In this document: positions 1 to 64,000 of the stretch, one piece after another | Numbering within the stretch: position 1 is the stretch's first letter | How the letters are laid out: each line of letters opens with the position of its first letter | Assembly: GCA_049515535.1 (NCBI GenBank) | Contig: JBEKTZ010000012.1 | Location: forward strand, 1 to 64,000 | DNA: 64,000 nucleotides | Source: Candidatus Aminicenantales bacterium | GTDB lineage: Bacteria; Acidobacteriota; Aminicenantia; Aminicenantales; UBA4085 | Reading direction: 5' to 3' | Position numbers and translations under genes: made by a program | Notes under the pieces: model-generated | Told to the model about the DNA's origin: nothing | Seen by the model: only the letters and a program-made list of their open reading frames with translations | The model's database searches: none

Positions 1-55
1 CTCGCTCCTCCTTCGTCAGAGCGATGTTCATTTTTTTGGGCCGGCCTGTTTTCAT
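1..55 (-). CDS. IS630-family transposase, N-terminal 18 codons only (partial)
   Basis: MKTGRPKKMNIALTKEER; open to the window edge; RBS GGAGG just upstream. Confidence 0.65.
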   Translation of the reverse strand, partial: MKTGRPKKMNIALTKEER

Positions 56-124
56 GGGCACCTCCATTATGCCCATGATACAGCAGATCGACTATATATG
101 CAACTTATTTATGAGACAATACAC
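1..124 (-). mobile_element. IS630-family insertion sequence, left end (runs off window start)
   Basis: Minus strand reads CTAG (TA at 125-126), then GTGTATTGTCTCATAAATAAGTTGCA, a GGAGG RBS, and ATG at 55 starting MKTGRPKKMNIALTKEER. This resembles the 'GRP..l.Lt.eEr' N-terminus of IS630 transposases; IS630 targets TA. Confidence 0.7.
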
Positions 125-283
125 TAGCAGAAAGAAGTGCGGAAAGCGCTCTAAATCGTTTAGTAATTCTTCCGCCTTATCAATTCCAGTCTCAAAATTA
201 ATTTTCTTCTCGCGTGGGGCTTGTAAGTTCTTTCTCCCTTCCGCAATAAGATTGTCTACAATTTTTCTTTGCGATTTTGTCAT
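125..283 (-). pseudogene. 5' fragment of an IS-interrupted gene, possibly HhH-GPD/endonuclease III-like
   Basis: MTKSQRKIVDNLIAEG...AEELLNDLERFPHFFLL runs directly into the IS end. The 'LLNDLExxPHxF' segment resembles N-termini of HhH-GPD-like proteins (recalled, not searched). Confidence 0.45.
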
Positions 284-412
284 ATTTATATTAACGTGTT
301 TTATCGAAGCATAAATACGAATATCAATATCATGTAAGTGCAGCTGAACCTCCAATTTTTCTGGCGTTCTTTAGGAGAGCTTTTTGTTTCAATTACCATT
401 TCTCAATATTAA

Positions 413-3400
413 CTAATCGCTCAAGAAGTGACAAAGCTGCAAATATCGGTTAAAAAGCTTGTTGCTCATCTGTTTGTCGCCGATAACCTCGTATACTTTC
501 ATCATATTAATAAATCCACCATGACCTGTATTTTTATAAAGATGTCTTACCGCCTCAGGTTTCATGTTTATATTTGATAATGCGAAAGCTAGTCCATAAT
601 GAAAGTATGGGGAGTTATTGGTGTAAAAGTCAGTATTAGGAAAGCTAAAGCTCTCGAGTAGTTTGATGAACGGTCTTATGCTACGGGATATTTTATAAGT
701 TTGCTCTAGCAGTGCCTTCCAGGAATCTTTCCGGGTTAGCACAATACCGGATTCATAGTTCCCTATTTTATTATATAAATTGTTAATCTTGGATTTAGTG
801 TTATTTTTCTGTAAATCTTTTATAAAGTCTGGTTCAGAAAAATTATTATTCAGAGGCAGATCGTTCTTTTCTTCAATCTCCACATTTGGATTTTTTCGGT
901 ATTTTTGGCATAAGGCTCGGTAACGAATCTTAAGCTCTCTGAAGTGACTATCGTTAAGATAGTACGATACGTTTTCTTTTTTCATCTCCTCGACCAAATC
1001 ATAAGCCTTGGCCAGAGCGTCTGCTCGTTCTTGATCCTCATATAAATCAGATTCGGCGATAGCAACATAAACAGTAATTTTTTGTTCGTAAATATCTGAG
1101 TTCGGCTTGCCCTCATAATCATAATCTTTTCGAAACTCAGACATTTCTTTTTCTAAATCCTCAAGAGCATCGCCAAGACGAACTCGACCAAGTAAAACAC
1201 TCGTCACCGCTATGTTGTTGTAATTTGAATAGCCCTTCTTATCTATCAGTTTCTTTTTCAATAATTCGGCAAGCTTAACATCATACTTCGAAACAAGATC
1301 AATGACGTTATATGGTCCCTGCCAGGTATGTTTTCCGTCGGTGAACTCGCTAACGCGAAGAGTCAAATTAAATACATCGTGTGCATGTTTGATCAGTTTT
1401 TCTCTGGTCTCCCAATTATTTCTCCAAAGAATCTCCAGGCCTTCTACGAGTTGGTAACTAACCAGGGTATCTTTTCGCCAACCATGCCTGAGGACCCCGT
1501 TCTTTAGACCTTTTATGAAATAAAATCTTGATTTTTCTTCGTTCAATCTTGAGTAGAATATAGCAAGAGAAAAACAATCGTTCACAAGGGACTGATAATC
1601 GTTAGCGCTTTTGAGCGCGTCCTCATAGTTTATTATGTCACTTTCATTTACAAGTTTATCAAATAACTTTTTGTTGATCGCAACAAGATGATAGTGAAAG
1701 CTATAAGGAATTATATTTGTACCTTCTCGTAATAATTGAGTTTTTAGAATGATTAGGTCATCAGTTGGTAAATTATTCGAAATACTAAATATTTCTGCCC
1801 ATAAAAAGGAGATATCCACTTCAAGATAAAGCCTTCCACTTTGATAATTGTGATCAACATAAGATATATAGCCCCGGAGTGCCTGTCCAATAGTCTTTTT
1901 CCCCTCCAAGATTTTCACATATACATCAAACAATGCTGAATATAGAGCAAGCTCGTCATAGTAGCTAACATGATCTTGCGAATTAGGTTTTAAGCTTTCA
2001 ATACTATTTTCACCAAGTGCAAATGAAATAAATGAATATTTGATTGGAACCTCATGGAGGCTCCAATCAATCTTACGTTCGTTTTTGAGATTCTTTAGCA
2101 ATTCTCTTAATAAATTATTCTCGTCCTCGATAAACGGGATACCCAAAAAAGCTTTATAAAAAGCAATAAAGAATTTCTCTTCTGAAAATACGATATTTCT
2201 AGCGGTTAATGCCGACCTAATCTTAGCCTGTAGCTTTTTGTCATTTATGAACATGTCAAGTAATTTATACGAACGAAGCACATCAAGGAAGGCAGTAAAC
2301 TCATAATCGTCCATCTGATCGATGTCTAAAATGAGAGAGGAAGGGCGATAACGCATAACAACATTAAAGAAAGATTTGACCAACTTATCTTTCCCTTCAT
2401 TTTTTCTAAAATAAGCATTCGACCCATCTTCAATATTTTGATAATTTTGACGAATTATTCTTCTAAAAATATCGGCCACTTTATTGCCTTGAATACAAAT
2501 TAGAATAAAAATATAATCCTCCCATTGTATCCAATAGGGATTGTCGGGTTTTCGCTCTTTATTGACCTGCTCTAAATACTTATTCTCTTTGTAAATTGAG
2601 GCTGCTTCATTGAGATTGCCCAGCAACTTTCTAGCCACTTCTTTGTTATTTTCCTTCCAGAAAATCACAATGTGCTTCAAAAGAGCGCTTATACCGCTAC
2701 TCCATATTGAAGAGAGGTAGTCGTTTAGCCTAAAATCATCTTTTTCTTTTTGCCATTGCTTGAATTTCTCTTTTAATATTCTTGTATCGATAAATAGAAT
2801 TTTATTCATCTGGAAATATTCACTTTCAAGTAGCTCATCAATTAGATAGTGATTTTGATTAGCTAAAGCAGGAATAAATTCTGATGAATTTAAATAATAT
2901 GCATCATCGACTCCGAAGCCACTGTGGTTGCCTAGATATACATCGATTAAATTCAAATCGAGTAATCCTGTAATATTTTCTTTTCTCTCGTATTCTTTTC
3001 TTAAATACGGCATAAAGTATCCTTCAAAGTATTCACGATTTGATAGTATATCCAAATTCCGAAGAATGACTGGGTTACCCTCATACTCAATTTTCAATCG
3101 TTGGGTGAAAAAGAACTCTTGATAACTTCGATGTTGGTATATGAAGCTTGGGCTAGAATCATCGTCTATATAGTTGCCGTCAAAGAACAAGTTGCTCAGA
3201 TAATTTAGCAATTCATTAACAGATTTGTAGTCAAGCCGGGGAAATATATTAAGAATGATTTCCTGTAGTTCTTTTCGATGGAAGCGATATGAAAGCTTTT
3301 TTTGGAATCTAAATGAAATCTCCTGATTAAGCGCAATTATTTCGTTCGATTTGGTATCCAGCAAATTAAGGCTATCAACGTTCTTTTTGTGATCCGGATT

Positions 3401-4678
3401 ACCTAATAGAAGATTAATCTTCTGCTCGATTAAATCCGCGACAGTACTAATTGGTCCGAGTTTTTCTATTGTATCCCACAATAGCCCAATTAAAAGAATA
3501 TCCTTGATTTCCTTCAATACTTTTTGATTGATTTTATGGAGCCGATCCAACAACTTAATTTTTTTCTTATCGTGTTTTGCAGCAAAGAACTTATTAATAT
3601 CTGCCAAATCGAGATCACAAAAATGGAATTCAATAATATCCGGTAGGTAGACAGGAACTTTTATCCTGTTCATATTGCCCGATCGACAAGAAATAATAAT
3701 CTTTTTTGTTCCGGATTTTTGCTCAAGTTCTCTCAAAGATGAAAGAACTTGATCCGCTCTATCCTCACTAAGTTCATCAAGACCATCGAGAAGATATATA
3801 AACCCCATGCTTTGTCCTCTTACGTTTGATTCAACCTGTCTTGCCCTAATTAAATTCTCCAAGCTTTCAGCAATACAGTCTTTCAAATTAATAAGCATGG
3901 GGACTGCCTGGTTTCGTACCAGAAGTTTGGCCATTTGCCTTTCCGTTTTTTTGTTTAAACCGCCAATCTCTCGAAAAAGAAAATGGATGAAGATGCTTTT
4001 CCCCGAACCCGGATGACCAATTATCAAAAAACATTTTTGTTTACTTCGCAGGATACTGGTGATTGGCTTTTTCACGATTTTGTCGCCCTTAGCCAATGGC
4101 AAATTCAGATATTCGTCGGATTGTAGGAAAGTCTGGATTCTGTGATTAGCCCCACCTTTAATGAATCCGAACTGATTAGGTGTATTAAAGTATAATTGTG
4201 CTAAATCAAGATTCGTTGGCTCATTGAGCAATATCTCAAAATTGCTGGGTACAACCCATTCAATCTTGATACCTAGTTTCTTCGCACACCCCTCAACTGC
4301 TTTTTGGCTTTGAGGAATATTAGTTGTTGAGCGGCGACCTTCAGTAAATTCTTTATTTATATAAAATATCAACTTATTTATTTTTGGATGTTTTTCTCTA
4401 GCTATTTTCAAACTGTCGATAAGCTGAGATTTATCGATTTTACTTTCAAAATACTTTGACTGGAAGCCAATTAAATCTCTACCTGCTTTTAGCGGATTGG
4501 TTTCTATGCCAGCCTGGTTTTTATAACGAAAAATTCCATAAGTAACTCCGAATCGGCGGCAGAAAAGGAAATATGACAGGCTTTCAAAGGCATCTCTTGG
4601 ATTAGAGTTGTATAATATAAACTTATCAAAATCTATTCTGACTAATCTATTTGCATATCTATTTCTTGGTCTAGGCAC
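413..4678 (-). CDS. avs4: Avs4-like antiviral STAND (NACHT) NTPase with N-terminal Mrr-like nuclease domain
   Basis: N-terminus FESLSYFLFCRRF..GIFRYKNQAGIETNP...IGFQSKY closely resembles Avs4 N-termini. Walker A GHPGSGKS; Walker B FIYLLDGLDE; FxH(R)SYQEFF winged-helix motif; long helical C-terminus; low GC. Confidence 0.8.
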   Translation of the reverse strand: MPRPRNRYANRLVRIDFDKFILYNSNPRDAFESLSYFLFCRRFGVTYGIFRYKNQAGIETNPLKAGRDLIGFQSKYFESKIDKSQLIDSLKIAREKHPKINKLIFYINKEFTEGRRSTTNIPQSQKAVEGCAKKLGIKIEWVVPSNFEILLNEPTNLDLAQLYFNTPNQFGFIKGGANHRIQTFLQSDEYLNLPLAKGDKIVKKPITSILRSKQKCFLIIGHPGSGKSIFIHFLFREIGGLNKKTERQMAKLLVRNQAVPMLINLKDCIAESLENLIRARQVESNVRGQSMGFIYLLDGLDELSEDRADQVLSSLRELEQKSGTKKIIISCRSGNMNRIKVPVYLPDIIEFHFCDLDLADINKFFAAKHDKKKIKLLDRLHKINQKVLKEIKDILLIGLLWDTIEKLGPISTVADLIEQKINLLLGNPDHKKNVDSLNLLDTKSNEIIALNQEISFRFQKKLSYRFHRKELQEIILNIFPRLDYKSVNELLNYLSNLFFDGNYIDDDSSPSFIYQHRSYQEFFFTQRLKIEYEGNPVILRNLDILSNREYFEGYFMPYLRKEYERKENITGLLDLNLIDVYLGNHSGFGVDDAYYLNSSEFIPALANQNHYLIDELLESEYFQMNKILFIDTRILKEKFKQWQKEKDDFRLNDYLSSIWSSGISALLKHIVIFWKENNKEVARKLLGNLNEAASIYKENKYLEQVNKERKPDNPYWIQWEDYIFILICIQGNKVADIFRRIIRQNYQNIEDGSNAYFRKNEGKDKLVKSFFNVVMRYRPSSLILDIDQMDDYEFTAFLDVLRSYKLLDMFINDKKLQAKIRSALTARNIVFSEEKFFIAFYKAFLGIPFIEDENNLLRELLKNLKNERKIDWSLHEVPIKYSFISFALGENSIESLKPNSQDHVSYYDELALYSALFDVYVKILEGKKTIGQALRGYISYVDHNYQSGRLYLEVDISFLWAEIFSISNNLPTDDLIILKTQLLREGTNIIPYSFHYHLVAINKKLFDKLVNESDIINYEDALKSANDYQSLVNDCFSLAIFYSRLNEEKSRFYFIKGLKNGVLRHGWRKDTLVSYQLVEGLEILWRNNWETREKLIKHAHDVFNLTLRVSEFTDGKHTWQGPYNVIDLVSKYDVKLAELLKKKLIDKKGYSNYNNIAVTSVLLGRVRLGDALEDLEKEMSEFRKDYDYEGKPNSDIYEQKITVYVAIAESDLYEDQERADALAKAYDLVEEMKKENVSYYLNDSHFRELKIRYRALCQKYRKNPNVEIEEKNDLPLNNNFSEPDFIKDLQKNNTKSKINNLYNKIGNYESGIVLTRKDSWKALLEQTYKISRSIRPFIKLLESFSFPNTDFYTNNSPYFHYGLAFALSNINMKPEAVRHLYKNTGHGGFINMMKVYEVIGDKQMSNKLFNRYLQLCHFLSD

Positions 4679-4811
4679 GTTCTAATATCCTCTGCCTCAC
4701 TACTTAAATGATCGTTAAATTATCAATAAGATAAATTATTTTATTATATTCTCCGAATTGATCACGTTTCTAATTGTGCCGGAGACAGCCAACCTCAATA
4801 ATCTCGAGATC

Positions 4812-5609
4812 TCATTTCCTGGCCTTATCAGCAAGTTTTGCGAGCAGACTAATGAATGCAATAAACTCAAGCGCCATTTCAGCATCATCTTTAATGATTT
4901 TGTGAGCCCTTGGATTTCGTAATCCTGCGACAGATCCGGCGAACATCATCATAAATCCTTTCTGCTCGTCAAGATCAAAAGAATCAGCGAGTTTATTGAA
5001 TTTCAATACTGGATTTTTAGGGCTAAAGACATATTCCATCAGAGTAGCGCCGTCTTTATCATTTGCTCCGCTTTTTAGCCTTACTAAAGCATTAAGGGCC
5101 TTCACCGCGTCTTCAATCGCATTGGCATAATGACCGTCTTTAAAAAGCTGGCCAACGGCCCGCTCAACCGCCGGATGAAGCTCTAATCCTTCATAAGCTT
5201 TCAGAGTCTTTCCTATCGCAGTATGCCCGGCATCACTAAGCTCTTCAAGAAATCCTTTCTTGATTGATTCAAGATTTGCTTTTGCCATAGCAATTCCTTG
5301 CTTTAGACCTTCTCGTATCTCATAAATTGGAGTTTCATACATCAAATTGACACCCGCAGTATCAAGCCTTGTTATAGACCAATGATAACGATCATATTCC
5401 ACTGTACCCACACCATAAATTGAGACAAGCAGCGTATCTAACTGTTTCTCTATCGCGTCAATCGTTGGATCGTTTCTGTCGTTGACCGAATTTACGTCAA
5501 TACTCTCAAGATCAGCGATTCTTCTCTCGATTTTTGGAATAGCCATTTCTATTTCTTTAAGCGACAAATTTGCAGCTTTCAGCTCAGGTTGATTTGTTTT
5601 TTTTACCAT
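4812..5609 (-). CDS. TIGR02391 (Hypoth_Ymh, HEPN-like) family protein
   Basis: C-terminal LHPAV...F..GHY..A...A.K...DG..LM..VFS...EQ.G...MF.G....RNPRAH, containing an RxxxxH motif. Confidence 0.8.
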   Translation of the reverse strand: MVKKTNQPELKAANLSLKEIEMAIPKIERRIADLESIDVNSVNDRNDPTIDAIEKQLDTLLVSIYGVGTVEYDRYHWSITRLDTAGVNLMYETPIYEIREGLKQGIAMAKANLESIKKGFLEELSDAGHTAIGKTLKAYEGLELHPAVERAVGQLFKDGHYANAIEDAVKALNALVRLKSGANDKDGATLMEYVFSPKNPVLKFNKLADSFDLDEQKGFMMMFAGSVAGLRNPRAHKIIKDDAEMALEFIAFISLLAKLADKARK

Positions 5610-5989
5610 AACGATTCAAACCTTATTGTTATTGATTATTCATTGAGTAATGGAGCCCTTTTATAATCCCACCTTTCCTAATTATCATAACATACTTTTT
5701 ATTGGGTCAACACTCCTGCCATTCCTAGCAGTAGCCTGCATACTCGCAGTCCTTGCACCATAAATCGGTTCGAGGGAAGAAGATTCTCTGGTCGATCCCT
5801 TTGAGAGCCTGGATGACGGCCGCGTGAAGCCAATGGCAACTTGATTCAACCCGGCGGGTTTCGAGCGTAATTAGCTAGAGCCTCTTGGATTTCACGAAAT
5901 CAACGATCATCAAGGCCTTCGGAGGCTTTTGATAAAGCCTCTCAAAAGCATAGCCGTAGATCGTCAACTGAAGGGATTCATCCGCATCC

Positions 5990-8900
5990 CTACGGCCCCG
6001 GCGGGGCATTCGCCGCCCGGGCCGCGGCTTCGATGGCGATGGCCGCCACCGCGGCCCCGTAATCCAGATCGATGTTTTCCATCGTGTCGAAGGTGTCGTG
6101 GTAGCCCTTCCGGTTGATGTCGTAATTCTCCATGAAGAGTACGACCGGCACGCCCGCGTCGGAAAAAATCTGGCCGTCGGTGTTGAATAGAGAGCTGCGC
6201 GGATCGTCCAATGTCCTCACTTCTCCCCTGAGATGAGGATGAAGGGCCGTCTCCGGAATCTTGAGTCCGTCCGGACTCCGCCGGCCGCGGCCCCGCCCCC
6301 GGCGTTCGGCGCGCCTGTTCCATTCCTCCGCCTTCGCGTTCCAGATCCGATTGGCGAGATGGGCGTGCCAGGCCAGGGAGAGAGATCTCGCGTCCTTGCC
6401 CGGAGAGATCTGGAAGACATCCCTTTCCCCGTCCCGGTTGTGGGCAATCATATCCATGACGTAAATGCCCGCGATGCGCACCGCGGAAAGGTCAAGGGAC
6501 GAGCCTTCGCGGCGGAAGTTGACCCCCGGGCAAAGCCCGGGGCCCCGGCCGTCGTCGATGAACGCATCCTTGCCCGTCCTTATTTTCAACGCGGCTTCGA
6601 CGAGGGCCCGGCAGAAGTGCCGCGCGCCGAGACAATCCGCGGGGAATTCCTCGCCCGTCAGATGAAGGAGCCAGATATCGCGCTCGAGCCGGCCCTCTTT
6701 GGCCAGCTTCAAGAACACCGGCGCGGCCCCGAGCAGCGCGGCCGTGGCCGAATGATTGTCGTCCGCGCCGGCCGCGGCCAGGCGGGCTCCGCTTCCGCCG
6801 CGTTCTTTTTCGTAGACATCCTCCATGTAGGCCGTATCGTAATGATCGGCCAGGACGACCGCTTCGCCGCGGTTCTTTCCGGGGATAACCACGAGAAGGT
6901 CGCGCTCGTAGGTGTGCCCTTCCTGATTGTTCTTCCATCCTCCGAAAAGCGGGTAATCGAAATCCGTTTTCCAATGAAAGGGCATTTCTCCGCAAACGGC
7001 CCGGCCGTCCATTCCCGCCGCCGCGATAGCTCGCCGGTGGCGGCCGAGGAGATAATCTCCCAGGGCTTCCAGGTCCCGGTGACGATGGATCAATCGGCTC
7101 AACGTCTGCGGTTCCTGAACGCAGTCGGCGTTATCTTTATTCAGAAACTCGCCATGGGAAAGGACGAAGATATCGTTCCAGAAACTCTCTTCGAAGGGAC
7201 GCGTCGCCGTCTCCTCGAAGGTGATCGCTTCGGGAAGCGCGGGCGACGGGAAATCGCCCGGGCCGCGGCCGGACGCCTCCGCTTTGGCGGGCGGTTCGAT
7301 GAATCGCTCGATCTCCTGCCGTAACTTATCCCCCATATTTGGATCGGCAATTTTTTGAAAGAGTTCGGAAAGCCATCCGCTCAGTTTTTCGTTCTCGGCC
7401 ACGCGCAAAAGATTCCTGGCGAAACTTCGCGGCAGCGGCCGGTTCCCCCATAGACGAAAAGCGTCGTATAAAGTCTGAATGTTCAGGGCCGTCTGATGCT
7501 TGTAATATTCGCGCCGGTTATCGATGTCGCGAAGCGCCGCTAAAATCGCCTCTCTCCTGAGCAAACGCGGCCAGAGGATGACGGGACGAGCGGGGTCCGG
7601 CGCATCGGCCCGATACGCGGTCAGAAAACCGAGTGGGGCGTCGGGGATCATCTCCGCTTCGGCTTTTTCGGCGGACCAATAGGCGGCCAGCGGGCGATGC
7701 CAGTAAAGTTCGTGACGTCCCACCCGCATGGCCGGGAACTGGAAGCGATACAGGAAGAGGCCGCCTTGGACGACCTTTCGAGCGGCATCGGCGATTTGAT
7801 TGGGCGCCGCGTTCGGCCCGTCCAGGAGCAGCCGGGAATCCTCGGCCCAGATCTGACAGTTTCTGGCCATGGGCTTGGAGTAAAGCCTCAGGGCTTCGCT
7901 GGCCGTGCTGAAAAGGACCCGCGCGACCCGGTCCTCGAGAGCGCTCAGGGCCGCGTCCGCTTCGTGCCGATGGACCCGGTCCCAACGGCTCGTCCGCCGG
8001 TAGGTATTGACGAGCAAATCCGGGTGGATCTCCGCGGATACGTGATCGGACCCGGGTTCATGGAGCCATCCCGATTGCGGAACCCTGATGCCTCCGGGAG
8101 CGTCATGGCGCGCGGCGAGCCGCTGGAGAGGAATCTGCATCGCGAGAGGGAGTTGTTCCTGCAGCCGAATATAGCTCGGCTGCCCCCAGAAGACGAGGCT
8201 TCCGGGAAAAGGCAAAAGCGCGAGACGCCCGGAAAAATAGCGTTCTTTGACCGCGGTGGGAAGACGGCCAAAGGGTCGAAACGTCAGAATATAGCGAACG
8301 TCTTCGGGGAGGGAGGAATCTTCGACGATCAACCCGCGTGTCCATGAAGGACGGGTTTCGTCGCGCCAGTAGGGAAATCTTGGATCGCTCTCGGACGGCA
8401 GGATGCGGAATCCGATCCGGCGGAGCCCGGACGCGTCTTGAACGGTCTCCCCATACGCGTCCGACAGGATCCGGAAGAGAAACGCCAGGGACTCCCGTTC
8501 GGGAATTTCCCGATCGGGAGCGGAATAAAAGCTTTTCCAGAAGGCCCGTTCCGGCCCTTGCTCGCTCGATCCGAAGAAAGTCCAGCGGACGCGGCCTTTG
8601 TCATCCTGTGTCCGGGAGAGGGCCAAAGGCAGGAGGACGACATAACGTTCATGCGGGATCCTGCCGGCATGGGCCGCGAGCTCGGGCGGCCAATACGGAT
8701 TGTCGACGAGATTGCGACCTTTATGCCCGGCGATATGATACTCGGACTTGCCCTCGCCCAGCCGCGCGAGATCGCCCACGATCTGACGACCGAGATGGCG
8801 CAGCCCCGGCCCGAGCTCGTATTCCTCTTCGATCTCGGAAATGTTCCAGCCGTAAAGATCCTCTTCCGGAAAAATCAGCGAGTCCGCTTCGCCATAAGGG

Positions 8901-9034
8901 CTCCGGCCGAGCCTGGGCGACGGCATGAATTCAGAATAGGCGGGCAATGGGTATTGCCCCTTCCCCGTGAACCAGGGAAATCCCTCCAAGAGAATTTGCC
9001 GGCCGACGAGAACGGTCTCGTTCATGTTGTTCAC
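5990..9034 (-). CDS. M28-family metallopeptidase with large uncharacterised N-terminal region
   Basis: C-terminal ADHYDT, GADDNHS, GEE, MDMIAH and YHDTFD zinc-ligand motifs; about 620 aa of N-terminus not recognised. Confidence 0.8.
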   Translation of the reverse strand: MNNMNETVLVGRQILLEGFPWFTGKGQYPLPAYSEFMPSPRLGRSPYGEADSLIFPEEDLYGWNISEIEEEYELGPGLRHLGRQIVGDLARLGEGKSEYHIAGHKGRNLVDNPYWPPELAAHAGRIPHERYVVLLPLALSRTQDDKGRVRWTFFGSSEQGPERAFWKSFYSAPDREIPERESLAFLFRILSDAYGETVQDASGLRRIGFRILPSESDPRFPYWRDETRPSWTRGLIVEDSSLPEDVRYILTFRPFGRLPTAVKERYFSGRLALLPFPGSLVFWGQPSYIRLQEQLPLAMQIPLQRLAARHDAPGGIRVPQSGWLHEPGSDHVSAEIHPDLLVNTYRRTSRWDRVHRHEADAALSALEDRVARVLFSTASEALRLYSKPMARNCQIWAEDSRLLLDGPNAAPNQIADAARKVVQGGLFLYRFQFPAMRVGRHELYWHRPLAAYWSAEKAEAEMIPDAPLGFLTAYRADAPDPARPVILWPRLLRREAILAALRDIDNRREYYKHQTALNIQTLYDAFRLWGNRPLPRSFARNLLRVAENEKLSGWLSELFQKIADPNMGDKLRQEIERFIEPPAKAEASGRGPGDFPSPALPEAITFEETATRPFEESFWNDIFVLSHGEFLNKDNADCVQEPQTLSRLIHRHRDLEALGDYLLGRHRRAIAAAGMDGRAVCGEMPFHWKTDFDYPLFGGWKNNQEGHTYERDLLVVIPGKNRGEAVVLADHYDTAYMEDVYEKERGGSGARLAAAGADDNHSATAALLGAAPVFLKLAKEGRLERDIWLLHLTGEEFPADCLGARHFCRALVEAALKIRTGKDAFIDDGRGPGLCPGVNFRREGSSLDLSAVRIAGIYVMDMIAHNRDGERDVFQISPGKDARSLSLAWHAHLANRIWNAKAEEWNRRAERRGRGRGRRSPDGLKIPETALHPHLRGEVRTLDDPRSSLFNTDGQIFSDAGVPVVLFMENYDINRKGYHDTFDTMENIDLDYGAAVAAIAIEAAARAANAPPGP
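6491..6553. mobile_element. 63-bp internally deleted copy of the 102-bp palindromic element, inserted in frame in the M28 gene
   Basis: GTCAAGGGACGAGCCTTCG/CGGCGGAAGTTGACCCCCGGGCAAAGCCCGGGGCCCCGGCCGTC matches 47879-47980 and 61870-61971 minus a 39-nt central block. Confidence 0.85.
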
Positions 9035-9042
9035 CCTAGGGC

Positions 9043-10143
9043 TTACGAGATTTCATCTCCGAAACTCGTCCCCAGAGCCCGCGCCGCGGCGACGAGATGG
9101 TGGTCGAGCGGGACGAGCCGAGGACCGCCCGCGGCCGTCTCCAAAGAAACCGAGGTCATCGAGCCGCCTCGCACGGCGACCATCCGGCCGAATTCCTTCC
9201 GGACGATCAAGTCCACGGCCTCTGCCCCCAGTTGCGTCGCGAGGATACGGTCATGGGCCGTGGGAGAGCCGCCTCGCTGCAAATGCCCGAGGACGACGGT
9301 CCTCGTCTCGACCCCGGTCGCGCGTTCGATCTGTTCGCCCAGAACAAATCCCACTCCGCCCAGCCTGACGGGCTCGAAGCTCTTCTCGACGAGCCTTTTG
9401 ACGACGATTTCGCCGCCCACCAGTTTGGCCCCTTCGGCGATGACGATTATGCTGAAACGCTTTCCACGCTTCTTCCTATCATTGACCTTGGCCGCGATGG
9501 CCTCGATGGAATACGGGATCTCCGGAATGAGGATGATGTCTCCGCCGCCGGCTACGCCCGCGTAGAGCGCGATCCATCCCGCCCGCCGGCCCATGACTTC
9601 GACGATCATGATCCGGTGATGAGACTGGGCCGTCGAATGGACCCGGTCGACGGCGTCCGTTGCGACGGCGACGGCCGAATCGAACCCGAAGGTGACGTCG
9701 GTTCCACAGAGGTCGTTGTCGATCGTCTTGGGAACGCCGACGATCCGCGCGCCGTCCTTCATGAGCCTCCCGGCGATTGCGAGCGTCCCATCCCCGCCGA
9801 CGCAGACAAGGCCCTCGACTTTGAGCGCTCTCAAATTGGCCAGAACCGTCCGCGAGACATCTCTGAAAACGATTTCCTTCCCCTTCGGCTCGGCCCACCG
9901 ATAGGGATTCGAGATATTGGAAGTGCCGAGGATGGTCCCTCCCATCGTCAGGATTCCCGAGACATCGCTATAGGCCAGTTTTCTATGGCGATCGCGGATG
10001 AGGCCATCGAATCCGTCCTGGATGCCGATGACCTCCATCCCGTATTTCAGTATGGCTTTCTTGGTCAAGGCCCGGATGACGGCGTTGATGCCCGGACAGT
10101 CACCTCCCCCCGTGAGAATGGCGATGCTTCGTTTCCCGGCCAT
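9043..10143 (-). CDS. pfkA: 6-phosphofructokinase
   Basis: TGGGDCPG, GGTILGTS, GGDGT, PKTIDND, VEVMGR, LGHLQRGG. Confidence 0.95.
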   Translation of the reverse strand: MAGKRSIAILTGGGDCPGINAVIRALTKKAILKYGMEVIGIQDGFDGLIRDRHRKLAYSDVSGILTMGGTILGTSNISNPYRWAEPKGKEIVFRDVSRTVLANLRALKVEGLVCVGGDGTLAIAGRLMKDGARIVGVPKTIDNDLCGTDVTFGFDSAVAVATDAVDRVHSTAQSHHRIMIVEVMGRRAGWIALYAGVAGGGDIILIPEIPYSIEAIAAKVNDRKKRGKRFSIIVIAEGAKLVGGEIVVKRLVEKSFEPVRLGGVGFVLGEQIERATGVETRTVVLGHLQRGGSPTAHDRILATQLGAEAVDLIVRKEFGRMVAVRGGSMTSVSLETAAGGPRLVPLDHHLVAAARALGTSFGDEIS

Positions 10144-10175
10144 GCGGCCTCCTTCGGCGATTCCAACTCGCCGCG

Positions 10176-11669
10176 TTATCGGATTTTTTTCGCCTCGAGC
10201 TCGAAATCCTGTTGCCAGAGGACCAGGCTGTCGACAAGGCCCTGCTTATTCTTCATGAACTGGATCCGGATATAAGGATCGGTCGCGTAGAAAAGCGTCT
10301 GGCCCTCGGCGTAGAATTTCGTCGGGGCCTGATCCGTCGGCCGGATCACGAGGTAGTAATCCTCGGCCGTCACGTCGAGGACATAGTTCGGATGGACCTC
10401 ATATCGGCCGATGTAGAGGCCGGTGGTGGCCGGATCGAGCCTCAAGACGGGTTTCTCCTCGGGTTGATATTGCGGCCAATCGTAAGCTTCGGCGAGAGCG
10501 CACATGATCTCACGAATGAGGACGAATCCGTTGTCGCTGTTCGTCATGATCACAGCGGCCTGGCCTTTGGCCGGATAAACCGTCATGGAGCAGGCGTATC
10601 CGTTCGTTTTCCCGAGAAGGCTGAAATGGATATCGTCGTCCCGGCCGTCCACCATGAAACCGAAGCCATAGCCCTCGACCTGGGGACTGAGCATGTGGCG
10701 GGCCGTGGCGGGAGCGAGGATCTTCCCTCCCTCGTCCGTCGCTGCCTGCAGCAGATCGGCGAGAAAAGAAGCGAAATCCGACGGCGTCGTCCAGAGTCCC
10801 TTGGCCGCGGCTTCCGGATAATTGTTCCATTGACCTTTGGCCGGCTGACCATCGCGGAGATGTCCGGATGCGGCCCGCGGACGATCTTCGTCGGAAAGCG
10901 GAAGCGCGAACGTGCTGTGGGTCAATCCCAGCGGCTTGAAAACGGTTTCGCTCGCGTAAGCGGGAAACGGCTTTCCGGTCACGTCCGCGAGCAATTGTTC
11001 GAGGATGACATAGCCCGACTCGCTATACCGCGTTTGCGAAACAGAACTTCGACGGCCGGGAGTCCAGACGGGACCGTTGTTGGCCGGTTTTTCTCCGTCG
11101 AGGATCTGGATAAGAGTCGGGAGAGGCACATCCTGGGCGTATCCGGCAAAAACCTGGTCCGAAAGCCCGCCGCTGTGCGTGAGCAGTCCGAACGGCGTGA
11201 TCTTGATATTCGCTCCGGATTCGGCCGGAGGGAGCCGCCACGACCGGAGCAGCGGACCAAGATCGGATTGGAGATCGAGCTTTCCTTTTTCGGCCCATTG
11301 CAGCGCCGCGGCCGCGGCTATCATTTGACTGAAAGCCCCGCCTTGAAAAAGCGTGTCCTTCGTGACGGGCCGGCGGGTCAGGATATCTTGAACGCCGTAG
11401 GCGCGGACCCATTCAATTTTATTCTTGTCAAGGACGGCGATGCTGACGCCCGGAACCTTGTAAAACGGCATCCGCTCGGCGAGGGCCATTTTTTCGGGCT
11501 TGAGGCCTTTCAAGAAGACGGCCCGCATCAAGCCTTTTTCCACCGCGTCGATCCTTTTCTGGGTCTGGGCTTTCCGGGCGTCGCAGCCGGTCAGGAGAAA
11601 ACCGGCGACGATGAAAACGCCGATGGAGTTCTTGAGGAGGCCAAGATGCGTCCGCATCGTGCGATTCAT
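10176..11669 (-). CDS. Beta-lactamase/serine-hydrolase-fold lipoprotein with C-terminal DUF3471-like domain; catalytic SxxK absent
   Basis: Lipobox LLTGC; VPGVSIAV, LLTHSGG, YSESGY, GLWTT. The SxxK position reads GAFSQ. Confidence 0.8.
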   Translation of the reverse strand: MNRTMRTHLGLLKNSIGVFIVAGFLLTGCDARKAQTQKRIDAVEKGLMRAVFLKGLKPEKMALAERMPFYKVPGVSIAVLDKNKIEWVRAYGVQDILTRRPVTKDTLFQGGAFSQMIAAAAALQWAEKGKLDLQSDLGPLLRSWRLPPAESGANIKITPFGLLTHSGGLSDQVFAGYAQDVPLPTLIQILDGEKPANNGPVWTPGRRSSVSQTRYSESGYVILEQLLADVTGKPFPAYASETVFKPLGLTHSTFALPLSDEDRPRAASGHLRDGQPAKGQWNNYPEAAAKGLWTTPSDFASFLADLLQAATDEGGKILAPATARHMLSPQVEGYGFGFMVDGRDDDIHFSLLGKTNGYACSMTVYPAKGQAAVIMTNSDNGFVLIREIMCALAEAYDWPQYQPEEKPVLRLDPATTGLYIGRYEVHPNYVLDVTAEDYYLVIRPTDQAPTKFYAEGQTLFYATDPYIRIQFMKNKQGLVDSLVLWQQDFELEAKKIR

Positions 11670-11711
11670 GTTCCCCTGTTCATAAAGGCCGCGTTCACGA
11701 CGGGACAGGCG

Positions 11712-13559
11712 TTATTTGAGACGGACGTTGTCGATGGTCAAAGTGAATTTCCCGGGCTCGTCATACGCGCCGATGAAGACGGCCATGAGACCGCCGCCGT
11801 CCAATTGGAAATCCGCGAAGGGGAAAAAGTATTCCTTCCACTCCGGACCGGCCGAGAATATTTTCGTCGCCGGGATGAAACCTCGGCCTTGCGAAAATAT
11901 TAACATCGAGTACGTGCGGACGTCGCCTTTGGCCCAAAAACCGATCCCCTTCTTCGACGAAAGGTTCACCGGAGCCATGACCGTTTTGCCCGGCGAGAAC
12001 ATGGCCCCGGCCCAACGGAAGGCCGCGCCGGCGACGATTTCTCCCGTGATCTGGAGGGCCCCTTGGCTCCCGGCCGCTCCGCCCTTGACCAATTGCATGA
12101 CGGCCTGGGATTTGCCGCCGTAAATCGTATCCGTCGAGATCACCCAGCCCGCGCCGAACGCGGACGCGATCCGATCGCCTTCAAAATCGCTGATCATCCC
12201 GGATTCCCCATATTCCGGAGGCGGGGCGCTGCTCGTCTGGGCGGCCTTCTCCCTTTCGACCGAGGCTTCGGCGGCGTACGCTTTCCGGTCCACCCGGACG
12301 CCGTCTTTCCAGACCTCGACGATCTTGCGGGTCATCATGATGTCGGACGTCGGATCGCCCTCGACGAGCAGAAGGTCCGCGGCGAAACCCTGTCGGATGC
12401 GGCCGCGGCCGGCGATATGGAACATATCCGCCGGGACGGATGTCGCCGCCCGCAGCACTTCGACCGGCGTCAACCCGGCCGCGACGAGCAGGGCCAATTC
12501 ACGATGCAGGCTCGGGCCGAAGGCCGTGCTCGGATTGGGAGTGTCCGTTCCGGCCAGAATCGGGACGCCCGCCGCTTTGAGTTGGCGAAGGGCCCGCTCC
12601 GCGGACGCATAAGCGGACTTGCCCGTCGTGAATTGAACGCCGGTTTGAAGGCCCTGCTTGTCAGCCGGTTTCAGGAACGGCGACAGATCGGGGTCCGCGA
12701 TGAGGCTTTCGGTATCGACGGTCCCCGACATCGTCCGAAGAATGCTGAGGGTGGGAATGACAAAGGCCTTTTGTCTCGCGGCCAGCTTGCCGAAATCGGG
12801 ATCAAACGCGTCTTCGAAATAGAGGTGAGCCAGGCCGTCCACGCCCGCTCGCAGCGCATCCTCGCAGTTCTTAAGGGTGGCGGCATGAATGACCGCCTTT
12901 TTCCCATTTTTGTGGGCCGCGTCGATCAAAGCCGCCACCTCGGCGTCGGTCAACGTGTTCCATTTCATATGATAGGTTGAACCGTCGTCATGGATGATCT
13001 TGATGAAATCCGAGCCCTCGGCGATGCGGCCGGCGACGAATTCCCGGGCCTGGTCAGGCGAAGAGATCAGCGGAATGGCCACGCCGAATTGCGTTCCGTG
13101 TCCCCCGGCGACGGTCGCCAGGCTCCCGGACGATACGAGGAACGCCTGATCGGACGCTTTGCCTTCGGCCCGCGCTTTCTTGATGCTCTGCATGACATTG
13201 ACGCTCATGAACATATCCACGACCGTGGTCACGCCGAACACGAGAGCCTGTTTCAATTGGTCGGGGCTCCAGACATGGACATGGGCGTCCGTCAGGCCGG
13301 GCAGAAGCGTTTTTCCATGACCGTCGATGACCGTGGCCTCCGGAGGGACCATGATTCCCTGTCCAAGCGCGGCGATCTTTTCTCCTTCGATGACGACGGT
13401 TCCGGAAGGAATGATCCTGTCGCCGTCGAAAATGCGGACGTCTCTGATGACGACAGCCGCGGACGGACGGTTTTGGATCGCCCGATGAGACGAACCGGCG
13501 GATAGGATGCCGAATAAGATCAGGATGGCTGAAAAAACAAAAAATTTTCTGATTTTCAT
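11712..13559 (-). CDS. Secreted amidohydrolase with C-terminal CIA30-like domain
   Basis: Signal peptide; PGLTDAHVH, FIKII, IHA, AH, AGTD, ADLLLV; C-terminal ISDFEG..W..STD..YGG.S..W.EY..PF.DF. Confidence 0.85.
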   Translation of the reverse strand: MKIRKFFVFSAILILFGILSAGSSHRAIQNRPSAAVVIRDVRIFDGDRIIPSGTVVIEGEKIAALGQGIMVPPEATVIDGHGKTLLPGLTDAHVHVWSPDQLKQALVFGVTTVVDMFMSVNVMQSIKKARAEGKASDQAFLVSSGSLATVAGGHGTQFGVAIPLISSPDQAREFVAGRIAEGSDFIKIIHDDGSTYHMKWNTLTDAEVAALIDAAHKNGKKAVIHAATLKNCEDALRAGVDGLAHLYFEDAFDPDFGKLAARQKAFVIPTLSILRTMSGTVDTESLIADPDLSPFLKPADKQGLQTGVQFTTGKSAYASAERALRQLKAAGVPILAGTDTPNPSTAFGPSLHRELALLVAAGLTPVEVLRAATSVPADMFHIAGRGRIRQGFAADLLLVEGDPTSDIMMTRKIVEVWKDGVRVDRKAYAAEASVEREKAAQTSSAPPPEYGESGMISDFEGDRIASAFGAGWVISTDTIYGGKSQAVMQLVKGGAAGSQGALQITGEIVAGAAFRWAGAMFSPGKTVMAPVNLSSKKGIGFWAKGDVRTYSMLIFSQGRGFIPATKIFSAGPEWKEYFFPFADFQLDGGGLMAVFIGAYDEPGKFTLTIDNVRLK

Positions 13560-13568
13560 GATGATCTC

Positions 13569-14288
13569 CTACATCTTCCAGGCGCCGGCCACGATCAGAT
13601 CGGTCCCGGTGACCGCCCCGGCTTTGTCCGAAGTCAGATAACAAACGGCGGCGGCGACATCGGCGAAAGTCCCCATCGTTCTTTTATCGGCCTTGAGCCC
13701 GGGCGGAAGGACGCCGCCCTCTAAAAGTCCCGGTGAGACCATATTGACCGTGACCCCGGATCCCGCTTCCGCGGCGGCGGCCGTCCGGGTCAGGATGAGC
13801 AGGCTCGTTTTCGCCGCGGCGTAGGCCGTGATCGTCGGGAACGCCGCGAGCTGTTCGGCCCGGCTGTAGCCGATATTGATGATCCTTCCCCATTTTCGCG
13901 TCCGCATTCCAGGCAACGCCGCTTTGAGACAGGAAAAAGAGCTGAGAAGGTTGGCCCGGAATATCCGGATCCAATCCCCGGCGGTAAGCTCGATCCAGGG
14001 TTTCATCAGGATCGGCCCGACGTTGTTGACGAGAATATCGAGCCGTCCGAATTTCCGTTCGACGCCGCGGACGAGGGCGGCCGCTTCGCTCTCCTTCGTC
14101 AGGTCCGCGCGCAGGGCCGCGCTCAGCTTCCCTTTGTTGCGCACCATGCGGGCCGTTTCCTCGGCCGAATTTTTTCTCGAAAGGTAATGAACGGCGACGC
14201 CGGCCGTCGCGTCCGCCAGGGCGAGCGCGATTTCACGGCCGAGCCCCCGGCCGGCGCCCGTGACGAGAGCGATTCTTTGGCTGCTCAT
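13569..14288 (-). CDS. Short-chain dehydrogenase/reductase
   Basis: TGAGRGLG, LDILVNNVG, YAAAK; start moved to the ATG at 14288 behind an AGGAG RBS. Confidence 0.9.
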   Translation of the reverse strand: MSSQRIALVTGAGRGLGREIALALADATAGVAVHYLSRKNSAEETARMVRNKGKLSAALRADLTKESEAAALVRGVERKFGRLDILVNNVGPILMKPWIELTAGDWIRIFRANLLSSFSCLKAALPGMRTRKWGRIINIGYSRAEQLAAFPTITAYAAAKTSLLILTRTAAAAEAGSGVTVNMVSPGLLEGGVLPPGLKADKRTMGTFADVAAAVCYLTSDKAGAVTGTDLIVAGAWKM

Positions 14289-14400
14289 GGCTCTCCTAGT
14301 ATCCCCTATTTCCCCGTTTGATTTCAAATGGTCCATATGCTATAAGTGATGATTCTCCATTCCGTCAAACAAAGAAAATCTTATTTTTGAAGGCCCTCAT

Positions 14401-15378
14401 ATGAAAACGATGGAAAGGATCATGGTCACGGGAGCGTCGGGTCAGATCGGGACCGATCTCCTCAAAGTCCTGCGTAGGAAGCATGGCGATTCCAACGTCG
14501 TGGCCGCGGACATTCAAAAAATCGCGGACCCCGTGTCGCGCGAATCCGGACCTTTTGAATTCTGCGACGTGACGAAACGGGAGCAGATCGAAGACGTCGT
14601 CCGCAAATACGATATCGACACGATCTATCATCTCGCGGCCATTTTATCCGCCACGGGCGAAAAGAATCCGGGCCTGGCCTGGGACGTCAATATGAACGGC
14701 ACGTATAACGTCCTCGAGACGGCCCGCGGGCACGAGATGGCGCGGGTCTTTGTTCCCAGCTCGATCGCCGCCTTCGGGCCGGAAACGCCGCGCGATCATA
14801 CGCCGCAGGAAACCATCCTCCGACCGAAGACGATCTACGGCGTCACGAAAGTGGCCGGCGAACTCCTCTGCGACTATTACGTGAAGCGCTTCGGCCTGGA
14901 CGTGCGCGGCTGCCGCTTTCCCGGCATCATCAGCCACGCGGCCCTTCCCGGCGGAGGCACGACGGACTACGCGGTCGCGATCTTCTATGAAGCCGTCAAG
15001 AACGGGAAATACACCTGCTTTCTCAAGGAAGACACCCGGCTCCCCATGATGTACATGCCGGATTGCTTGAAATCCGTCCTCGGCCTGATGAACGCCGATT
15101 TCTCCCGGCTCAGACATCATGCCGATTTCAATTTGGCGGCCATGAGCTTCACTCCGTCCGAGCTCGCCGCGGAGATCAAGAAGCGCATCCCGGATTTTGT
15201 CTGTGATTACAAACCCGATTTCCGGCAGGCCATCGCCGACTCCTGGCCGATGTCGATCGACGATTCCGCAGCGCGCGAAGAATGGAATTGGAAGCCGGAT
15301 TTCGATCTCCCGACCATGACCGGAGACATGTTGGCCGCCCTCTCCAAGCGCCACGCCGAAGGTCGACTCAACTACTGA
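14401..15378 (+). CDS. L-threonine 3-dehydrogenase (SDR/epimerase type)
   Basis: GASGQIG, HLAAILSATGEKNP, PSSIAAFG, YGVTK, PGGGTTDYAV, RQAIADSWP. Confidence 0.9.
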   Translation: MKTMERIMVTGASGQIGTDLLKVLRRKHGDSNVVAADIQKIADPVSRESGPFEFCDVTKREQIEDVVRKYDIDTIYHLAAILSATGEKNPGLAWDVNMNGTYNVLETARGHEMARVFVPSSIAAFGPETPRDHTPQETILRPKTIYGVTKVAGELLCDYYVKRFGLDVRGCRFPGIISHAALPGGGTTDYAVAIFYEAVKNGKYTCFLKEDTRLPMMYMPDCLKSVLGLMNADFSRLRHHADFNLAAMSFTPSELAAEIKKRIPDFVCDYKPDFRQAIADSWPMSIDDSAAREEWNWKPDFDLPTMTGDMLAALSKRHAEGRLNY

Positions 15379-15418
15379 TCAGCGAATCGGGGCCGACAAG
15401 AAATCCCAGGACCTCCTT

Positions 15419-15498
15419 CGACCAAGGGGGCGGCTCCCCCTTGGATCCCTCTACGAGCGGTTCCCTATGGCGAGCCATAGGACTTATCAACCGCTCGT
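15419..15498. repeat. 80-bp palindromic repeat, family B copy 1
   Basis: Hairpin CCAAGGGGG-CGG-CTCCCCCTTGG followed by a nested hairpin ACGAGCGGTT..CCTATGGC/GCCATAGG..AACCGCTCGT; second copy at 22835-22914. Confidence 0.85.
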
Positions 15499-15504
15499 AA
15501 AAGT

Positions 15505-16362
15505 TTAGAAAGGCATGTCGGAAAAAGAAGTTGAATGATGTTGAATTTCCGTGAGCGTCGCTAAGGCGCCGCCGGCCAAACCGATCTGGCCGGCAGGGAC
15601 ATCGGCTTCGCGGGCATTGATACGGATCAGACGCGTGTGCGGCCTTAAAAGGAGCCGTTCGGCCATAGAGCGCACACTGGGCACGGCCGTACCCGCGCCG
15701 CACTCGACGATGACCAGGTTTTTGCCCTCAATCTTTTCCAGCCATTGGCTGAAACGGTAATGCTGCTTCTGGCTGCGCCGCGGCTGCCAATTCCAGTCGC
15801 CGAACATCATCACGTTGGGCCTGGCCAATTGACCACAGTTTGGACAACTCGGCAGCGGCGGCTGCGCCCGCATATTTTCCTCATGCACTTCGACAAATAT
15901 TTCTGCCGCCGGCCAGATGTCAGCGCAGCGGCCCATGCACTGCAGGTGGTGAATGGAGCCGTGGCATTCACTGACCCGTTCGGCGTCAAAGCCGATTTTC
16001 TGGAACTGGCCGTCGACGTTGGATGTGAAGACAAAATAGCCGCCGGATTTGTTCGCGCTCCAAGCCAGCAGCAGGGCAAATCCCGGGTGGGGAATGGTCT
16101 GCCGGTAGAGGTTGAGGCGGTGGCCGTAAAATCCCCAGGCTAAGGCCGGATCGGAATGAAACCATTCGGGGTTGGCTAGCTCGTAAAAATCGAGCCCCAG
16201 TTTGCGGTATGGAGGATAGGCGTTCCAGAAGCCCTGGCGGCCGCGGAAATCGGGCAGGCCGGAATCGACCCCCATACCCGCCCCGGCGCAGACCAGCAGT
16301 GCTTCGGCTTCATTGATCCAGCTGGCGGCCGCCGCGATCTTTTCTTGCCAAGCATCAGTCAT
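15505..16362 (-). CDS. Sir2-family NAD-dependent deacylase
   Basis: GAGMGVDSGLPDFRG, TSNVDG, ECHGS, CxxC zinc pair, RPNVMMFGD, IRIN. Confidence 0.9.
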   Translation of the reverse strand: MTDAWQEKIAAAASWINEAEALLVCAGAGMGVDSGLPDFRGRQGFWNAYPPYRKLGLDFYELANPEWFHSDPALAWGFYGHRLNLYRQTIPHPGFALLLAWSANKSGGYFVFTSNVDGQFQKIGFDAERVSECHGSIHHLQCMGRCADIWPAAEIFVEVHEENMRAQPPLPSCPNCGQLARPNVMMFGDWNWQPRRSQKQHYRFSQWLEKIEGKNLVIVECGAGTAVPSVRSMAERLLLRPHTRLIRINAREADVPAGQIGLAGGALATLTEIQHHSTSFSDMPF

Positions 16363-16487
16363 GATAATCCATCGTCTTCAGATCGGCCGCGCGTCTTGGC
16401 CGTATCGATAACCGATCTTGCCCTCGGGCTCTAAAAACGAGAGCCTCTCCAAGGACAACACCGTCCTGAAAAAAACTCTATTTGGGG

Positions 16488-16511
16488 ATTGAGTTGTCTG
16501 TCACCGAAATT
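16488..16511 (+). repeat. Left arm of a 24-bp inverted repeat pair
   Basis: ATTGAGTTGTCTGTCACCGAAATT; its reverse complement lies at 20455-20478 with one mismatch. Confidence 0.85.
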
Positions 16512-16525
16512 CGGGGCACTCCCCC

Positions 16526-18283
16526 CTACTTCAACTCTACCGTCTTCGAAATCTTCCCCGCATGTCTTGACTCGTACAGGATCGTGATCTCGCCCTTGCC
16601 CTCGACCAAGAACTGGTGCTCGACCTTGCCGAACCCCGGCACGGACAGGAATTGGATCTCGGGTTTATATTTTTTGTAGGCGATGAGCTCCAGATAAGAA
16701 TCATTGAGCAGGCCGCCGGCGAGGACCTTGGCCTCGACCCCCGTTACCTTGAGCATGTCCTTGGGATAGAGATTGGTCTTTTGGGCGAGAGCGCTCATGG
16801 ACGGGATGGCCTTGGCATTCGCCAACCGGGTCCTGACGCGAAAGAGGTTCTTGCCCACCGCTTTCACCTCGGTCACTTCGAGGCTGACGGAAGGCACGTT
16901 TTTGGCCGCGAAGATCACGGTCATGGCGTTGCGATGGACCATGTCCTTGATCATGAACGGCGCGGGGAGGCGGGAGCTCATCTTGACCCAGCCGCCGATT
17001 TCGATGTCGCCGTAGGCCGGGTGCTTGAAAGGCTTCCACGGCTTATAGAGCTCGCCCATGGCCAGGTTGTCGTTGAACTTGATTCGCTCGCGGTCGGAAA
17101 TCCCCTCCGAGAGCATGGCCCCGATCCCCGTTTCCGCGGCCGAGCCTCCGGTTTTCTCCGACGCACCGTGAAAAGCCTCGGCCTGCGCCTGGAATACTTC
17201 GGCCACGTAGGCGTAAGCGCCCATGGTCTGGGCCAGCCACTCCACGGAATCGCCGTACGTCGGGTAGAGGTCTTTCCAGGAGATGAGATAACGATAGCCC
17301 GGCATGATCCTTTCGGCCTGCTTGCCGAGATAGTCATAGACGCCGACATCCGAGGCGGGATACTCCCCGACCGCCTTCCGGCTGGGGCCGCGCAGGTACA
17401 TCCCGCCGAAGTTGTGGAAGGACCAACCGATCGTGATATTGGTCTTCATCGTGGTCCATTCGGCCAGGGCCTTGAGCCCGACGCCGGCAAAGGGATATTC
17501 GCCCGAGCCGGACTGGACGTAGGGCGGGGCCCAGTCGAACCCCCAATTCCGGTTGGGATCGACGTAGCCTTCGCCGTCTTCGTTGATCTTGCCGTCGCCG
17601 TCGTTGTCGATGCCCTCTTCGCCGAGGATGGTCCACTCGCCCTTCTCCCCCGGCTTGACCGGGACCATCAGCCGCGGATCCTCGGGATCGGTTTTGTAAG
17701 CGCCGAAGGGATCGCGCTTGCGCATGACGCAGATGTTGCCGTCGCCGTCGAGATCGTCGGGGCCGTCCTCGTCGATCAAGCCGTCATGGTCGTCGTCGGT
17801 GGGGATGCGCAAGCCGCGGTTGGAGCTCGAGGTATTGGCGTCGGAGAAGAAATGATATCGTCCGTCCACGTTGACCACGGGCACGACGTAGAAGCACGTC
17901 CGGTCGAGGAGGGCTGTAATCTCTTCGTTGCGGCCGTAGTTACTCAGCAGGTAATCGAGCAGGTAGAGCGCGATCTCGGCGCCCTGGATCTCGTTACCGT
18001 GAATATTGCCGTCGACGTAAACGCCCGGCTTGGTCAGGGCGGCGCCGGTCTTGGGGTTGTTGACGGTCATGGCCATGAGAGGCCGGCCCTCGTCGCTCTT
18101 CCCGACTTCCTCGAGGGTCGTCAGGGCCGGGTAAGCTTTGTTCAGCGCTTTGAGCGCTTCGTAAACCTGGTCCAGCGGATAGTAATGGTCGAACCGCAGA
18201 GGCACGCTGATTTCGGGTTTGTCCGCGGGCAGGGAGAACGAGAGAAGAGTGAGCAGGAGTCCGAGGCCGATAAGCTTTTTCAT
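16526..18283 (-). CDS. Secreted M14 zinc carboxypeptidase with DxDxDG calcium-binding repeats
   Basis: Signal peptide; NIHGNE (HxxE), NVDG, DPNRNW, SFHN; DDDHDG, DLDGDG and DNDGDG repeats. Confidence 0.9.
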   Translation of the reverse strand: MKKLIGLGLLLTLLSFSLPADKPEISVPLRFDHYYPLDQVYEALKALNKAYPALTTLEEVGKSDEGRPLMAMTVNNPKTGAALTKPGVYVDGNIHGNEIQGAEIALYLLDYLLSNYGRNEEITALLDRTCFYVVPVVNVDGRYHFFSDANTSSSNRGLRIPTDDDHDGLIDEDGPDDLDGDGNICVMRKRDPFGAYKTDPEDPRLMVPVKPGEKGEWTILGEEGIDNDGDGKINEDGEGYVDPNRNWGFDWAPPYVQSGSGEYPFAGVGLKALAEWTTMKTNITIGWSFHNFGGMYLRGPSRKAVGEYPASDVGVYDYLGKQAERIMPGYRYLISWKDLYPTYGDSVEWLAQTMGAYAYVAEVFQAQAEAFHGASEKTGGSAAETGIGAMLSEGISDRERIKFNDNLAMGELYKPWKPFKHPAYGDIEIGGWVKMSSRLPAPFMIKDMVHRNAMTVIFAAKNVPSVSLEVTEVKAVGKNLFRVRTRLANAKAIPSMSALAQKTNLYPKDMLKVTGVEAKVLAGGLLNDSYLELIAYKKYKPEIQFLSVPGFGKVEHQFLVEGKGEITILYESRHAGKISKTVELK

Positions 18284-20397
18284 TTTACACCTCCGAGGTC
18301 GATCGAGCGGGCGTCGCGCCAGGCGGTTTGGGTCTCGGCCTTCACCTCGACCTTGATGGGTTTGTCCGACTGGACGATCCAGGTCGCGGTTTGGGTGGCG
18401 AGGCCCTGGATAGCGGGGATAAGGGTGCGCTTCTTGCCGTTCACGATTTTTATGCCCGGGCCCTCGAGGGTGACGATGACGGGCAGGATGCGTTCGTTGC
18501 GGCGGGCCATGGCCGTGGGATATGGGAGAGCGCCGGTATTCTCCAGGCGGACTTTGATTTCATAGACGCCCGTGCCGAGGGACTTGACCTCGGTCGAGGC
18601 GATTTTGATGCGCGGCATTTTAGCGGCGATTTCAAAGACCCAGGGGACCTGGCCCTTGAGGAGCGCCTCGATCATCGCGGGGGGAGGCGTATTGTCGGCA
18701 TAGGGCACGGCCCCGCCGATCTCGACGTCGCCCAGCTGGGGATGCTTGAAGGGTTTCCACTCGACGAAGCCCTTGCCGGCCAGATCCTTGTCGCTGAAGG
18801 CGAGCAGGGCTTTGTCCTTGGGGTCGGCGCCTTCCTCGCTGGGCGGCTTGGGCATCTGTTTCATCATTTCGGCCATCTTCTTGGGATCGATCTGGCCGCC
18901 CTTGACCATTTCGATCACCTGCTTGGCCTTGAACTGCTCGGGGGCGCCGGCGGCCTTGAGGAAGGCGTCGATCTTCTCCTCGCCCAGGGCCAGGAACTCG
19001 TCCTTGGACATCTTCTCGAGCTGCTCGGGGGTAATCGCCGCGTCCTTCTTTTCCTCTTTCACCTCGGGCAGGGTCCAGAAATCCAAGGCAAAGGACGGCA
19101 GGCCGAGATGATAATAGGACCACAGCTCGAAGGAGCCGTCTTTATCGGGAGGCGGTTCGAGGCGCTTGCCGTCGAGCTTGTTGGTCTTGAGGAATTCTTT
19201 GAATTTCTCGGACAGCTCTTTATAGAATTTCAGGTCGTCGTCGAGGGGATTGACCACAGCCCCGAGGCCCAGAAAGCCGGCGATCATCGACTCGGTGATC
19301 TCCATGCCCGGGGGCGTCAGGGGTTTGATCATCTCCATGATCTCGGCCATAGTGTAGGTCTTGTTGGGGTCGGCGCCGAAGGCGGTGGCGATGCGCTCGG
19401 GGATCTTGATCTGGTTGAGGTCGCCCTCAGCTTTGCGGCCGCCGCGCGGCGGGTTTAGGCAGAAGTTCGTTTCGCCGAAGACGAAGGTCAGCCCGACTTC
19501 GCGATGCTCGTCCATGAATTTCATCAGGCAGAAGCTTTCCGCCTCGGAACCAGGCCAGGCGCCGGAGGCGGGGGCGAAGGGCTTAAACAAGTGCGGGAAG
19601 TTGGTGCCGATGTTCACTCCGCCGAGGCCGTCCTCGTTGTAGAGCCCGTCGCCGTCGTTGTCGATGCCCTCGGAATAGAGCTTGTAGACGCCCTTTTCGC
19701 CCTTGGACCAGTCGGCGCGTTTCATGAGCCGCGGCTGGCCGGGGACGGGCATCCACTCGCCCTCGGGGTCTTTGACCCGCATCATGGTGATCAGGCCGTC
19801 GCCGTTGAGGTCCTCGGGGCCGTCCTCGTCGATCTGGTCGTCCATGTCGTCGTTGTGGGGCTTGAAGTTGCGCGGGTCGAGGCGCAGCGGCTTGGTGAAG
19901 AAGAGCGAGGCGGCGTCGGGATTGCCGCAAGGGAGGATGTACCAGGTCCGGTCGGCGCGGAGCTCGGGCTTCTTGATGAGTAGCTTGGCCAGGTAGAGGG
20001 CCGCTTCGCCGGAGATCGGGACAGTCCCTTCCATATTGGAGGCGATGAAGACGGCGGGCAGGAGCTTGGTTTGCTTGGCGGTTTCGGGACCGATTTCTAG
20101 GAGGAGGAGTTCGCGCCCGCCGGGAGATTTGGCCAGGGATTGGGTGTGGACGAAGGCGGGGTTAGCCCGGGCCATGTCCAGGAGCGCAGCGTTCAGCTCA
20201 GCGGGGTTGTGGTAGCGGTCGAAGGTGAGCGTGGAGGGGGAAGCTGGGGCGGCCTGCAGCGCGGGGGTTTGTGCGGAACCAGAGGCGTTTTGGAGCGCGG
20301 ACGTTTGTCCGGACGATGCCTGGAACTGGAGAGCCAGGCATAAGAGGGCGATGAGAAGCAATCGAGTTTTTTTAAGAGCGAATTTGAGTTGTTTCAC
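18280..20397 (-). CDS. Secreted M14-like carboxypeptidase paralogue with degenerate zinc ligands
   Basis: Same architecture (FDRYH, NPD, DLNGDG, DNDGDG, HPQLGDVEIGG), but HxxE reads NMEGTV and SFH reads VFG; overlaps its partner by 4 nt. Confidence 0.85.
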   Translation of the reverse strand: MKQLKFALKKTRLLLIALLCLALQFQASSGQTSALQNASGSAQTPALQAAPASPSTLTFDRYHNPAELNAALLDMARANPAFVHTQSLAKSPGGRELLLLEIGPETAKQTKLLPAVFIASNMEGTVPISGEAALYLAKLLIKKPELRADRTWYILPCGNPDAASLFFTKPLRLDPRNFKPHNDDMDDQIDEDGPEDLNGDGLITMMRVKDPEGEWMPVPGQPRLMKRADWSKGEKGVYKLYSEGIDNDGDGLYNEDGLGGVNIGTNFPHLFKPFAPASGAWPGSEAESFCLMKFMDEHREVGLTFVFGETNFCLNPPRGGRKAEGDLNQIKIPERIATAFGADPNKTYTMAEIMEMIKPLTPPGMEITESMIAGFLGLGAVVNPLDDDLKFYKELSEKFKEFLKTNKLDGKRLEPPPDKDGSFELWSYYHLGLPSFALDFWTLPEVKEEKKDAAITPEQLEKMSKDEFLALGEEKIDAFLKAAGAPEQFKAKQVIEMVKGGQIDPKKMAEMMKQMPKPPSEEGADPKDKALLAFSDKDLAGKGFVEWKPFKHPQLGDVEIGGAVPYADNTPPPAMIEALLKGQVPWVFEIAAKMPRIKIASTEVKSLGTGVYEIKVRLENTGALPYPTAMARRNERILPVIVTLEGPGIKIVNGKKRTLIPAIQGLATQTATWIVQSDKPIKVEVKAETQTAWRDARSIDLGGVK

Positions 20398-20454
20398 TTG
20401 TCGTTACCTCCGATTAGCGATGTCGGCAAATAAAATAAGCTGCAAAGATTATAT

Positions 20455-20478
20455 AATTTCGGTGACTGACAACTCAAT
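20455..20478 (-). repeat. Right arm of the 24-bp inverted repeat pair
   Basis: AATTTCGGTGACTGACAACTCAAT. Confidence 0.85.
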
Positions 20479-20526
20479 ACACTAAACTAATTTTGGTGAC
20501 GCTGGACCGGGAAATCCTGGCCGCTT

Positions 20527-20757
20527 TAGGGAATTTCCTTTTTCCTTTTCCATGTTGTCTCGAATCATATCCATGCTGGACTGACAACGACGCCTCCCGT
20601 TGCGAAAAAATGATACATGCGGCCGCGGATCGATGTCAAGAACGGATGGATTCCCGGCACATCGGAGACGAAGAATCAAGAAACGCGCCAGGTTGAAAAA
20701 AACGGAATCGAGGGATGGCCGAAGGAATCAGCAGATGGCTCGCCGCCGATTCCTCTT
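20527..20757 (-). mobile_element. Degenerate IS91/ISCR-like oriIS end remnant with outward promoter
   Basis: TAGGGAATTTCCTTTTTC resembles TAGGGATTTGCTTTTTC. TTGACA-18-TATCAT on the minus strand (20610-20639) has a spacer homologous to those in the other copies. Confidence 0.5.
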
Positions 20758-20767
20758 AATCATGACA

Positions 20768-22456
20768 CTAGCATTCGAGCTGCGAAAGTTCAATCATCCG
20801 GGAGAAGACATCCTTTTCGTTCGTGATCTTATCCACCACCTCTATGATTAGAAAATAGGGACCTGCTTGGAGCTTCCCGAGATTGAGGGTGATGTTTAGC
20901 TCGTCCTTGACAAGGTCCAGGATTTTTCCTTCCGAAAAAGCGGCGTTCGATTGCGAATCGTAGAGCGTGACATGAACCTCGGCGATGCCCCGCTTCCCTT
21001 TTTCGCCGCTCAACATCGCGTAATTTTTTAAGCCAAATTTGAGGGCCTTCGATCGGGCACTTACGTCCGTAATCGTAATGACCGGGCTCGCCAAGTTCAG
21101 GTATTCCTTAAGGCTATAGACCTTAACCCCCTGCTGCCGGACTTTCACTTCGATATTCTTTCCGCGGGTCTCGACGGGGCCCTTGGGCGCGTAGACGAGA
21201 AGATAGTGGTAATCCTCGTTTTCCGAGGCCCCCTTGAGCGCGTCCAGGACCTTATTCGAGAACGTCAGATAGCCGCCCGTCGCGCGGCTGATTTCCCGGA
21301 AGCAGTCTTCGAATTCCGCGTTGACCTCTCGCAGAACAAAATCCTCTGAGACCAGCGACTTGAGCGATTTCATCAAGATGAGATGGAAAGTGACTCCGCC
21401 CTCCATGAAAAGATTTTTTAGCGTACCCGCGGGGAAATTTTTGGTCAAATCGAATTCCTGCTGAAGCTCCCACTGCTTAGCCTGAATCAGGCGCGCCTTC
21501 ACCTGCTCTTGCGGATCGATGGCGCCCTCTTTCAATCTGTTGATTTCTTGCTCCAACCGACCTTCGTTTCTGAGCTCGGGAAAAAGATTCCGCTGCAAGA
21601 AGCAGAGTGCCCATCTATCGGCGGCGATTGGCTGGATTCGCTTAAGAAGAGCTTGATAAAGATCTGGATTCAGAGCGAGAAACTGAGCTCGGTACAATCG
21701 CCAAATCCGGATGTAGTTATCGTAGAATCGAATGATGTCCGAGGGTTCTGACAATGGCCAGTCGCCTTCCTCTCGAAGCTCGTCATAGGCCTTGAGGATG
21801 TTTTTCGTCGAAAAGGCCTTATATCTCTTGAGCGAGTCTTTAAGATTGCGGGCAAGGGATGCGGCGTCACGCCCGGCCTCGAAATTGAGAATCCGGGATT
21901 CGGTCACGAGGACTAAGTGATCCTCGGTACGGTAGACATTCGAAAAAAAGTAATCGATCGCCTCGCCGACCGCATCGGTGTAATCGAAAATATAGAAGAT
22001 GAGGATAAAAAGCCGCGGCTTTGGCTTGACCGCAACCGTCGCGCGAACAGCCCCGGGCGTCGGTCCGGCGATCCTCCGCGAAATCGTCTCAAAAACGGAA
22101 ATCTCCTGCTTGACGCCGTTTTCGAAGATCTCGAAATCTTCCTTTTTCAGGTCTTTGACGATCTGGCCGCCCCTGAGGACCCTCACCGGCACTTCGACGG
22201 CCGTGACCGTCACCTCTTGTTTTAGCTTATCCTGGGATTGACCTGAAGCAAGATAAGAACTTGTTAAAAGAAAAAACGCGACGATATAGGATTTGCTTTT
22301 TCGCGCAACGCGACGATCCCTCCCGTTCAGATCGGAATTAGTACCACCCTTCACGAGAAAAGGATATTGCCGGCCGCCGATCAATGTCAAGAACAAGAAA
22401 ATTACCCGGAACCAAAGCATCCGGCCGAACGACCGTCCCTGAGCTGAGTTCCCCAA
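20768..22456 (-). CDS. Secreted VWA-related (acidobacterial-type) hypothetical protein; true start uncertain (probably near 22290)
   Basis: EVTVTAVEVPVRV..G..V.DL.KEDFEIFENGVKQEI..F; TGG; YLLVYAP; I.VKV..GV. The 5' end overlaps an IS end. Confidence 0.7.
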   Translation of the reverse strand: MGNSAQGRSFGRMLWFRVIFLFLTLIGGRQYPFLVKGGTNSDLNGRDRRVARKSKSYIVAFFLLTSSYLASGQSQDKLKQEVTVTAVEVPVRVLRGGQIVKDLKKEDFEIFENGVKQEISVFETISRRIAGPTPGAVRATVAVKPKPRLFILIFYIFDYTDAVGEAIDYFFSNVYRTEDHLVLVTESRILNFEAGRDAASLARNLKDSLKRYKAFSTKNILKAYDELREEGDWPLSEPSDIIRFYDNYIRIWRLYRAQFLALNPDLYQALLKRIQPIAADRWALCFLQRNLFPELRNEGRLEQEINRLKEGAIDPQEQVKARLIQAKQWELQQEFDLTKNFPAGTLKNLFMEGGVTFHLILMKSLKSLVSEDFVLREVNAEFEDCFREISRATGGYLTFSNKVLDALKGASENEDYHYLLVYAPKGPVETRGKNIEVKVRQQGVKVYSLKEYLNLASPVITITDVSARSKALKFGLKNYAMLSGEKGKRGIAEVHVTLYDSQSNAAFSEGKILDLVKDELNITLNLGKLQAGPYFLIIEVVDKITNEKDVFSRMIELSQLEC

Positions 22457-22486
22457 AAGACGATAGACTTCCCTCTCCTCACGAAA

Positions 22487-22792
22487 TCACCCGATATCAG
22501 AAACACTCCGCCCGCTCCTCTTAGCATGGCAGGACGAACAAAAACCTCGGGTCTTGCACGAAAACGTCAGAAGATACTCCGCCCGGCAGCGCGGACAGCG
22601 GATCCGGGCAAACCCACAGCGGGGATTGCCGCAGTCGAGGTCCTTCTCCACGACGTCCGTGATGATCGGCCGGAAATAGCCGTAGGCCTTCTCGAAACGC
22701 TCGTATTCCGCGACGAATCGCTCGAAATGATGGAAGAGCACCCGGTAGAGGACCGTGCGTTCCGGATGGCGAGGGCGATAGATTCCCGGCAC
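22487..22792 (-). pseudogene. IS91-family transposase, zinc-binding N-terminal fragment
   Basis: YRPRHPERTVLY...DCG.P..GFARIRCPRC..EYLL.FSCKTRGFCSSCHAKR, then truncated. Confidence 0.85.
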
Positions 22793-22834
22793 ATCCGACT
22801 CCCTTTCTCGGGCGGGGCATGAAACCCCGCCCTG

Positions 22835-22914
22835 CGACCAAGGGGGCGGCTCCCCCTTGGATCCCTCTACGAGCGGTTCCCCGTGGCAAGCCACGGGGCA
22901 TATCAACCGCTCGT
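22835..22914. repeat. 80-bp palindromic repeat, family B copy 2
   Basis: Matches 15419-15498; inner stem CCCCGTGGC/GCCACGGGG shows compensatory changes. Confidence 0.85.
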
Positions 22915-23276
22915 TATCTGACCCGCTGGACGATCGAAGAAACGTTCCGCTTCATCAAGCAGTCGTATCAACTGGAAGATATCCGACTCCTGACCTACGT
23001 CCGTCTCCAGAACATGATGGCGCTCGTCCTGGCCGCGGCATACTTCGCCATGGTCTATCTGAACCTACGGACGAAGCTTCGCCTTTTAGCCGGCCATGTT
23101 CTTAAAGCCGCTCGCCGGGTGTTCGGAATCCCCGACTTCCGCTTCTACGCCCTGGCCGATGGGATCAAGGCCTATCTGTTTGGCCAAAAGAGGGGCCTTT
23201 ACGGCTGTTTTTCCTCTCGTGATCCGGAAACCGGCCAGCGATGGCTCTTCTCACCATAATTTTTGGGGGAACTCCT
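22915..23276 (+). pseudogene. IS4-family transposase C-terminal remnant with probable terminal IR
   Basis: YLTRWTIEETFRFIK (YREK motif); stop at 23259 followed by TTTTTGGGGGAACTCCT. Confidence 0.75.
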
Positions 23277-23383
23277 CGTCATTTTTTGATTGACAGACCC
23301 CTGGGCGCGTGTGATATATTTTCCTTACTATCATTCCTGGAAAAAGGACTGATAAATACATTTTAATTCGAGGAGGTACCTGA

Positions 23384-24703
23384 ATGGCTTCATTAAAAGA
23401 AAAATTCATGACGAAGATCGGCCCGATGAGGGAGCGGGTCCAGAAGCTCAACAAGGAGTTCGGGAACGTCGTCGTCGATGACGTCAACATCGGCCAGATC
23501 ATCGGCGGCATGCGCGACATCCGTTCGATGTTCTGGGTCATTTCGGACCTGGATCCGCAGGAAGGCATCCGCTTCCGCGGCTACACCATCCCCGACCTCC
23601 AGGCGAAACTGCCCAAGGCTCCCGGCGGCTCCGAGCCCTTGCCCGAAGGCATCTTCTATTTCCTCTTGACGGGCGAGCTTCCGACCTATAACGACTGCGT
23701 CGCCGTCACCGAGGAATGGAGGAAACGGAGCGCCCTGCCGGCCCATTTGATCAAGACCATGGAAGCGGTCCCCACTGACACGCATCCCATGACCCAGTTC
23801 GCCATGGCCATCCTGGCCCTCCAGCGGGATTCCAAGTTCACCGCCAAATATCGAGCGGGTATGCCCAAAGGCGACTACTGGGATCCCATGTTCGAGGACG
23901 TCATGGACCTCCTGGCCAAGCTGCCCGAGATTGCGGGCCGGATCTATCGGCGCGCCTACAAAGGCGGACATTACATCGCCCCCGATCCGAAGCTCGACTG
24001 GGCCGCCAACCAGGCCCATATGCTCGGCATCGACAAGCCCGAATTCTACGACCTGATGCGGCTCTACCTCGTCATCCACAGCGACCACGAAGGCGGCAAC
24101 GTCTCGGCCCACACCTGCCACCTCGTCGGCTCCGCCCTTTCCGACGCGTTTTACAGCATGTCGGCGGCGATGGACGGACTGGCCGGCCCGCTCCACGGCC
24201 TGGCCAACCAGGAAGTCCTCCGCTGGATCATGGACGTCATGAAGGACCTCGGCGGCGTCCCGACCAAGGAACAGCTTCACAAATACCTCTGGGACACGCT
24301 GAAATCCGGGAAGGTCATCCCCGGCTACGGCCACGCCGTCCTCCGCAAGACCGACCCGCGGTATGTCGCCCAGCGCGAGTTCGCCCTCAAGCACCTGCCG
24401 AACTACGACATGTTCAGGGTGGTGAGCGACATCTATGAAGTCGCCCCCAAGATCCTGATCGAGCAGGGCAAAGCGAAGAACCCCTGGCCGAACGTCGACG
24501 CGCACTCCGGCGTTCTCCTCTACTACTACGGCATCACCGAGTACGACATTTATACGGTGTTCTTCGGCGTCTCGCGGGCTATGGGCATCCTGGCTCAGCT
24601 CATCTGGAGCCGCGCTCTCGGACTGGCCATCGAGCGGCCGAAGTCGGTGCTCATCGAATGGCTCGAAGAGCAGGCGAAGAAGGCTCCGGCCCCGGCGAAG
24701 TGA
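23384..24703 (+). CDS. gltA: Citrate (Si)-synthase, eukaryote-type
   Basis: GIRFRG, SDHEGGNVSAH, GLAGPLHGLANQEV, GYGHAVLRKTDPRY, NPWPNVDAHSG; RBS GGAGG. Confidence 0.95.
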   Translation: MASLKEKFMTKIGPMRERVQKLNKEFGNVVVDDVNIGQIIGGMRDIRSMFWVISDLDPQEGIRFRGYTIPDLQAKLPKAPGGSEPLPEGIFYFLLTGELPTYNDCVAVTEEWRKRSALPAHLIKTMEAVPTDTHPMTQFAMAILALQRDSKFTAKYRAGMPKGDYWDPMFEDVMDLLAKLPEIAGRIYRRAYKGGHYIAPDPKLDWAANQAHMLGIDKPEFYDLMRLYLVIHSDHEGGNVSAHTCHLVGSALSDAFYSMSAAMDGLAGPLHGLANQEVLRWIMDVMKDLGGVPTKEQLHKYLWDTLKSGKVIPGYGHAVLRKTDPRYVAQREFALKHLPNYDMFRVVSDIYEVAPKILIEQGKAKNPWPNVDAHSGVLLYYYGITEYDIYTVFFGVSRAMGILAQLIWSRALGLAIERPKSVLIEWLEEQAKKAPAPAK

Positions 24704-25053
24704 GCAAGGCCAAAGGTTTTAAGGGTCTACCGTCTTGGTTTCGGCCGATGAGGATATCGATCCGGAGATGATCTCGACGCTACGGACAAAATACGGCGCC
24801 GGGGTTGCCGACTAGGAATCGGGAGCGATCGCTTACGTCGCTGGGCGGAACGGGAAACGGATATTGATCCTGCGCGGCGTGACCGACCTTGTCGGCCGGA
24901 CAGGCGGGGAAGCCCACGGCCAAATCGAGGTTTTTCGGAAAAACACGGAAACCGTGATGAAACGCCTCTGGGCCGACCTTCCCGATTGGCTCGTTCGGAT
25001 CCGCCGTTAGAATGCACAAAAACCCATTTTTATAAGAAGAGAAAGAGGAAATA

Positions 25054-25851
25054 TTGAAGATCGTGGTCTGTATCAAACAGGTTCCGGATACCACGGATGT
25101 GAAGATCAACCCTAAGACGAACACCTTGATTCGAGAGGGCGTCGCCAGCATCACCAATCCCTTCGATGAGTATGCCGTCGAAGAAGCCCTTCGCCTCAAG
25201 GACAAGCATGGCGGAGAAGTCCATGTCATCAGCATGGGCCCTCCTCAGGCCGTCGAAATCTTAAAAAATGCTTTGGCGGTAGGGGCAGATAAGGTCTATC
25301 TGATCTCAGACAGGGCTTTTGCGGGGGCGGACACGCTGGCCACGGCTTACACCTTGGCCAAGACGATCCAGATGATCGGCGGCGCGGACTTGGTGATTTG
25401 CGGAAAGCAGGCCATCGATGGGGATACCGCTCAAGTCGGGCCGGGCGTTGCGACCCGCTTGGGAATCCCGCAACTGACGTATGTTTCGAAGGTCAGGGAA
25501 ATCGATCCCGTAAAGAAGAGAATTGTGGTCGAACGGCTGTTGGAGAACGGAAGAGAGGTTGTGGAGTCTTCGCTGCCGGTCTTGATGACGGTTGTCAAAG
25601 ATATCAATGAGCCCAGACACCCTTCTCTGCTGGGAATCAAAAGGGTCGCCAAGGCTCTGATTCCCATCCTGACCGCCGAGGATATCGGCGCGGATGAGAA
25701 CCGAATCGGATTGAAGGGATCGCCGACCTGGGTGGTGAGGATCTTTTCCCCGGAGGCTAGAGGAGCCGGCGGGGAGATTTTAAAAGGGGATTTGGCGGAA
25801 GTGGTTCCTCTTCTTGTGCACAAACTGATGGATACGAAATTCATTAAATAA
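25054..25851 (+). CDS. etfB: Electron transfer flavoprotein beta subunit
   Basis: VCIKQVPDT, NPFD, AGADTLAT, GKQAIDGDTAQVGP, GLKGSPT. Confidence 0.95.
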   Translation: MKIVVCIKQVPDTTDVKINPKTNTLIREGVASITNPFDEYAVEEALRLKDKHGGEVHVISMGPPQAVEILKNALAVGADKVYLISDRAFAGADTLATAYTLAKTIQMIGGADLVICGKQAIDGDTAQVGPGVATRLGIPQLTYVSKVREIDPVKKRIVVERLLENGREVVESSLPVLMTVVKDINEPRHPSLLGIKRVAKALIPILTAEDIGADENRIGLKGSPTWVVRIFSPEARGAGGEILKGDLAEVVPLLVHKLMDTKFIK

Positions 25852-25934
25852 TATCACGACACGCATGACGTCCCCGCGCCGGCCGGATCAATCGTCGGAC
25901 GCATCGCGTTTTTGATGATGAGGAGGAGAAGGGA

Positions 25935-27140
25935 ATGGCCAGATTGATCATCGATGCCGACACCTGTACGGGATGCGAGGCCTGCATCCCCTCCTGTCCC
26001 TTCGGCTCATTGAGCATGAAGGACGGGATGGCCATGGTCGATGAGAGCTGCAACTTTTGCCGCGCCTGTGTCGAGGCCTGCCCGGTCGGCGCCATCACCG
26101 TCGAAAAGGAGGAGAAAGCCGTTCCCGTCGACACCGGCTCCTATCAAAATGTCTGGGCCTTCATCGAGCACGAGCGGGAAAAGGTTTCGAGCGTTTCTTT
26201 TGAACTCTTGGGTGAGGGAAGGAAACTGGCCGAGGCCCTGGGATGTCAAGTGTGCGGGATGCTTTTCGGGGATCAGGGTGACGTCGATCATTTTGCCAAA
26301 GAGGCTATCGCCCATGGCGCGGAAAGGGTCTATGTCATGGAAAGCCCCCTGCTGAAACAATATCGCACCGATCCCTATGCCAGGGCCGCCATCGATCTCA
26401 TCAGGAAATACAAGCCTGAGATCGTTCTCTTCGGGGCGACCACCCAGGGTCGTGATTTCGCGGGTACCGTGGCCACGACTCTTGGGGCGGGATTGACTGC
26501 GGACTGCACCGGTTTGGACATCGATCCGGAAACAAAATATCTTAAACAGACGCGGCCGGCTTTCGGCGGAAACATCATGGCGACGATTCTCGATTATCCC
26601 CATTATCGCCCCCAAATGTCGACCGTCCGGTCCAAGGTCTTCGCCCTGCCCCCGAGGGATGATTCCAGAAAAGGAGAGATCATCCGGGAGACCCTCCAGA
26701 TGACCGAGGACGAAGTCAGGACGAAGATCTTGGAATTCATCAAAGGAATGGAGACCGTCAATCTAGCGGATGCGGAGATCATTGTTTCGGGAGGAAGAGG
26801 GATCGGGAGCGCCGAGAATTTCAGGATCATCCGGGAGCTCTCGGAGGTCTTAGGCGCGGCCGTGGGCGCTTCCCGCGCGGCCGTCGACTCAGGTTGGATT
26901 TCTTACGAACATCAGGTCGGACAGACCGGTCGAACCGTCCGGCCCAAGATCTATATCGCCTGCGGCATCTCGGGCGCCGTTCAGCATCAGGCCGGGATGA
27001 AGACCTCGGACATCATTGTGGCCATCAACAAGGACCCCGATGCTCCCATCTTTAAAATCGCCACCTACGGCGTCGTGGCCGATCTTTTTGCCGTTGTCCC
27101 CAAGCTGACCCAGGAGTTCCGGAAACGATTAGGAAGATAG
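25935..27140 (+). CDS. etfA: Electron transfer flavoprotein alpha subunit with N-terminal 2x[4Fe-4S] ferredoxin domain
   Basis: CTGCEACIPSCP and CNFCRACVEACP; GLTADCT, RPAFGGN, QVGQTG, GISGAVQH. Confidence 0.95.
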   Translation: MARLIIDADTCTGCEACIPSCPFGSLSMKDGMAMVDESCNFCRACVEACPVGAITVEKEEKAVPVDTGSYQNVWAFIEHEREKVSSVSFELLGEGRKLAEALGCQVCGMLFGDQGDVDHFAKEAIAHGAERVYVMESPLLKQYRTDPYARAAIDLIRKYKPEIVLFGATTQGRDFAGTVATTLGAGLTADCTGLDIDPETKYLKQTRPAFGGNIMATILDYPHYRPQMSTVRSKVFALPPRDDSRKGEIIRETLQMTEDEVRTKILEFIKGMETVNLADAEIIVSGGRGIGSAENFRIIRELSEVLGAAVGASRAAVDSGWISYEHQVGQTGRTVRPKIYIACGISGAVQHQAGMKTSDIIVAINKDPDAPIFKIATYGVVADLFAVVPKLTQEFRKRLGR

Positions 27141-27234
27141 GCCCTTCCCAATTTCTTGACTTCGTTCCTTCTTTGGCGATATATTCTTTATTCGTTACTG
27201 CCATCGATTACGGTGTTCGCGGAGAAGGATATTT

Positions 27235-28251
27235 TTGAAGATCGAAAGGCCGGGCGGACGCTCTATCCCGCCGGAATTGTGGGATGATTTTTTTAAAGGT
27301 AGCCGGCTGGCCTGCGCCCGTTTGATCACAAAAGTCGAGAATAGCCCGGAGTTGATACCGGAAATTCGGGACAAACTCATTCCCCATCAGAAAGGGGCGA
27401 TTCGGATCGGAATCACCGGTCCTCCGGGCGTTGGAAAAAGCACCGTCACGGCAGCCCTGGCCCTCCGGGCCCTCATGGCCGACCATTCCGTCGGGGTCAT
27501 CGCCGTGGATCCATCCAGCCCATTTACGGGCGGTGCATTCCTGGGAGACCGGGTGCGTATGCATGGTTTGAGCGGCGACCAGCACATTTTCATCCGCTCC
27601 CTGGCCTCCCGCGATGGTCATGGGGGGCTCTCCCCCGCGACTCCCCACGCGGCGGATATTTTTGACGCTTTTGGAATGGACCGGATATTCATCGAAACGG
27701 TTGGAGTCGGTCAGGCCGAGCTGGACGTGCTGACCTGCGCCGATCTTATCATTCTTGTGCTCCAGCCCGGCGCCGGAGATATCATCCAAGCGCTCAAGGC
27801 CGGGATTTTCGAGGTGGGCGATATTTTTCTCGTCAATAAAGCCGACCTGCCGGGCACGGAGACCCTTTTGGACTCTTTAAGATTTTTGTTCGAAATCAAC
27901 GGGCGCGAAAAAACAAAATCCGCCCCCCCGATTCTTCTGGCGTCGGCCATTCAAGACCAGGGGTTGGATGAGGTTTTCGCGGAGATGGAACGACAGGTCC
28001 TGGGAATCGTCCAATCCGGACGGTACCAGGAAAAGAAACGATTGCGCATGGAGCACGAAATCAAGGAATCCATCCGGCAGAATTTGTGGGAAAGATTCTC
28101 GACTCTGACGAAGGCCCGGGAGGAAATCCATGTCGTCTCCGGTCATCTCGTAAAAAATCGCCAATCCCCTTATCCATATATACGCAAAACTTGCGCTCAG
28201 ATAAAATTTGAATTCACGAATGAGAGGTCCGGTTGTGAAAACGGCGAATAA
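27235..28251 (+). CDS. meaB: MeaB/ArgK GTPase chaperone of B12-dependent mutase
   Basis: [43 protein letters not shown]. Confidence 0.92.
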
Positions 28252-29878
28252 AAAACCGGGAGAAGGACCGTATCAAAAAGCCGAGCTGCGGGACGCCGAT
28301 TTTTCGTCGATTTCGGGACGTCGGCTTCAACCGCTTTACAATTGGGAAGATTTATCATCTTTCGACGCCGCGGCGGAGCTGGGCGCCCCGGGAGAATATC
28401 CTTACACGAGAGGGATTCACCCGACGATGTACCGGGGGAGACTCTGGACCATGCGCCAATTTGCCGGGATGGGAACTCCCGCGCAAACGAACCAAAGATA
28501 CAAATTCCTTCTGGAAAAAGGACAAACCGGTTTATCGGTCGCTTTTGACAATCCGACGCTTTACGGCCTGGATTCCGATCACGCCTTGGCGGTCGGAGAA
28601 GTCGGCAAAACGGGAGTCGCCCTGGATACGACGGCCGACATGGAACGCCTGTTTCACGATATCCCCCTGGATAAAGTCTCGACTTCCATGACCATCAACG
28701 CTCCCGCGGCCTGGATCTTCACCATGTTCTTGGCCAACGCGGAAAATCAACGGATCCCTTTTGACCGGCTCCGGGGTACCCTTCAGAACGACATTTTAAA
28801 GGAATACATCGCCCAGAAGGAGTGGATCTTCCCCCCGGAACCCCACCTGCGTCTGATCACGGACCTCATGGCCTTTTGCGCGGACCATGTCCCTCAGTGG
28901 AACACGATTTCCATCAGCGGATATCATATTCGCGAGGCCGGATCCACGGCCGCCCAGGAGCTCGCCTTCACCCTGGCCGACGGCTTCACCTATGTGGAAC
29001 ACGCCGTCCGAGCGGGATTGGATATTGACGATTTCGCCCCCAGGCTGTCGTTCTTCTTCAACTCCCACCTGGATTTCTTCGAAGAGATCGCCAAGCTGCG
29101 CGCAGCTCGGCGGATTTGGGCCCGCCGCATGAAGGAAAAGTATCGGGCGAAAAATCCCCTGTCCTGGCTGTGCCGGTTTCATGTACAGACGGCCGGTTGC
29201 AGCCTGACGGCGCAACAACCGGAAATCAATATCGTTCGGACGGCCCTGGAAGCTCTGGCCGGAGTTCTGGGCGGATGCCAGAGCCTGCACACCAATTCCA
29301 TGGATGAAGCTTTGGCCCTCCCCTCGGAAAAAGCGGTGGAAATCGCGCTTCGAACCCAACAAATCATCGCCTTCGAAAGCGGAGCGGCCAACGTGATCGA
29401 TCCGCTGGGCGGTTCTTATTATCTCGAGAAACTGACTGATGAGTTGGAGGAAGAGGCGGAAAAATACTTCCAAAAAATCGACGAGCTGGGGGGCATGGTC
29501 AGGGCTATCGAACAAGGATTCTGCCAGCGCGAAATCACCCGGGCCGCCTATGAATACCAGATCGCGCTTTCCCTCAGGAGAAAAGTCCTTGTCGGCGTCA
29601 ATCAATTCATCAATGAAGGCAAAATTTTGGAAATCCCGGTCCTGGAAATCGATGAATCCGTGGAAAGGGACCAGGTCGAATTCCTGCGCAAGATCAAACA
29701 AAAACGGGACAACTCCGCCGTTCAACACCGGCTGGAGGCTTTGGAAAAAGCGGCCTCCGGGACCGGAAATCTGATTCCGCACCTGCTGGAGTGTTCGCGC
29801 GTCCAGGCCACGGAGGGTGAAATCAGCGAAGCTTTGATCAAAGTCTTTGGAGAATACCGGGAGCAACCCTTTTACTGA
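28235..29878 (+). CDS. icmA: AdoCbl-dependent acyl-CoA mutase large subunit, isobutyryl-CoA mutase type
   Basis: [17 protein letters not shown] (Phe where MCM has Tyr); [13 protein letters not shown] (Gln where MCM has Arg); [15 protein letters not shown] start chosen at 28235. Confidence 0.8.
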
Positions 29879-29903
29879 AATTTCTTAACAAGAGGAAAGA
29901 GAG

Positions 29904-30326
29904 ATGGCCGATCCAAAAATCAAAGTCATCATCGCCAAGCCGGGGCTGGACGGCCATGATCGCGGAGTCAAGATCGTCGCCCGCGCCCTGGTGGAAGCCG
30001 GCATGGAAGTTGTTTACCTCGGGCTGCAGCAGACGCCGGAATCCATCGTCCAGGCCGCCATCGAGGAAGACGCCGATGTCATCGGCCTCTCGATCTTGTC
30101 GGGAGCCCATATGACCCATTTCAAGCGGGTCAAGGAACTCATGAAAAAGTCCGGCCTCGGCGATCGCCTGTTGACAGGAGGCGGAATTATTCCCACGAAA
30201 GATCAGGAAAAACTGAAAGAAATGGGAGTCGGAAAAGTTTTCGGGCCGGGCGAGGATATTCAAGATATCGTTGAATATATCCAGAAAACCATCCAGGAAA
30301 GGAGAAAAAAGGATCATGGACTTTAA
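29904..30326 (+). CDS. icmB: Acyl-CoA mutase cobalamin-binding small subunit
   Basis: [10 protein letters not shown] (DxHxxG), [14 protein letters not shown]. Confidence 0.85.
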
Positions 30327-31461
30327 TTTCACTGAAGAACAAAAAATGGTCATCGACGGGGCGAAGAAATTCGCCGAAAAGGAGCTCGCGCCGGCTGTCG
30401 AGGAATTGGACGCCAAGCAGGAGGTCAACCTGGCCGCGCTCAAGAAACTGGGAGAGTTGGGCTATTTAGGCATGACCGTTCCGGAGGAATATGGAGGGAC
30501 GGGGTTGGGCATGGTCGCCTACGCCGGCGCCATGATCGAGTTCAGCAAGGTGGATGCGGGCACGGCGGTGGGGGTCTCGGTCCAGAATTCTCTGGTCAAC
30601 GATGCCCTCATCATGTTCGGGACGGAGGATCAAAAACGGAAATTCCTTCCGAAGTTGGCCTCCGGGGAATGGATGGGTTGTTTTTCCCTGACGGAGGCGG
30701 GCGCCGGCAGCGACCCGGGATCCCTGCGGGCCAGCGCCGTTCGGCAGGGAGATTCTTATCTTTTGAACGGCACGAAGAATTTTACGAGCAACGGCTCTTT
30801 TGCCGACGTCATCATCGCCTTTTTCTGCACGGACAAGGAAAAAGGGGCCAAGGGAATATCCGCTTTTCTCGTTTCCAAAGAGACCCCCGGATATGTCGTG
30901 GGAAAACACGAAGACAAGTTGGGGATCCGCACATCCAGCACGACGGAATTGGTGTTCACCGACTGCCGGATTCCCGCCGAAAACCTTTTAGGGCAGGAAA
31001 ATCGCGGTTTAAACATCGCCCTGGCGACATTGGATTGCGGTCGCGTCGGAATCGCTGCGCAGGCCATTGGCATCGCCGAAGCTGCCTTGGAAGAATCGGT
31101 GCGCTATTCGAAAGAAAGGACCCAGTTCGGCAAGCTGCTTTCAGAATTTCAGGCGCTGCAGTTCATGCTGGCCGACATGGCCGTAGACGTCGAAGTGGCG
31201 AAAACCATGCTCTACCGCGTCGCCTGGATAAAAGATTCGGGAAATAGGCGCTTCACCAAGGAGTCGGCCATGGTCAAACTGTTCGCCTCGGAAATGGCCC
31301 ATCGCGTCTGCCATAAAGCGCTCCAGATCCACGGGGGATACGGATTCATGAAAGAGTACAAGGTGGAGCGGCTTTATCGCGACCAGCGGATCACGGAAAT
31401 TTACGAAGGCACGTCGGAAATCCAGCGCCTGGTGATCGCCAGATCGCTTTTGACGGAATAA
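30316..31461 (+). CDS. Acyl-CoA dehydrogenase (butyryl-CoA/short-chain type)
   Basis: [45 protein letters not shown]. Confidence 0.92.
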
Positions 31462-31472
31462 GGAGAAAGGGC

Positions 31473-32246
31473 ATGTCGTATGAAATCCTGAAAATGGAAG
31501 CGGCGGAAGGCATCGCCGTTGTCACCATCTCCCGGCCCCAGGCTTTGAACGCCTTGAACTCGCGTTTTTTCCAGGAGATGGACAGTCTGATCGCCGAGGT
31601 CGGCGCTCGGGATGATATCAAAGTCTTGATTATCACGGGGGAAGGAAAGGCGTTCGCCGCGGGGGCCGACATTGCCGAAATGGCCGGAAAAACCCAGGAC
31701 CAAGCCGCCCAATTCTCTAAGGTGGGCCAGAGGACATTCCGGAGCCTGGAGCTTCTCGCCAAACCGGTGATCGCGGCGGTGAACGGGTTTGCCCTCGGCG
31801 GAGGCTGCGAGCTGGCCTTGGCCTGCGACTTCCGGATTGCCAGCATCAAAGCTAAATTCGGCCAGCCTGAAGTCAATCTGGGCGTGATCCCAGGCTATGG
31901 CGCTACGCAGAGGCTCCCCAGGCTCATCGGTCTCGGGAACGCCCTGTTCCTGCTCCTGACGGGGGAGATGATCGGCGCCGAAGAGGCCCTGCGCCTGGGA
32001 TTGGTCCAAAAAATCGCGGAACCCGACGAGCTCATGTCGGCGGCCCTTGGACTGGCAAAAACGATCGCCTCCAAAGGTCCCCGGGCCGTCAAACTGGTCA
32101 AACAAGTCACCCGTCAAGGAATCCTGATGGATTTCGAAGCCGGCTGCGCTCTGGAATCCGGAATGTTCGGTTCGCTCTTTGAAAACGAGGGGGCAGAGGG
32201 AATGCGGGCCTTTCTGGAAAAACGAGCGCCCAAATGGAAAAGCTGA
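31473..32246 (+). CDS. Enoyl-CoA hydratase (crotonase)
   Basis: AFAAGADI, AVNGFALGGGCELALACD, GQPEVNLG. Confidence 0.92.
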   Translation: MSYEILKMEAAEGIAVVTISRPQALNALNSRFFQEMDSLIAEVGARDDIKVLIITGEGKAFAAGADIAEMAGKTQDQAAQFSKVGQRTFRSLELLAKPVIAAVNGFALGGGCELALACDFRIASIKAKFGQPEVNLGVIPGYGATQRLPRLIGLGNALFLLLTGEMIGAEEALRLGLVQKIAEPDELMSAALGLAKTIASKGPRAVKLVKQVTRQGILMDFEAGCALESGMFGSLFENEGAEGMRAFLEKRAPKWKS

Positions 32247-32270
32247 TCTCGAAGGAGATGAGGGACATCG

Positions 32271-33623
32271 ATGAAATACGCTGAGCGGCTTGAAAATGTC
32301 ACTGTTTTGGGGGCCGCGGGGAAAATGGGAAGCGGCATCGTCTTGCTCGCGGCCATGGAAATGGCCGATCTGAGCCTGGAGCCCGGAAACGAATCTCTGG
32401 CCTTTTCTCTCCAGGCCGTGGATATCTCTCAAAAAGCCCTTTCGGGATTGGTGAAATATCTGCGCTCCCAGGTCCAGCGGTTCGCGGAACAAAAGGCGGC
32501 TTGGCTCCGGAAAGCCTATGAAAAGCGCGAGGATTTGATTGAAAACAAGGACGTGATCAATCAGTATGTCGAAGACGTTCTGGCCATCGTCCGTCCGGCC
32601 ACTGAGATCGAGGCATCCTATCATTCCACCCTGGTGTTTGAAGCGATCAGTGAAAACCTGGACCTCAAAGTCAAGCTCCTCTCCCGGATCATCTCTAACA
32701 ACTCGCGGAATGCCTGGTTTTTTACCAACACGTCTTCCATTCCCATTTCCGAATTGAACGATAAGGCGAATCTGAACGGCCGCCTTATCGGATTTCACTT
32801 CTACAACCCTCCGGCCGTTCAAAAACTCGTGGAATTGATTTCGGCGGAATCCACCCTTCCCGACCTGGCGGATTTTGCCAAGCAATTCGCCAAAAAGTTG
32901 CGGAAAACCGTTGTGCCTTCCCATGACGTCGCGGGTTTCATCGGGAACGGACACTTCATGAGGGATGCCTTGTACGCCGTCTCCGAGGTCGAACGGCTGG
33001 CCGAAGATTTCGGCTTGGTCAACGCGATCTACATGGTGAATAAGGTCAGTCAGGATTATCTGATCCGTCCCATGGGGATTTTCCAACTGATCGATTACGT
33101 GGGCCTCGACGTCTGCCAATGCATCTTAGGCGTGATGAACGAGCGCCTCCCCGGAGGCCGGCTCCACAGCCCTCTCGTAGACAGGTTGATCTCCCAAGGG
33201 ATTGCCGGCGGTCAATACGCCGATGGATCCCAGAAGGATGGATTCCTGAAATATGAAAAGGGACGGCCCAGCGGCGTATATGATCCTGATCAACGGGCCT
33301 ACGCGCCCTTCTCGGAGATAACGGAACACTGTCATAAAGCGTTGGGCGCCCCGCCGGATCAAGCCAAGCCGTGGAAAAGCGTGATCCAACATCCCGACAA
33401 GACAAATTACCTGCGGGGCTATTTCCAACAACTGAAAGTGATGAACACCCTGGGCGCGGATTTAGCCAAAAGATATGGACGGAAATCCAAGAAAATCGGC
33501 CTTGGGCTCGTGAACGAGAAAGTCGCCGACCGGGAAGAGGACGTCAATACCGTATTGCTGACGGGCTTTTTCCATGCCTACGGCCCGATCAACGATTATT
33601 TTGAGGGAGAGGTCAGACCATGA
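32271..33623 (+). CDS. 3-hydroxyacyl-CoA dehydrogenase family protein
   Basis: GAAGKMGSG, FEAISENLDLK, TNTSS, GFHFYNP, GFIGN, MGIFQLIDYVGLD. Confidence 0.88.
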   Translation: MKYAERLENVTVLGAAGKMGSGIVLLAAMEMADLSLEPGNESLAFSLQAVDISQKALSGLVKYLRSQVQRFAEQKAAWLRKAYEKREDLIENKDVINQYVEDVLAIVRPATEIEASYHSTLVFEAISENLDLKVKLLSRIISNNSRNAWFFTNTSSIPISELNDKANLNGRLIGFHFYNPPAVQKLVELISAESTLPDLADFAKQFAKKLRKTVVPSHDVAGFIGNGHFMRDALYAVSEVERLAEDFGLVNAIYMVNKVSQDYLIRPMGIFQLIDYVGLDVCQCILGVMNERLPGGRLHSPLVDRLISQGIAGGQYADGSQKDGFLKYEKGRPSGVYDPDQRAYAPFSEITEHCHKALGAPPDQAKPWKSVIQHPDKTNYLRGYFQQLKVMNTLGADLAKRYGRKSKKIGLGLVNEKVADREEDVNTVLLTGFFHAYGPINDYFEGEVRP

Positions 33624-34867
33624 AAAAAAGCCGGCAAAAAGTCTTTATGACGGCGGGATATGACACCATCTCCATGGGAACGGGCCGGAAGGAATTCCAT
33701 CCCAAAAAGCCCCGGCCGGGCCTTGAGGAATACATCCGGGAAGCGGGCCAGGGAACCTTGAAGCAAATCGGCGGAGGGAAGAACGTCGATGAAGGAGTGA
33801 TCAGCAATTTCATGGCGGCCCGTTTCAATAAGCAGGGCAACCTGGCCGCCCTGATTCCTTCTGTGGATGAAGACTTGAGATGGAAGCCGTGTTGCCGGGT
33901 GGAAGGGGCCTGCGGCTCAGGCGGGCTGGGACTGATTGCCGGGACAAAATCCGTGCTCGCCGAAACGGCCGAGGTCGTCCTGGCGATCGGCGTGGAAGTC
34001 CAGAACACCGTCAAGGCCATTTATGGCGCGGACATCTTAGCCGGCGCCGGCTGGTTCAAGGGCGAACGCAAGAAAGGTCATGCCTATTTCTTCCCGGCGG
34101 CTTTCAGCGTCCGGGCGGGCGCCTATTTCGAAAAATACGGCCGGGAGAAAACGCGACAGGCTTTCGCCCGCTGGTACCGGAACGCCATCGAAAACGCCCG
34201 ACTCTGCGAAACCGCCCAGGAATTCCATAATACCGTGGAAAATCTCGAATCATTGGCCTTGACGGAACCGAATCCCCAAACGTTCGTTGACCACTTGAAT
34301 GTTTTTGACTGCTCCAAAGTTTCCGATGCGGGGTCCGCCATCGCCATCGTCTCCGAAAATGGCTTGAATCGGATTAGAATCCCCAAATCCGAGGCCGTCG
34401 AAGTCGTCGGCTGGGGGCAGGTTGAAGCGGATCTGACGATTCCTCCGGAAGATCCGACCTGGCTCGACACGACGTCCAGAGCCGTGAAAAAAGCTTTGGA
34501 ATGCGCGGAAATTTCTCTCCAGGAACTTGGGACCGTGGAATGCCATGACTGCTTCACGATTTCCGGTCTTTTATCCGTGGAGGCGATCGGGCTGGCCGGG
34601 AAAGGCGAAGGAGCTGATTATATTTTAGCTGGGAATACTTCGCGGCAGGGAACCTTGCCTTTCAACACGTCCGGCGGGCTGATCGGCTGGGGACATCCCA
34701 CCGGCGGCACCGGAGTGCGGCAGGCCGTCACCATCTGGCAGCAGCTGACGGGGAAAGCTGGGAATTGGCAAATTCCGATATCGCCGGACCGCCCCTATGC
34801 GCTTTCCATCAACATGGGCGGAAACGACAAAACAGTCACGGCTATCGTCTATCGACGCGCCGAATGA
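33620..34867 (+). CDS. Thiolase (SCP2-type)
   Basis: RVEGACGSGG, ECHDCF, GHPTGGTG, NMGG. Confidence 0.88.
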   Translation: MKKSRQKVFMTAGYDTISMGTGRKEFHPKKPRPGLEEYIREAGQGTLKQIGGGKNVDEGVISNFMAARFNKQGNLAALIPSVDEDLRWKPCCRVEGACGSGGLGLIAGTKSVLAETAEVVLAIGVEVQNTVKAIYGADILAGAGWFKGERKKGHAYFFPAAFSVRAGAYFEKYGREKTRQAFARWYRNAIENARLCETAQEFHNTVENLESLALTEPNPQTFVDHLNVFDCSKVSDAGSAIAIVSENGLNRIRIPKSEAVEVVGWGQVEADLTIPPEDPTWLDTTSRAVKKALECAEISLQELGTVECHDCFTISGLLSVEAIGLAGKGEGADYILAGNTSRQGTLPFNTSGGLIGWGHPTGGTGVRQAVTIWQQLTGKAGNWQIPISPDRPYALSINMGGNDKTVTAIVYRRAE

Positions 34868-34893
34868 TCTGAAGAGTCCATTTTTCCGAGTCT

Positions 34894-36036
34894 TTATTCC
34901 CCGATGAGCTCCCGGGCGATCACCAGGCGCTGGATCTCGCTCGTGCCCTCTCCGATTGTGCACAGTTTGGAATCGCGCCAGAACTTCTCGACCGGATAAT
35001 CCTTGCAGTAGCCGTATCCGCCCAAGATCTGGACGGCCTCTTCCGCGACATTAACCGCGACTTCCGAAGCGTAAAGTTTGGCTTGTGAAGAGATCAGAGT
35101 GGTCTTCCGCCCCGCGTCCTTCTCGTCGGCCGCGCATTCGGTGAGCAGCCGGGCGGCGCTGATGTGAGTGGCCATGTCGGCCAGCTTGAAACGGATGCCT
35201 TGAAAAGCCGCGATCGGCTTCCCGAATTGACGGCGCTGCTTGGCATAAGCGACGGCCGCGTCGAGCGCGCCCCGGGCGATTCCCACGGAAAGGGCGGCGA
35301 TTGAAATCCGGCCGCCGTCGAGGACAACCATGGCCTGAATGAACCCGTCGCCTTCGTTCCCCAGGAGAGCGTCCTCTCCGACGCGGCAGTCCTCGAAGAT
35401 CAACGAGGCCGTGTCGGAAATGCGCATGCCGATCTTGTCTTCGTGCTTTCCGACCGTAACCCCGGGGATGTCGAGCGGGACGAGAAACGCGGAGATGCCG
35501 TGATGATCCTTCCCCGGCTGCGTCCGCGCCATCGCCACCGCGACCCCTCCGGCTCCGGCATGGGTGATGAAATTCTTGGTGCCGTTTAAAACCCAGCCGC
35601 CGGAGTCGCGGACGGCCGTGGTCTTGGTCGCGCCGGAGTCGGACCCGGCCTCGGGTTCCGTCAACCCCCACGCGCCGATGACTTCTCCGGACGCCAGCCG
35701 GGGCACCCACCGGCGGCGTATCTCCTCGATCCCGAATAAGAAAACATGGTTCGTGCACAGGGAATTGTGGGCCGCTACAGAGAGGGCGATTCCGCCCTCG
35801 ACGGCCCCCAGCTCTTCCAGGATCGCCACGTAATGCCGGTAGGTCAACCCGGCTCCGCCGAGCTCTTCCGGAATCAGGATCCCCATCAGCCCCAGTTTGC
35901 CGAGACGGCGGAGGACGTCCAGAGGAAAATGGGCCTTCTCGTCCCATTCCCGGACATGGGGGGCGATTTCCGAGCGGGCGAAATCCCGCACCATCTCCCG
36001 GCATTCATTCAAGGATTCCAGCGTTTCAGGCGTCAT
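34894..36036 (-). CDS. Acyl-CoA dehydrogenase (probably isovaleryl-CoA/branched-chain, by context)
   Basis: [35 protein letters not shown]. Confidence 0.88.
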   Translation of the reverse strand: MTPETLESLNECREMVRDFARSEIAPHVREWDEKAHFPLDVLRRLGKLGLMGILIPEELGGAGLTYRHYVAILEELGAVEGGIALSVAAHNSLCTNHVFLFGIEEIRRRWVPRLASGEVIGAWGLTEPEAGSDSGATKTTAVRDSGGWVLNGTKNFITHAGAGGVAVAMARTQPGKDHHGISAFLVPLDIPGVTVGKHEDKIGMRISDTASLIFEDCRVGEDALLGNEGDGFIQAMVVLDGGRISIAALSVGIARGALDAAVAYAKQRRQFGKPIAAFQGIRFKLADMATHISAARLLTECAADEKDAGRKTTLISSQAKLYASEVAVNVAEEAVQILGGYGYCKDYPVEKFWRDSKLCTIGEGTSEIQRLVIARELIGE

Positions 36037-36568
36037 CGTTCCCTCCTTTTCGGCTCTTGGCGCACTCTCTAGGCTCGAGCTCGATCAGCGGCTTTTCCGA
36101 ATCGACCAGATCGCCGGCCGCCACGTGAATTTTTTTCACGATGCCCTCGATCGCGGATTTGATCTCGTTTTCCATCTTCATCGCTTCGATGACCACCAGG
36201 GTCTGGTTCTTTCTCACTTCTTCGCCTTCAGCGACATTCAGCTTGATGACCCTCCCCGGCATGGAGGCTTTAACCTGCCGGCCTCCCTCGGGCGTCCTCT
36301 CATCTCCGCCGAGAAAACGCCCCGCCTCGGGGCGGGGTTCGCAGATGACGAACTTGCGGCCCCCCGTAAAGACGAGCTTTCGCTTCCCATCCCGGGCGAT
36401 ATAGACCGTCGAGGACCGGCCGCCGGAGAGGAACATCAACTCGTTTTCGGAGACCGGCCTGATTTCGGCTTCAAGGATCGTCTCTCCATCCCGGATAACG
36501 TACGCCTTTTCCTTTTTCTCCAAGGAAATCTTCCTGAGAGCTCCGTCGACGAGAAATTCAAATTCCAT
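36026..36568 (-). CDS. Biotin carboxyl carrier subunit
   Basis: EAMKM biotinylation motif; start taken at MEFEF. Confidence 0.9.
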   Translation of the reverse strand: MEFEFLVDGALRKISLEKKEKAYVIRDGETILEAEIRPVSENELMFLSGGRSSTVYIARDGKRKLVFTGGRKFVICEPRPEAGRFLGGDERTPEGGRQVKASMPGRVIKLNVAEGEEVRKNQTLVVIEAMKMENEIKSAIEGIVKKIHVAAGDLVDSEKPLIELEPRECAKSRKGGNDDA

Positions 36569-38084
36569 GAGACCCGGCTCCTCCGATCCTCCACCGGCCC
36601 AATGTTTTCCAGGGCGCGGCGACGTCTTGTTTCGCTTCCCGGGCCGAACCGACTCCCGGCCGCGCTTCCGCAGCCAGGTCATCAAAAGCGGCCGCAGCCA
36701 GGGCCAGTCGCAGCTTGTCTTCGCTTTTTCCGCTCTCTTTCCATCCCTCGAAATAGTTCTTGATGAAAGCCGTATTTGTCCGGCCGGACCGGAACTCCGG
36801 ATGATTGATGATGTCTTTAAGAAAACCGATCGTCGTGTGAATCCCCAGGATTACAAAGTCGTCCAGGGCGGCGGCCATCCTCCGGCAAGCCGTCTCCCGG
36901 TCCTCGGCCCAGACAATCAGCTTCGCCAGAATCGGGTCATAATAAATCGGGACTTCCCAGCCGCTGTAAATGCCGCCATCAGAGCGGACTCCCGGGCCCT
37001 GCGGTTCTTTGAGGAACAAGATCTTGCCGGGAGAAGGAAGGAAATTGTTCTCCGGGTCCTCGGCGTAGATCCGGCATTCAAGGGCATGCCCCCTCTGGCA
37101 GAGATCCTCCTGCCTGAAAGTCAATTTTTCCCCGGCCGCGATCAGGATCTGTCGGCGGACCAGATCCACGCCCGTCACCAGCTCCGTCACGGGATGCTCG
37201 ACCTGGAGCCGGGCGTTCACTTCCAGGAAGTAAAAGTTGCGGTCTTTATCCAGGAGGAACTCGACGGTGCCGGCGTTGTTGTAGCCCGCCGCCTTCATCG
37301 CCTTTATGGCCGTCTCCGCCATCCGGGCCCGCAGGTCCGGATCCAGGGCCGGAGAGGGCGTCTCCTCGACGATTTTCTGGTGGCGCCTTTGGATCGAACA
37401 TTCCCGCTCGAAAAGATGGACCATCGCGCCGGCGTTGTCGGCCAGGACCTGGAACTCAACATGCCGGGGCTCTTCGATATATTTTTCGAGATACACCGAC
37501 TCATCGCCGAAAGCGGACTTGGCTTCCCGCATCCCCGCCTCGAGAGCCGGCCTCAGGTCCTTTTCCCCACGGACGATGCGCATCCCTTTTCCGCCGCCTC
37601 CGGCCGAAGCCTTGACAATCACCGGATATCCGATGGATCGGGCCGCGGCTTCGAATTCCGTCACAGATTTAGGAATGGCCTTCATTCCCGGGATGATCGG
37701 AATACCGGCTTTCTCCATCGTCTGGCGGGCGCGGACCTTGTCGCCCACCAGGGCCAACGCTCCGGAGTTGGGCCCGATGAAAACGATGCCTTCTTTCTCG
37801 CAGAGCCGGGCGAAGTCTGCGTTTTCCGCGAGAAAACCATAGCCGGGGTGGATGGCTTCGGAGCCGGTGTCATGAGTGGCTCGGATGATCCGGCCCATGT
37901 TGAGGTAGCTCTCGGCGGCGGGAGCCGGTCCGATGGGGACGGCTTCGTCGGCGAGCTGGACATGGAGGCTCTGTCTATCCGCCTCAGAATGGACGGCCAC
38001 CGTCGCAATTCCCATCTCCCGGCAGGCCCTGATTACCCTGACGGCTATCTCGCCCCGGTTGGCGATTAAAACCTTTTTAAACAT
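36558..38084 (-). CDS. Biotin carboxylase subunit of an acyl-CoA carboxylase
   Basis: IANRGEIA, HPGYGFLAEN, GGGGKGM, RECSIQRRHQK, EVNARLQVEHPVTE. Confidence 0.95.
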   Translation of the reverse strand: MFKKVLIANRGEIAVRVIRACREMGIATVAVHSEADRQSLHVQLADEAVPIGPAPAAESYLNMGRIIRATHDTGSEAIHPGYGFLAENADFARLCEKEGIVFIGPNSGALALVGDKVRARQTMEKAGIPIIPGMKAIPKSVTEFEAAARSIGYPVIVKASAGGGGKGMRIVRGEKDLRPALEAGMREAKSAFGDESVYLEKYIEEPRHVEFQVLADNAGAMVHLFERECSIQRRHQKIVEETPSPALDPDLRARMAETAIKAMKAAGYNNAGTVEFLLDKDRNFYFLEVNARLQVEHPVTELVTGVDLVRRQILIAAGEKLTFRQEDLCQRGHALECRIYAEDPENNFLPSPGKILFLKEPQGPGVRSDGGIYSGWEVPIYYDPILAKLIVWAEDRETACRRMAAALDDFVILGIHTTIGFLKDIINHPEFRSGRTNTAFIKNYFEGWKESGKSEDKLRLALAAAAFDDLAAEARPGVGSAREAKQDVAAPWKTLGRWRIGGAGSHGI

Positions 38085-38149
38085 GTCGCTTCCCCAAGAT
38101 CACGATCATTCCATCAGGCCGCCGGATTCCCCCATCGCTCGCCAAGGCT

Positions 38150-38941
38150 TCATTCGGTCCATTTTGGCTTTCTTTTTTCCAGAAAGGCGGCCATGCCCTC
38201 CTGGCCTTCCCGGCTGATCCGGAGCCCGGCGATCATCTCCGCCGTAAAGCGTTTGGCGTCCTCGAAGCTCATCCCGGGAACCCTACGGAGAAGCTCCTTG
38301 CAGCAGGCCAGCGCTTCGGGCCCGGACGAGAGGAGACGGCCGACGATGCCATCGACCCTTCCGTCCAGATCCACGGGAGCGGCGACCTCGTCAACCAGGC
38401 CGATCTCGGCCGCCCGCCGGGCATCGAACCGCTCACCCGTCAGGAATAACCGGCGGGCCCTGCTCTCCCCGGTCCTTCGCAGCACATAAGGGGCGATACA
38501 GGCCGGCACGAGGCCGATTTTCACTTCGCTCAGGCCGAGCTGCGCGTCGGTCGAAGCGACGACGATATCGCAGGCGGAGAGGAAGCCCGCGCCGCCTCCG
38601 ATGGCGGCCCCGTTCACCCGGGCGATCGTCGGCTTGGGCAGGGCGTAAAGTTCATACAGGAACTCCGCCAGCTCGAGCGATTCCCGGAGGTTCTGCTCGT
38701 AGGAATAAGTGATGATCTCGCGCATCCAATTTAAATCCGCGCCCGCGCAGAACGACTTCCCCTGGCCGGAGAGAACGATGACCCGGACATCTTCATCCGC
38801 GCCGAGGGTCCGGACGGCGTCCCGGAGTTCCCGAATCATGACGGCATTGAAGGCGTTGTGGACTTCGGGCCGGTTGAGCCTGACGCGGCCGACTTTGTCC
38901 TCGAGCGACAGAATGATCGTTTCGTAATTTTTTTCTTCCAT
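38150..38941 (-). CDS. liuC: Methylglutaconyl-CoA hydratase-like crotonase
   Basis: LNRPEVHNAFN, SFCAGADLNWM, LSEVKIGLVPACIAPYV; adjacent to the MCC subunits. Confidence 0.8.
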   Translation of the reverse strand: MEEKNYETIILSLEDKVGRVRLNRPEVHNAFNAVMIRELRDAVRTLGADEDVRVIVLSGQGKSFCAGADLNWMREIITYSYEQNLRESLELAEFLYELYALPKPTIARVNGAAIGGGAGFLSACDIVVASTDAQLGLSEVKIGLVPACIAPYVLRRTGESRARRLFLTGERFDARRAAEIGLVDEVAAPVDLDGRVDGIVGRLLSSGPEALACCKELLRRVPGMSFEDAKRFTAEMIAGLRISREGQEGMAAFLEKRKPKWTE

Positions 38942-38999
38942 TTAAGATCGCCTGAAACTCCCCGAGGTCATCCTCACGATCGTCATCAGAATTCAGCCT

Positions 39000-40607
39000 T
39001 TACATTCGGAAGATTCCAACCTTGAAATCCGGAATGGGCGCGTTCAGGCTCATGGCGATCCCGAGCGCCAAGGCCTGCCGCGTCTCAAGGGGGTCGAGGA
39101 GACCGTCGTCCCATAGCCTGGCCGTGCTGAAATACGGGCTGGCCTCAGCCTCGTATGTGGCCAGGATAGGCTTGATCATTTTTTCCCTCTCTTCCTCGGT
39201 CATTTTGACGCCCTGCTCCTGAAGCCTCTTGATTTTCACGAAGACCAGGACATTGGCCGCCTGCTCACCGCCCATGACGCTGATTCGCGCGTTGGGCCAC
39301 ATCCAGAGCAGGCGCGGGTCGTAGGCCCGGCCGCACATGGCATAATTGCCGGCGCCGTAAGAGCCGCCGACGATGACCGTGAATTTGGGCACGTCGGCGT
39401 TGGCCACGGCATGGACAAGTTTCGCCCCGTCCCTGGCGATGCCGCGATGCTCGTACTGCTTGCCGACAATAAAGCCGGTAATGTTCTGGAGAAAAACGAG
39501 CGGGATTTTGCGCATGGCACAGAGGGTGATGAAATGCGCGCCCTTGAGCGAGCTTTCAGAGAAAAGCACGCCGTTGTTGGCCACGATGCCCACGGGATAG
39601 CCCATAATGCGGGCGAACCCGCAGACCAGCGTCTGGGCGTAGAGCTCCTTGAACTCCTGGAAACGGCTTCCGTCCACGATCCGGGCGATGAGCTCTTTGA
39701 TATCAAAAGCCTTCCGTAAATCCCTCGGCACGATGCCGTACATCTCCGCAGGATCATAATCCGGCTCCTCAGGTTTGGCCGTATCCAGATCGAACCGGCG
39801 CGGCGGGGCGAGCGTCTCGACGATATTCCGGGCGATTTCGAGCGCGTGCTCATCGTTCAAGGCGTAATAGTCCGAAACGCCGGAGATGCGGCAGTGGACG
39901 TCGGCGCCGCCCAGGTCCTCATCCGAAACCTCCTCGCCCGTGGCCGCTTTGACCAACGGCGGACCACCGATGAAAATCGTCCCCTGACGGCGGACGATGA
40001 CCGTCTCGTCGCTCATCGCCGGGACATAGGCGCCGCCGGCCGTGCACGATCCCATGACAATCGAAATTTGCGGGATGCCGAGCGCCGAAAGGCGGGCCTG
40101 GTTATAGAAGATCCGTCCGAAATGCTCCTTGTCGGGGAACGTCCCCGCCTGATGGGGGAGAAAGATCCCGCCGGAATCGACCAGGTAGATGCAAGGCAGC
40201 CTGTTTTCGAGAGCCACCTCTTGGGCGCGGAGGTGCTTCTTGATGGTCATCGGGAAATAAGTGCCGCCTTTCACCGTGGCATCGTTGGCCACGACAAGCA
40301 CTTCGCGGCCGTGTACGACGCCGACGCCGGTGACCATACTCGCCCCGGGAGCTTCGTCTTCGTACATGCCGTTGGCGGCCAGGGCACTGAGCTCCAGGAA
40401 CGGCGTGTTGCGATCGAAAAGCTTATCCACTCGCTCCCGGACGAGAAGCTTGCCGCGGGATTTGTGAAGTTCGCGGGACTTGGCCGGCCCTCCCGCCTGA
40501 ACCTTGGCCAGGCGCTCCTTGTACTCGGCCACGACTTTCGTCATATGCTCGAGATTCTGCCTGTAATCCAAGCTTTGGATATCGACTTTGGATTCGATTC
40601 TGAACAT
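39000..40607 (-). CDS. liuB: 3-methylcrotonyl-CoA carboxylase carboxyltransferase (beta) subunit
   Basis: [60 protein letters not shown]. Confidence 0.9.
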
Positions 40608-40635
40608 TACCCGTTCCTTCGCTCGGCGACGGCGT

Positions 40636-41028
40636 TTATTCTTGTACGAATTTATAGCCGTAGTAGATGACGCCGGCTTCCCCTTCCTCGTAAATCTTCC
40701 GGAATTCAATCTTGACCCGGATCCCGATCTTCAAATCCTCGAATTTGCAGTCGACGATCTGGGCCGTCAGCTTCACGCCGTCATCCATCTCGGCGATACC
40801 GACGGCGTACGGGACCTGGTCGACATACTGATGCGGGGCAACACGAATGATCGTGTAGGTGAGAATTTTTCCGGACTCCGCGAGCTTCGTCTTCGTGAAT
40901 TCCCGGCCGCCGCACTGCGGACAAACCAGGCGGGGTGGGAAACAGACGTACCCGCAGTTCGTGCATTTTCCGGCTTCAAGCCGGTACCTCTGAGGAATTT
41001 CTCGCCAGTATCTCGATGGTGTCGGCAT
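40636..41028 (-). CDS. DUF35 Zn-ribbon/OB-fold protein (thiolase-HMGS scaffold)
   Basis: CTNCG..FPPR..CPQCG; G.I.TYT; FRKI.....G.I.YGYKF. Confidence 0.9.
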
Positions 41029-41040
41029 CTTGTCCTCCTC

Positions 41041-42195
41041 TCACTCCGCCTCAAAGATGTGGACGACCGAGCTCCCCCCCGTGCCACCCATGTTCTGGGT
41101 CAGGCCGAGTTTCGCGCCCCTGACCTGCCTCGTCCCCGCTTCGCCGCGGAGCTGCTTGACGACCTCGACGGCCTGGGCCACGCCGGTCGCGCCGACCGGA
41201 TGGCCCTTGGCTTTCAAACCGCCGCTGGGATTGACCGGGAATTTTCCCCGGAGCGATGTCAGTCCTTCCTCGACGGCCTTTCCTCCCCGTCCCTTCTCGA
41301 CGAGGCCCAGCGCCTCCGTGATCATGATTTCGGCAATCGTGAAACAGTCGTGGACTTCGAAGAGGTCGAGATCCTCGATTTTCCGGCCGGCCATCGCCAG
41401 GGCCTTTTGGGCGGCGATGTGGGTGGATTCAATCCAGGTGAGGTCCTTTCTCGAACTGAGGGCGATGGTGTCCGTGGCCTGGCCGGTTCCCGCGATTCTC
41501 ACCGCGGCTTTTTTCATTCGTTTGGCCAGGTCCGAGGGGCAGAGGATGACGGCCGCCGCTCCGTCCGTGATGGGAGAGCAATCCAGGATCCGCAGCGGGT
41601 CGGCGACGAGAACGGAGCACAAAACTCCTTCCACGGTGATTTTAAAAGGGAATTGGGCCAGAGGGTTCTTCGAGCCGTTGTCGTGGTTCTTGACGGCCAC
41701 CATGGCCAACTGCTCCCGCGTCGTGCCGTATTTCGCCATGTGGGCATGGGCCATCATGGCATAGAGCCCCGGAAACGTCAGACCGTGAAAGCCTTCATAT
41801 TCCTGGTCGGCCGCCGTGCCCAGGGCGTAGGTGGCTTCGTGACCGTTGACGTCGGTCATCTTTTCGACGCCGCCGACGAGCACGATATCGCTCATCCCCG
41901 AGGCTACATCGATGAATCCCTGCCGGAGGGCCAGACCTCCCGACGAGCAGGCGGACTCCACTCGCACCGTCGGAACGGGAGTCCTGCCGAGATAGTCGGG
42001 CAAGAGGGATGCCAAATGCTCCTGGCCGATGAAAAGACCCGAAGACATGCAGCCGACATACATCGAGTCAATCCGGTCCACGCCGGCGTCTTCGATCGCC
42101 AGGAGGGCCGTCTCCACAAAGATATCCCTCAGGGATTTCTCCCAGAGCTCGCCCCATTTGGTCATGCCGATACCGATGACAGCAACGTCTCTCAT
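41041..42195 (-). CDS. Archaeal-type acetoacetyl-CoA thiolase
   Basis: [35 protein letters not shown]. Confidence 0.9.
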
Positions 42196-42204
42196 CGCCG
42201 CCTC

Positions 42205-43251
42205 CTATTCTGCCTTCCGGATTTTACGGCGGTATTTGGCATAAACGCCATACTCCAGGTAAATCTTTCCGGTGTCCAGAAGGTGTCTTGTCGTGGGAGC
42301 CAAATTTCTCACTTCATCAATCCGCTTCGTCACCCTGAAGATAAAGGCATCGCTTCCGGCTCCCGACCCGTAGGAGACGAGCAGGATCATGTCTCCGGGT
42401 TTGGAGACATCCAGCGTCGCTGTCAGGCCGAGCGGGGATGATCCGGAGTACGTATTCCCCAATTTGGAAACCAGCCAGCCCGGCTCGATCTGTTTTTTTT
42501 CAAATCCCAGCATTTCCCCCACCCGGAACGGAAATTTGCCGTTGGGCTGGTGGAAAATCACGTATTGGAAATCGGAAGGCTTCATCTTGGCTTTGGCCAT
42601 GATGCCCTCGGCCGCGCCCCTGATGTGCTTGAAGTAGGCGGGGTCGCCCGTGAACCGGCCGCCGTGTTGCGGATAATACTGGTACTCGCGGCGCCAGAAA
42701 TCCGGTGTGTCCGTAGTGAAGGAAAAAGTATCGAGCGCCTCGGCGACGATGGGGTCCTTGCCGAAAATGAAAGCGGCGGCGCCGGCCGCGGCCGAATATT
42801 CGAGCGCGTCGCCGGGTGCGCCCTGCGACGTGTCGGCTCCGACGGCCAGGCCGAATCTGACTGCGCCCGCTTGAACCAGGTTCAGGGCCACGAACATCGC
42901 CTCGGTCCCGGCCTTGCAGGCGAATTCGAAGTCCGCCGTGTGGACTTCGGGTGTGGCGTTGAGCGCTTCCGCGAGCACCGTACCGCTCGGTTTCACGGCA
43001 TAGGGATGGGATTCCGAGCCGACATAAACGGCGCCGATCTCCTTGGGGTTGATACCCGCCCTTTTCAAGGCGCGCTTCGAAGCCTCCACCGCCATGGTGA
43101 TCGTATCCTGATCGGGAGAGGGCACGGATTTCTCTTCGAGCATGAGCCCCTTTTTATAGCTCGGCGCATCCGCCCCCCAGACTTTGGCGATCTCCTCGAC
43201 TTTGATCCGGTTTCGCGGGATGTAAGCCCCGTAGCCGATGATTCCAGCCAT
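42205..43251 (-). CDS. Archaeal-type hydroxymethylglutaryl-CoA synthase
   Basis: GSESHPYAVKP, EFACKAGT (catalytic Cys), DTPDFWRR, FTGDPAYFKH, FHQPNGKFP, GNTYSG. Confidence 0.92.
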   Translation of the reverse strand: MAGIIGYGAYIPRNRIKVEEIAKVWGADAPSYKKGLMLEEKSVPSPDQDTITMAVEASKRALKRAGINPKEIGAVYVGSESHPYAVKPSGTVLAEALNATPEVHTADFEFACKAGTEAMFVALNLVQAGAVRFGLAVGADTSQGAPGDALEYSAAAGAAAFIFGKDPIVAEALDTFSFTTDTPDFWRREYQYYPQHGGRFTGDPAYFKHIRGAAEGIMAKAKMKPSDFQYVIFHQPNGKFPFRVGEMLGFEKKQIEPGWLVSKLGNTYSGSSPLGLTATLDVSKPGDMILLVSYGSGAGSDAFIFRVTKRIDEVRNLAPTTRHLLDTGKIYLEYGVYAKYRRKIRKAE

Positions 43252-43572
43252 TGATTAGGCCTCCTTTCGCGGACGAAACGGATTTTCGCGCAGACAAATT
43301 TTGAGGGCGTCAACCAGCGGATAAAAAGAATCTTCTTTGAATATCAAATTAAGAAAATATCCTTCCATAACTTGAACCTGAAGTCAAGTTTTCTCCGGAA
43401 AGGCTCCCCGGGGGAAAATCCCAGCTTTCATCGGATTGATTTCAGGGTGAAGTTGATATAGATTATGGCGATAAGCGGGATCGGAGAGGGAGAACGGATA
43501 TGGTTTTGCTGCATCTCAGGCGGCATGATTCGCGTATTATCAACCGTGCGGATTTGGTCGAGGAGTGGTTTC

Positions 43573-44538
43573 ATGACCGGAAAAATGATTGACCTTCAGG
43601 CCGCGGCCGCTTTGGTTCCCCATGGGGCAACGATTTCCTTCGGCGGTTTCACGACCCAGCGCCATCCCATGGCCTTTGTCTATGAACTGATCCGCTTGAA
43701 AAGACGCCGTCTCTATCTGTTTGGACATTCACCCGGCGGGGATTGGGATATTCTCATCGGGGCGGGTTGCGTGAAGCGGGTCGAACTCGCCTACGAAGCG
43801 GATGAGGCTTTCAACACGGTCGGGCCACGCTGGAGGCAGGCCGTGGAACGGGGCGAAATCGAGTGGGAGGATTACAGCAACTTCACGATGGTGGCCCGCT
43901 TCACCGCCGGCGCCATGGGAATTCCCTTTATGCCCGTTCGCAGCCTGCTCGGCAGCGACGTGCTGGGCAAAGAGGCCCTTGGGCCTGAGCGGAGGAAAGC
44001 CGATCCGCGCACCTCGACAAAAAAACTGCATGTGATGGCCTCGCCCTTCGATCCTCGGGAGCAGGTCGTGTTGGTTCCGGCGATCCATACCGATTTCGCC
44101 GTGCTGCATGTCCAGAAAGCGGCGGCCAACGGCATGGTGCGGATCGAGGGTCAGTCTTTCGCCGATATTCAGCAGGCCCTATGCGCCGATACCGTGATCG
44201 TGACCGCCGAGGAGATCGTTGATGAGGACGCGCTGCGCCGCGAACCGGAACGCAACCCGATCCCCTTCTTCGCCGTGAAACATGTCTGCCATGTTCCCTT
44301 CGGGGCCCATCCTTATGCCGTGTACAACTATTATGATTATGACCCGCTCCAATTGAAAGAGTACCATGAAGGCGGACGCGATGACGCAGCTTTCCAGGGT
44401 TACCTGGAAAAGTATGTGAACGGTGTCAAAAATCACGAGGAGTACCTGGAAGCGGTTGGCGGCCAAGAGCGGTTGGAAACACTGAAAGCGTCGCCGGCCT
44501 ATGGTTATAGCCCGAACCTGAAGCGGAGGAGATTGTAG
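43573..44538 (+). CDS. CoA-transferase subunit A (GctA/3-oxoacid type)
   Basis: FGGF...RHPMA, AGAMGIPFMP.RSLLGSD, HVQKA..NG, VTAEEIV, PFGAHP. Confidence 0.88.
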   Translation: MTGKMIDLQAAAALVPHGATISFGGFTTQRHPMAFVYELIRLKRRRLYLFGHSPGGDWDILIGAGCVKRVELAYEADEAFNTVGPRWRQAVERGEIEWEDYSNFTMVARFTAGAMGIPFMPVRSLLGSDVLGKEALGPERRKADPRTSTKKLHVMASPFDPREQVVLVPAIHTDFAVLHVQKAAANGMVRIEGQSFADIQQALCADTVIVTAEEIVDEDALRREPERNPIPFFAVKHVCHVPFGAHPYAVYNYYDYDPLQLKEYHEGGRDDAAFQGYLEKYVNGVKNHEEYLEAVGGQERLETLKASPAYGYSPNLKRRRL

Positions 44539-44540
44539 CC

Positions 44541-45311
44541 ATGGCCATCCCTGAATATACCTTGACGGAACTGATGGCGGTCGTGGCCGCCCGCGAGATC
44601 ACGGATGGCGAGGTGGTTTTCGCCGGCACCGGGTTGCCCATGCTCGGCGTGATGCTGGCCCAGCGCACCCACGCTCCCCATGGCATTATCATCTTTGAAG
44701 CAGGGACGATGGCCAGCCGACTCGCCCACGTTCCGATGTCGGTCGGGGATCCGCGCGTGATGCGCGGGGCGGCCACCGCCGCCGGACTCCTCGAGGTCTT
44801 CACCTACGTCCTGCAGGCAGGACGGGTCGACGTCGGCTTTTTAAGCGGGGCTCAAGTGGATCGCTTCGGAAACATCAACAGCACTTCGATTGGATCCGAC
44901 CATCGCCATCCGGCCGTGCGGTTCTCCGGAAGCGGCGGCGCTTGTGACATCGCCTGCCTCGCCCAGAGAACCATCGTCATTGCCAAACACGAAAAACGCC
45001 GCTTCCCGGAGAAAGTGGATTACATCACCAGCCCCGGATGGCTTGAAGGCGGGAACAGCCGGCTAATGTCCGGCCTTGTCCGAGGCGGGCCGAGCGTCGT
45101 GGTCACCACCTTGGGCGTGATGCGCTTCCGTCCGGATACGAAAGCCATCTATCTGGCCGGTTTCCACCCGGGCGTGACTCCTCAGGCCGTCGCCGAGGCG
45201 ACCGGTTTCAACCTGGATATCAAGGACGCCGTTGAGACAGCGCCGCCGACCCGGAAAGAATTGCGCATCCTCCGTGAGGAAGTGGACCCGGAGAGGATCT
45301 TTTTGAGATAG
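44541..45311 (+). CDS. CoA-transferase subunit B (GctB type)
   Basis: FAGTGLP; IIFEAG (catalytic Glu retained); AQVDRFGNINST; GSGGACD. Confidence 0.88.
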   Translation: MAIPEYTLTELMAVVAAREITDGEVVFAGTGLPMLGVMLAQRTHAPHGIIIFEAGTMASRLAHVPMSVGDPRVMRGAATAAGLLEVFTYVLQAGRVDVGFLSGAQVDRFGNINSTSIGSDHRHPAVRFSGSGGACDIACLAQRTIVIAKHEKRRFPEKVDYITSPGWLEGGNSRLMSGLVRGGPSVVVTTLGVMRFRPDTKAIYLAGFHPGVTPQAVAEATGFNLDIKDAVETAPPTRKELRILREEVDPERIFLR

Positions 45312-45352
45312 AGCCGGCCGCTCCCGCCGAATGGAAATGAGGCCGGTGAAGA

Positions 45353-46777
45353 CTAGGCGTCCAGCTTGATGTTTCCTTTGTACATGATTACTCCCCGCGG
45401 CGTTTGGCCCAAGCAAGAACCGATGGGCTTCGTAAACAGAGAGTCGTCATAGATGGCCTTAAGGTACCGATCGCGATACCGGGGATGGGCAATGCTGGCG
45501 ATGGCAAGCGCTTTCTCACCGGCGGTGAGTCCCCGAAGGTCGGCAATACCGTATTCACTCACAATGACCACTCCATCATAGGCGGAGGCCGTTAAACTCA
45601 CGCCGGGAGGATGGACCCTGACGATTTTGGAATGACCTCTATCGGTCAGGCTTCGAAAGGCGATGATGGGGACGCCGTAGGCGGGATTATTCAGGGCGCG
45701 GACAAAATCCGGCTGACCGCCGACGCCGCTGTAATATCGACGAGCATCAATATAATCGGCCCAGACATTGCCGAAGAGATCGACTCCCATGGCCGTATTG
45801 ATGGAGACGAAGGGACTGTTCCTCCGGATGACTTCGGCCGAGTTGGTGACGGTGCAGGGACGCATCTGGATTCCCGCGCGCATATGCACGAATTCATACA
45901 GTTCCGTCGAGCCCATGATGAGGGAGGTTGTGCTGTATCCCATATCTTGCTTTTTCTTTCGATTCGTCACGATGTCGGCCTTCTGCAGATGCATCAGACC
46001 ATCCCCATAAAGCTCCGTCTGGATGCCGAGGTCTTTATAATTCGCCCCTTTGATGGTCCCCACCACGGCGTCCGGGATTTGCCCGATGCCTACCTGCAAA
46101 GTCACTCCATCGCGAATAAAATGTTCCGTGATCAATTCGCCGATTCGACGCTCTTCAGGAGAAAGGTTGTCAAAATCAGGTCCGGGGGTCACGTAGACGC
46201 ATTTCACGTCGTCGTCGTCAATGAGGTAATCAATGGATTGGGGGCCGACGATGCTTTGACCTTGAGTGAAAGGCATGCTGAAATCCAGCTCAGCAATAAC
46301 GCATTTGGCCTGATCGATGGCCGTATGCAGGGCCTCAACGGACAATCCCAGACTGAATTCCTTCGTGATTTCATGGGGACGGACTTTGAAGAGGACAATG
46401 TCCGGCTCATACTCCCGATCTTTGCCGATCAGACTGTCAAGATTGGACAGCGTGCACGGCAAATAAAAAGCCCGTCCCTCGTTGGCAGCTTTGCGCACGT
46501 CGCCCGTGGAAAAAATGGAATAGGTCATAATGCGATCCTGGAGTCCTTTTTCCACGTAAGGCACGGGCCCCTGGAGCAGGAGATGGACCATCCTGATGAA
46601 AGGCAATCTGGGGCTTCCGGCCTTGATGGCGGCCGTCAGGGATTCCAGCGAAGCCGTCGGCGTCGCGGCATTGGATCCGACATAACAGGTGATCATGTCT
46701 TTATGCCTGAATTCCTTGGCGATGACATCCGCCAACTGACTGAGTTGGATGACCGGGGGTTGATAAGCCATCCTCAT
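45353..46777 (-). CDS. Acetyl-CoA hydrolase/4-hydroxybutyrate CoA-transferase family protein
   Basis: TLQVGIGQIPDAV, LGIQTE, SINTA..VDL.G, SGVGGQPDF, VSEYGIADLRG, IAHP.YR. Confidence 0.88.
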   Translation of the reverse strand: MRMAYQPPVIQLSQLADVIAKEFRHKDMITCYVGSNAATPTASLESLTAAIKAGSPRLPFIRMVHLLLQGPVPYVEKGLQDRIMTYSIFSTGDVRKAANEGRAFYLPCTLSNLDSLIGKDREYEPDIVLFKVRPHEITKEFSLGLSVEALHTAIDQAKCVIAELDFSMPFTQGQSIVGPQSIDYLIDDDDVKCVYVTPGPDFDNLSPEERRIGELITEHFIRDGVTLQVGIGQIPDAVVGTIKGANYKDLGIQTELYGDGLMHLQKADIVTNRKKKQDMGYSTTSLIMGSTELYEFVHMRAGIQMRPCTVTNSAEVIRRNSPFVSINTAMGVDLFGNVWADYIDARRYYSGVGGQPDFVRALNNPAYGVPIIAFRSLTDRGHSKIVRVHPPGVSLTASAYDGVVIVSEYGIADLRGLTAGEKALAIASIAHPRYRDRYLKAIYDDSLFTKPIGSCLGQTPRGVIMYKGNIKLDA

Positions 46778-46967
46778 CCTCCTGAGATTTTAATATGGGT
46801 TGAATTCATCGAATAACAAATAGAAAATACAGAATTTCCTATCAACATGCAAGCCCATGACCGAGATCGGTTCTTTTCCATAGGGCGACGGTCTTCATCG
46901 GCAGCCTCGACCGGGCACCGAAGATGTGCTAAAATCCCGTGAGAGAAAACGGAGAAAAAAACAGTTG

Positions 46968-47801
46968 ATGACCTTCGGCCGATTCAAGATTTCCGTTTAT
47001 AACCACGGCTTCTTCCGACTGGACGGGGGGGCGATGTTCGGGACGGTTCCCAAAAACATCTGGTCGCGCCGGATTCCCCCGGATGATGAAAACCGCATCC
47101 GGCTCGCCACCCGGTCGCTGCTCATTGATACCGGCGAGAGACTATTCATGGCCGATGTCGGCAACGGCGATAAATGGCCGGATAAACTCCGCCGGATATA
47201 CGCCTTCCAAAATTTCTCCGATCGGGAAACCGGTTTCGATTCCGAGGCCGTCACGGATATTGTTTTGACCCACCTTCATTTTGATCATGCGGGCGGGATT
47301 TCTCGATATCAACCGGGAAGCCTGACGGACCTGGAGCTCTGTTATCCTCGAGCCCGGATTTATCTCCAAACCGATAATTATGAAAACGCCAAAAATCCCA
47401 ACCCGCGCGAGCGCGCCAGTTATTTGGAGGAGAATGTTTTGGTCCTAGAACGGGCCAAACTCGTATTGACGCACGGCTCCCAGGAGATTGAGCCCGGTAT
47501 TTGGGTGCATCAAGTCAACGGTCATACCCGCGGCCATCAATGGCTTGAAGTTAAAAACGGCGCCGAGTCCATCGTCTTTCCCGCCGATCTTGTCCCGACC
47601 TCTCATCATCTCCCGCTCCCGTTTTCGATGGGTTACGATATCTCGGCCGGGACGCTGCTCGAGGAGAAAGAGGATTTTTTGAGCCGGGCGGTCGCCCATC
47701 ATTGGATCGTTGTCTTCGAACACGATCCGGACATCCCCGCGGCCCGCGTGAAAATGGATGAGAAGGGCCAATACGTCCTGCAGGAAGTCGTTGCGCTTTG
47801 A
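46968..47801 (+). CDS. MBL-fold metallo-hydrolase (YtnP-like)
   Basis: LDGGAMFG.VPK, THLHFDHAGG, GHTRGH, ADL.P, FEHDP. Confidence 0.9.
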   Translation: MTFGRFKISVYNHGFFRLDGGAMFGTVPKNIWSRRIPPDDENRIRLATRSLLIDTGERLFMADVGNGDKWPDKLRRIYAFQNFSDRETGFDSEAVTDIVLTHLHFDHAGGISRYQPGSLTDLELCYPRARIYLQTDNYENAKNPNPRERASYLEENVLVLERAKLVLTHGSQEIEPGIWVHQVNGHTRGHQWLEVKNGAESIVFPADLVPTSHHLPLPFSMGYDISAGTLLEEKEDFLSRAVAHHWIVVFEHDPDIPAARVKMDEKGQYVLQEVVAL

Positions 47802-47878
47802 GGGCTACCCGGCTTCCGTTTCATTCCAAAGATTGCTTTGACCTTGACGAGAGGAGAATCGTCTCCGATTGAAAACAA

Positions 47879-47980
47879 GTCAAGGGACGAGCCTTCGGCT
47901 CGCCACTCGCCCGTGGCTTATATCCACGGGCGAGTACGGCGGAAGTGGACCCCCGGGTAAAGCCCGGGGCCCCGGCCGCC
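47879..47980. mobile_element. 102-bp palindromic MITE-like element, family A
   Basis: Starts GTCAA; hairpins GAGCC-TTC-GGCTC, ACTCGCCCGTGG/CCACGGGCGAGT and CCCCGGG-TAAAG-CCCGGGG; followed by GTCGA. Confidence 0.85.
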
Positions 47981-48139
47981 GTCGAACGGCGGTCGATCCG
48001 CTCACCCCGTCGGAAGGCCCTGGTACTCCCCCCGCCTTCTTCAAACCTCTATCTTTCCCTCATTCTCCGTCCGAAGATCCCTCCCCAACAGGTTTCTCTT
48101 CTCACCCTGATGGCAGCGGTCGCGACGGCCGAGGAGGGA

Positions 48140-48520
48140 TAGGGATTTGCTTTTTCGCGCTCCGCGACATGCCTTCCTAAAAAGCTCGGAATCAATACCT
48201 CCCATCGCGTAAAGAGGATAATTCCGGCTGCGGATCGAAGTCAAGCCAAGGAGATGGCCGCGAAAGAGGCCGTCCGGCCGTATCATCGTCGCGAACGACC
48301 GGAAAATCGCCCTGAAGACGCAAGACCTCTCCCCCCTCATGAAATCGCTGACCTCAAAAATACTCCGCCGGCTCCTCGGCCGCCATGAGCGCAACCTGCT
48401 CGAAGACGCGCGACGGCGGCGGCTTCTCCGCTCCAAATGTCAGCTTGAGATGGTCGATGATCCGGTCCACGGCGGCATAATCCATGATGAAAGCGATGAC
48501 TTTCATCGTGCCCCCGCATT
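48140..48520 (-). mobile_element. IS91/ISCR-like remnant: transposase C-terminus, outward promoter and oriIS-like end
   Basis: Minus strand encodes KCGGTMKVIAFIMDYAAVDRIIDHLKLTF..KPPP..EEPAEYF* and ends AAAAAGCAAATCCCTA; direct repeat of 61436-61792. Confidence 0.8.
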
Positions 48521-48700
48521 TGGACCATCCCCATGGCCGCCCTCTGCGCCACCCTCGTCTATCAGGGGCTCAAGCTGCTTTGCTGGCGATCCCGACGCGG
48601 TCGGAGTTTCCTCCCGCTTGATGTCTCAATCATAACGGGCAGAGAGGTCTCCGCTGTCTCTCGATTTGTGGCCCTGACTCTGAGTCCCCAAAAAATGAAG

Positions 48701-48734
48701 ATGCGGAAGAGCCGCCGGCCCTTCCGCATTTTTT
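48701..48734. terminator. Probable intrinsic terminator downstream of gdhA
   Basis: ATGCGGAAG-N11-CTTCCGCAT stem with nearby A and T runs. Confidence 0.6.
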
Positions 48735-48754
48735 AGGTTAAGAAAAAAGTCGAA

Positions 48755-50116
48755 TCAGACCAATCCCTGTTCCATCATCGCTCGGGCGACCTTGAGGAAG
48801 CCTCCGATGTTGGCGCCGTTGACGTAGTTTCCGGGAGTGCCATACGCCTCGGCTGCTTCGTAGCTGGTTTTATGAATACTTTTCATAATCTGCTGCAAAC
48901 GGCTGTCGACTTCTTCCTTGGTCCAGCTCAGTCTCATGCTGTTCTGACACATCTCGAGTCCGGAAGTGGCCACTCCTCCGGCGTTAGCAGCTTTCCCGGG
49001 AGCAAAGAGTATTTTGGCATCGAGGAAGACCTCGACGCCTTCGGCCGTCGTGGGCATGTTCGCGCCCTCGACGACGACATAAACTCCATTCTTGACCAGG
49101 TTCTTGGCATCTTTGGCGTTGATCTCATTCTGGGTTGCGCTCGGGAAGGCGCAGTCGGCCTTATGATTCCAGAGGGGATTAAAATCTGAGCCTGGACTAA
49201 AAGGAGTATAGGTCACACCCTTGAATTTATGGGCATATTCTTTGATTCGGCCGCGCCGGGCATTTTTCAGGTCCATAACGAAGGCCAGCTTCTTATTATC
49301 GATGCCTGCCGGATCATAGACATATCCGTTGGAATCCGACAGAGTGACCGCTTTGCCGCCCAATTGATTTATTTTTTCGACAGTATACTGGGCGACGTTG
49401 CCGCTGCCTGAAACCAGGCACATCTTCCCGTTCATGGACTGCTTTCTCGTGGCCAGCATTTCGGCGGCAAAATAAGTTGCCCCATATCCCGTGGCTTCCG
49501 GCCGCATTAAGGAGCCGCCCCAATCTAGGCCCTTTCCGGTCAGAACGCCCGTGACCTCGTTTTTCAGCTTTCTGTACTGCCCATAGAGGAAGCCGATTTC
49601 CCGGCCACCTACTCCGATGTCTCCCGCCGGGACGTCCGTATCAGAACCGATATGCCGGTAGAGTTCGTTCATGAAAGCCTGGCACAGCCGCATGACCTCG
49701 TTATCACTCTTTCCTTTGGGGTCAAAATCGCAGCCGCCTTTTCCACCCCCCATGGGAAGCGTCGTCAGGGCGTTTTTAAAGACCTGCTCAAAGGCGAGAA
49801 ACTTCAAAATCCCCAGTGTCACCGTCGGATGGAAGCGGAGCCCACCTTTGTAGGGCCCGATGGCACTGTTCATCTGGATCCTGTAGCCCCGATTGACGCG
49901 GATCTCGCCCGCGTCATCCATCCAATTCACCCGGAACATGATCACCCGTTCCGGCTCCACGATCCTTTCCAGGATCTTCGCTTTGCGGAACTCGGGATGA
50001 TGCTCGAGAGCCAGGGAGACGGAATTGACAACTTCGAGAACGGCTTGATGGAACTCGGGCTGGGCGGGATTCTTGGCAATGACTTCGCTCATAAAATCGG
50101 AAACATAATTGCTCAT
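48755..50116 (-). CDS. gdhA: NADP-specific glutamate dehydrogenase
   Basis: GPYKGGLRFHP, FKNALTTLPMGGGKGG, DVPAGDIGVG, RPEATGYG, GSGNVA, KAANAGGV. Confidence 0.96.
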   Translation of the reverse strand: MSNYVSDFMSEVIAKNPAQPEFHQAVLEVVNSVSLALEHHPEFRKAKILERIVEPERVIMFRVNWMDDAGEIRVNRGYRIQMNSAIGPYKGGLRFHPTVTLGILKFLAFEQVFKNALTTLPMGGGKGGCDFDPKGKSDNEVMRLCQAFMNELYRHIGSDTDVPAGDIGVGGREIGFLYGQYRKLKNEVTGVLTGKGLDWGGSLMRPEATGYGATYFAAEMLATRKQSMNGKMCLVSGSGNVAQYTVEKINQLGGKAVTLSDSNGYVYDPAGIDNKKLAFVMDLKNARRGRIKEYAHKFKGVTYTPFSPGSDFNPLWNHKADCAFPSATQNEINAKDAKNLVKNGVYVVVEGANMPTTAEGVEVFLDAKILFAPGKAANAGGVATSGLEMCQNSMRLSWTKEEVDSRLQQIMKSIHKTSYEAAEAYGTPGNYVNGANIGGFLKVARAMMEQGLV

Positions 50117-50395
50117 CGATTCTCCTTTCTAAGAATTTACACCGCAATGATGTAAGATTGACTTCATGTCTGTACTTTCTACAAAAGAAATGTTATGGAT
50201 TTATTTGGTTCTTGTTTAGATTTTAATAAAAAACTCGGGCGAAAATACCACACTCCGGCCCCCGCGATAAATTCTATTTTCTCGATCGAGGCTTTCTTGA
50301 CATTTAAAATAGCTCAGGGTATTTAATAGAGAAGAGGATGGCGAAGAAGGCTGCTTTCACTTTTTGCTTTCGATTTTTTAGGGAAGGACAACTCG

Positions 50396-51682
50396 ATGAG
50401 TCACAAATCGTTTAGCTCATTTGAAATGGCCCAGTCGCAGTTCGACAGGGTCGCCGCTTGGCTCGAACTCGATGGGACGACAAAAGACCTGTTGCGATGG
50501 CCGATGAGGGAATATCAATTCCTCATACCCGTCCGGATGGATGACGGCCGGACAAAGATCTTCAGAGGCCTCCGTGTCCTTCATAATGATGCCAGGGGGC
50601 CAGGAAAGGGTGGTGTTCGCTTTCATCCTCAGGAGACAATTGACACCGTCCGGGCGTTGGCGATGTGGATGACCTGGAAATGCGCCTTGATTGACATCCC
50701 TTTGGGGGGAAGCACTGGCGGAGTCATCTGCGAGCCTCACAACCTGACATTGAGAGAACAAGAGCAGATCTGCCGGGGCTGGGTCCGGCAGTTGCACAGA
50801 GACCTGGGCCCCCAAATTGACGTGCCGGCCCCGGAGGTTATGACCGGCGCCCAGCACATGTTGTGGATGCTGGACGAGTACGAAGCACTGACGGGGAAGA
50901 GAGTCCCGGGATTCATCACCGGCAAGCCTGTAGGAATGGGTGGTTCCGTTGGCCGGCTGGAAGCGACGGGTTTTGGACTCGTCTTCACCTTGCGGGAAGC
51001 GCTCAAAGAGCTGGGAATCCTTCCCGAGGAGACCAAGGCCAGCGTCCAGGGATTCGGCAATGTCGGCCAATATGCGGTCCGGCTCTACCAACAGATGGGG
51101 GGAAAGGTGATCTGCGTTTCTTGTTGGGACCAAAAAGACGCGACCTCGTACTCGTTCAAAAAAGAGTCGGGTATCGATCTTGACGGGCTCCTGAACATAA
51201 CCGATCGCTTCGGCGGCATAGACAAGAAAAGGGCCCTGGATTCAGGCTACGAGGTGCTTCCGGGGAGTGCATGGTTGGAGCAGAGTGTCGATATCTTGAT
51301 TCCGGCGGCATTGGAGAACCAAATCACAGAAGACAACGTCAGGCTGATTCATCCGAGAGTCAAGATCATCGCTGAAGGGGCGAACGGCCCAACCACCTCT
51401 GAGGCGGATCAAGTGATCAAGGAGCGGGACATCTTTCTCATCCCCGATATCCTCGCCAACGCCGGGGGTGTGACCTGCAGTTATTTTGAGCAGGTTCAGA
51501 GCAACATGAATTATTATTGGGAGAAAGATGAGGTCCTGGGCAAGCTGGATGTCAAGATGACAGCGGCCTTTGATTCGGTTCTTGAGCTGGCGAAGAAAAA
51601 GAGCTTGTCCATGCGCGACGCCGCCTTCTTCATCGCCATCGTTCGAGTCGCTCAAGCCAGTCGCGATCGAGGCTGGGTTTGA
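50396..51682 (+). CDS. Glu/Leu/Phe/Val dehydrogenase family protein with substituted catalytic residues
   Basis: GPGKGGVRF, MTWK, GFGNVG, EGANGP and NAGGV are present, but GGSTGG replaces GGxKGG and PAPE replaces PAPD. Confidence 0.9.
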   Translation: MSHKSFSSFEMAQSQFDRVAAWLELDGTTKDLLRWPMREYQFLIPVRMDDGRTKIFRGLRVLHNDARGPGKGGVRFHPQETIDTVRALAMWMTWKCALIDIPLGGSTGGVICEPHNLTLREQEQICRGWVRQLHRDLGPQIDVPAPEVMTGAQHMLWMLDEYEALTGKRVPGFITGKPVGMGGSVGRLEATGFGLVFTLREALKELGILPEETKASVQGFGNVGQYAVRLYQQMGGKVICVSCWDQKDATSYSFKKESGIDLDGLLNITDRFGGIDKKRALDSGYEVLPGSAWLEQSVDILIPAALENQITEDNVRLIHPRVKIIAEGANGPTTSEADQVIKERDIFLIPDILANAGGVTCSYFEQVQSNMNYYWEKDEVLGKLDVKMTAAFDSVLELAKKKSLSMRDAAFFIAIVRVAQASRDRGWV

Positions 51683-51700
51683 ATACGGCGATAGACGGAT

Positions 51701-53461
51701 TTGATGCCAAAGAACACTAAGAAGTCGTTTCCCGGCAACCTGATCCCTTTCGATCGTCAGTTTTTCACGGGCAAGGAGAAATTCACTCTTATCGGTCGAG
51801 GATCGCTGGGCGGGAAAGCCCATGGCCTGGCTCGAATGAGAGAAATCCTCGAAGCCGAAATCAGTCCTCTCTTCAGTCCGGATATTCAGGTCGTAATTCC
51901 CACTCTGACAGTCATCACTTCGGACTTTTTTGATCTTTTCATGGAGCAGAATGATCTGTACGAGGTCTCTCTTTCCAACCAGCGTGACGAGGCGATCGCC
52001 CAGGCCTTTCAACGGGCAGAGTTGCCAGCTCAGCTTGTCGGCGACCTGAGGGCGCTCATAGCCCAGGTCCACACTCCGTTGGCCATCAGGTCATCCAGTC
52101 TTCTCGAAGACGCCATGTTCGAGCCTTTCGCGAGTGTCTATGCTACAAAGATGATCCCCAACAATCAACTCGACCCGAATATCCGTTTTAGAAAGCTTGT
52201 GGAGGCCATCAAATACGTCTACGCTTCAACTTTTTTCAGAGATGCCAAGAACTACATGCTGGCTACGAAACACACCTCAGCCGATGAAAAAATGGCCGTC
52301 ATCATCCAGGAAGTCGTGGGCAGCCGCTTCGGAAATCGTTTTTATCCTCAGATTTCGGGTGTCGCCCGGTCCTACAATTTTTATCCCCTGGGCCATGCTA
52401 AGCCCGGCGACGGCGTGGTTATTCTAGCGCTCGGGCTGGGCAAGATGATCGTCGATGACGGAATCGGTTGGTCCTATTCGCCGGCCTATCCGCAGGCCAA
52501 TCCCCCCTACGTTTCTATCAGCGAACTTCTGGAACAATCTCAGACTGAATTCTGGGCGATCAACATGGGTCCCCCGCCCGAATACAACCCCATCAAGGAA
52601 ATGGAATACATGCTCAAGTTCTCCCTGGAAGACGCGGAACGCGACGGCGCTCTCCGTTTCATCGCCTCAACCTATCGGCTCCGAGATGACAAAATTGTTT
52701 ATGGGATCGCGGAGGGGGGGGCTAGGATCATCGATTTTGCTCCGATCCTCAAGCTGGAGCTCATCTCTCTGAACACGATGCTCCGCGCTTTGCTCAAAAG
52801 CTGTGAAGAGGCCCTAGAGAGAATGGTCGAGATCGAATTTGCCCTGAGTCTGGACGAGAAGAAGGGAGTCCCGGCCCGCTTTGGGTTTCTCCAGGTCAGG
52901 CCGATGGTCGTCTCCGAAGCTAACGTGGATGTCTCCTTGGCCGAGCTGATGGGAGCGCGAGTGCTCGTCGCGACTGAATCAGCCATGGGCAATGGCGTTC
53001 TGGACAATATTTGGGACATCGTCTATGTCAAGCCGGAGAAATTCAGTCCCAACAAAACGGAGACTATCGCGGCCCAACTTGAAGAGCTCAACCGCAAGTT
53101 GGGGGCTTCCCATGAGCCCTATCTTCTGATCGGGTTCGGCCGTTGGGGATCTTCCGATCCTCTAGGGGGGATTCCGGTCAATTTCGGACAGATCAGCGGC
53201 GCTCGAGTCATCGTCGAGTCCACTCTCCCCGAGATGAATTTTATGCTGAGCCAGGGATCGCACTTTTTTCATAATATCACCAGCTTCCGCGTTTTTTATT
53301 TCTCCGTCCCGCATTGGGAAAAATACACCATTGATTGGAGCTGGCTGAAAAAACAACAGGCCGTCACAGAAACAGAGTTTATTCGCCACGTGAAGCTTCC
53401 CGCCCCCCTGAAGGTCAAGGTGGATGGAACGACGAGCCGAGGAGTCATTTATCATGACTGA
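51701..53461 (+). CDS. PEP-synthase/PPDK N-terminal (ATP-grasp) domain protein lacking the PEP-binding domain
   Basis: GGKAHGL, AIRSSSLLED, MAVIIQEVVG, GLG..IVD, IEFA, FLQVRP; C-terminal GRWGS..SQGSHFF. Confidence 0.88.
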   Translation: MMPKNTKKSFPGNLIPFDRQFFTGKEKFTLIGRGSLGGKAHGLARMREILEAEISPLFSPDIQVVIPTLTVITSDFFDLFMEQNDLYEVSLSNQRDEAIAQAFQRAELPAQLVGDLRALIAQVHTPLAIRSSSLLEDAMFEPFASVYATKMIPNNQLDPNIRFRKLVEAIKYVYASTFFRDAKNYMLATKHTSADEKMAVIIQEVVGSRFGNRFYPQISGVARSYNFYPLGHAKPGDGVVILALGLGKMIVDDGIGWSYSPAYPQANPPYVSISELLEQSQTEFWAINMGPPPEYNPIKEMEYMLKFSLEDAERDGALRFIASTYRLRDDKIVYGIAEGGARIIDFAPILKLELISLNTMLRALLKSCEEALERMVEIEFALSLDEKKGVPARFGFLQVRPMVVSEANVDVSLAELMGARVLVATESAMGNGVLDNIWDIVYVKPEKFSPNKTETIAAQLEELNRKLGASHEPYLLIGFGRWGSSDPLGGIPVNFGQISGARVIVESTLPEMNFMLSQGSHFFHNITSFRVFYFSVPHWEKYTIDWSWLKKQQAVTETEFIRHVKLPAPLKVKVDGTTSRGVIYHD

Positions 53462-56400
53462 CCAACCCAAGAACATCGATAACTTGATCTGGTTTCTCTC
53501 GGAGAGAGCCAAAGAGCTCAATTGCCTTTACAAAATAGAAGAACTCTTGAACAAGCCGGACACGAACCTCACCGACATCTGCAAAGGCGTCATCGAAGCT
53601 ATCCCGCCCGGCTGGCAGTATCCGGACATCTGTGTCGCTAAGATCACCCTCGAAGGCCGCACTTACCAGTCCCCGAATTTTAAGGAAACACCGTGGGTAC
53701 AGTCTGCCGACATCGAAGTCCAAGACAGGAAAATCGGAAGATTCAGTGTCTATTACACCGCTGAGATGCCTCACATAGACGATGGCCCTTTCCTCAAGGA
53801 AGAGACCAAATTGCTCGGAACGATCGTCGACCGCCTCGGACACTACATCATGTACGCGAGGATGAAACAGGTTTACCAGGCTGCCAGGCAGGAGATCAGG
53901 GAGCACAAGAAGGAAGAATGGCGCGTTGCCCTGAATTTTTTGCGCCAGACCAATAAAAACCTCTTCCTAGATATCTCACGCCACATGCTGAATTTTCTCT
54001 GCTGGAGCGGGATCGACGAAGCCGAACGCCTCCTGCAGAAAACAGGCATCGGGCAACGAGGCAAAGACGAACGGGCACTCGCCGATGAAAATCGTCCCGA
54101 CCAGAAGAACGCGGTGGCTTTTAATGATAAGCTCAGCGATGAAACGTTCAAGCTTGCGGCCAGGCACTTCACCAGCGCGCAAATCCTAGCCAACATCCAG
54201 AAATGGATCCAAGAAGACAGGCTGAGCTTTTTGGTTCACGTGGCAAACCGAAATCTCTCTCTGGCCAAGGTTGTGGACGCCATCCGGCGTTATCATCACA
54301 TCGTGGCAGAGGGAATCGAGTTGCCCCCCGCGAGCAAGCGAGGGGTCCAGGTTTCTCTGATCAGGCGGTTCCTGTCGGCCCGGCAAGAATTCATCAACAC
54401 GGCCGTGGATTTTATAGAAATCGATGATTTTTACGAGGTCCTGGATCATATTGTTTTTTCTCCAGAGAGCCAGGGGAAACTGGGCGGGAAAAGCACGGGT
54501 TTGTTCCTGGCCAAGCACATCATCCAGAAGTGCTCTCGGGTTTCGGATGATCTGGGAGACATCAAAGTCCCAAAAACCTGGTACATCACTTCGGACGGCT
54601 TGTTGAGCTTTCTCAGCCACAATAATCTTAACGAGGTCGTCGAGCAGAAATACAAAGATATCAATCAAGTGAGGCTTGAATATCCCCACATCGTTCAGAC
54701 CTTCAAAAATTCCAGTCTCCCGACGGAGATCATCCAGGGTCTCTCCATGGTTCTGGATGATTTCAAAGACCAGCCTCTGATTGTCCGAAGCTCTAGCTTG
54801 CTCGAAGACAGGATGGGGTCATCGTTTTCGGGAAAATATAAGAGCCTGTTCCTGGCCAACCAGGGCAGTAAACGGGAGCGTCTGGAAGCGCTCGGCGACG
54901 CCATCAGCGAGGTCTATGCCTCAACCTATGGCCCTGATCCGATCGGATATCGGTCGGAGCGCGGGTTGCTCGATTTTGCCGAGGAAATGGGAATCTTGCT
55001 CCAGGAGGTCGTTGGAACCAGAGTCGGCGACTATTTTATGCCTGCTTATGCGGGTGTGGCGTTCAGCCGCAACGAATTCCGCTGGTCGCCTCGGATCAAG
55101 CGCGAGGATGGACTGTTGCGTCTTGTTCCGGGGCTGGGGACGCGCGCCGTTGACCGGACGAGCGATGACTATCCAGTCTTGATTGCGCCCGGCCAAATCG
55201 GCCTTCGGGTGAATGTCTCGATTGACGAGATAGTCCGCTATTCTCCCAAGAAGATTGACGTGATCAACCTGAAAAAGAACGTCTTTGAGACGATCGAAAT
55301 CAAGGAGCTCCTGCGGAAATTCGGACATGAGATACCGACCATTGAAAAGATGGTCTCGATCTATGATGGTCAACAGATCAGGCAACCGTTAGGGAAAAAC
55401 ATCGACTTCGAGAAAGATGACTTGATCGTCACCTTTGAGGGGATCATCACGAGCACACCGTTCATCCCCCAGCTGAGATCCGTGCTCAAGTTGCTCGAAG
55501 ACAAACTCGAGACGCCGGTGGATATCGAATTCGCTTCCGACGGAAAAGATTTTTACCTCTTGCAATGCCGGCCCCAGAGCTATCTGGAAGGCTGTGAGCC
55601 ATCCCCCGTCCCCAAGGATATCGCCAGAGACAAGATTCTCTTTTTCAGCAACCGTTATGTTTCGAACGGCAGGGTGCCGGACATCACTCACATCATCTAT
55701 GTTGACCCTCAAGGATATGATGATCTCAGGGATGAGTCTTCCCTGCTGGCTGTCGGGCGAGCCGTGGGCAAGCTCAACAAACTCCTGCCGAGGCGACGCT
55801 TCATACTCGTCGGACCCGGGCGCTGGGGCAGTCGAGGAGATATCAAGTTGGGGGTGAAGGTCACCTATTCCGATATCTCCAATACTGCCATGCTCATTGA
55901 AATCGCCCAGAAAAAGGGTAACTACCTGCCGGACCTTTCTTTCGGGACACATTTCTTCCAGGACCTGGTTGAGGCTGAAATCCGCTATCTGCCCCTGTAT
56001 CCTGATGAAAAAGACACTCTTTTTGACAACCGCTTTTTCAAGGAATCAAACAATATTCTCGCCGAGCTTTTGCCGGAATGCGGTTTCCTGGCCGACGCCG
56101 TCAGGGTCATCGATGTTCCTAAAAGCACAGACGGGCTCGTCCTGAGGGTGTTGATGAACGCCGACCAGGATGAAGCGGCCGGAATATTGGTCAATCCATC
56201 CCTCGGGCCGCAGATTCTCCCCGTTACGAAGGAACATGAGGGAAAGCGGTCCGAAAACCACTGGGCCTGGCGGCTGCAAATGGCCGAACACATCGCTTCC
56301 CGGCTCGACCCGCTTCGTTTCGGTGTCAAAGCGTTTTACGTTTTTGGCAGCGCAAAGAACGCCACGGCCGGCCCTCAGAGTGACATCGACATCTTGATTC

Positions 56401-56639
56401 ATTTCCAGGGGACAAAGAAGCAGCGCCAAGAGCTCATGCTGTGGCTCGAAGGTTGGAGCATGGCTCTGGACGAAATGAATTACCACAGGACTGGACGCAG
56501 GTCGGGGGGCTTGCTCGACGTCCACCTGGTCACCGACGAGGATATCGCCAATAAGGAGAGTTACGCGATGAAAATCGGCGCGGTCACCGATGCCGCACGA
56601 CCCCTCCAGATGATGAAGCCGGGTAGCAGGTCTAAATGA
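53454..56639 (+). CDS. Sensor (GAF-like) - PPDK-like ATP-grasp - nucleotidyltransferase fusion protein
   Basis: N-terminal ERAKELNCLY..IPPGWQYP..PFLKEE; LGGKS, IVRSSSLLED, DIEFA, LLQCRP, GRWGS, SFGTHFF; C-terminal VFGS..SDIDILI..LDVH. Confidence 0.88.
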   Translation: MTDQPKNIDNLIWFLSERAKELNCLYKIEELLNKPDTNLTDICKGVIEAIPPGWQYPDICVAKITLEGRTYQSPNFKETPWVQSADIEVQDRKIGRFSVYYTAEMPHIDDGPFLKEETKLLGTIVDRLGHYIMYARMKQVYQAARQEIREHKKEEWRVALNFLRQTNKNLFLDISRHMLNFLCWSGIDEAERLLQKTGIGQRGKDERALADENRPDQKNAVAFNDKLSDETFKLAARHFTSAQILANIQKWIQEDRLSFLVHVANRNLSLAKVVDAIRRYHHIVAEGIELPPASKRGVQVSLIRRFLSARQEFINTAVDFIEIDDFYEVLDHIVFSPESQGKLGGKSTGLFLAKHIIQKCSRVSDDLGDIKVPKTWYITSDGLLSFLSHNNLNEVVEQKYKDINQVRLEYPHIVQTFKNSSLPTEIIQGLSMVLDDFKDQPLIVRSSSLLEDRMGSSFSGKYKSLFLANQGSKRERLEALGDAISEVYASTYGPDPIGYRSERGLLDFAEEMGILLQEVVGTRVGDYFMPAYAGVAFSRNEFRWSPRIKREDGLLRLVPGLGTRAVDRTSDDYPVLIAPGQIGLRVNVSIDEIVRYSPKKIDVINLKKNVFETIEIKELLRKFGHEIPTIEKMVSIYDGQQIRQPLGKNIDFEKDDLIVTFEGIITSTPFIPQLRSVLKLLEDKLETPVDIEFASDGKDFYLLQCRPQSYLEGCEPSPVPKDIARDKILFFSNRYVSNGRVPDITHIIYVDPQGYDDLRDESSLLAVGRAVGKLNKLLPRRRFILVGPGRWGSRGDIKLGVKVTYSDISNTAMLIEIAQKKGNYLPDLSFGTHFFQDLVEAEIRYLPLYPDEKDTLFDNRFFKESNNILAELLPECGFLADAVRVIDVPKSTDGLVLRVLMNADQDEAAGILVNPSLGPQILPVTKEHEGKRSENHWAWRLQMAEHIASRLDPLRFGVKAFYVFGSAKNATAGPQSDIDILIHFQGTKKQRQELMLWLEGWSMALDEMNYHRTGRRSGGLLDVHLVTDEDIANKESYAMKIGAVTDAARPLQMMKPGSRSK

Positions 56640-57489
56640 GCTCCCGGGTCGCGGCTTCGAGGTTTTCAGGATCGAATCGAACCAGGGCCAGCTCTGGGCC
56701 GTCGTGAGCGGCCGAAAAGCAATGGGTCCGGCCGATGAGATCCCGCCAGGCGAGAGACAGTCTGGCCGATTCATGGATGTGGCCGTGCAGGGTGAGCAGC
56801 GGCTGACGGGCTTCGATGAAACGCCGGATGGCGATGCTTCCGACGTGAGGGTCCAGGGGGACGTGGTCAATTTTTTTGCCCTCGAGAGCGGCCAGGTCCA
56901 GGGTTGTCATGTAAGGTGGGGCATGGAAGAGGAAAATAGACCGGTCCAGGCTTTCTTCTTCAGCGAGATGGGCAAGGTCATCTTGAATCAGGGTGTATCT
57001 TTTTTCTTGATCTGAGACCGGAAAAGAACGCACCCCCTCCTCCGGAGAGATGCAGCCGGGATCCATATAGCGGGACACATCGTAACGCTCCCAGTCCTTG
57101 AGCCGGAAGGGAGTCGGCGGGACACAGGCGTAGCCGTAAACACAAAAACCCTTGAAATCGACCTCCCTGTTATGGATATACTGCCACACACCCCGGCCCT
57201 CGGCTTCGACCAGCGCAGGCTCTTCGGAACGGGGATCGTCGTTCCCCATGATGAGAAAAATCCGCGGATAGCGGTCCTTGAGCTCACCGCGCAGGAGGAG
57301 CATTTGCCCGAGGAGATATTCTGGGACAAAATCATGCGGGGAGAGACCCGAGGAACTGGAAAAACGCAGCGGCAGGAAATCCCCCCCTATAAACACTGCT
57401 TCGGGACGCTCATCCCGCATGGTCCGGAAGAGCTTCTGATACCGTTCAAGGTTACCGTGCAAGTCAGAGACAAAAAAGCAGTCGGTCAT
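56632..57489 (-). CDS. Calcineurin-like metallophosphoesterase
   Basis: SDLHG, GGD, GNDD, FHAPP, HGHIHE. Confidence 0.9.
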   Translation of the reverse strand: MTDCFFVSDLHGNLERYQKLFRTMRDERPEAVFIGGDFLPLRFSSSSGLSPHDFVPEYLLGQMLLLRGELKDRYPRIFLIMGNDDPRSEEPALVEAEGRGVWQYIHNREVDFKGFCVYGYACVPPTPFRLKDWERYDVSRYMDPGCISPEEGVRSFPVSDQEKRYTLIQDDLAHLAEEESLDRSIFLFHAPPYMTTLDLAALEGKKIDHVPLDPHVGSIAIRRFIEARQPLLTLHGHIHESARLSLAWRDLIGRTHCFSAAHDGPELALVRFDPENLEAATRELI

Positions 57490-57498
57490 TGCTTAAGT

Positions 57499-58221
57499 TT
57501 AGGAGCCGGACTCCGCCTCAAATTTGTACCCGACGCCGCGGACCGTTTTGATGTACCTTCTCGCCTTGGCCAGTTTTTTCCTGATCCCAGTGATTTGGTA
57601 ATCGACCACCCTCTCGGTGACCGAGTAGTTGTCCTCGCGGACGCGGTCCAGGATGCGGGACCGGGTGAAGACTTGATTCGGCTTTCCAGCCAAAAGGGAG
57701 AGGATATCAAATTCGGTTTTGGTGAGGTTGATTTTTTCTCCGGCGACGAAGACTTCGTAGCCGTCCTGTCTGATCGTCAAGTCATCGAATTCGAGGAGAT
57801 TCCGATCTGTGTTTTCCGTTTTGGATTTCCTGCGGAGCAAGGCATGAATGCGGGCAATCAGAATCTGGGGCTCGAACGGTTTTATGATATAGTCATCGGC
57901 GTATTCTTTCAAGCCCAGGACGACGTCTTCGAGCTTCCTCTTTCCCGTGAGCATGATGATGAAGATATTGGCCGTTTGGGGCTCCTTTTTTAGAATCTGA
58001 CAGACTCTGTATCCGTCGATCCCGGGAAGAACGAGATCCAAGAGAATCACATCCGGCCTTTCTTTTCGAGATATGATGATGGCTTCTTCGCCGCTCTGCG
58101 TACAGAGGACTCTGAAACCTTCTCTGTCGAGAATAAAGGCGAGGCTCTTCTGAAGACTTAAATCATCTTCAACCAACAAGACTTTTGGGAGAGCTCGATC
58201 TTCGTACATGGGCTGATTCAT
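57499..58221 (-). CDS. OmpR/PhoB-family response regulator
   Basis: LVEDD, LLDLVLP, MLTG, DDYIIKPF; winged helix LTKTEF..TVRGVGY. Confidence 0.93.
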   Translation of the reverse strand: MNQPMYEDRALPKVLLVEDDLSLQKSLAFILDREGFRVLCTQSGEEAIIISRKERPDVILLDLVLPGIDGYRVCQILKKEPQTANIFIIMLTGKRKLEDVVLGLKEYADDYIIKPFEPQILIARIHALLRRKSKTENTDRNLLEFDDLTIRQDGYEVFVAGEKINLTKTEFDILSLLAGKPNQVFTRSRILDRVREDNYSVTERVVDYQITGIRKKLAKARRYIKTVRGVGYKFEAESGS

Positions 58222-58309
58222 TCTATAACTCCACCCTAACAAAAATCAAACACAATCCGAACAATCGCCCGAGACGCAAGGATCGCCTCAATTTTGGGCG
58301 TGGCCCGAT

Positions 58310-59761
58310 TCAGAGCTGACGAAATTGATCTCTCTGGACATATATCCGCAGCCATTTTTCGACGATGGAGGCCAGGATCTCGCTCAGCTTCCGGCCGCTT
58401 CCATGGACGGGACGCAGTTCTTCGGCGAGCTCGGAATAGCCTTTCCTGTCCAGCCAAGAAGAGATCACATCGTTATCCGAGAGCGGCTGTATCTTGTCGG
58501 GCGTCACGGTCCGCAGGGCGTTCAAAAGCTCTTCGAGGCTGAACATTTTGACGCCGTCGATCGTGAGGGGAGTGGAGTCCAGTCGCTGGATTTCTTTTTT
58601 CAGGTGCCCTTTTAGCAAGGCGATCAGCGGCCTGCCTTGACTTCGTTTGGGGCGAAGGATATCCCCGAGCTCGCTATAGCTGTGCATGTAGAGCCAGGTT
58701 GAGAACTTGTCTTTTTGAGCGTAGCCTTCGATCGTCTCTCTCAGTTCCTGGCTTTGCCTGGTGTTTTTTTCGGCGGCGAGGAGCATCCGGTACAGCCCGT
58801 GGATATTCTTGATCCGGAGCAGCTCTCGGCCGGCTTTATCGCAGATCAAGAAGTCGCCCATGCCGGAGTGATCCCGGATGTATTCCTTGAGCTTCTGCAG
58901 GCTGCCGGGGTCTCCTTTGGGCAGGAGGAAAGCCGTGTCTGCAAAATCGGTCGCCTCTTTCGCTTTCGAGGCGACGATGATGGGAATCCGGGGATAGTAC
59001 CGGGTCGTCAATCGGATGAGATCGCGGCCGGCCTGGGCATTGAACTGATCCCCCTTGGGAAAGAAGATGTCGGCGATCAAGCAGACGACGTCGTCTCCGT
59101 GGCCGCTCGCCCGAAACTCCTGGCTGTCGATCTGAGATTCTTCCTCCGCGCCGAAGAGAAAATTCAGGGTGTTCTCATAGGTCCGGGTAACCATCACATC
59201 GGCACGCTGTCCGATGATATTATAAAGAACCGGCAGGAATTGGGACAACCAGCGAGGTTCGTCATCCACGACCAAAAAGATGAATCGGCGGACCCCCGAG
59301 GATTTCCGGATATTGATCAAATCCTCGGCCGCTCTGACGACGGAAGTGATGATCAGCGGCGGGACAAATTCTGTCGTCCCATAAGCAAAGACCAGGTCGG
59401 CCCCGACCGTGTAGGGATATTTTTTTTGGGCCAGCTGGGGAGGAGCGCGGTGAACAAAAGGATTAGCGGAAAGCAGGACCACGACCGCCTCGGGGTTATG
59501 GGCTCGGATCTTTCTAGAGTCTATGAGTGGCAGGGCGGTGTCATCAAAAAGAAAGACCGTGGCTTGCTCGGACTTGTACTCAGAAACAGACTGAGGGTTA
59601 GTAAAGATTTCCGTTTTGATCCAGGGCATGTTTTCACTCAGGATCTGCGAGGACTCCCGGATTCGGGCTTCGGCCGCGAAGATAACGACCTTCCCGATTT
59701 TGACCGGATTGATGATTCTGGGGACGAACGGGAACTCCCGGATCGATTCTTGACTAGCCAT
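58310..59761 (-). CDS. Receiver-like domain protein with duplicated 'S.WL...YSEL...LRP' module
   Basis: FLVVDDEP, CLIADIFFP, IIVASK, LPK; repeats FSTWLYMHSYSELGDILRP and ISSWLDRKGYSELAEELRP. Confidence 0.75.
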   Translation of the reverse strand: MASQESIREFPFVPRIINPVKIGKVVIFAAEARIRESSQILSENMPWIKTEIFTNPQSVSEYKSEQATVFLFDDTALPLIDSRKIRAHNPEAVVVLLSANPFVHRAPPQLAQKKYPYTVGADLVFAYGTTEFVPPLIITSVVRAAEDLINIRKSSGVRRFIFLVVDDEPRWLSQFLPVLYNIIGQRADVMVTRTYENTLNFLFGAEEESQIDSQEFRASGHGDDVVCLIADIFFPKGDQFNAQAGRDLIRLTTRYYPRIPIIVASKAKEATDFADTAFLLPKGDPGSLQKLKEYIRDHSGMGDFLICDKAGRELLRIKNIHGLYRMLLAAEKNTRQSQELRETIEGYAQKDKFSTWLYMHSYSELGDILRPKRSQGRPLIALLKGHLKKEIQRLDSTPLTIDGVKMFSLEELLNALRTVTPDKIQPLSDNDVISSWLDRKGYSELAEELRPVHGSGRKLSEILASIVEKWLRIYVQRDQFRQL

Positions 59762-61415
59762 TCTCAATAATGACCTTGCATCGCTGATGAACAGAGTCGG
59801 CAAAGACCGTCGCCGGCTTGGGAAAGGGGAGCAGAGACATAGCGGCATCAGGGTTGGTTGATGAAAAGAACCAGGGATCCAACTTGTCCTCGTCGGGCGC
59901 GATGTAGCCGTAGATGACGTTGTTGCCCATCAGGTTTGTCAAGAAGTGCGTCCCCTGGGTCCCGTACATCCGGGTTTGAAGCTTTTTTTTCTCTTCATCA
60001 TAGCCGCCCTGGATCATATAGAGGAAGTGGCTGCCGTAGATCCCGCCGGTCAGTTCATCGTCTTCCGGGAGCGGCTCGGCCCGGCCGGCGATGTCCACCC
60101 CGTACTCGAAAATGGCCGCGGCGCGGTTGACCTCTTTATAGTCGATATAAATCCCCCAATCTCTGTTTTTGCTGCCCAACCGGCCGGGAATAATCAGGAT
60201 GTAATGCTCGTTTTGCTCCTGCATTTGGCGGTTGATGCGGGCGATCCCGTTTCGAACAGCGTCATGCATATCTTTTGTGTAGATGAAGGGGGAGATAACG
60301 ACGGCGAATTTGATGCCCCTGATAACGCCGTGGCCTTGAGAATTCTTGATCGACAAAAAAGTCCTCCGGGGCCTTTCAGGGACCCGGATGGAATCGAACC
60401 TGTGCCCGGGCAACTGAGTGAGTTGGACGATGTGGAACGTTCCGTCTTCTCTGTCTTTCTTGGAGAAGTCGATGTTAAAAACGAACTCAATCTGAAAATG
60501 CGGCGAGATTCCGGTCGAGATCGCATCCATGATCTCGGCCAGTCCGGTCTTAAAACGAAAGTGGTTGTTCTGGATCAGCTCCTCGATCGTGATGAGGTTG
60601 TGGTGGATACCCAACAGTTTGATTTTGTGGTAGTTGGCGAACCGGACGTGCAGTCTTTTCATGGTCTCCAATTCCTCTCCCCGGAGCTCTCTATTTTTTG
60701 TCATGTCCAGGGCGTAGAAATATTGCTGTCCGTTCCCGATCTGGAGGAGTTTGAGAGGAATAGGATTTTTGATCGTGGCCATGGAGATCACCGGGAAGTC
60801 ATCCAAAACGGTGGCATAGCCGTGGCCGAAGGCGATTCTGGCAAAGCCTTCTTTGGGGTCTTGTGTTTTCAGGGCGTGGGGAAAGTAGGAGTTCGCGACG
60901 CCCGAGATATAGGGGTAATAGCAGGGGCCGGCGGCCGTATCGTCGAAAATGCCGGGAATGGGGTTCAAGATGACGGCCATTTTTTCCCCGCTCGAGGGAT
61001 GTTGTTTCCGGGCAAAATCGGTATAGATATGATGGATTGCCTGCTGAACCTGAAGAAGGCGCGTCTGAGGCGCGGGATGATTATTGGGGAGCATGTAGGA
61101 AGTGTATTCTCCCGCATGAATCAGGGTTGTCCCCTCCGGAGATTGGCCGGCTTCGTTGGTGGCCGAAGAGCGGACCCCGACGGGAGTCTCTCCCAAATCG
61201 TCCAATATACAAGCGATGATCTTCTCCTCTTCTCTGTCGAACTTCCCGCCTCGTTCCATAAAGTGCTCATAGAAGGCCGTGCTGAGGATATGGGTTTTGA
61301 TCTTGCTGGCTTTGGGGATCGGGCAATCGCCGATTTTGATCAAGCCGATCCCTTTTCCGCCGGGGAGGCCGCTCCCGTAGACCGTCACATTCCCGGCGTG
61401 CTCGACGATTTTCAT
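59754..61415 (-). CDS. Divergent PPDK-like ATP-grasp domain protein
   Basis: GGKGIGL, GVRSSA, MAVI, ISGVANS, QIEFV, PGRLGS, YGSHFL and QGTHFL. Confidence 0.8.
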   Translation of the reverse strand: MKIVEHAGNVTVYGSGLPGGKGIGLIKIGDCPIPKASKIKTHILSTAFYEHFMERGGKFDREEEKIIACILDDLGETPVGVRSSATNEAGQSPEGTTLIHAGEYTSYMLPNNHPAPQTRLLQVQQAIHHIYTDFARKQHPSSGEKMAVILNPIPGIFDDTAAGPCYYPYISGVANSYFPHALKTQDPKEGFARIAFGHGYATVLDDFPVISMATIKNPIPLKLLQIGNGQQYFYALDMTKNRELRGEELETMKRLHVRFANYHKIKLLGIHHNLITIEELIQNNHFRFKTGLAEIMDAISTGISPHFQIEFVFNIDFSKKDREDGTFHIVQLTQLPGHRFDSIRVPERPRRTFLSIKNSQGHGVIRGIKFAVVISPFIYTKDMHDAVRNGIARINRQMQEQNEHYILIIPGRLGSKNRDWGIYIDYKEVNRAAAIFEYGVDIAGRAEPLPEDDELTGGIYGSHFLYMIQGGYDEEKKKLQTRMYGTQGTHFLTNLMGNNVIYGYIAPDEDKLDPWFFSSTNPDAAMSLLPFPKPATVFADSVHQRCKVIIENG

Positions 61416-61435
61416 ACTTGTCTCACCACCCGAAT

Positions 61436-61792
61436 TAGGGATTTGCTTTTTCGCGCTCCGCGACATTCCTTCCTAAAAAGCTCGGAATCAATACCTCCCA
61501 TCGCGTAAAGATGATAATTCCGGCTGCGGATCGAAGTCAAGACAAGGAGATGGCCGCGAAAGAGGCCGTCCGGCCGTATCATCGTCGCGAACGACCGGAA
61601 AATCGCCCTGAAGACGCAAGACCTCTCCCCCCTCATGAAATCGCTGACCTCAAAAATACTCCGCCTCGGCCATCCAGACGACCTGCTCGATGACGCGCGA
61701 CGGCAGCGGCTTCTCCGCTACAAACGTCAGCTTGAGATGGTCGATGATCCGGTCCACGGCGGCATAATCCATGATGAAAGCGATGACTTTCA
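61436..61792 (-). mobile_element. IS91/ISCR-like remnant, second near-identical copy
   Basis: Direct repeat of 48140-48505; encodes KVIAFIMDYAAVDRIIDHLKLTF..AEYF*. Confidence 0.8.
61511..61540 (-). promoter_or_regulatory. Outward-facing sigma70-like promoter in the IS end
   Basis: TTGACT-18-TATCAT; homologues at 48215-48244, 22361-22390 and 20610-20639. Confidence 0.55.
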
Positions 61793-61869
61793 GCAACAAC
61801 CGATCGGTTCGCTTTGCACTTCCATCCGCACAGCTCACAAGAATAGAGCATGGCCAATGCCTCAGACAA

Positions 61870-61971
61870 GTCAAGGGACGAGCCTTCGGCTCGCCACTCG
61901 CTCGTGGCTTATATCCACGGGCGAGTACGGCGGAAGTGGCCCCCCTGGTAAAGCCCGGGGCCCCGGCCGCC
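61870..61971. mobile_element. 102-bp palindromic MITE-like element, family A
   Basis: Near-identical to 47879-47980; followed by GTGGA. Confidence 0.85.
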
Positions 61972-61972
61972 G

Positions 61973-62019
61973 TGGACTTCGAATCCAAAGGTCGGGGGTT
62001 CAAATCCCTCCGGGCGCGC
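61973..62019 (+). pseudogene. 3' half of tRNA-Arg(TCG)
   Basis: Anticodon arm TGGA-CTTCGAA-TCCA; AGGTC variable loop; T arm GGGGG-TTCAAAT-CCCTC; acceptor strand CGGGCGC-G; no intact 5' half. Confidence 0.75.
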
Positions 62020-62485
62020 TCTTTCTTTTATCCCCATAGAGGAGGCTTGTCGGGAACTGAGGATCCGGCTCCTCGTCTTCCCCCCTCGAACCCCTAAGCC
62101 GCAGGCCTTTGCGGAGCGGCCGAATCAATTCAGAGCAGGATTGGAGCTCATCCTCAATCCAACGCGTCAATAGACGCGTCAATAGAGAGGTGGAGGAGTT
62201 TAGGAAGTTGACGGATTGCAGGATTTTGGCTTATTATTTCTACGCAAAAAGAGACGTGATGAATAGGGAGAATATGTACGAGCTAAAAAAATATGCGGGT
62301 CGAAGACCATTATTTTATATCGAAGACCAACAAACGGCCATAAATCCCGGCTCTCTTGAAGCCTGGAAAAAACGACTGCTCGACAATTCGCTGGATCTTA
62401 TCGTCAGAGACACCCTCCCTTTTTACTTTTAACATTCTCTTTAAGAATAAAGAAGATCAGTTTACCGGCGAAAAATGAGCTTAGA

Positions 62486-63844
62486 ATGAAAAGTATTAAT
62501 CCAGCAACAGGAAAGGAGATCCGGGAATACCGGGAGCATAGCTCTTCCGGGACCTCAGAAATAATCCGGAAAGTCCATTTGGAATGGCAAAGATGGAAAG
62601 AAACTTCGTTTGAATTCCGGGCAGATAAACTAAGGATGGTGACCGATGTCCTGCGCCGGAATAAGGAACTCTATGCCCGTCTTATGACTGAGGAAATGGG
62701 AAAGATCATCCGTGAATCCCTAACAGAGGTTGAAAAATGTGCGAATTGCTGCGATTATTATGCGGATCATGCAGGATCGTTCCTTACAGACAGGATTATC
62801 CCATCGGATGCCGGAAAGAGCTTTGTGACCTATGAACCGATGGGTGTGATCCTCGCAGTGATGCCCTGGAACTTTCCGTTCTGGCAGGTGATCCGTTTTG
62901 CAGCACCAGCATTGATGGCAGGCAATGCAGCCCTTCTCAAACATGCATCCAATGTTCCCGGGTGCGCTGTTGCGCTCGAAGAGATATTCCGGGAAGCAGG
63001 CTTGCCTGAGAATCTCTTCCGGACACTTATAATCCCTTCGCAACTCGTGGAAGAGGTAATTTCAAATCCTTTGGTTTCGGCCGTCACACTGACCGGCAGC
63101 GAACAAGCGGGCAGCCGGGTCGCTGCGGCAGCAGGAAAGAACATAAAAAAATCTGTGCTTGAACTCGGCGGATCCGATCCATTCATTGTTCTCGACGATG
63201 CTGATCTTGAAAAAGCCGTAAAAACAGCCGTTGTATCCAGAATGATCAACCAGGGACAAAGCTGTATTGCCGCGAAACGGTTCATCGTTCACCAGAGTCG
63301 TATCGATGAGTTTACAGAGAAGCTACAGGATGCCTTTGAGAATCTGAAAACAGGTGATCCGTCAGATCCCGGAACCGATGTCGGTCCGCTGGCGAGGCAA
63401 GACCTTGTTGATGAAATAGATTCTCAGGTTAAACGTTCGCTGCAATTGGGTGCCAGGTTAGTTACCGGGGGAAGACGACCCGACCGGGAAGGATTCTACT
63501 ATCTTCCCACGATGCTTTCGGATATCACACCCGAAATGCCTGTTTTCAATGAAGAGACATTTGGTCCGGTTGCAGCAATCATTGCTGTTAAAAATGATGA
63601 CGAGGCGATCTGTGTGGCAAATGATTCGGAATTCGGACTGGGCGGAAGTATTTGGACAGCGGATAAACAGCGTGGGGAAGCCCTCGCCCGAAAAATCAAA
63701 ACAGGTTCCGTTTTTGTGAATGGCCTCATGAAATCCGATCCCCGGCTTCCCTTTGGTGGCGTGAAGAAATCGGGCTACGGACGGGAACTTTCGGATTATG
63801 GTATTCGGGAATTTGTCAATATTAAAACAATTTGGATAGAGTAG
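62486..63844 (+). CDS. gabD: NAD(P)-dependent succinate-semialdehyde dehydrogenase (SSADH1/GabD1 type)
   Basis: MPWNFPFWQV.RF, LKHASNV, TGSE.AG, LELGGSD, QGQSCIAAKRF, EETFGP, PFGG.K.SGYGREL. Confidence 0.88.
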   Translation: MKSINPATGKEIREYREHSSSGTSEIIRKVHLEWQRWKETSFEFRADKLRMVTDVLRRNKELYARLMTEEMGKIIRESLTEVEKCANCCDYYADHAGSFLTDRIIPSDAGKSFVTYEPMGVILAVMPWNFPFWQVIRFAAPALMAGNAALLKHASNVPGCAVALEEIFREAGLPENLFRTLIIPSQLVEEVISNPLVSAVTLTGSEQAGSRVAAAAGKNIKKSVLELGGSDPFIVLDDADLEKAVKTAVVSRMINQGQSCIAAKRFIVHQSRIDEFTEKLQDAFENLKTGDPSDPGTDVGPLARQDLVDEIDSQVKRSLQLGARLVTGGRRPDREGFYYLPTMLSDITPEMPVFNEETFGPVAAIIAVKNDDEAICVANDSEFGLGGSIWTADKQRGEALARKIKTGSVFVNGLMKSDPRLPFGGVKKSGYGRELSDYGIREFVNIKTIWIE

Positions 63845-64000
63845 GTTAGGGATTACGTCGAAGCGAAATCTTTTAAAGGATAATATTTCCTATTTTTACA
63901 CTTTTCATGTAAGCGCATAAAGATGCAATTCCGTCGCAGAAATATTCCTGGTCCTTCCGAGGGCTCATGTCGACAAACGGAAGAACAGCGATCGAAGGCT

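Follow-up and report, generated by a model that had tools for sequence, protein, structure and literature searches.

A bacterial operon that joins an archaeal-type HMG-CoA synthase trio to a methylcrotonyl-CoA carboxylase, and its possible role in leucine or isovalerate breakdown

An eight-gene run headed by an archaeal-type trio

Positions 34894 to 43251 of the window (the whole 64,000-nucleotide stretch of contig JBEKTZ010000012.1 analyzed here, from a Candidatus Aminicenantales bacterium) hold eight open reading frames (ORFs), all on the minus strand and separated by gaps of 9–65 nt or overlapping by 11 nt. The ORF coordinates and family matches confirm the single minus-strand run that an initial annotation of this DNA had described. 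The genes and their neighbors are as follows.

42205..43251, minus: archaeal-type HMG-CoA synthase (HMGS), 348 aa (TIGR00748 over cut-off; 6ESQ chain I)
41041..42195, minus: archaeal-type acetoacetyl-CoA thiolase, 384 aa (NF004720 over cut-off; 6ESQ chain A)
40636..41028, minus: DUF35 scaffold (zinc ribbon and OB fold), 130 aa (PF12172 and PF01796)
39000..40607, minus: 3-methylcrotonyl-CoA carboxylase beta (MCC-beta, carboxyltransferase), 535 aa (PDB ranking, loop alignment)
38150..38941, minus: probable methylglutaconyl-CoA hydratase (LiuC/AtuE-type crotonase), 263 aa (PRK07468 and PRK05674 below cut-off; context)
36558..38084, minus: biotin carboxylase subunit, 508 aa (TIGR00514 and NF006367 over cut-off)
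36026..36568, minus: biotin carrier subunit, 180 aa, EAMKM motif (PF00364; translation)
34894..36036, minus: acyl-CoA dehydrogenase, probably isovaleryl-CoA dehydrogenase by inferred substrate, accessory to the core (ACAD families below cut-off)
43573..45311, plus: neighboring divergent GctA/GctB-like CoA-transferase pair (PF01144; start codon of the first gene inferred)
25054..34867, plus: convergent cluster of EtfB, EtfA, MeaB, B12 acyl-CoA mutase (two subunits), acyl-CoA dehydrogenase, crotonase, 3-hydroxyacyl-CoA dehydrogenase and thiolase (family matches)

We refer to HMGS, thiolase and DUF35 as the trio, and to the trio together with MCC-beta, hydratase, biotin carboxylase and biotin carrier as the seven-gene core. 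A scan of the locus for promoters and terminators gave signal at chance level only. In three RNA sequencing runs on sediment, all from a single study, the region is spanned by contigs of relatives, which show neither level nor strand.

The HMGS scored 528 bits against TIGR00748 (cut-off 353), and its closest PDB entry is 6ESQ chain I (E 5e-135), with which its Glu, Cys, His and Asn motifs align; the closest entry to the thiolase is 6ESQ chain A, and its CxS, HDCF and GHP motifs align as well. Using motif criteria from PMC12960953, we found the E-C-H-N tetrad of HMGS intact in 140–144 of 144 copies, and the thiolase motifs (CxS, HDxF, GHx) kept in 121–137 of 141. The locus has the three adjacent genes, the archaeal-type HMGS and the catalytic motifs of an archaeal-type complex, and by analogy the trio proteins may form a physical complex. 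In the available text of PMC12960953, synthesis of HMG-CoA from acetyl-CoA is the sole activity reported for such complexes.

When ranked against PDB entries, the carboxyltransferase scored 723 bits to MCC-beta (3U9R), 463 to geranyl-CoA carboxylase, at most 282 to PCC and 158 to glutaconyl-CoA decarboxylase. A loop aligned with 3U9R and human MCC contains both Phe residues, and the F-G motif is retained in 134 of 136 copies. By these comparisons the carboxylase is of the MCC type, with a predicted methylcrotonyl-CoA-sized pocket and the Phe that excludes geranyl-CoA, putatively Phe191 as mapped from the human chain numbering. This is the only MCC-beta gene in the genome, and no complete copy of the biotin enzyme has lost the ATP-using carboxylase subunit. 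The top families for the hydratase both fall below cut-off, and it scored 151 bits to AtuE (4ZU2) versus 104 to the Myxococcus-type enzyme (5JBW); its context suggests that it acts on methylglutaconyl-CoA. No family model names the dehydrogenase as an isovaleryl-CoA dehydrogenase.

Conservation of the core and genes absent from the genome

All seven core genes are found in 32 of 37 relatives' loci, the remaining five ending at contig ends, and the core also occurs in other phyla; the linkage that the initial annotation had singled out is thus conserved. The acyl-CoA dehydrogenase that it had counted with the seven core genes follows the core in just 9 of the 37 loci. Among 61 genomes of the same order, 38 carry HMGS, 38 carry MCC-beta and 36 carry both, with the discordant cases near contig ends. 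When 4431 ORFs from 117 loci were clustered, no further operon member proved common to several phyla, and AtuA turned up in 4 loci. No HMGS match was found in a search of plasmid sequences.

Profile and sequence searches found no HMG-CoA lyase or HMG-CoA reductase in the window, as had been noted initially, or in its genome (G000, 94% complete; the gene absences given here rest on incomplete genomes). The LiuE test NF004283 had no match there, and the sole HMGL-like protein is homocitrate-synthase-like and lies inside a lysine cluster. Nor did we find a ScoA-type transferase or a mevalonate kinase in this genome, in which none of nine GHMP kinases passed a mevalonate kinase cut-off and DXR and IspE of the MEP pathway are present. 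Because this genome has neither a lyase nor a mevalonate pathway, and gene order is conserved, the linkage of the two halves of the operon is meaningful. Indeed, MCC and hydratase are encoded, but a lyase, AtuA, a reductase, a mevalonate kinase and a ScoA-like gene are not, which leaves the trio as the sole recognizable enzyme that ties HMG-CoA to other metabolism.

These absences bear on the idea, offered by the initial annotation, of a shunt from leucine to HMG-CoA. Were it to lead into mevalonate while the trio served as the usual entry point for acetyl-CoA, it would match the archaeal role of the trio, which is entry into the mevalonate pathway (PMC11522927, available text). However, the reductase that a route into isoprenoids would need is missing from the window's genome and represented in the 61 genomes by one weak match, and the kinase is missing while DXR and IspE are present. 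This explanation is largely refuted, and we leave it only the faintest chance.

LeuA and IlvC were not found in the window's genome, which encodes a four-subunit 2-oxoacid:ferredoxin oxidoreductase whose VOR-type beta subunit is over cut-off; isovaleryl-CoA can therefore derive from imported leucine. The same genes could serve in both directions, or anabolically: acetyl-CoA would be converted to isovaleryl-CoA, reductive carboxylation by VOR would yield 2-oxoisocaproate and then leucine, and the mutase cluster would act likewise for valine. The steps of the pathway are, by estimate, close to equilibrium overall, which accords with such use, as do the missing LeuA and IlvC and the oxidoreductase. 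However, among the 61 genomes LeuA had three matches, two of them strong, one in a genome with the operon and one in a genome without it. LeuA is missing whether or not the operon is present, so the operon is no stand-in for LeuA and does not complement leucine biosynthesis; plain auxotrophy explains the pattern, and we regard use in both directions, or anabolic use, as highly improbable. In the convergent cluster, the B12 mutase has Phe and Gln at the positions of Tyr and Arg in methylmalonyl-CoA mutase; we take it to be a putative isobutyryl-CoA mutase, and the cluster probably serves valine or isobutyrate breakdown.

Exchange of the trio with HMG-CoA lyase or AtuA

AtuA has been tentatively described as an acetate-releasing lyase that acts after carboxylation and hydration (PMC4847356, PMC13689101; available text), although a review assigns its proposed reaction to LiuE (PMC4097962). 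We found no AtuA in the window's genome or the 61 genomes of the order; the same query matched 27 of 91 genomes elsewhere. The AtuA proteins found, among them the Zixibacterial one at L142:7372–9168, have only 36–38% identity to their best plasmid relatives, and a PDB sequence search found no AtuA structure.

In those 91 genomes, a Zixibacteria-centered set from the phylum of G061, all 68 HMGS-positive genomes carry MCC-beta. Fifteen are MCC-positive but HMGS-negative: eleven have AtuA directly before MCC-beta, three have an HMG-CoA lyase in the operon, and one has thiolase and DUF35 at a contig end. In the 77 genomes that have no lyase in the operon, HMGS was absent from 11 of the 27 that carry AtuA and from 1 of the 50 that do not (Fisher p 1.8e-5, with kin that are not independent). 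On a quick MCC-beta tree the AtuA-only state involves four changes, at least three of them forced. In a second lineage (31 genomes, class of G064), 14 of 15 MCC-positive, HMGS-negative genomes likewise contain a lyase or AtuA, with the lyase in the operon in nine, a lyase on another contig in two and AtuA elsewhere in three; the remaining one has no assignment. Where relatives lack the trio, an enzyme known or suspected to split HMG-CoA is thus nearly always present, a pattern that suggests backward operation of the complex.

The trio also coexists with a cleaving gene in 19 of the 68 genomes (AtuA in 16, operon lyase in 3) and in G180. At L179–L181 the trio, AtuA and MCC are contiguous, and in G157 a below-cut-off lyase-like gene adjoins a trio-led operon. 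Co-expression of a synthase and a cleaving enzyme would be expected to waste acetyl-CoA. Only two of the 61 genomes of the order, G019 and G042, are lyase-positive, and theirs are also the only 2 of the 37 loci in which a trio gene is broken (by a frameshift in a thiolase and by an internal stop in an HMGS). We did not count this pattern as support for exchange, because the lyase-like genes belong to a CaiB/aconitase-like cluster of their own, which is found together with unbroken HMGS in six Zixibacterial genomes, and because the breaks may be errors of assembly.

Coexistence of trio and lyase also fits an explanation in which the trio serves another acyl-CoA reaction (acetoacetyl-CoA thiolysis only, or HMG-CoA for some product) and an unrecognized enzyme cleaves HMG-CoA. 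About half of 61 loci (L074–L134) are stand-alone trios without nearby MCC, some of which (L124, L129) adjoin beta-oxidation genes, so the trio is capable of other roles; moreover, a Pseudomonas complex with a dead HMGS is described as performing thiolysis only (PMC12960953, available text). However, the HMGS motifs are intact here, no other operon family is conserved across phyla, and loss of the trio tracks the presence of AtuA or lyase. We therefore consider this explanation improbable.

Direction of the pathway and known systems

We propose, with a probability of about 65% and on the basis of gene content, that the trio completes leucine or isovalerate catabolism through a backward-running HMGS, yielding two acetyl-CoA and acetate, or three acetyl-CoA. 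The operon would encode the lower half of this catabolism with a non-orthologous last step. In particular, isovaleryl-CoA, which a ferredoxin oxidoreductase would supply from 2-oxoisocaproate or a CoA-transferase from isovalerate, would be oxidized to 3-methylcrotonyl-CoA, which the three-subunit MCC would carboxylate using ATP, and the product would be hydrated to HMG-CoA. HMGS in reverse would cleave HMG-CoA, leaving an acetyl-enzyme and acetoacetyl-CoA, and the latter would be split by the thiolase into two acetyl-CoA. The acetyl-enzyme might release acetate (net two acetyl-CoA plus acetate, equal to the proposal for AtuA plus thiolase) or pass its acetyl group to CoA (net three acetyl-CoA). 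Theisen et al. (2004) reportedly observed the backward reaction of HMGS to acetoacetyl-CoA and acetate.

The initial annotation favored the opposite direction, from acetyl-CoA to isovaleryl-CoA by a reversed liu route. Here the trio would make HMG-CoA from three acetyl-CoA, and, following dehydration, MCC would run backwards (releasing ATP and bicarbonate) and the dehydrogenase would reduce the product to isovaleryl-CoA, as a primer for iso-fatty acids or, as isovalerate, a fermentative electron sink. In favor of this direction, the known activity is forward synthesis and no catalytic motif is missing; biotin carboxylases are in principle reversible, the myxobacterial AIB pathway, which makes isovaleryl-CoA from HMG-CoA, is a precedent, and BCKDH E1 was not found in the window's genome. 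However, the beta subunit of the nearby CoA-transferase, a pair that adjoins HMGS in 2 of 37 loci, scored 216 bits to 1POI chain B versus 57–59 to 5MZW–5N03 and keeps the catalytic Glu of GctB. We take AibB to lack this Glu (the alignment with a mutant chain shows so only indirectly) and rejected an AibAB identity for the pair. Furthermore, the ATP-using carboxylase subunit is kept, the would-be reductive enzyme lies outside the core, leucine could supply isovaleryl-CoA directly through the VOR-type enzyme, and MCC and hydratase stay where the trio is replaced by lyase or AtuA, neither of which is known to act as a synthase. Synthesis of isovaleryl-CoA is therefore the less likely direction, and we consider it unlikely.

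HMGS is usually regarded as working in the biosynthetic direction only, and reconstructions from genomes count isovalerate breakdown as carboxylation, lyase and beta-oxidation (PMC7382037, available text). Should the trio cleave HMG-CoA, leucine breakdown could be finished in many uncultured phyla now scored as unable to do so, possibly with a better ATP yield; with CoA as acceptor, one thioester (about one ATP) would be saved relative to the lyase route. The exchange of trio and AtuA joins two questions, reversal of the trio and catalysis by the AtuA family, in one assay on a purchasable substrate. More tentatively, and with appreciable doubt, we raise the possibility of a widespread anaerobic leucine/isovalerate pathway in which channelled HMGS and thiolase convert HMG-CoA and two CoA to three acetyl-CoA, and in which AtuA would be a third kind of HMG-CoA lyase, one that releases acetate. 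Such a pathway would contain a physiological reverse HMG-CoA synthase and provide a simple candidate substrate for AtuA. A full-text literature search, whose coverage excluded most subscription papers, found no description of the operon; the main text of PMC12960953 does not mention leucine, isovaleryl or carboxylase, and its supplement, with 1,030 bacterial trio clusters, may include the arrangement.

Several known systems share parts of this arrangement. The complex of Methanothermococcus thermolithotrophicus (6ESQ, 6ET9) has the same three genes, is the nearest structural relative and shares the E-C-H-N tetrad and HDxF, whereas the operon described here is bacterial, lacks HMG-CoA reductase and mevalonate kinase, is joined to MCC and hydratase, and would act in the cleaving direction. 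The liuABCDE operon of Pseudomonas aeruginosa likewise combines dehydrogenase, MCC and hydratase (PMC9636800, available text), the dehydrogenase and hydratase here being probable counterparts by family and position, with scores below the named cut-offs; unlike it, our operon lacks the LiuE lyase and ScoAB, splits MCC alpha into carboxylase and carrier genes, and has the trio at its head. In the myxobacterial AIB system (MvaS, LiuC, AibAB, AibC), too, an HMG-CoA synthase and a methylglutaconyl-CoA hydratase link acetyl-CoA and isovaleryl-CoA, but here the hydratase is a probable one, HMGS is archaeal-type (72 bits to 5HWO-type MvaS), and there is a biotin carboxylase, no AibA/AibB decarboxylase at the locus and no AibC-type reductase in the operon. 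The repurposed PhlABC, MucABC and PfACAT/HMGS-DUF35 systems are also bacterial HMGS-thiolase-DUF35 three-gene units, but have lost the HMGS tetrad and, in some, HDxF, both of which are kept here (PMC12960953, available text). Finally, the window's operon is not an atu module (carboxylase, hydratase, AtuA), as its carboxylase is MCC-type and AtuA is absent from its genome; yet AtuA replaces or adjoins the trio in Zixibacterial copies of the operon, and its proposed products, 3-oxoacyl-CoA and acetate, match those of the backward HMGS reaction.

The HMGS-led operon in the window and its relatives

Eight ORFs, spaced 9-65 nt apart or overlapping by 11 nt, form a single minus-strand run, as the initial annotation had claimed. 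The operon and other features of the window are as follows.

43251-34894, minus strand: HMG-CoA synthase (HMGS), thiolase, DUF35 protein, carboxyltransferase, crotonase, biotin carboxylase, biotin carrier and acyl-CoA dehydrogenase, in this order
43573-45311: divergent CoA-transferase pair, GctAB-like; an identity as AibAB was ruled out
25054-34867, plus strand, convergent with the operon: EtfBA, MeaB, a two-subunit B12 mutase (whose residues we take to be isobutyryl-CoA-mutase-like) and beta-oxidation genes, likely for valine/isobutyrate breakdown
23384-24703, plus strand: eukaryotic-type citrate synthase (TIGR01793, above cut-off)
48755-56639: back-to-back pair of glutamate dehydrogenases, then two large proteins, both with ATP-binding domains of the PEP-synthase type and one also with a nucleotidyltransferase domain
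1-6000: probably acquired stretch (GC 34-40% versus about 57%) holding a Hypoth_Ymh protein and, at 413-4678, a 1421-aa ORF without a Pfam match

The best solved relative of the HMGS and the thiolase is 6ESQ, a methanogen thiolase/HMGS/DUF35 complex, and alignment to it indicates that both retain the residues on which HMG-CoA synthesis depends according to PMC12960953. Sequence comparison places the carboxyltransferase in the beta-subunit group of 3-methylcrotonyl-CoA carboxylase (MCC), apart from the geranyl-CoA, propionyl-CoA and glutaconyl-CoA enzymes; it retains a Phe that, by our own mapping, corresponds to MCC Phe191, the residue excluding geranyl-CoA according to PMC4673880. The crotonase and the acyl-CoA dehydrogenase, named only from family and position, are a putative methylglutaconyl-CoA hydratase and a putative isovaleryl-CoA dehydrogenase.

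The initial annotation had seen no HMG-CoA lyase or reductase in the window, and this extends to the whole genome (94% complete; all gene absences here and below rest on incomplete genomes), in which searches also found no mevalonate kinase, AtuA (a putative acetate-releasing lyase) or ScoA-like gene, and in which the single HMGL-like protein is homocitrate-synthase-like and set among lysine genes. DXR, IspE and a four-subunit 2-oxoacid:ferredoxin oxidoreductase with a VOR-type beta subunit were found there; LeuA, IlvC and BCKDH E1 were searched for and not found.

Among 61 genomes of the same family and order, HMGS and MCC-beta each occur in 38 and together in 36, the loci of the four discordant genomes lying near contig ends. 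The full seven-gene core, from HMGS to biotin carrier, stands in the same order in 32 of the 37 relatives' HMGS loci (the other 5 end at a contig end), with an acyl-CoA dehydrogenase after it in 9 of the 37. HMG-CoA lyase was matched in 2/61 genomes, AtuA in 0/61, and the reductase, weakly, in 1/61 (L054 of G055; 53 bits). One HMGS with an internal stop (L028, G042) and one frameshifted thiolase (L029, G019) reflect decay or assembly error. In the best 80 loci of the genome collection, which overlap our numbered genomes and loci so that counts are not additive, the MCC-beta query matched in 45 (3 at only 34-35% identity, probably another carboxyltransferase), the hydratase in 45, and the lyase and reductase in none; record titles, which may err, name Zixibacteria, Ignavibacteria, Coatesbacteria, Eisenbacteria, Glassbacteria, Elusimicrobiota, Planctomycetales and Cloacimonadota. 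The neighbourhood survey and genome search for which the initial annotation had called thus speak against its alternative of two independent halves, because the linkage is conserved and no combination of lyase and mevalonate pathway at other sites accounts for it. To judge from sequence, the operon is a real, conserved variant of leucine catabolism with an unusual putative last step.

Genes found in place of the trio

To ask which gene replaces the HMGS-thiolase-DUF35 trio where MCC persists without it, we sampled 91 genomes from the phylum of G061 (titled Zixibacteria). Of these, 83 have MCC-beta and 68 archaeal-type HMGS, the latter never without MCC-beta; the 15 that have MCC but no HMGS match comprise 11 with AtuA (600 residues; PF07287 and PF23544) directly before MCC-beta, 3 with an operon lyase and 1 with thiolase-DUF35 at a contig end. 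AtuA occurs in 27/91 genomes, always directly upstream of MCC-beta (L141-L143, L145-L152, L166-L181), and three states are seen: the trio before MCC, AtuA before MCC, and the trio followed by AtuA and MCC, either contiguously or with other genes in between. With the 6 lyase-operon genomes excluded, HMGS is missing from 11/27 AtuA-positive versus 1/50 AtuA-negative genomes (p 1.8e-5, overstated because the genomes are kin). A quickly computed MCC-beta tree had 78 rows, of which 11 are AtuA-only, 16 carry both AtuA and trio, 26 come from the 50 trio-only genomes, 6 have the lyase and 19 belong to other groups. On this tree the AtuA-only label needs 4 changes, at least 3 of them forced by strongly supported branches.

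The lyase model matched in 13 of the 91: 6 strong matches are classical MCC-hydratase-lyase operons, with a ScoAB-type transferase and a thiolase next in 2, and 7 weaker ones (3 inspected) lie in a CaiB/aconitase-like cluster. Its HMGL-like gene, above the HMG-CoA lyase cut-off, recurs with a family III CoA-transferase and an aconitase/LeuCD-like pair (L049, L050, L163-L165, L252, L253), joined in G019 by an isopropylmalate-dehydrogenase-like gene and a LysR regulator; the cluster probably serves a different di- or tricarboxylate pathway.

A second sample took 31 genomes from the class of G064 (titled Eisenbacteria), of which 14 gave an HMGS match and 28 an MCC-beta match. Fifteen have MCC and no HMGS: 9 carry an operon lyase, 2 a strong lyase match on another contig and 3 AtuA elsewhere in the genome, and the last, searched for AtuA alone with no match, is cut by a contig end. 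No lyase was found in 5 of the 6 trio-led genomes searched; the sixth, G157, has a CaiB-cluster-type match and, facing the trio-led operon, a lyase-like gene that scores below cut-off.

In the phylum of G061 the trio coexists with AtuA in 16/68 HMGS-positive genomes and with an operon lyase in 3/68, where it is a stand-alone divergent copy (L160-L162 in G089, G110 and G070; HMGS 54-56% identical). Such genomes fit a displacement under way; they also fit a synthase retained for another purpose. Stand-alone trios are common outside this phylum and the class of G064. At L124 and L129 (titled Bacteroidales), the trio is followed by an acyl-CoA dehydrogenase, crotonase, hydroxyacyl-CoA dehydrogenase and second thiolase, with no MCC in range; these genes resemble the window's cluster at 25054-34867.

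Possible routes of HMG-CoA disposal

In the simplest reading, lyase, AtuA and trio would be three alternative disposals of the HMG-CoA made by MCC and hydratase. Within the trio, the HMGS cysteine would be the site of cleavage, and acetoacetyl-CoA would pass to the thiolase via a CoA site common to both enzymes, which PMC11522927 describes for synthesis. Thiolysis would then pull the backward reaction. Thermodynamically, HMG-CoA and 2 CoA lie roughly 10-25 kJ/mol below 3 acetyl-CoA, and their conversion would require the push of ATP-driven carboxylation and hydration; this form would therefore be feasible but tight. If the third unit is instead freed as acetate, the reaction runs downhill, with a yield equal to that of lyase plus acetate CoA-transferase. 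We put the probability that the trio cleaves HMG-CoA, in either form, at about 0.65, and consider the CoA-saving form, with 3 acetyl-CoA as product, rather unlikely. Counting against cleavage, synthesis is the only activity shown for an intact trio in the literature consulted; the genomes in which the trio coexists with AtuA or lyase, and the stand-alone trios, also count against it.

AtuA directly before MCC-beta is a candidate acetate-releasing HMG-CoA lyase, which would yield acetoacetyl-CoA and acetate. These are the products that Staphylococcus HMGS run backward is said to give, in the work of Theisen et al. of 2004. PMC4847356 includes AtuA in a set of enzymes whose role as acetate-releasing lyase of the terpene pathway is either characterised or a tentative assignment, PMC13689101 terms this role expected, and the review PMC4097962 gives the same reaction to LiuE, the HMG-CoA lyase of liu operons; AtuA is therefore suspected, not proven, to be a cleaving enzyme. 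One plasmid example has AtuA between crotonase and biotin carboxylase.

Comparison with known systems

The full-text literature searched yielded no description of this operon (most subscription papers lie outside it, and the supplement of PMC12960953 could include one). The myxobacterial AIB route from acetyl-CoA to isovaleryl-CoA was rejected as the operon's identity, the neighbouring CoA-transferase being unlike AibAB. The trio appears to belong to the archaeal-type thiolase/HMGS/DUF35 complex by its sequence, but not by its pathway; the operon as a whole would work like a liu operon, but without LiuE.
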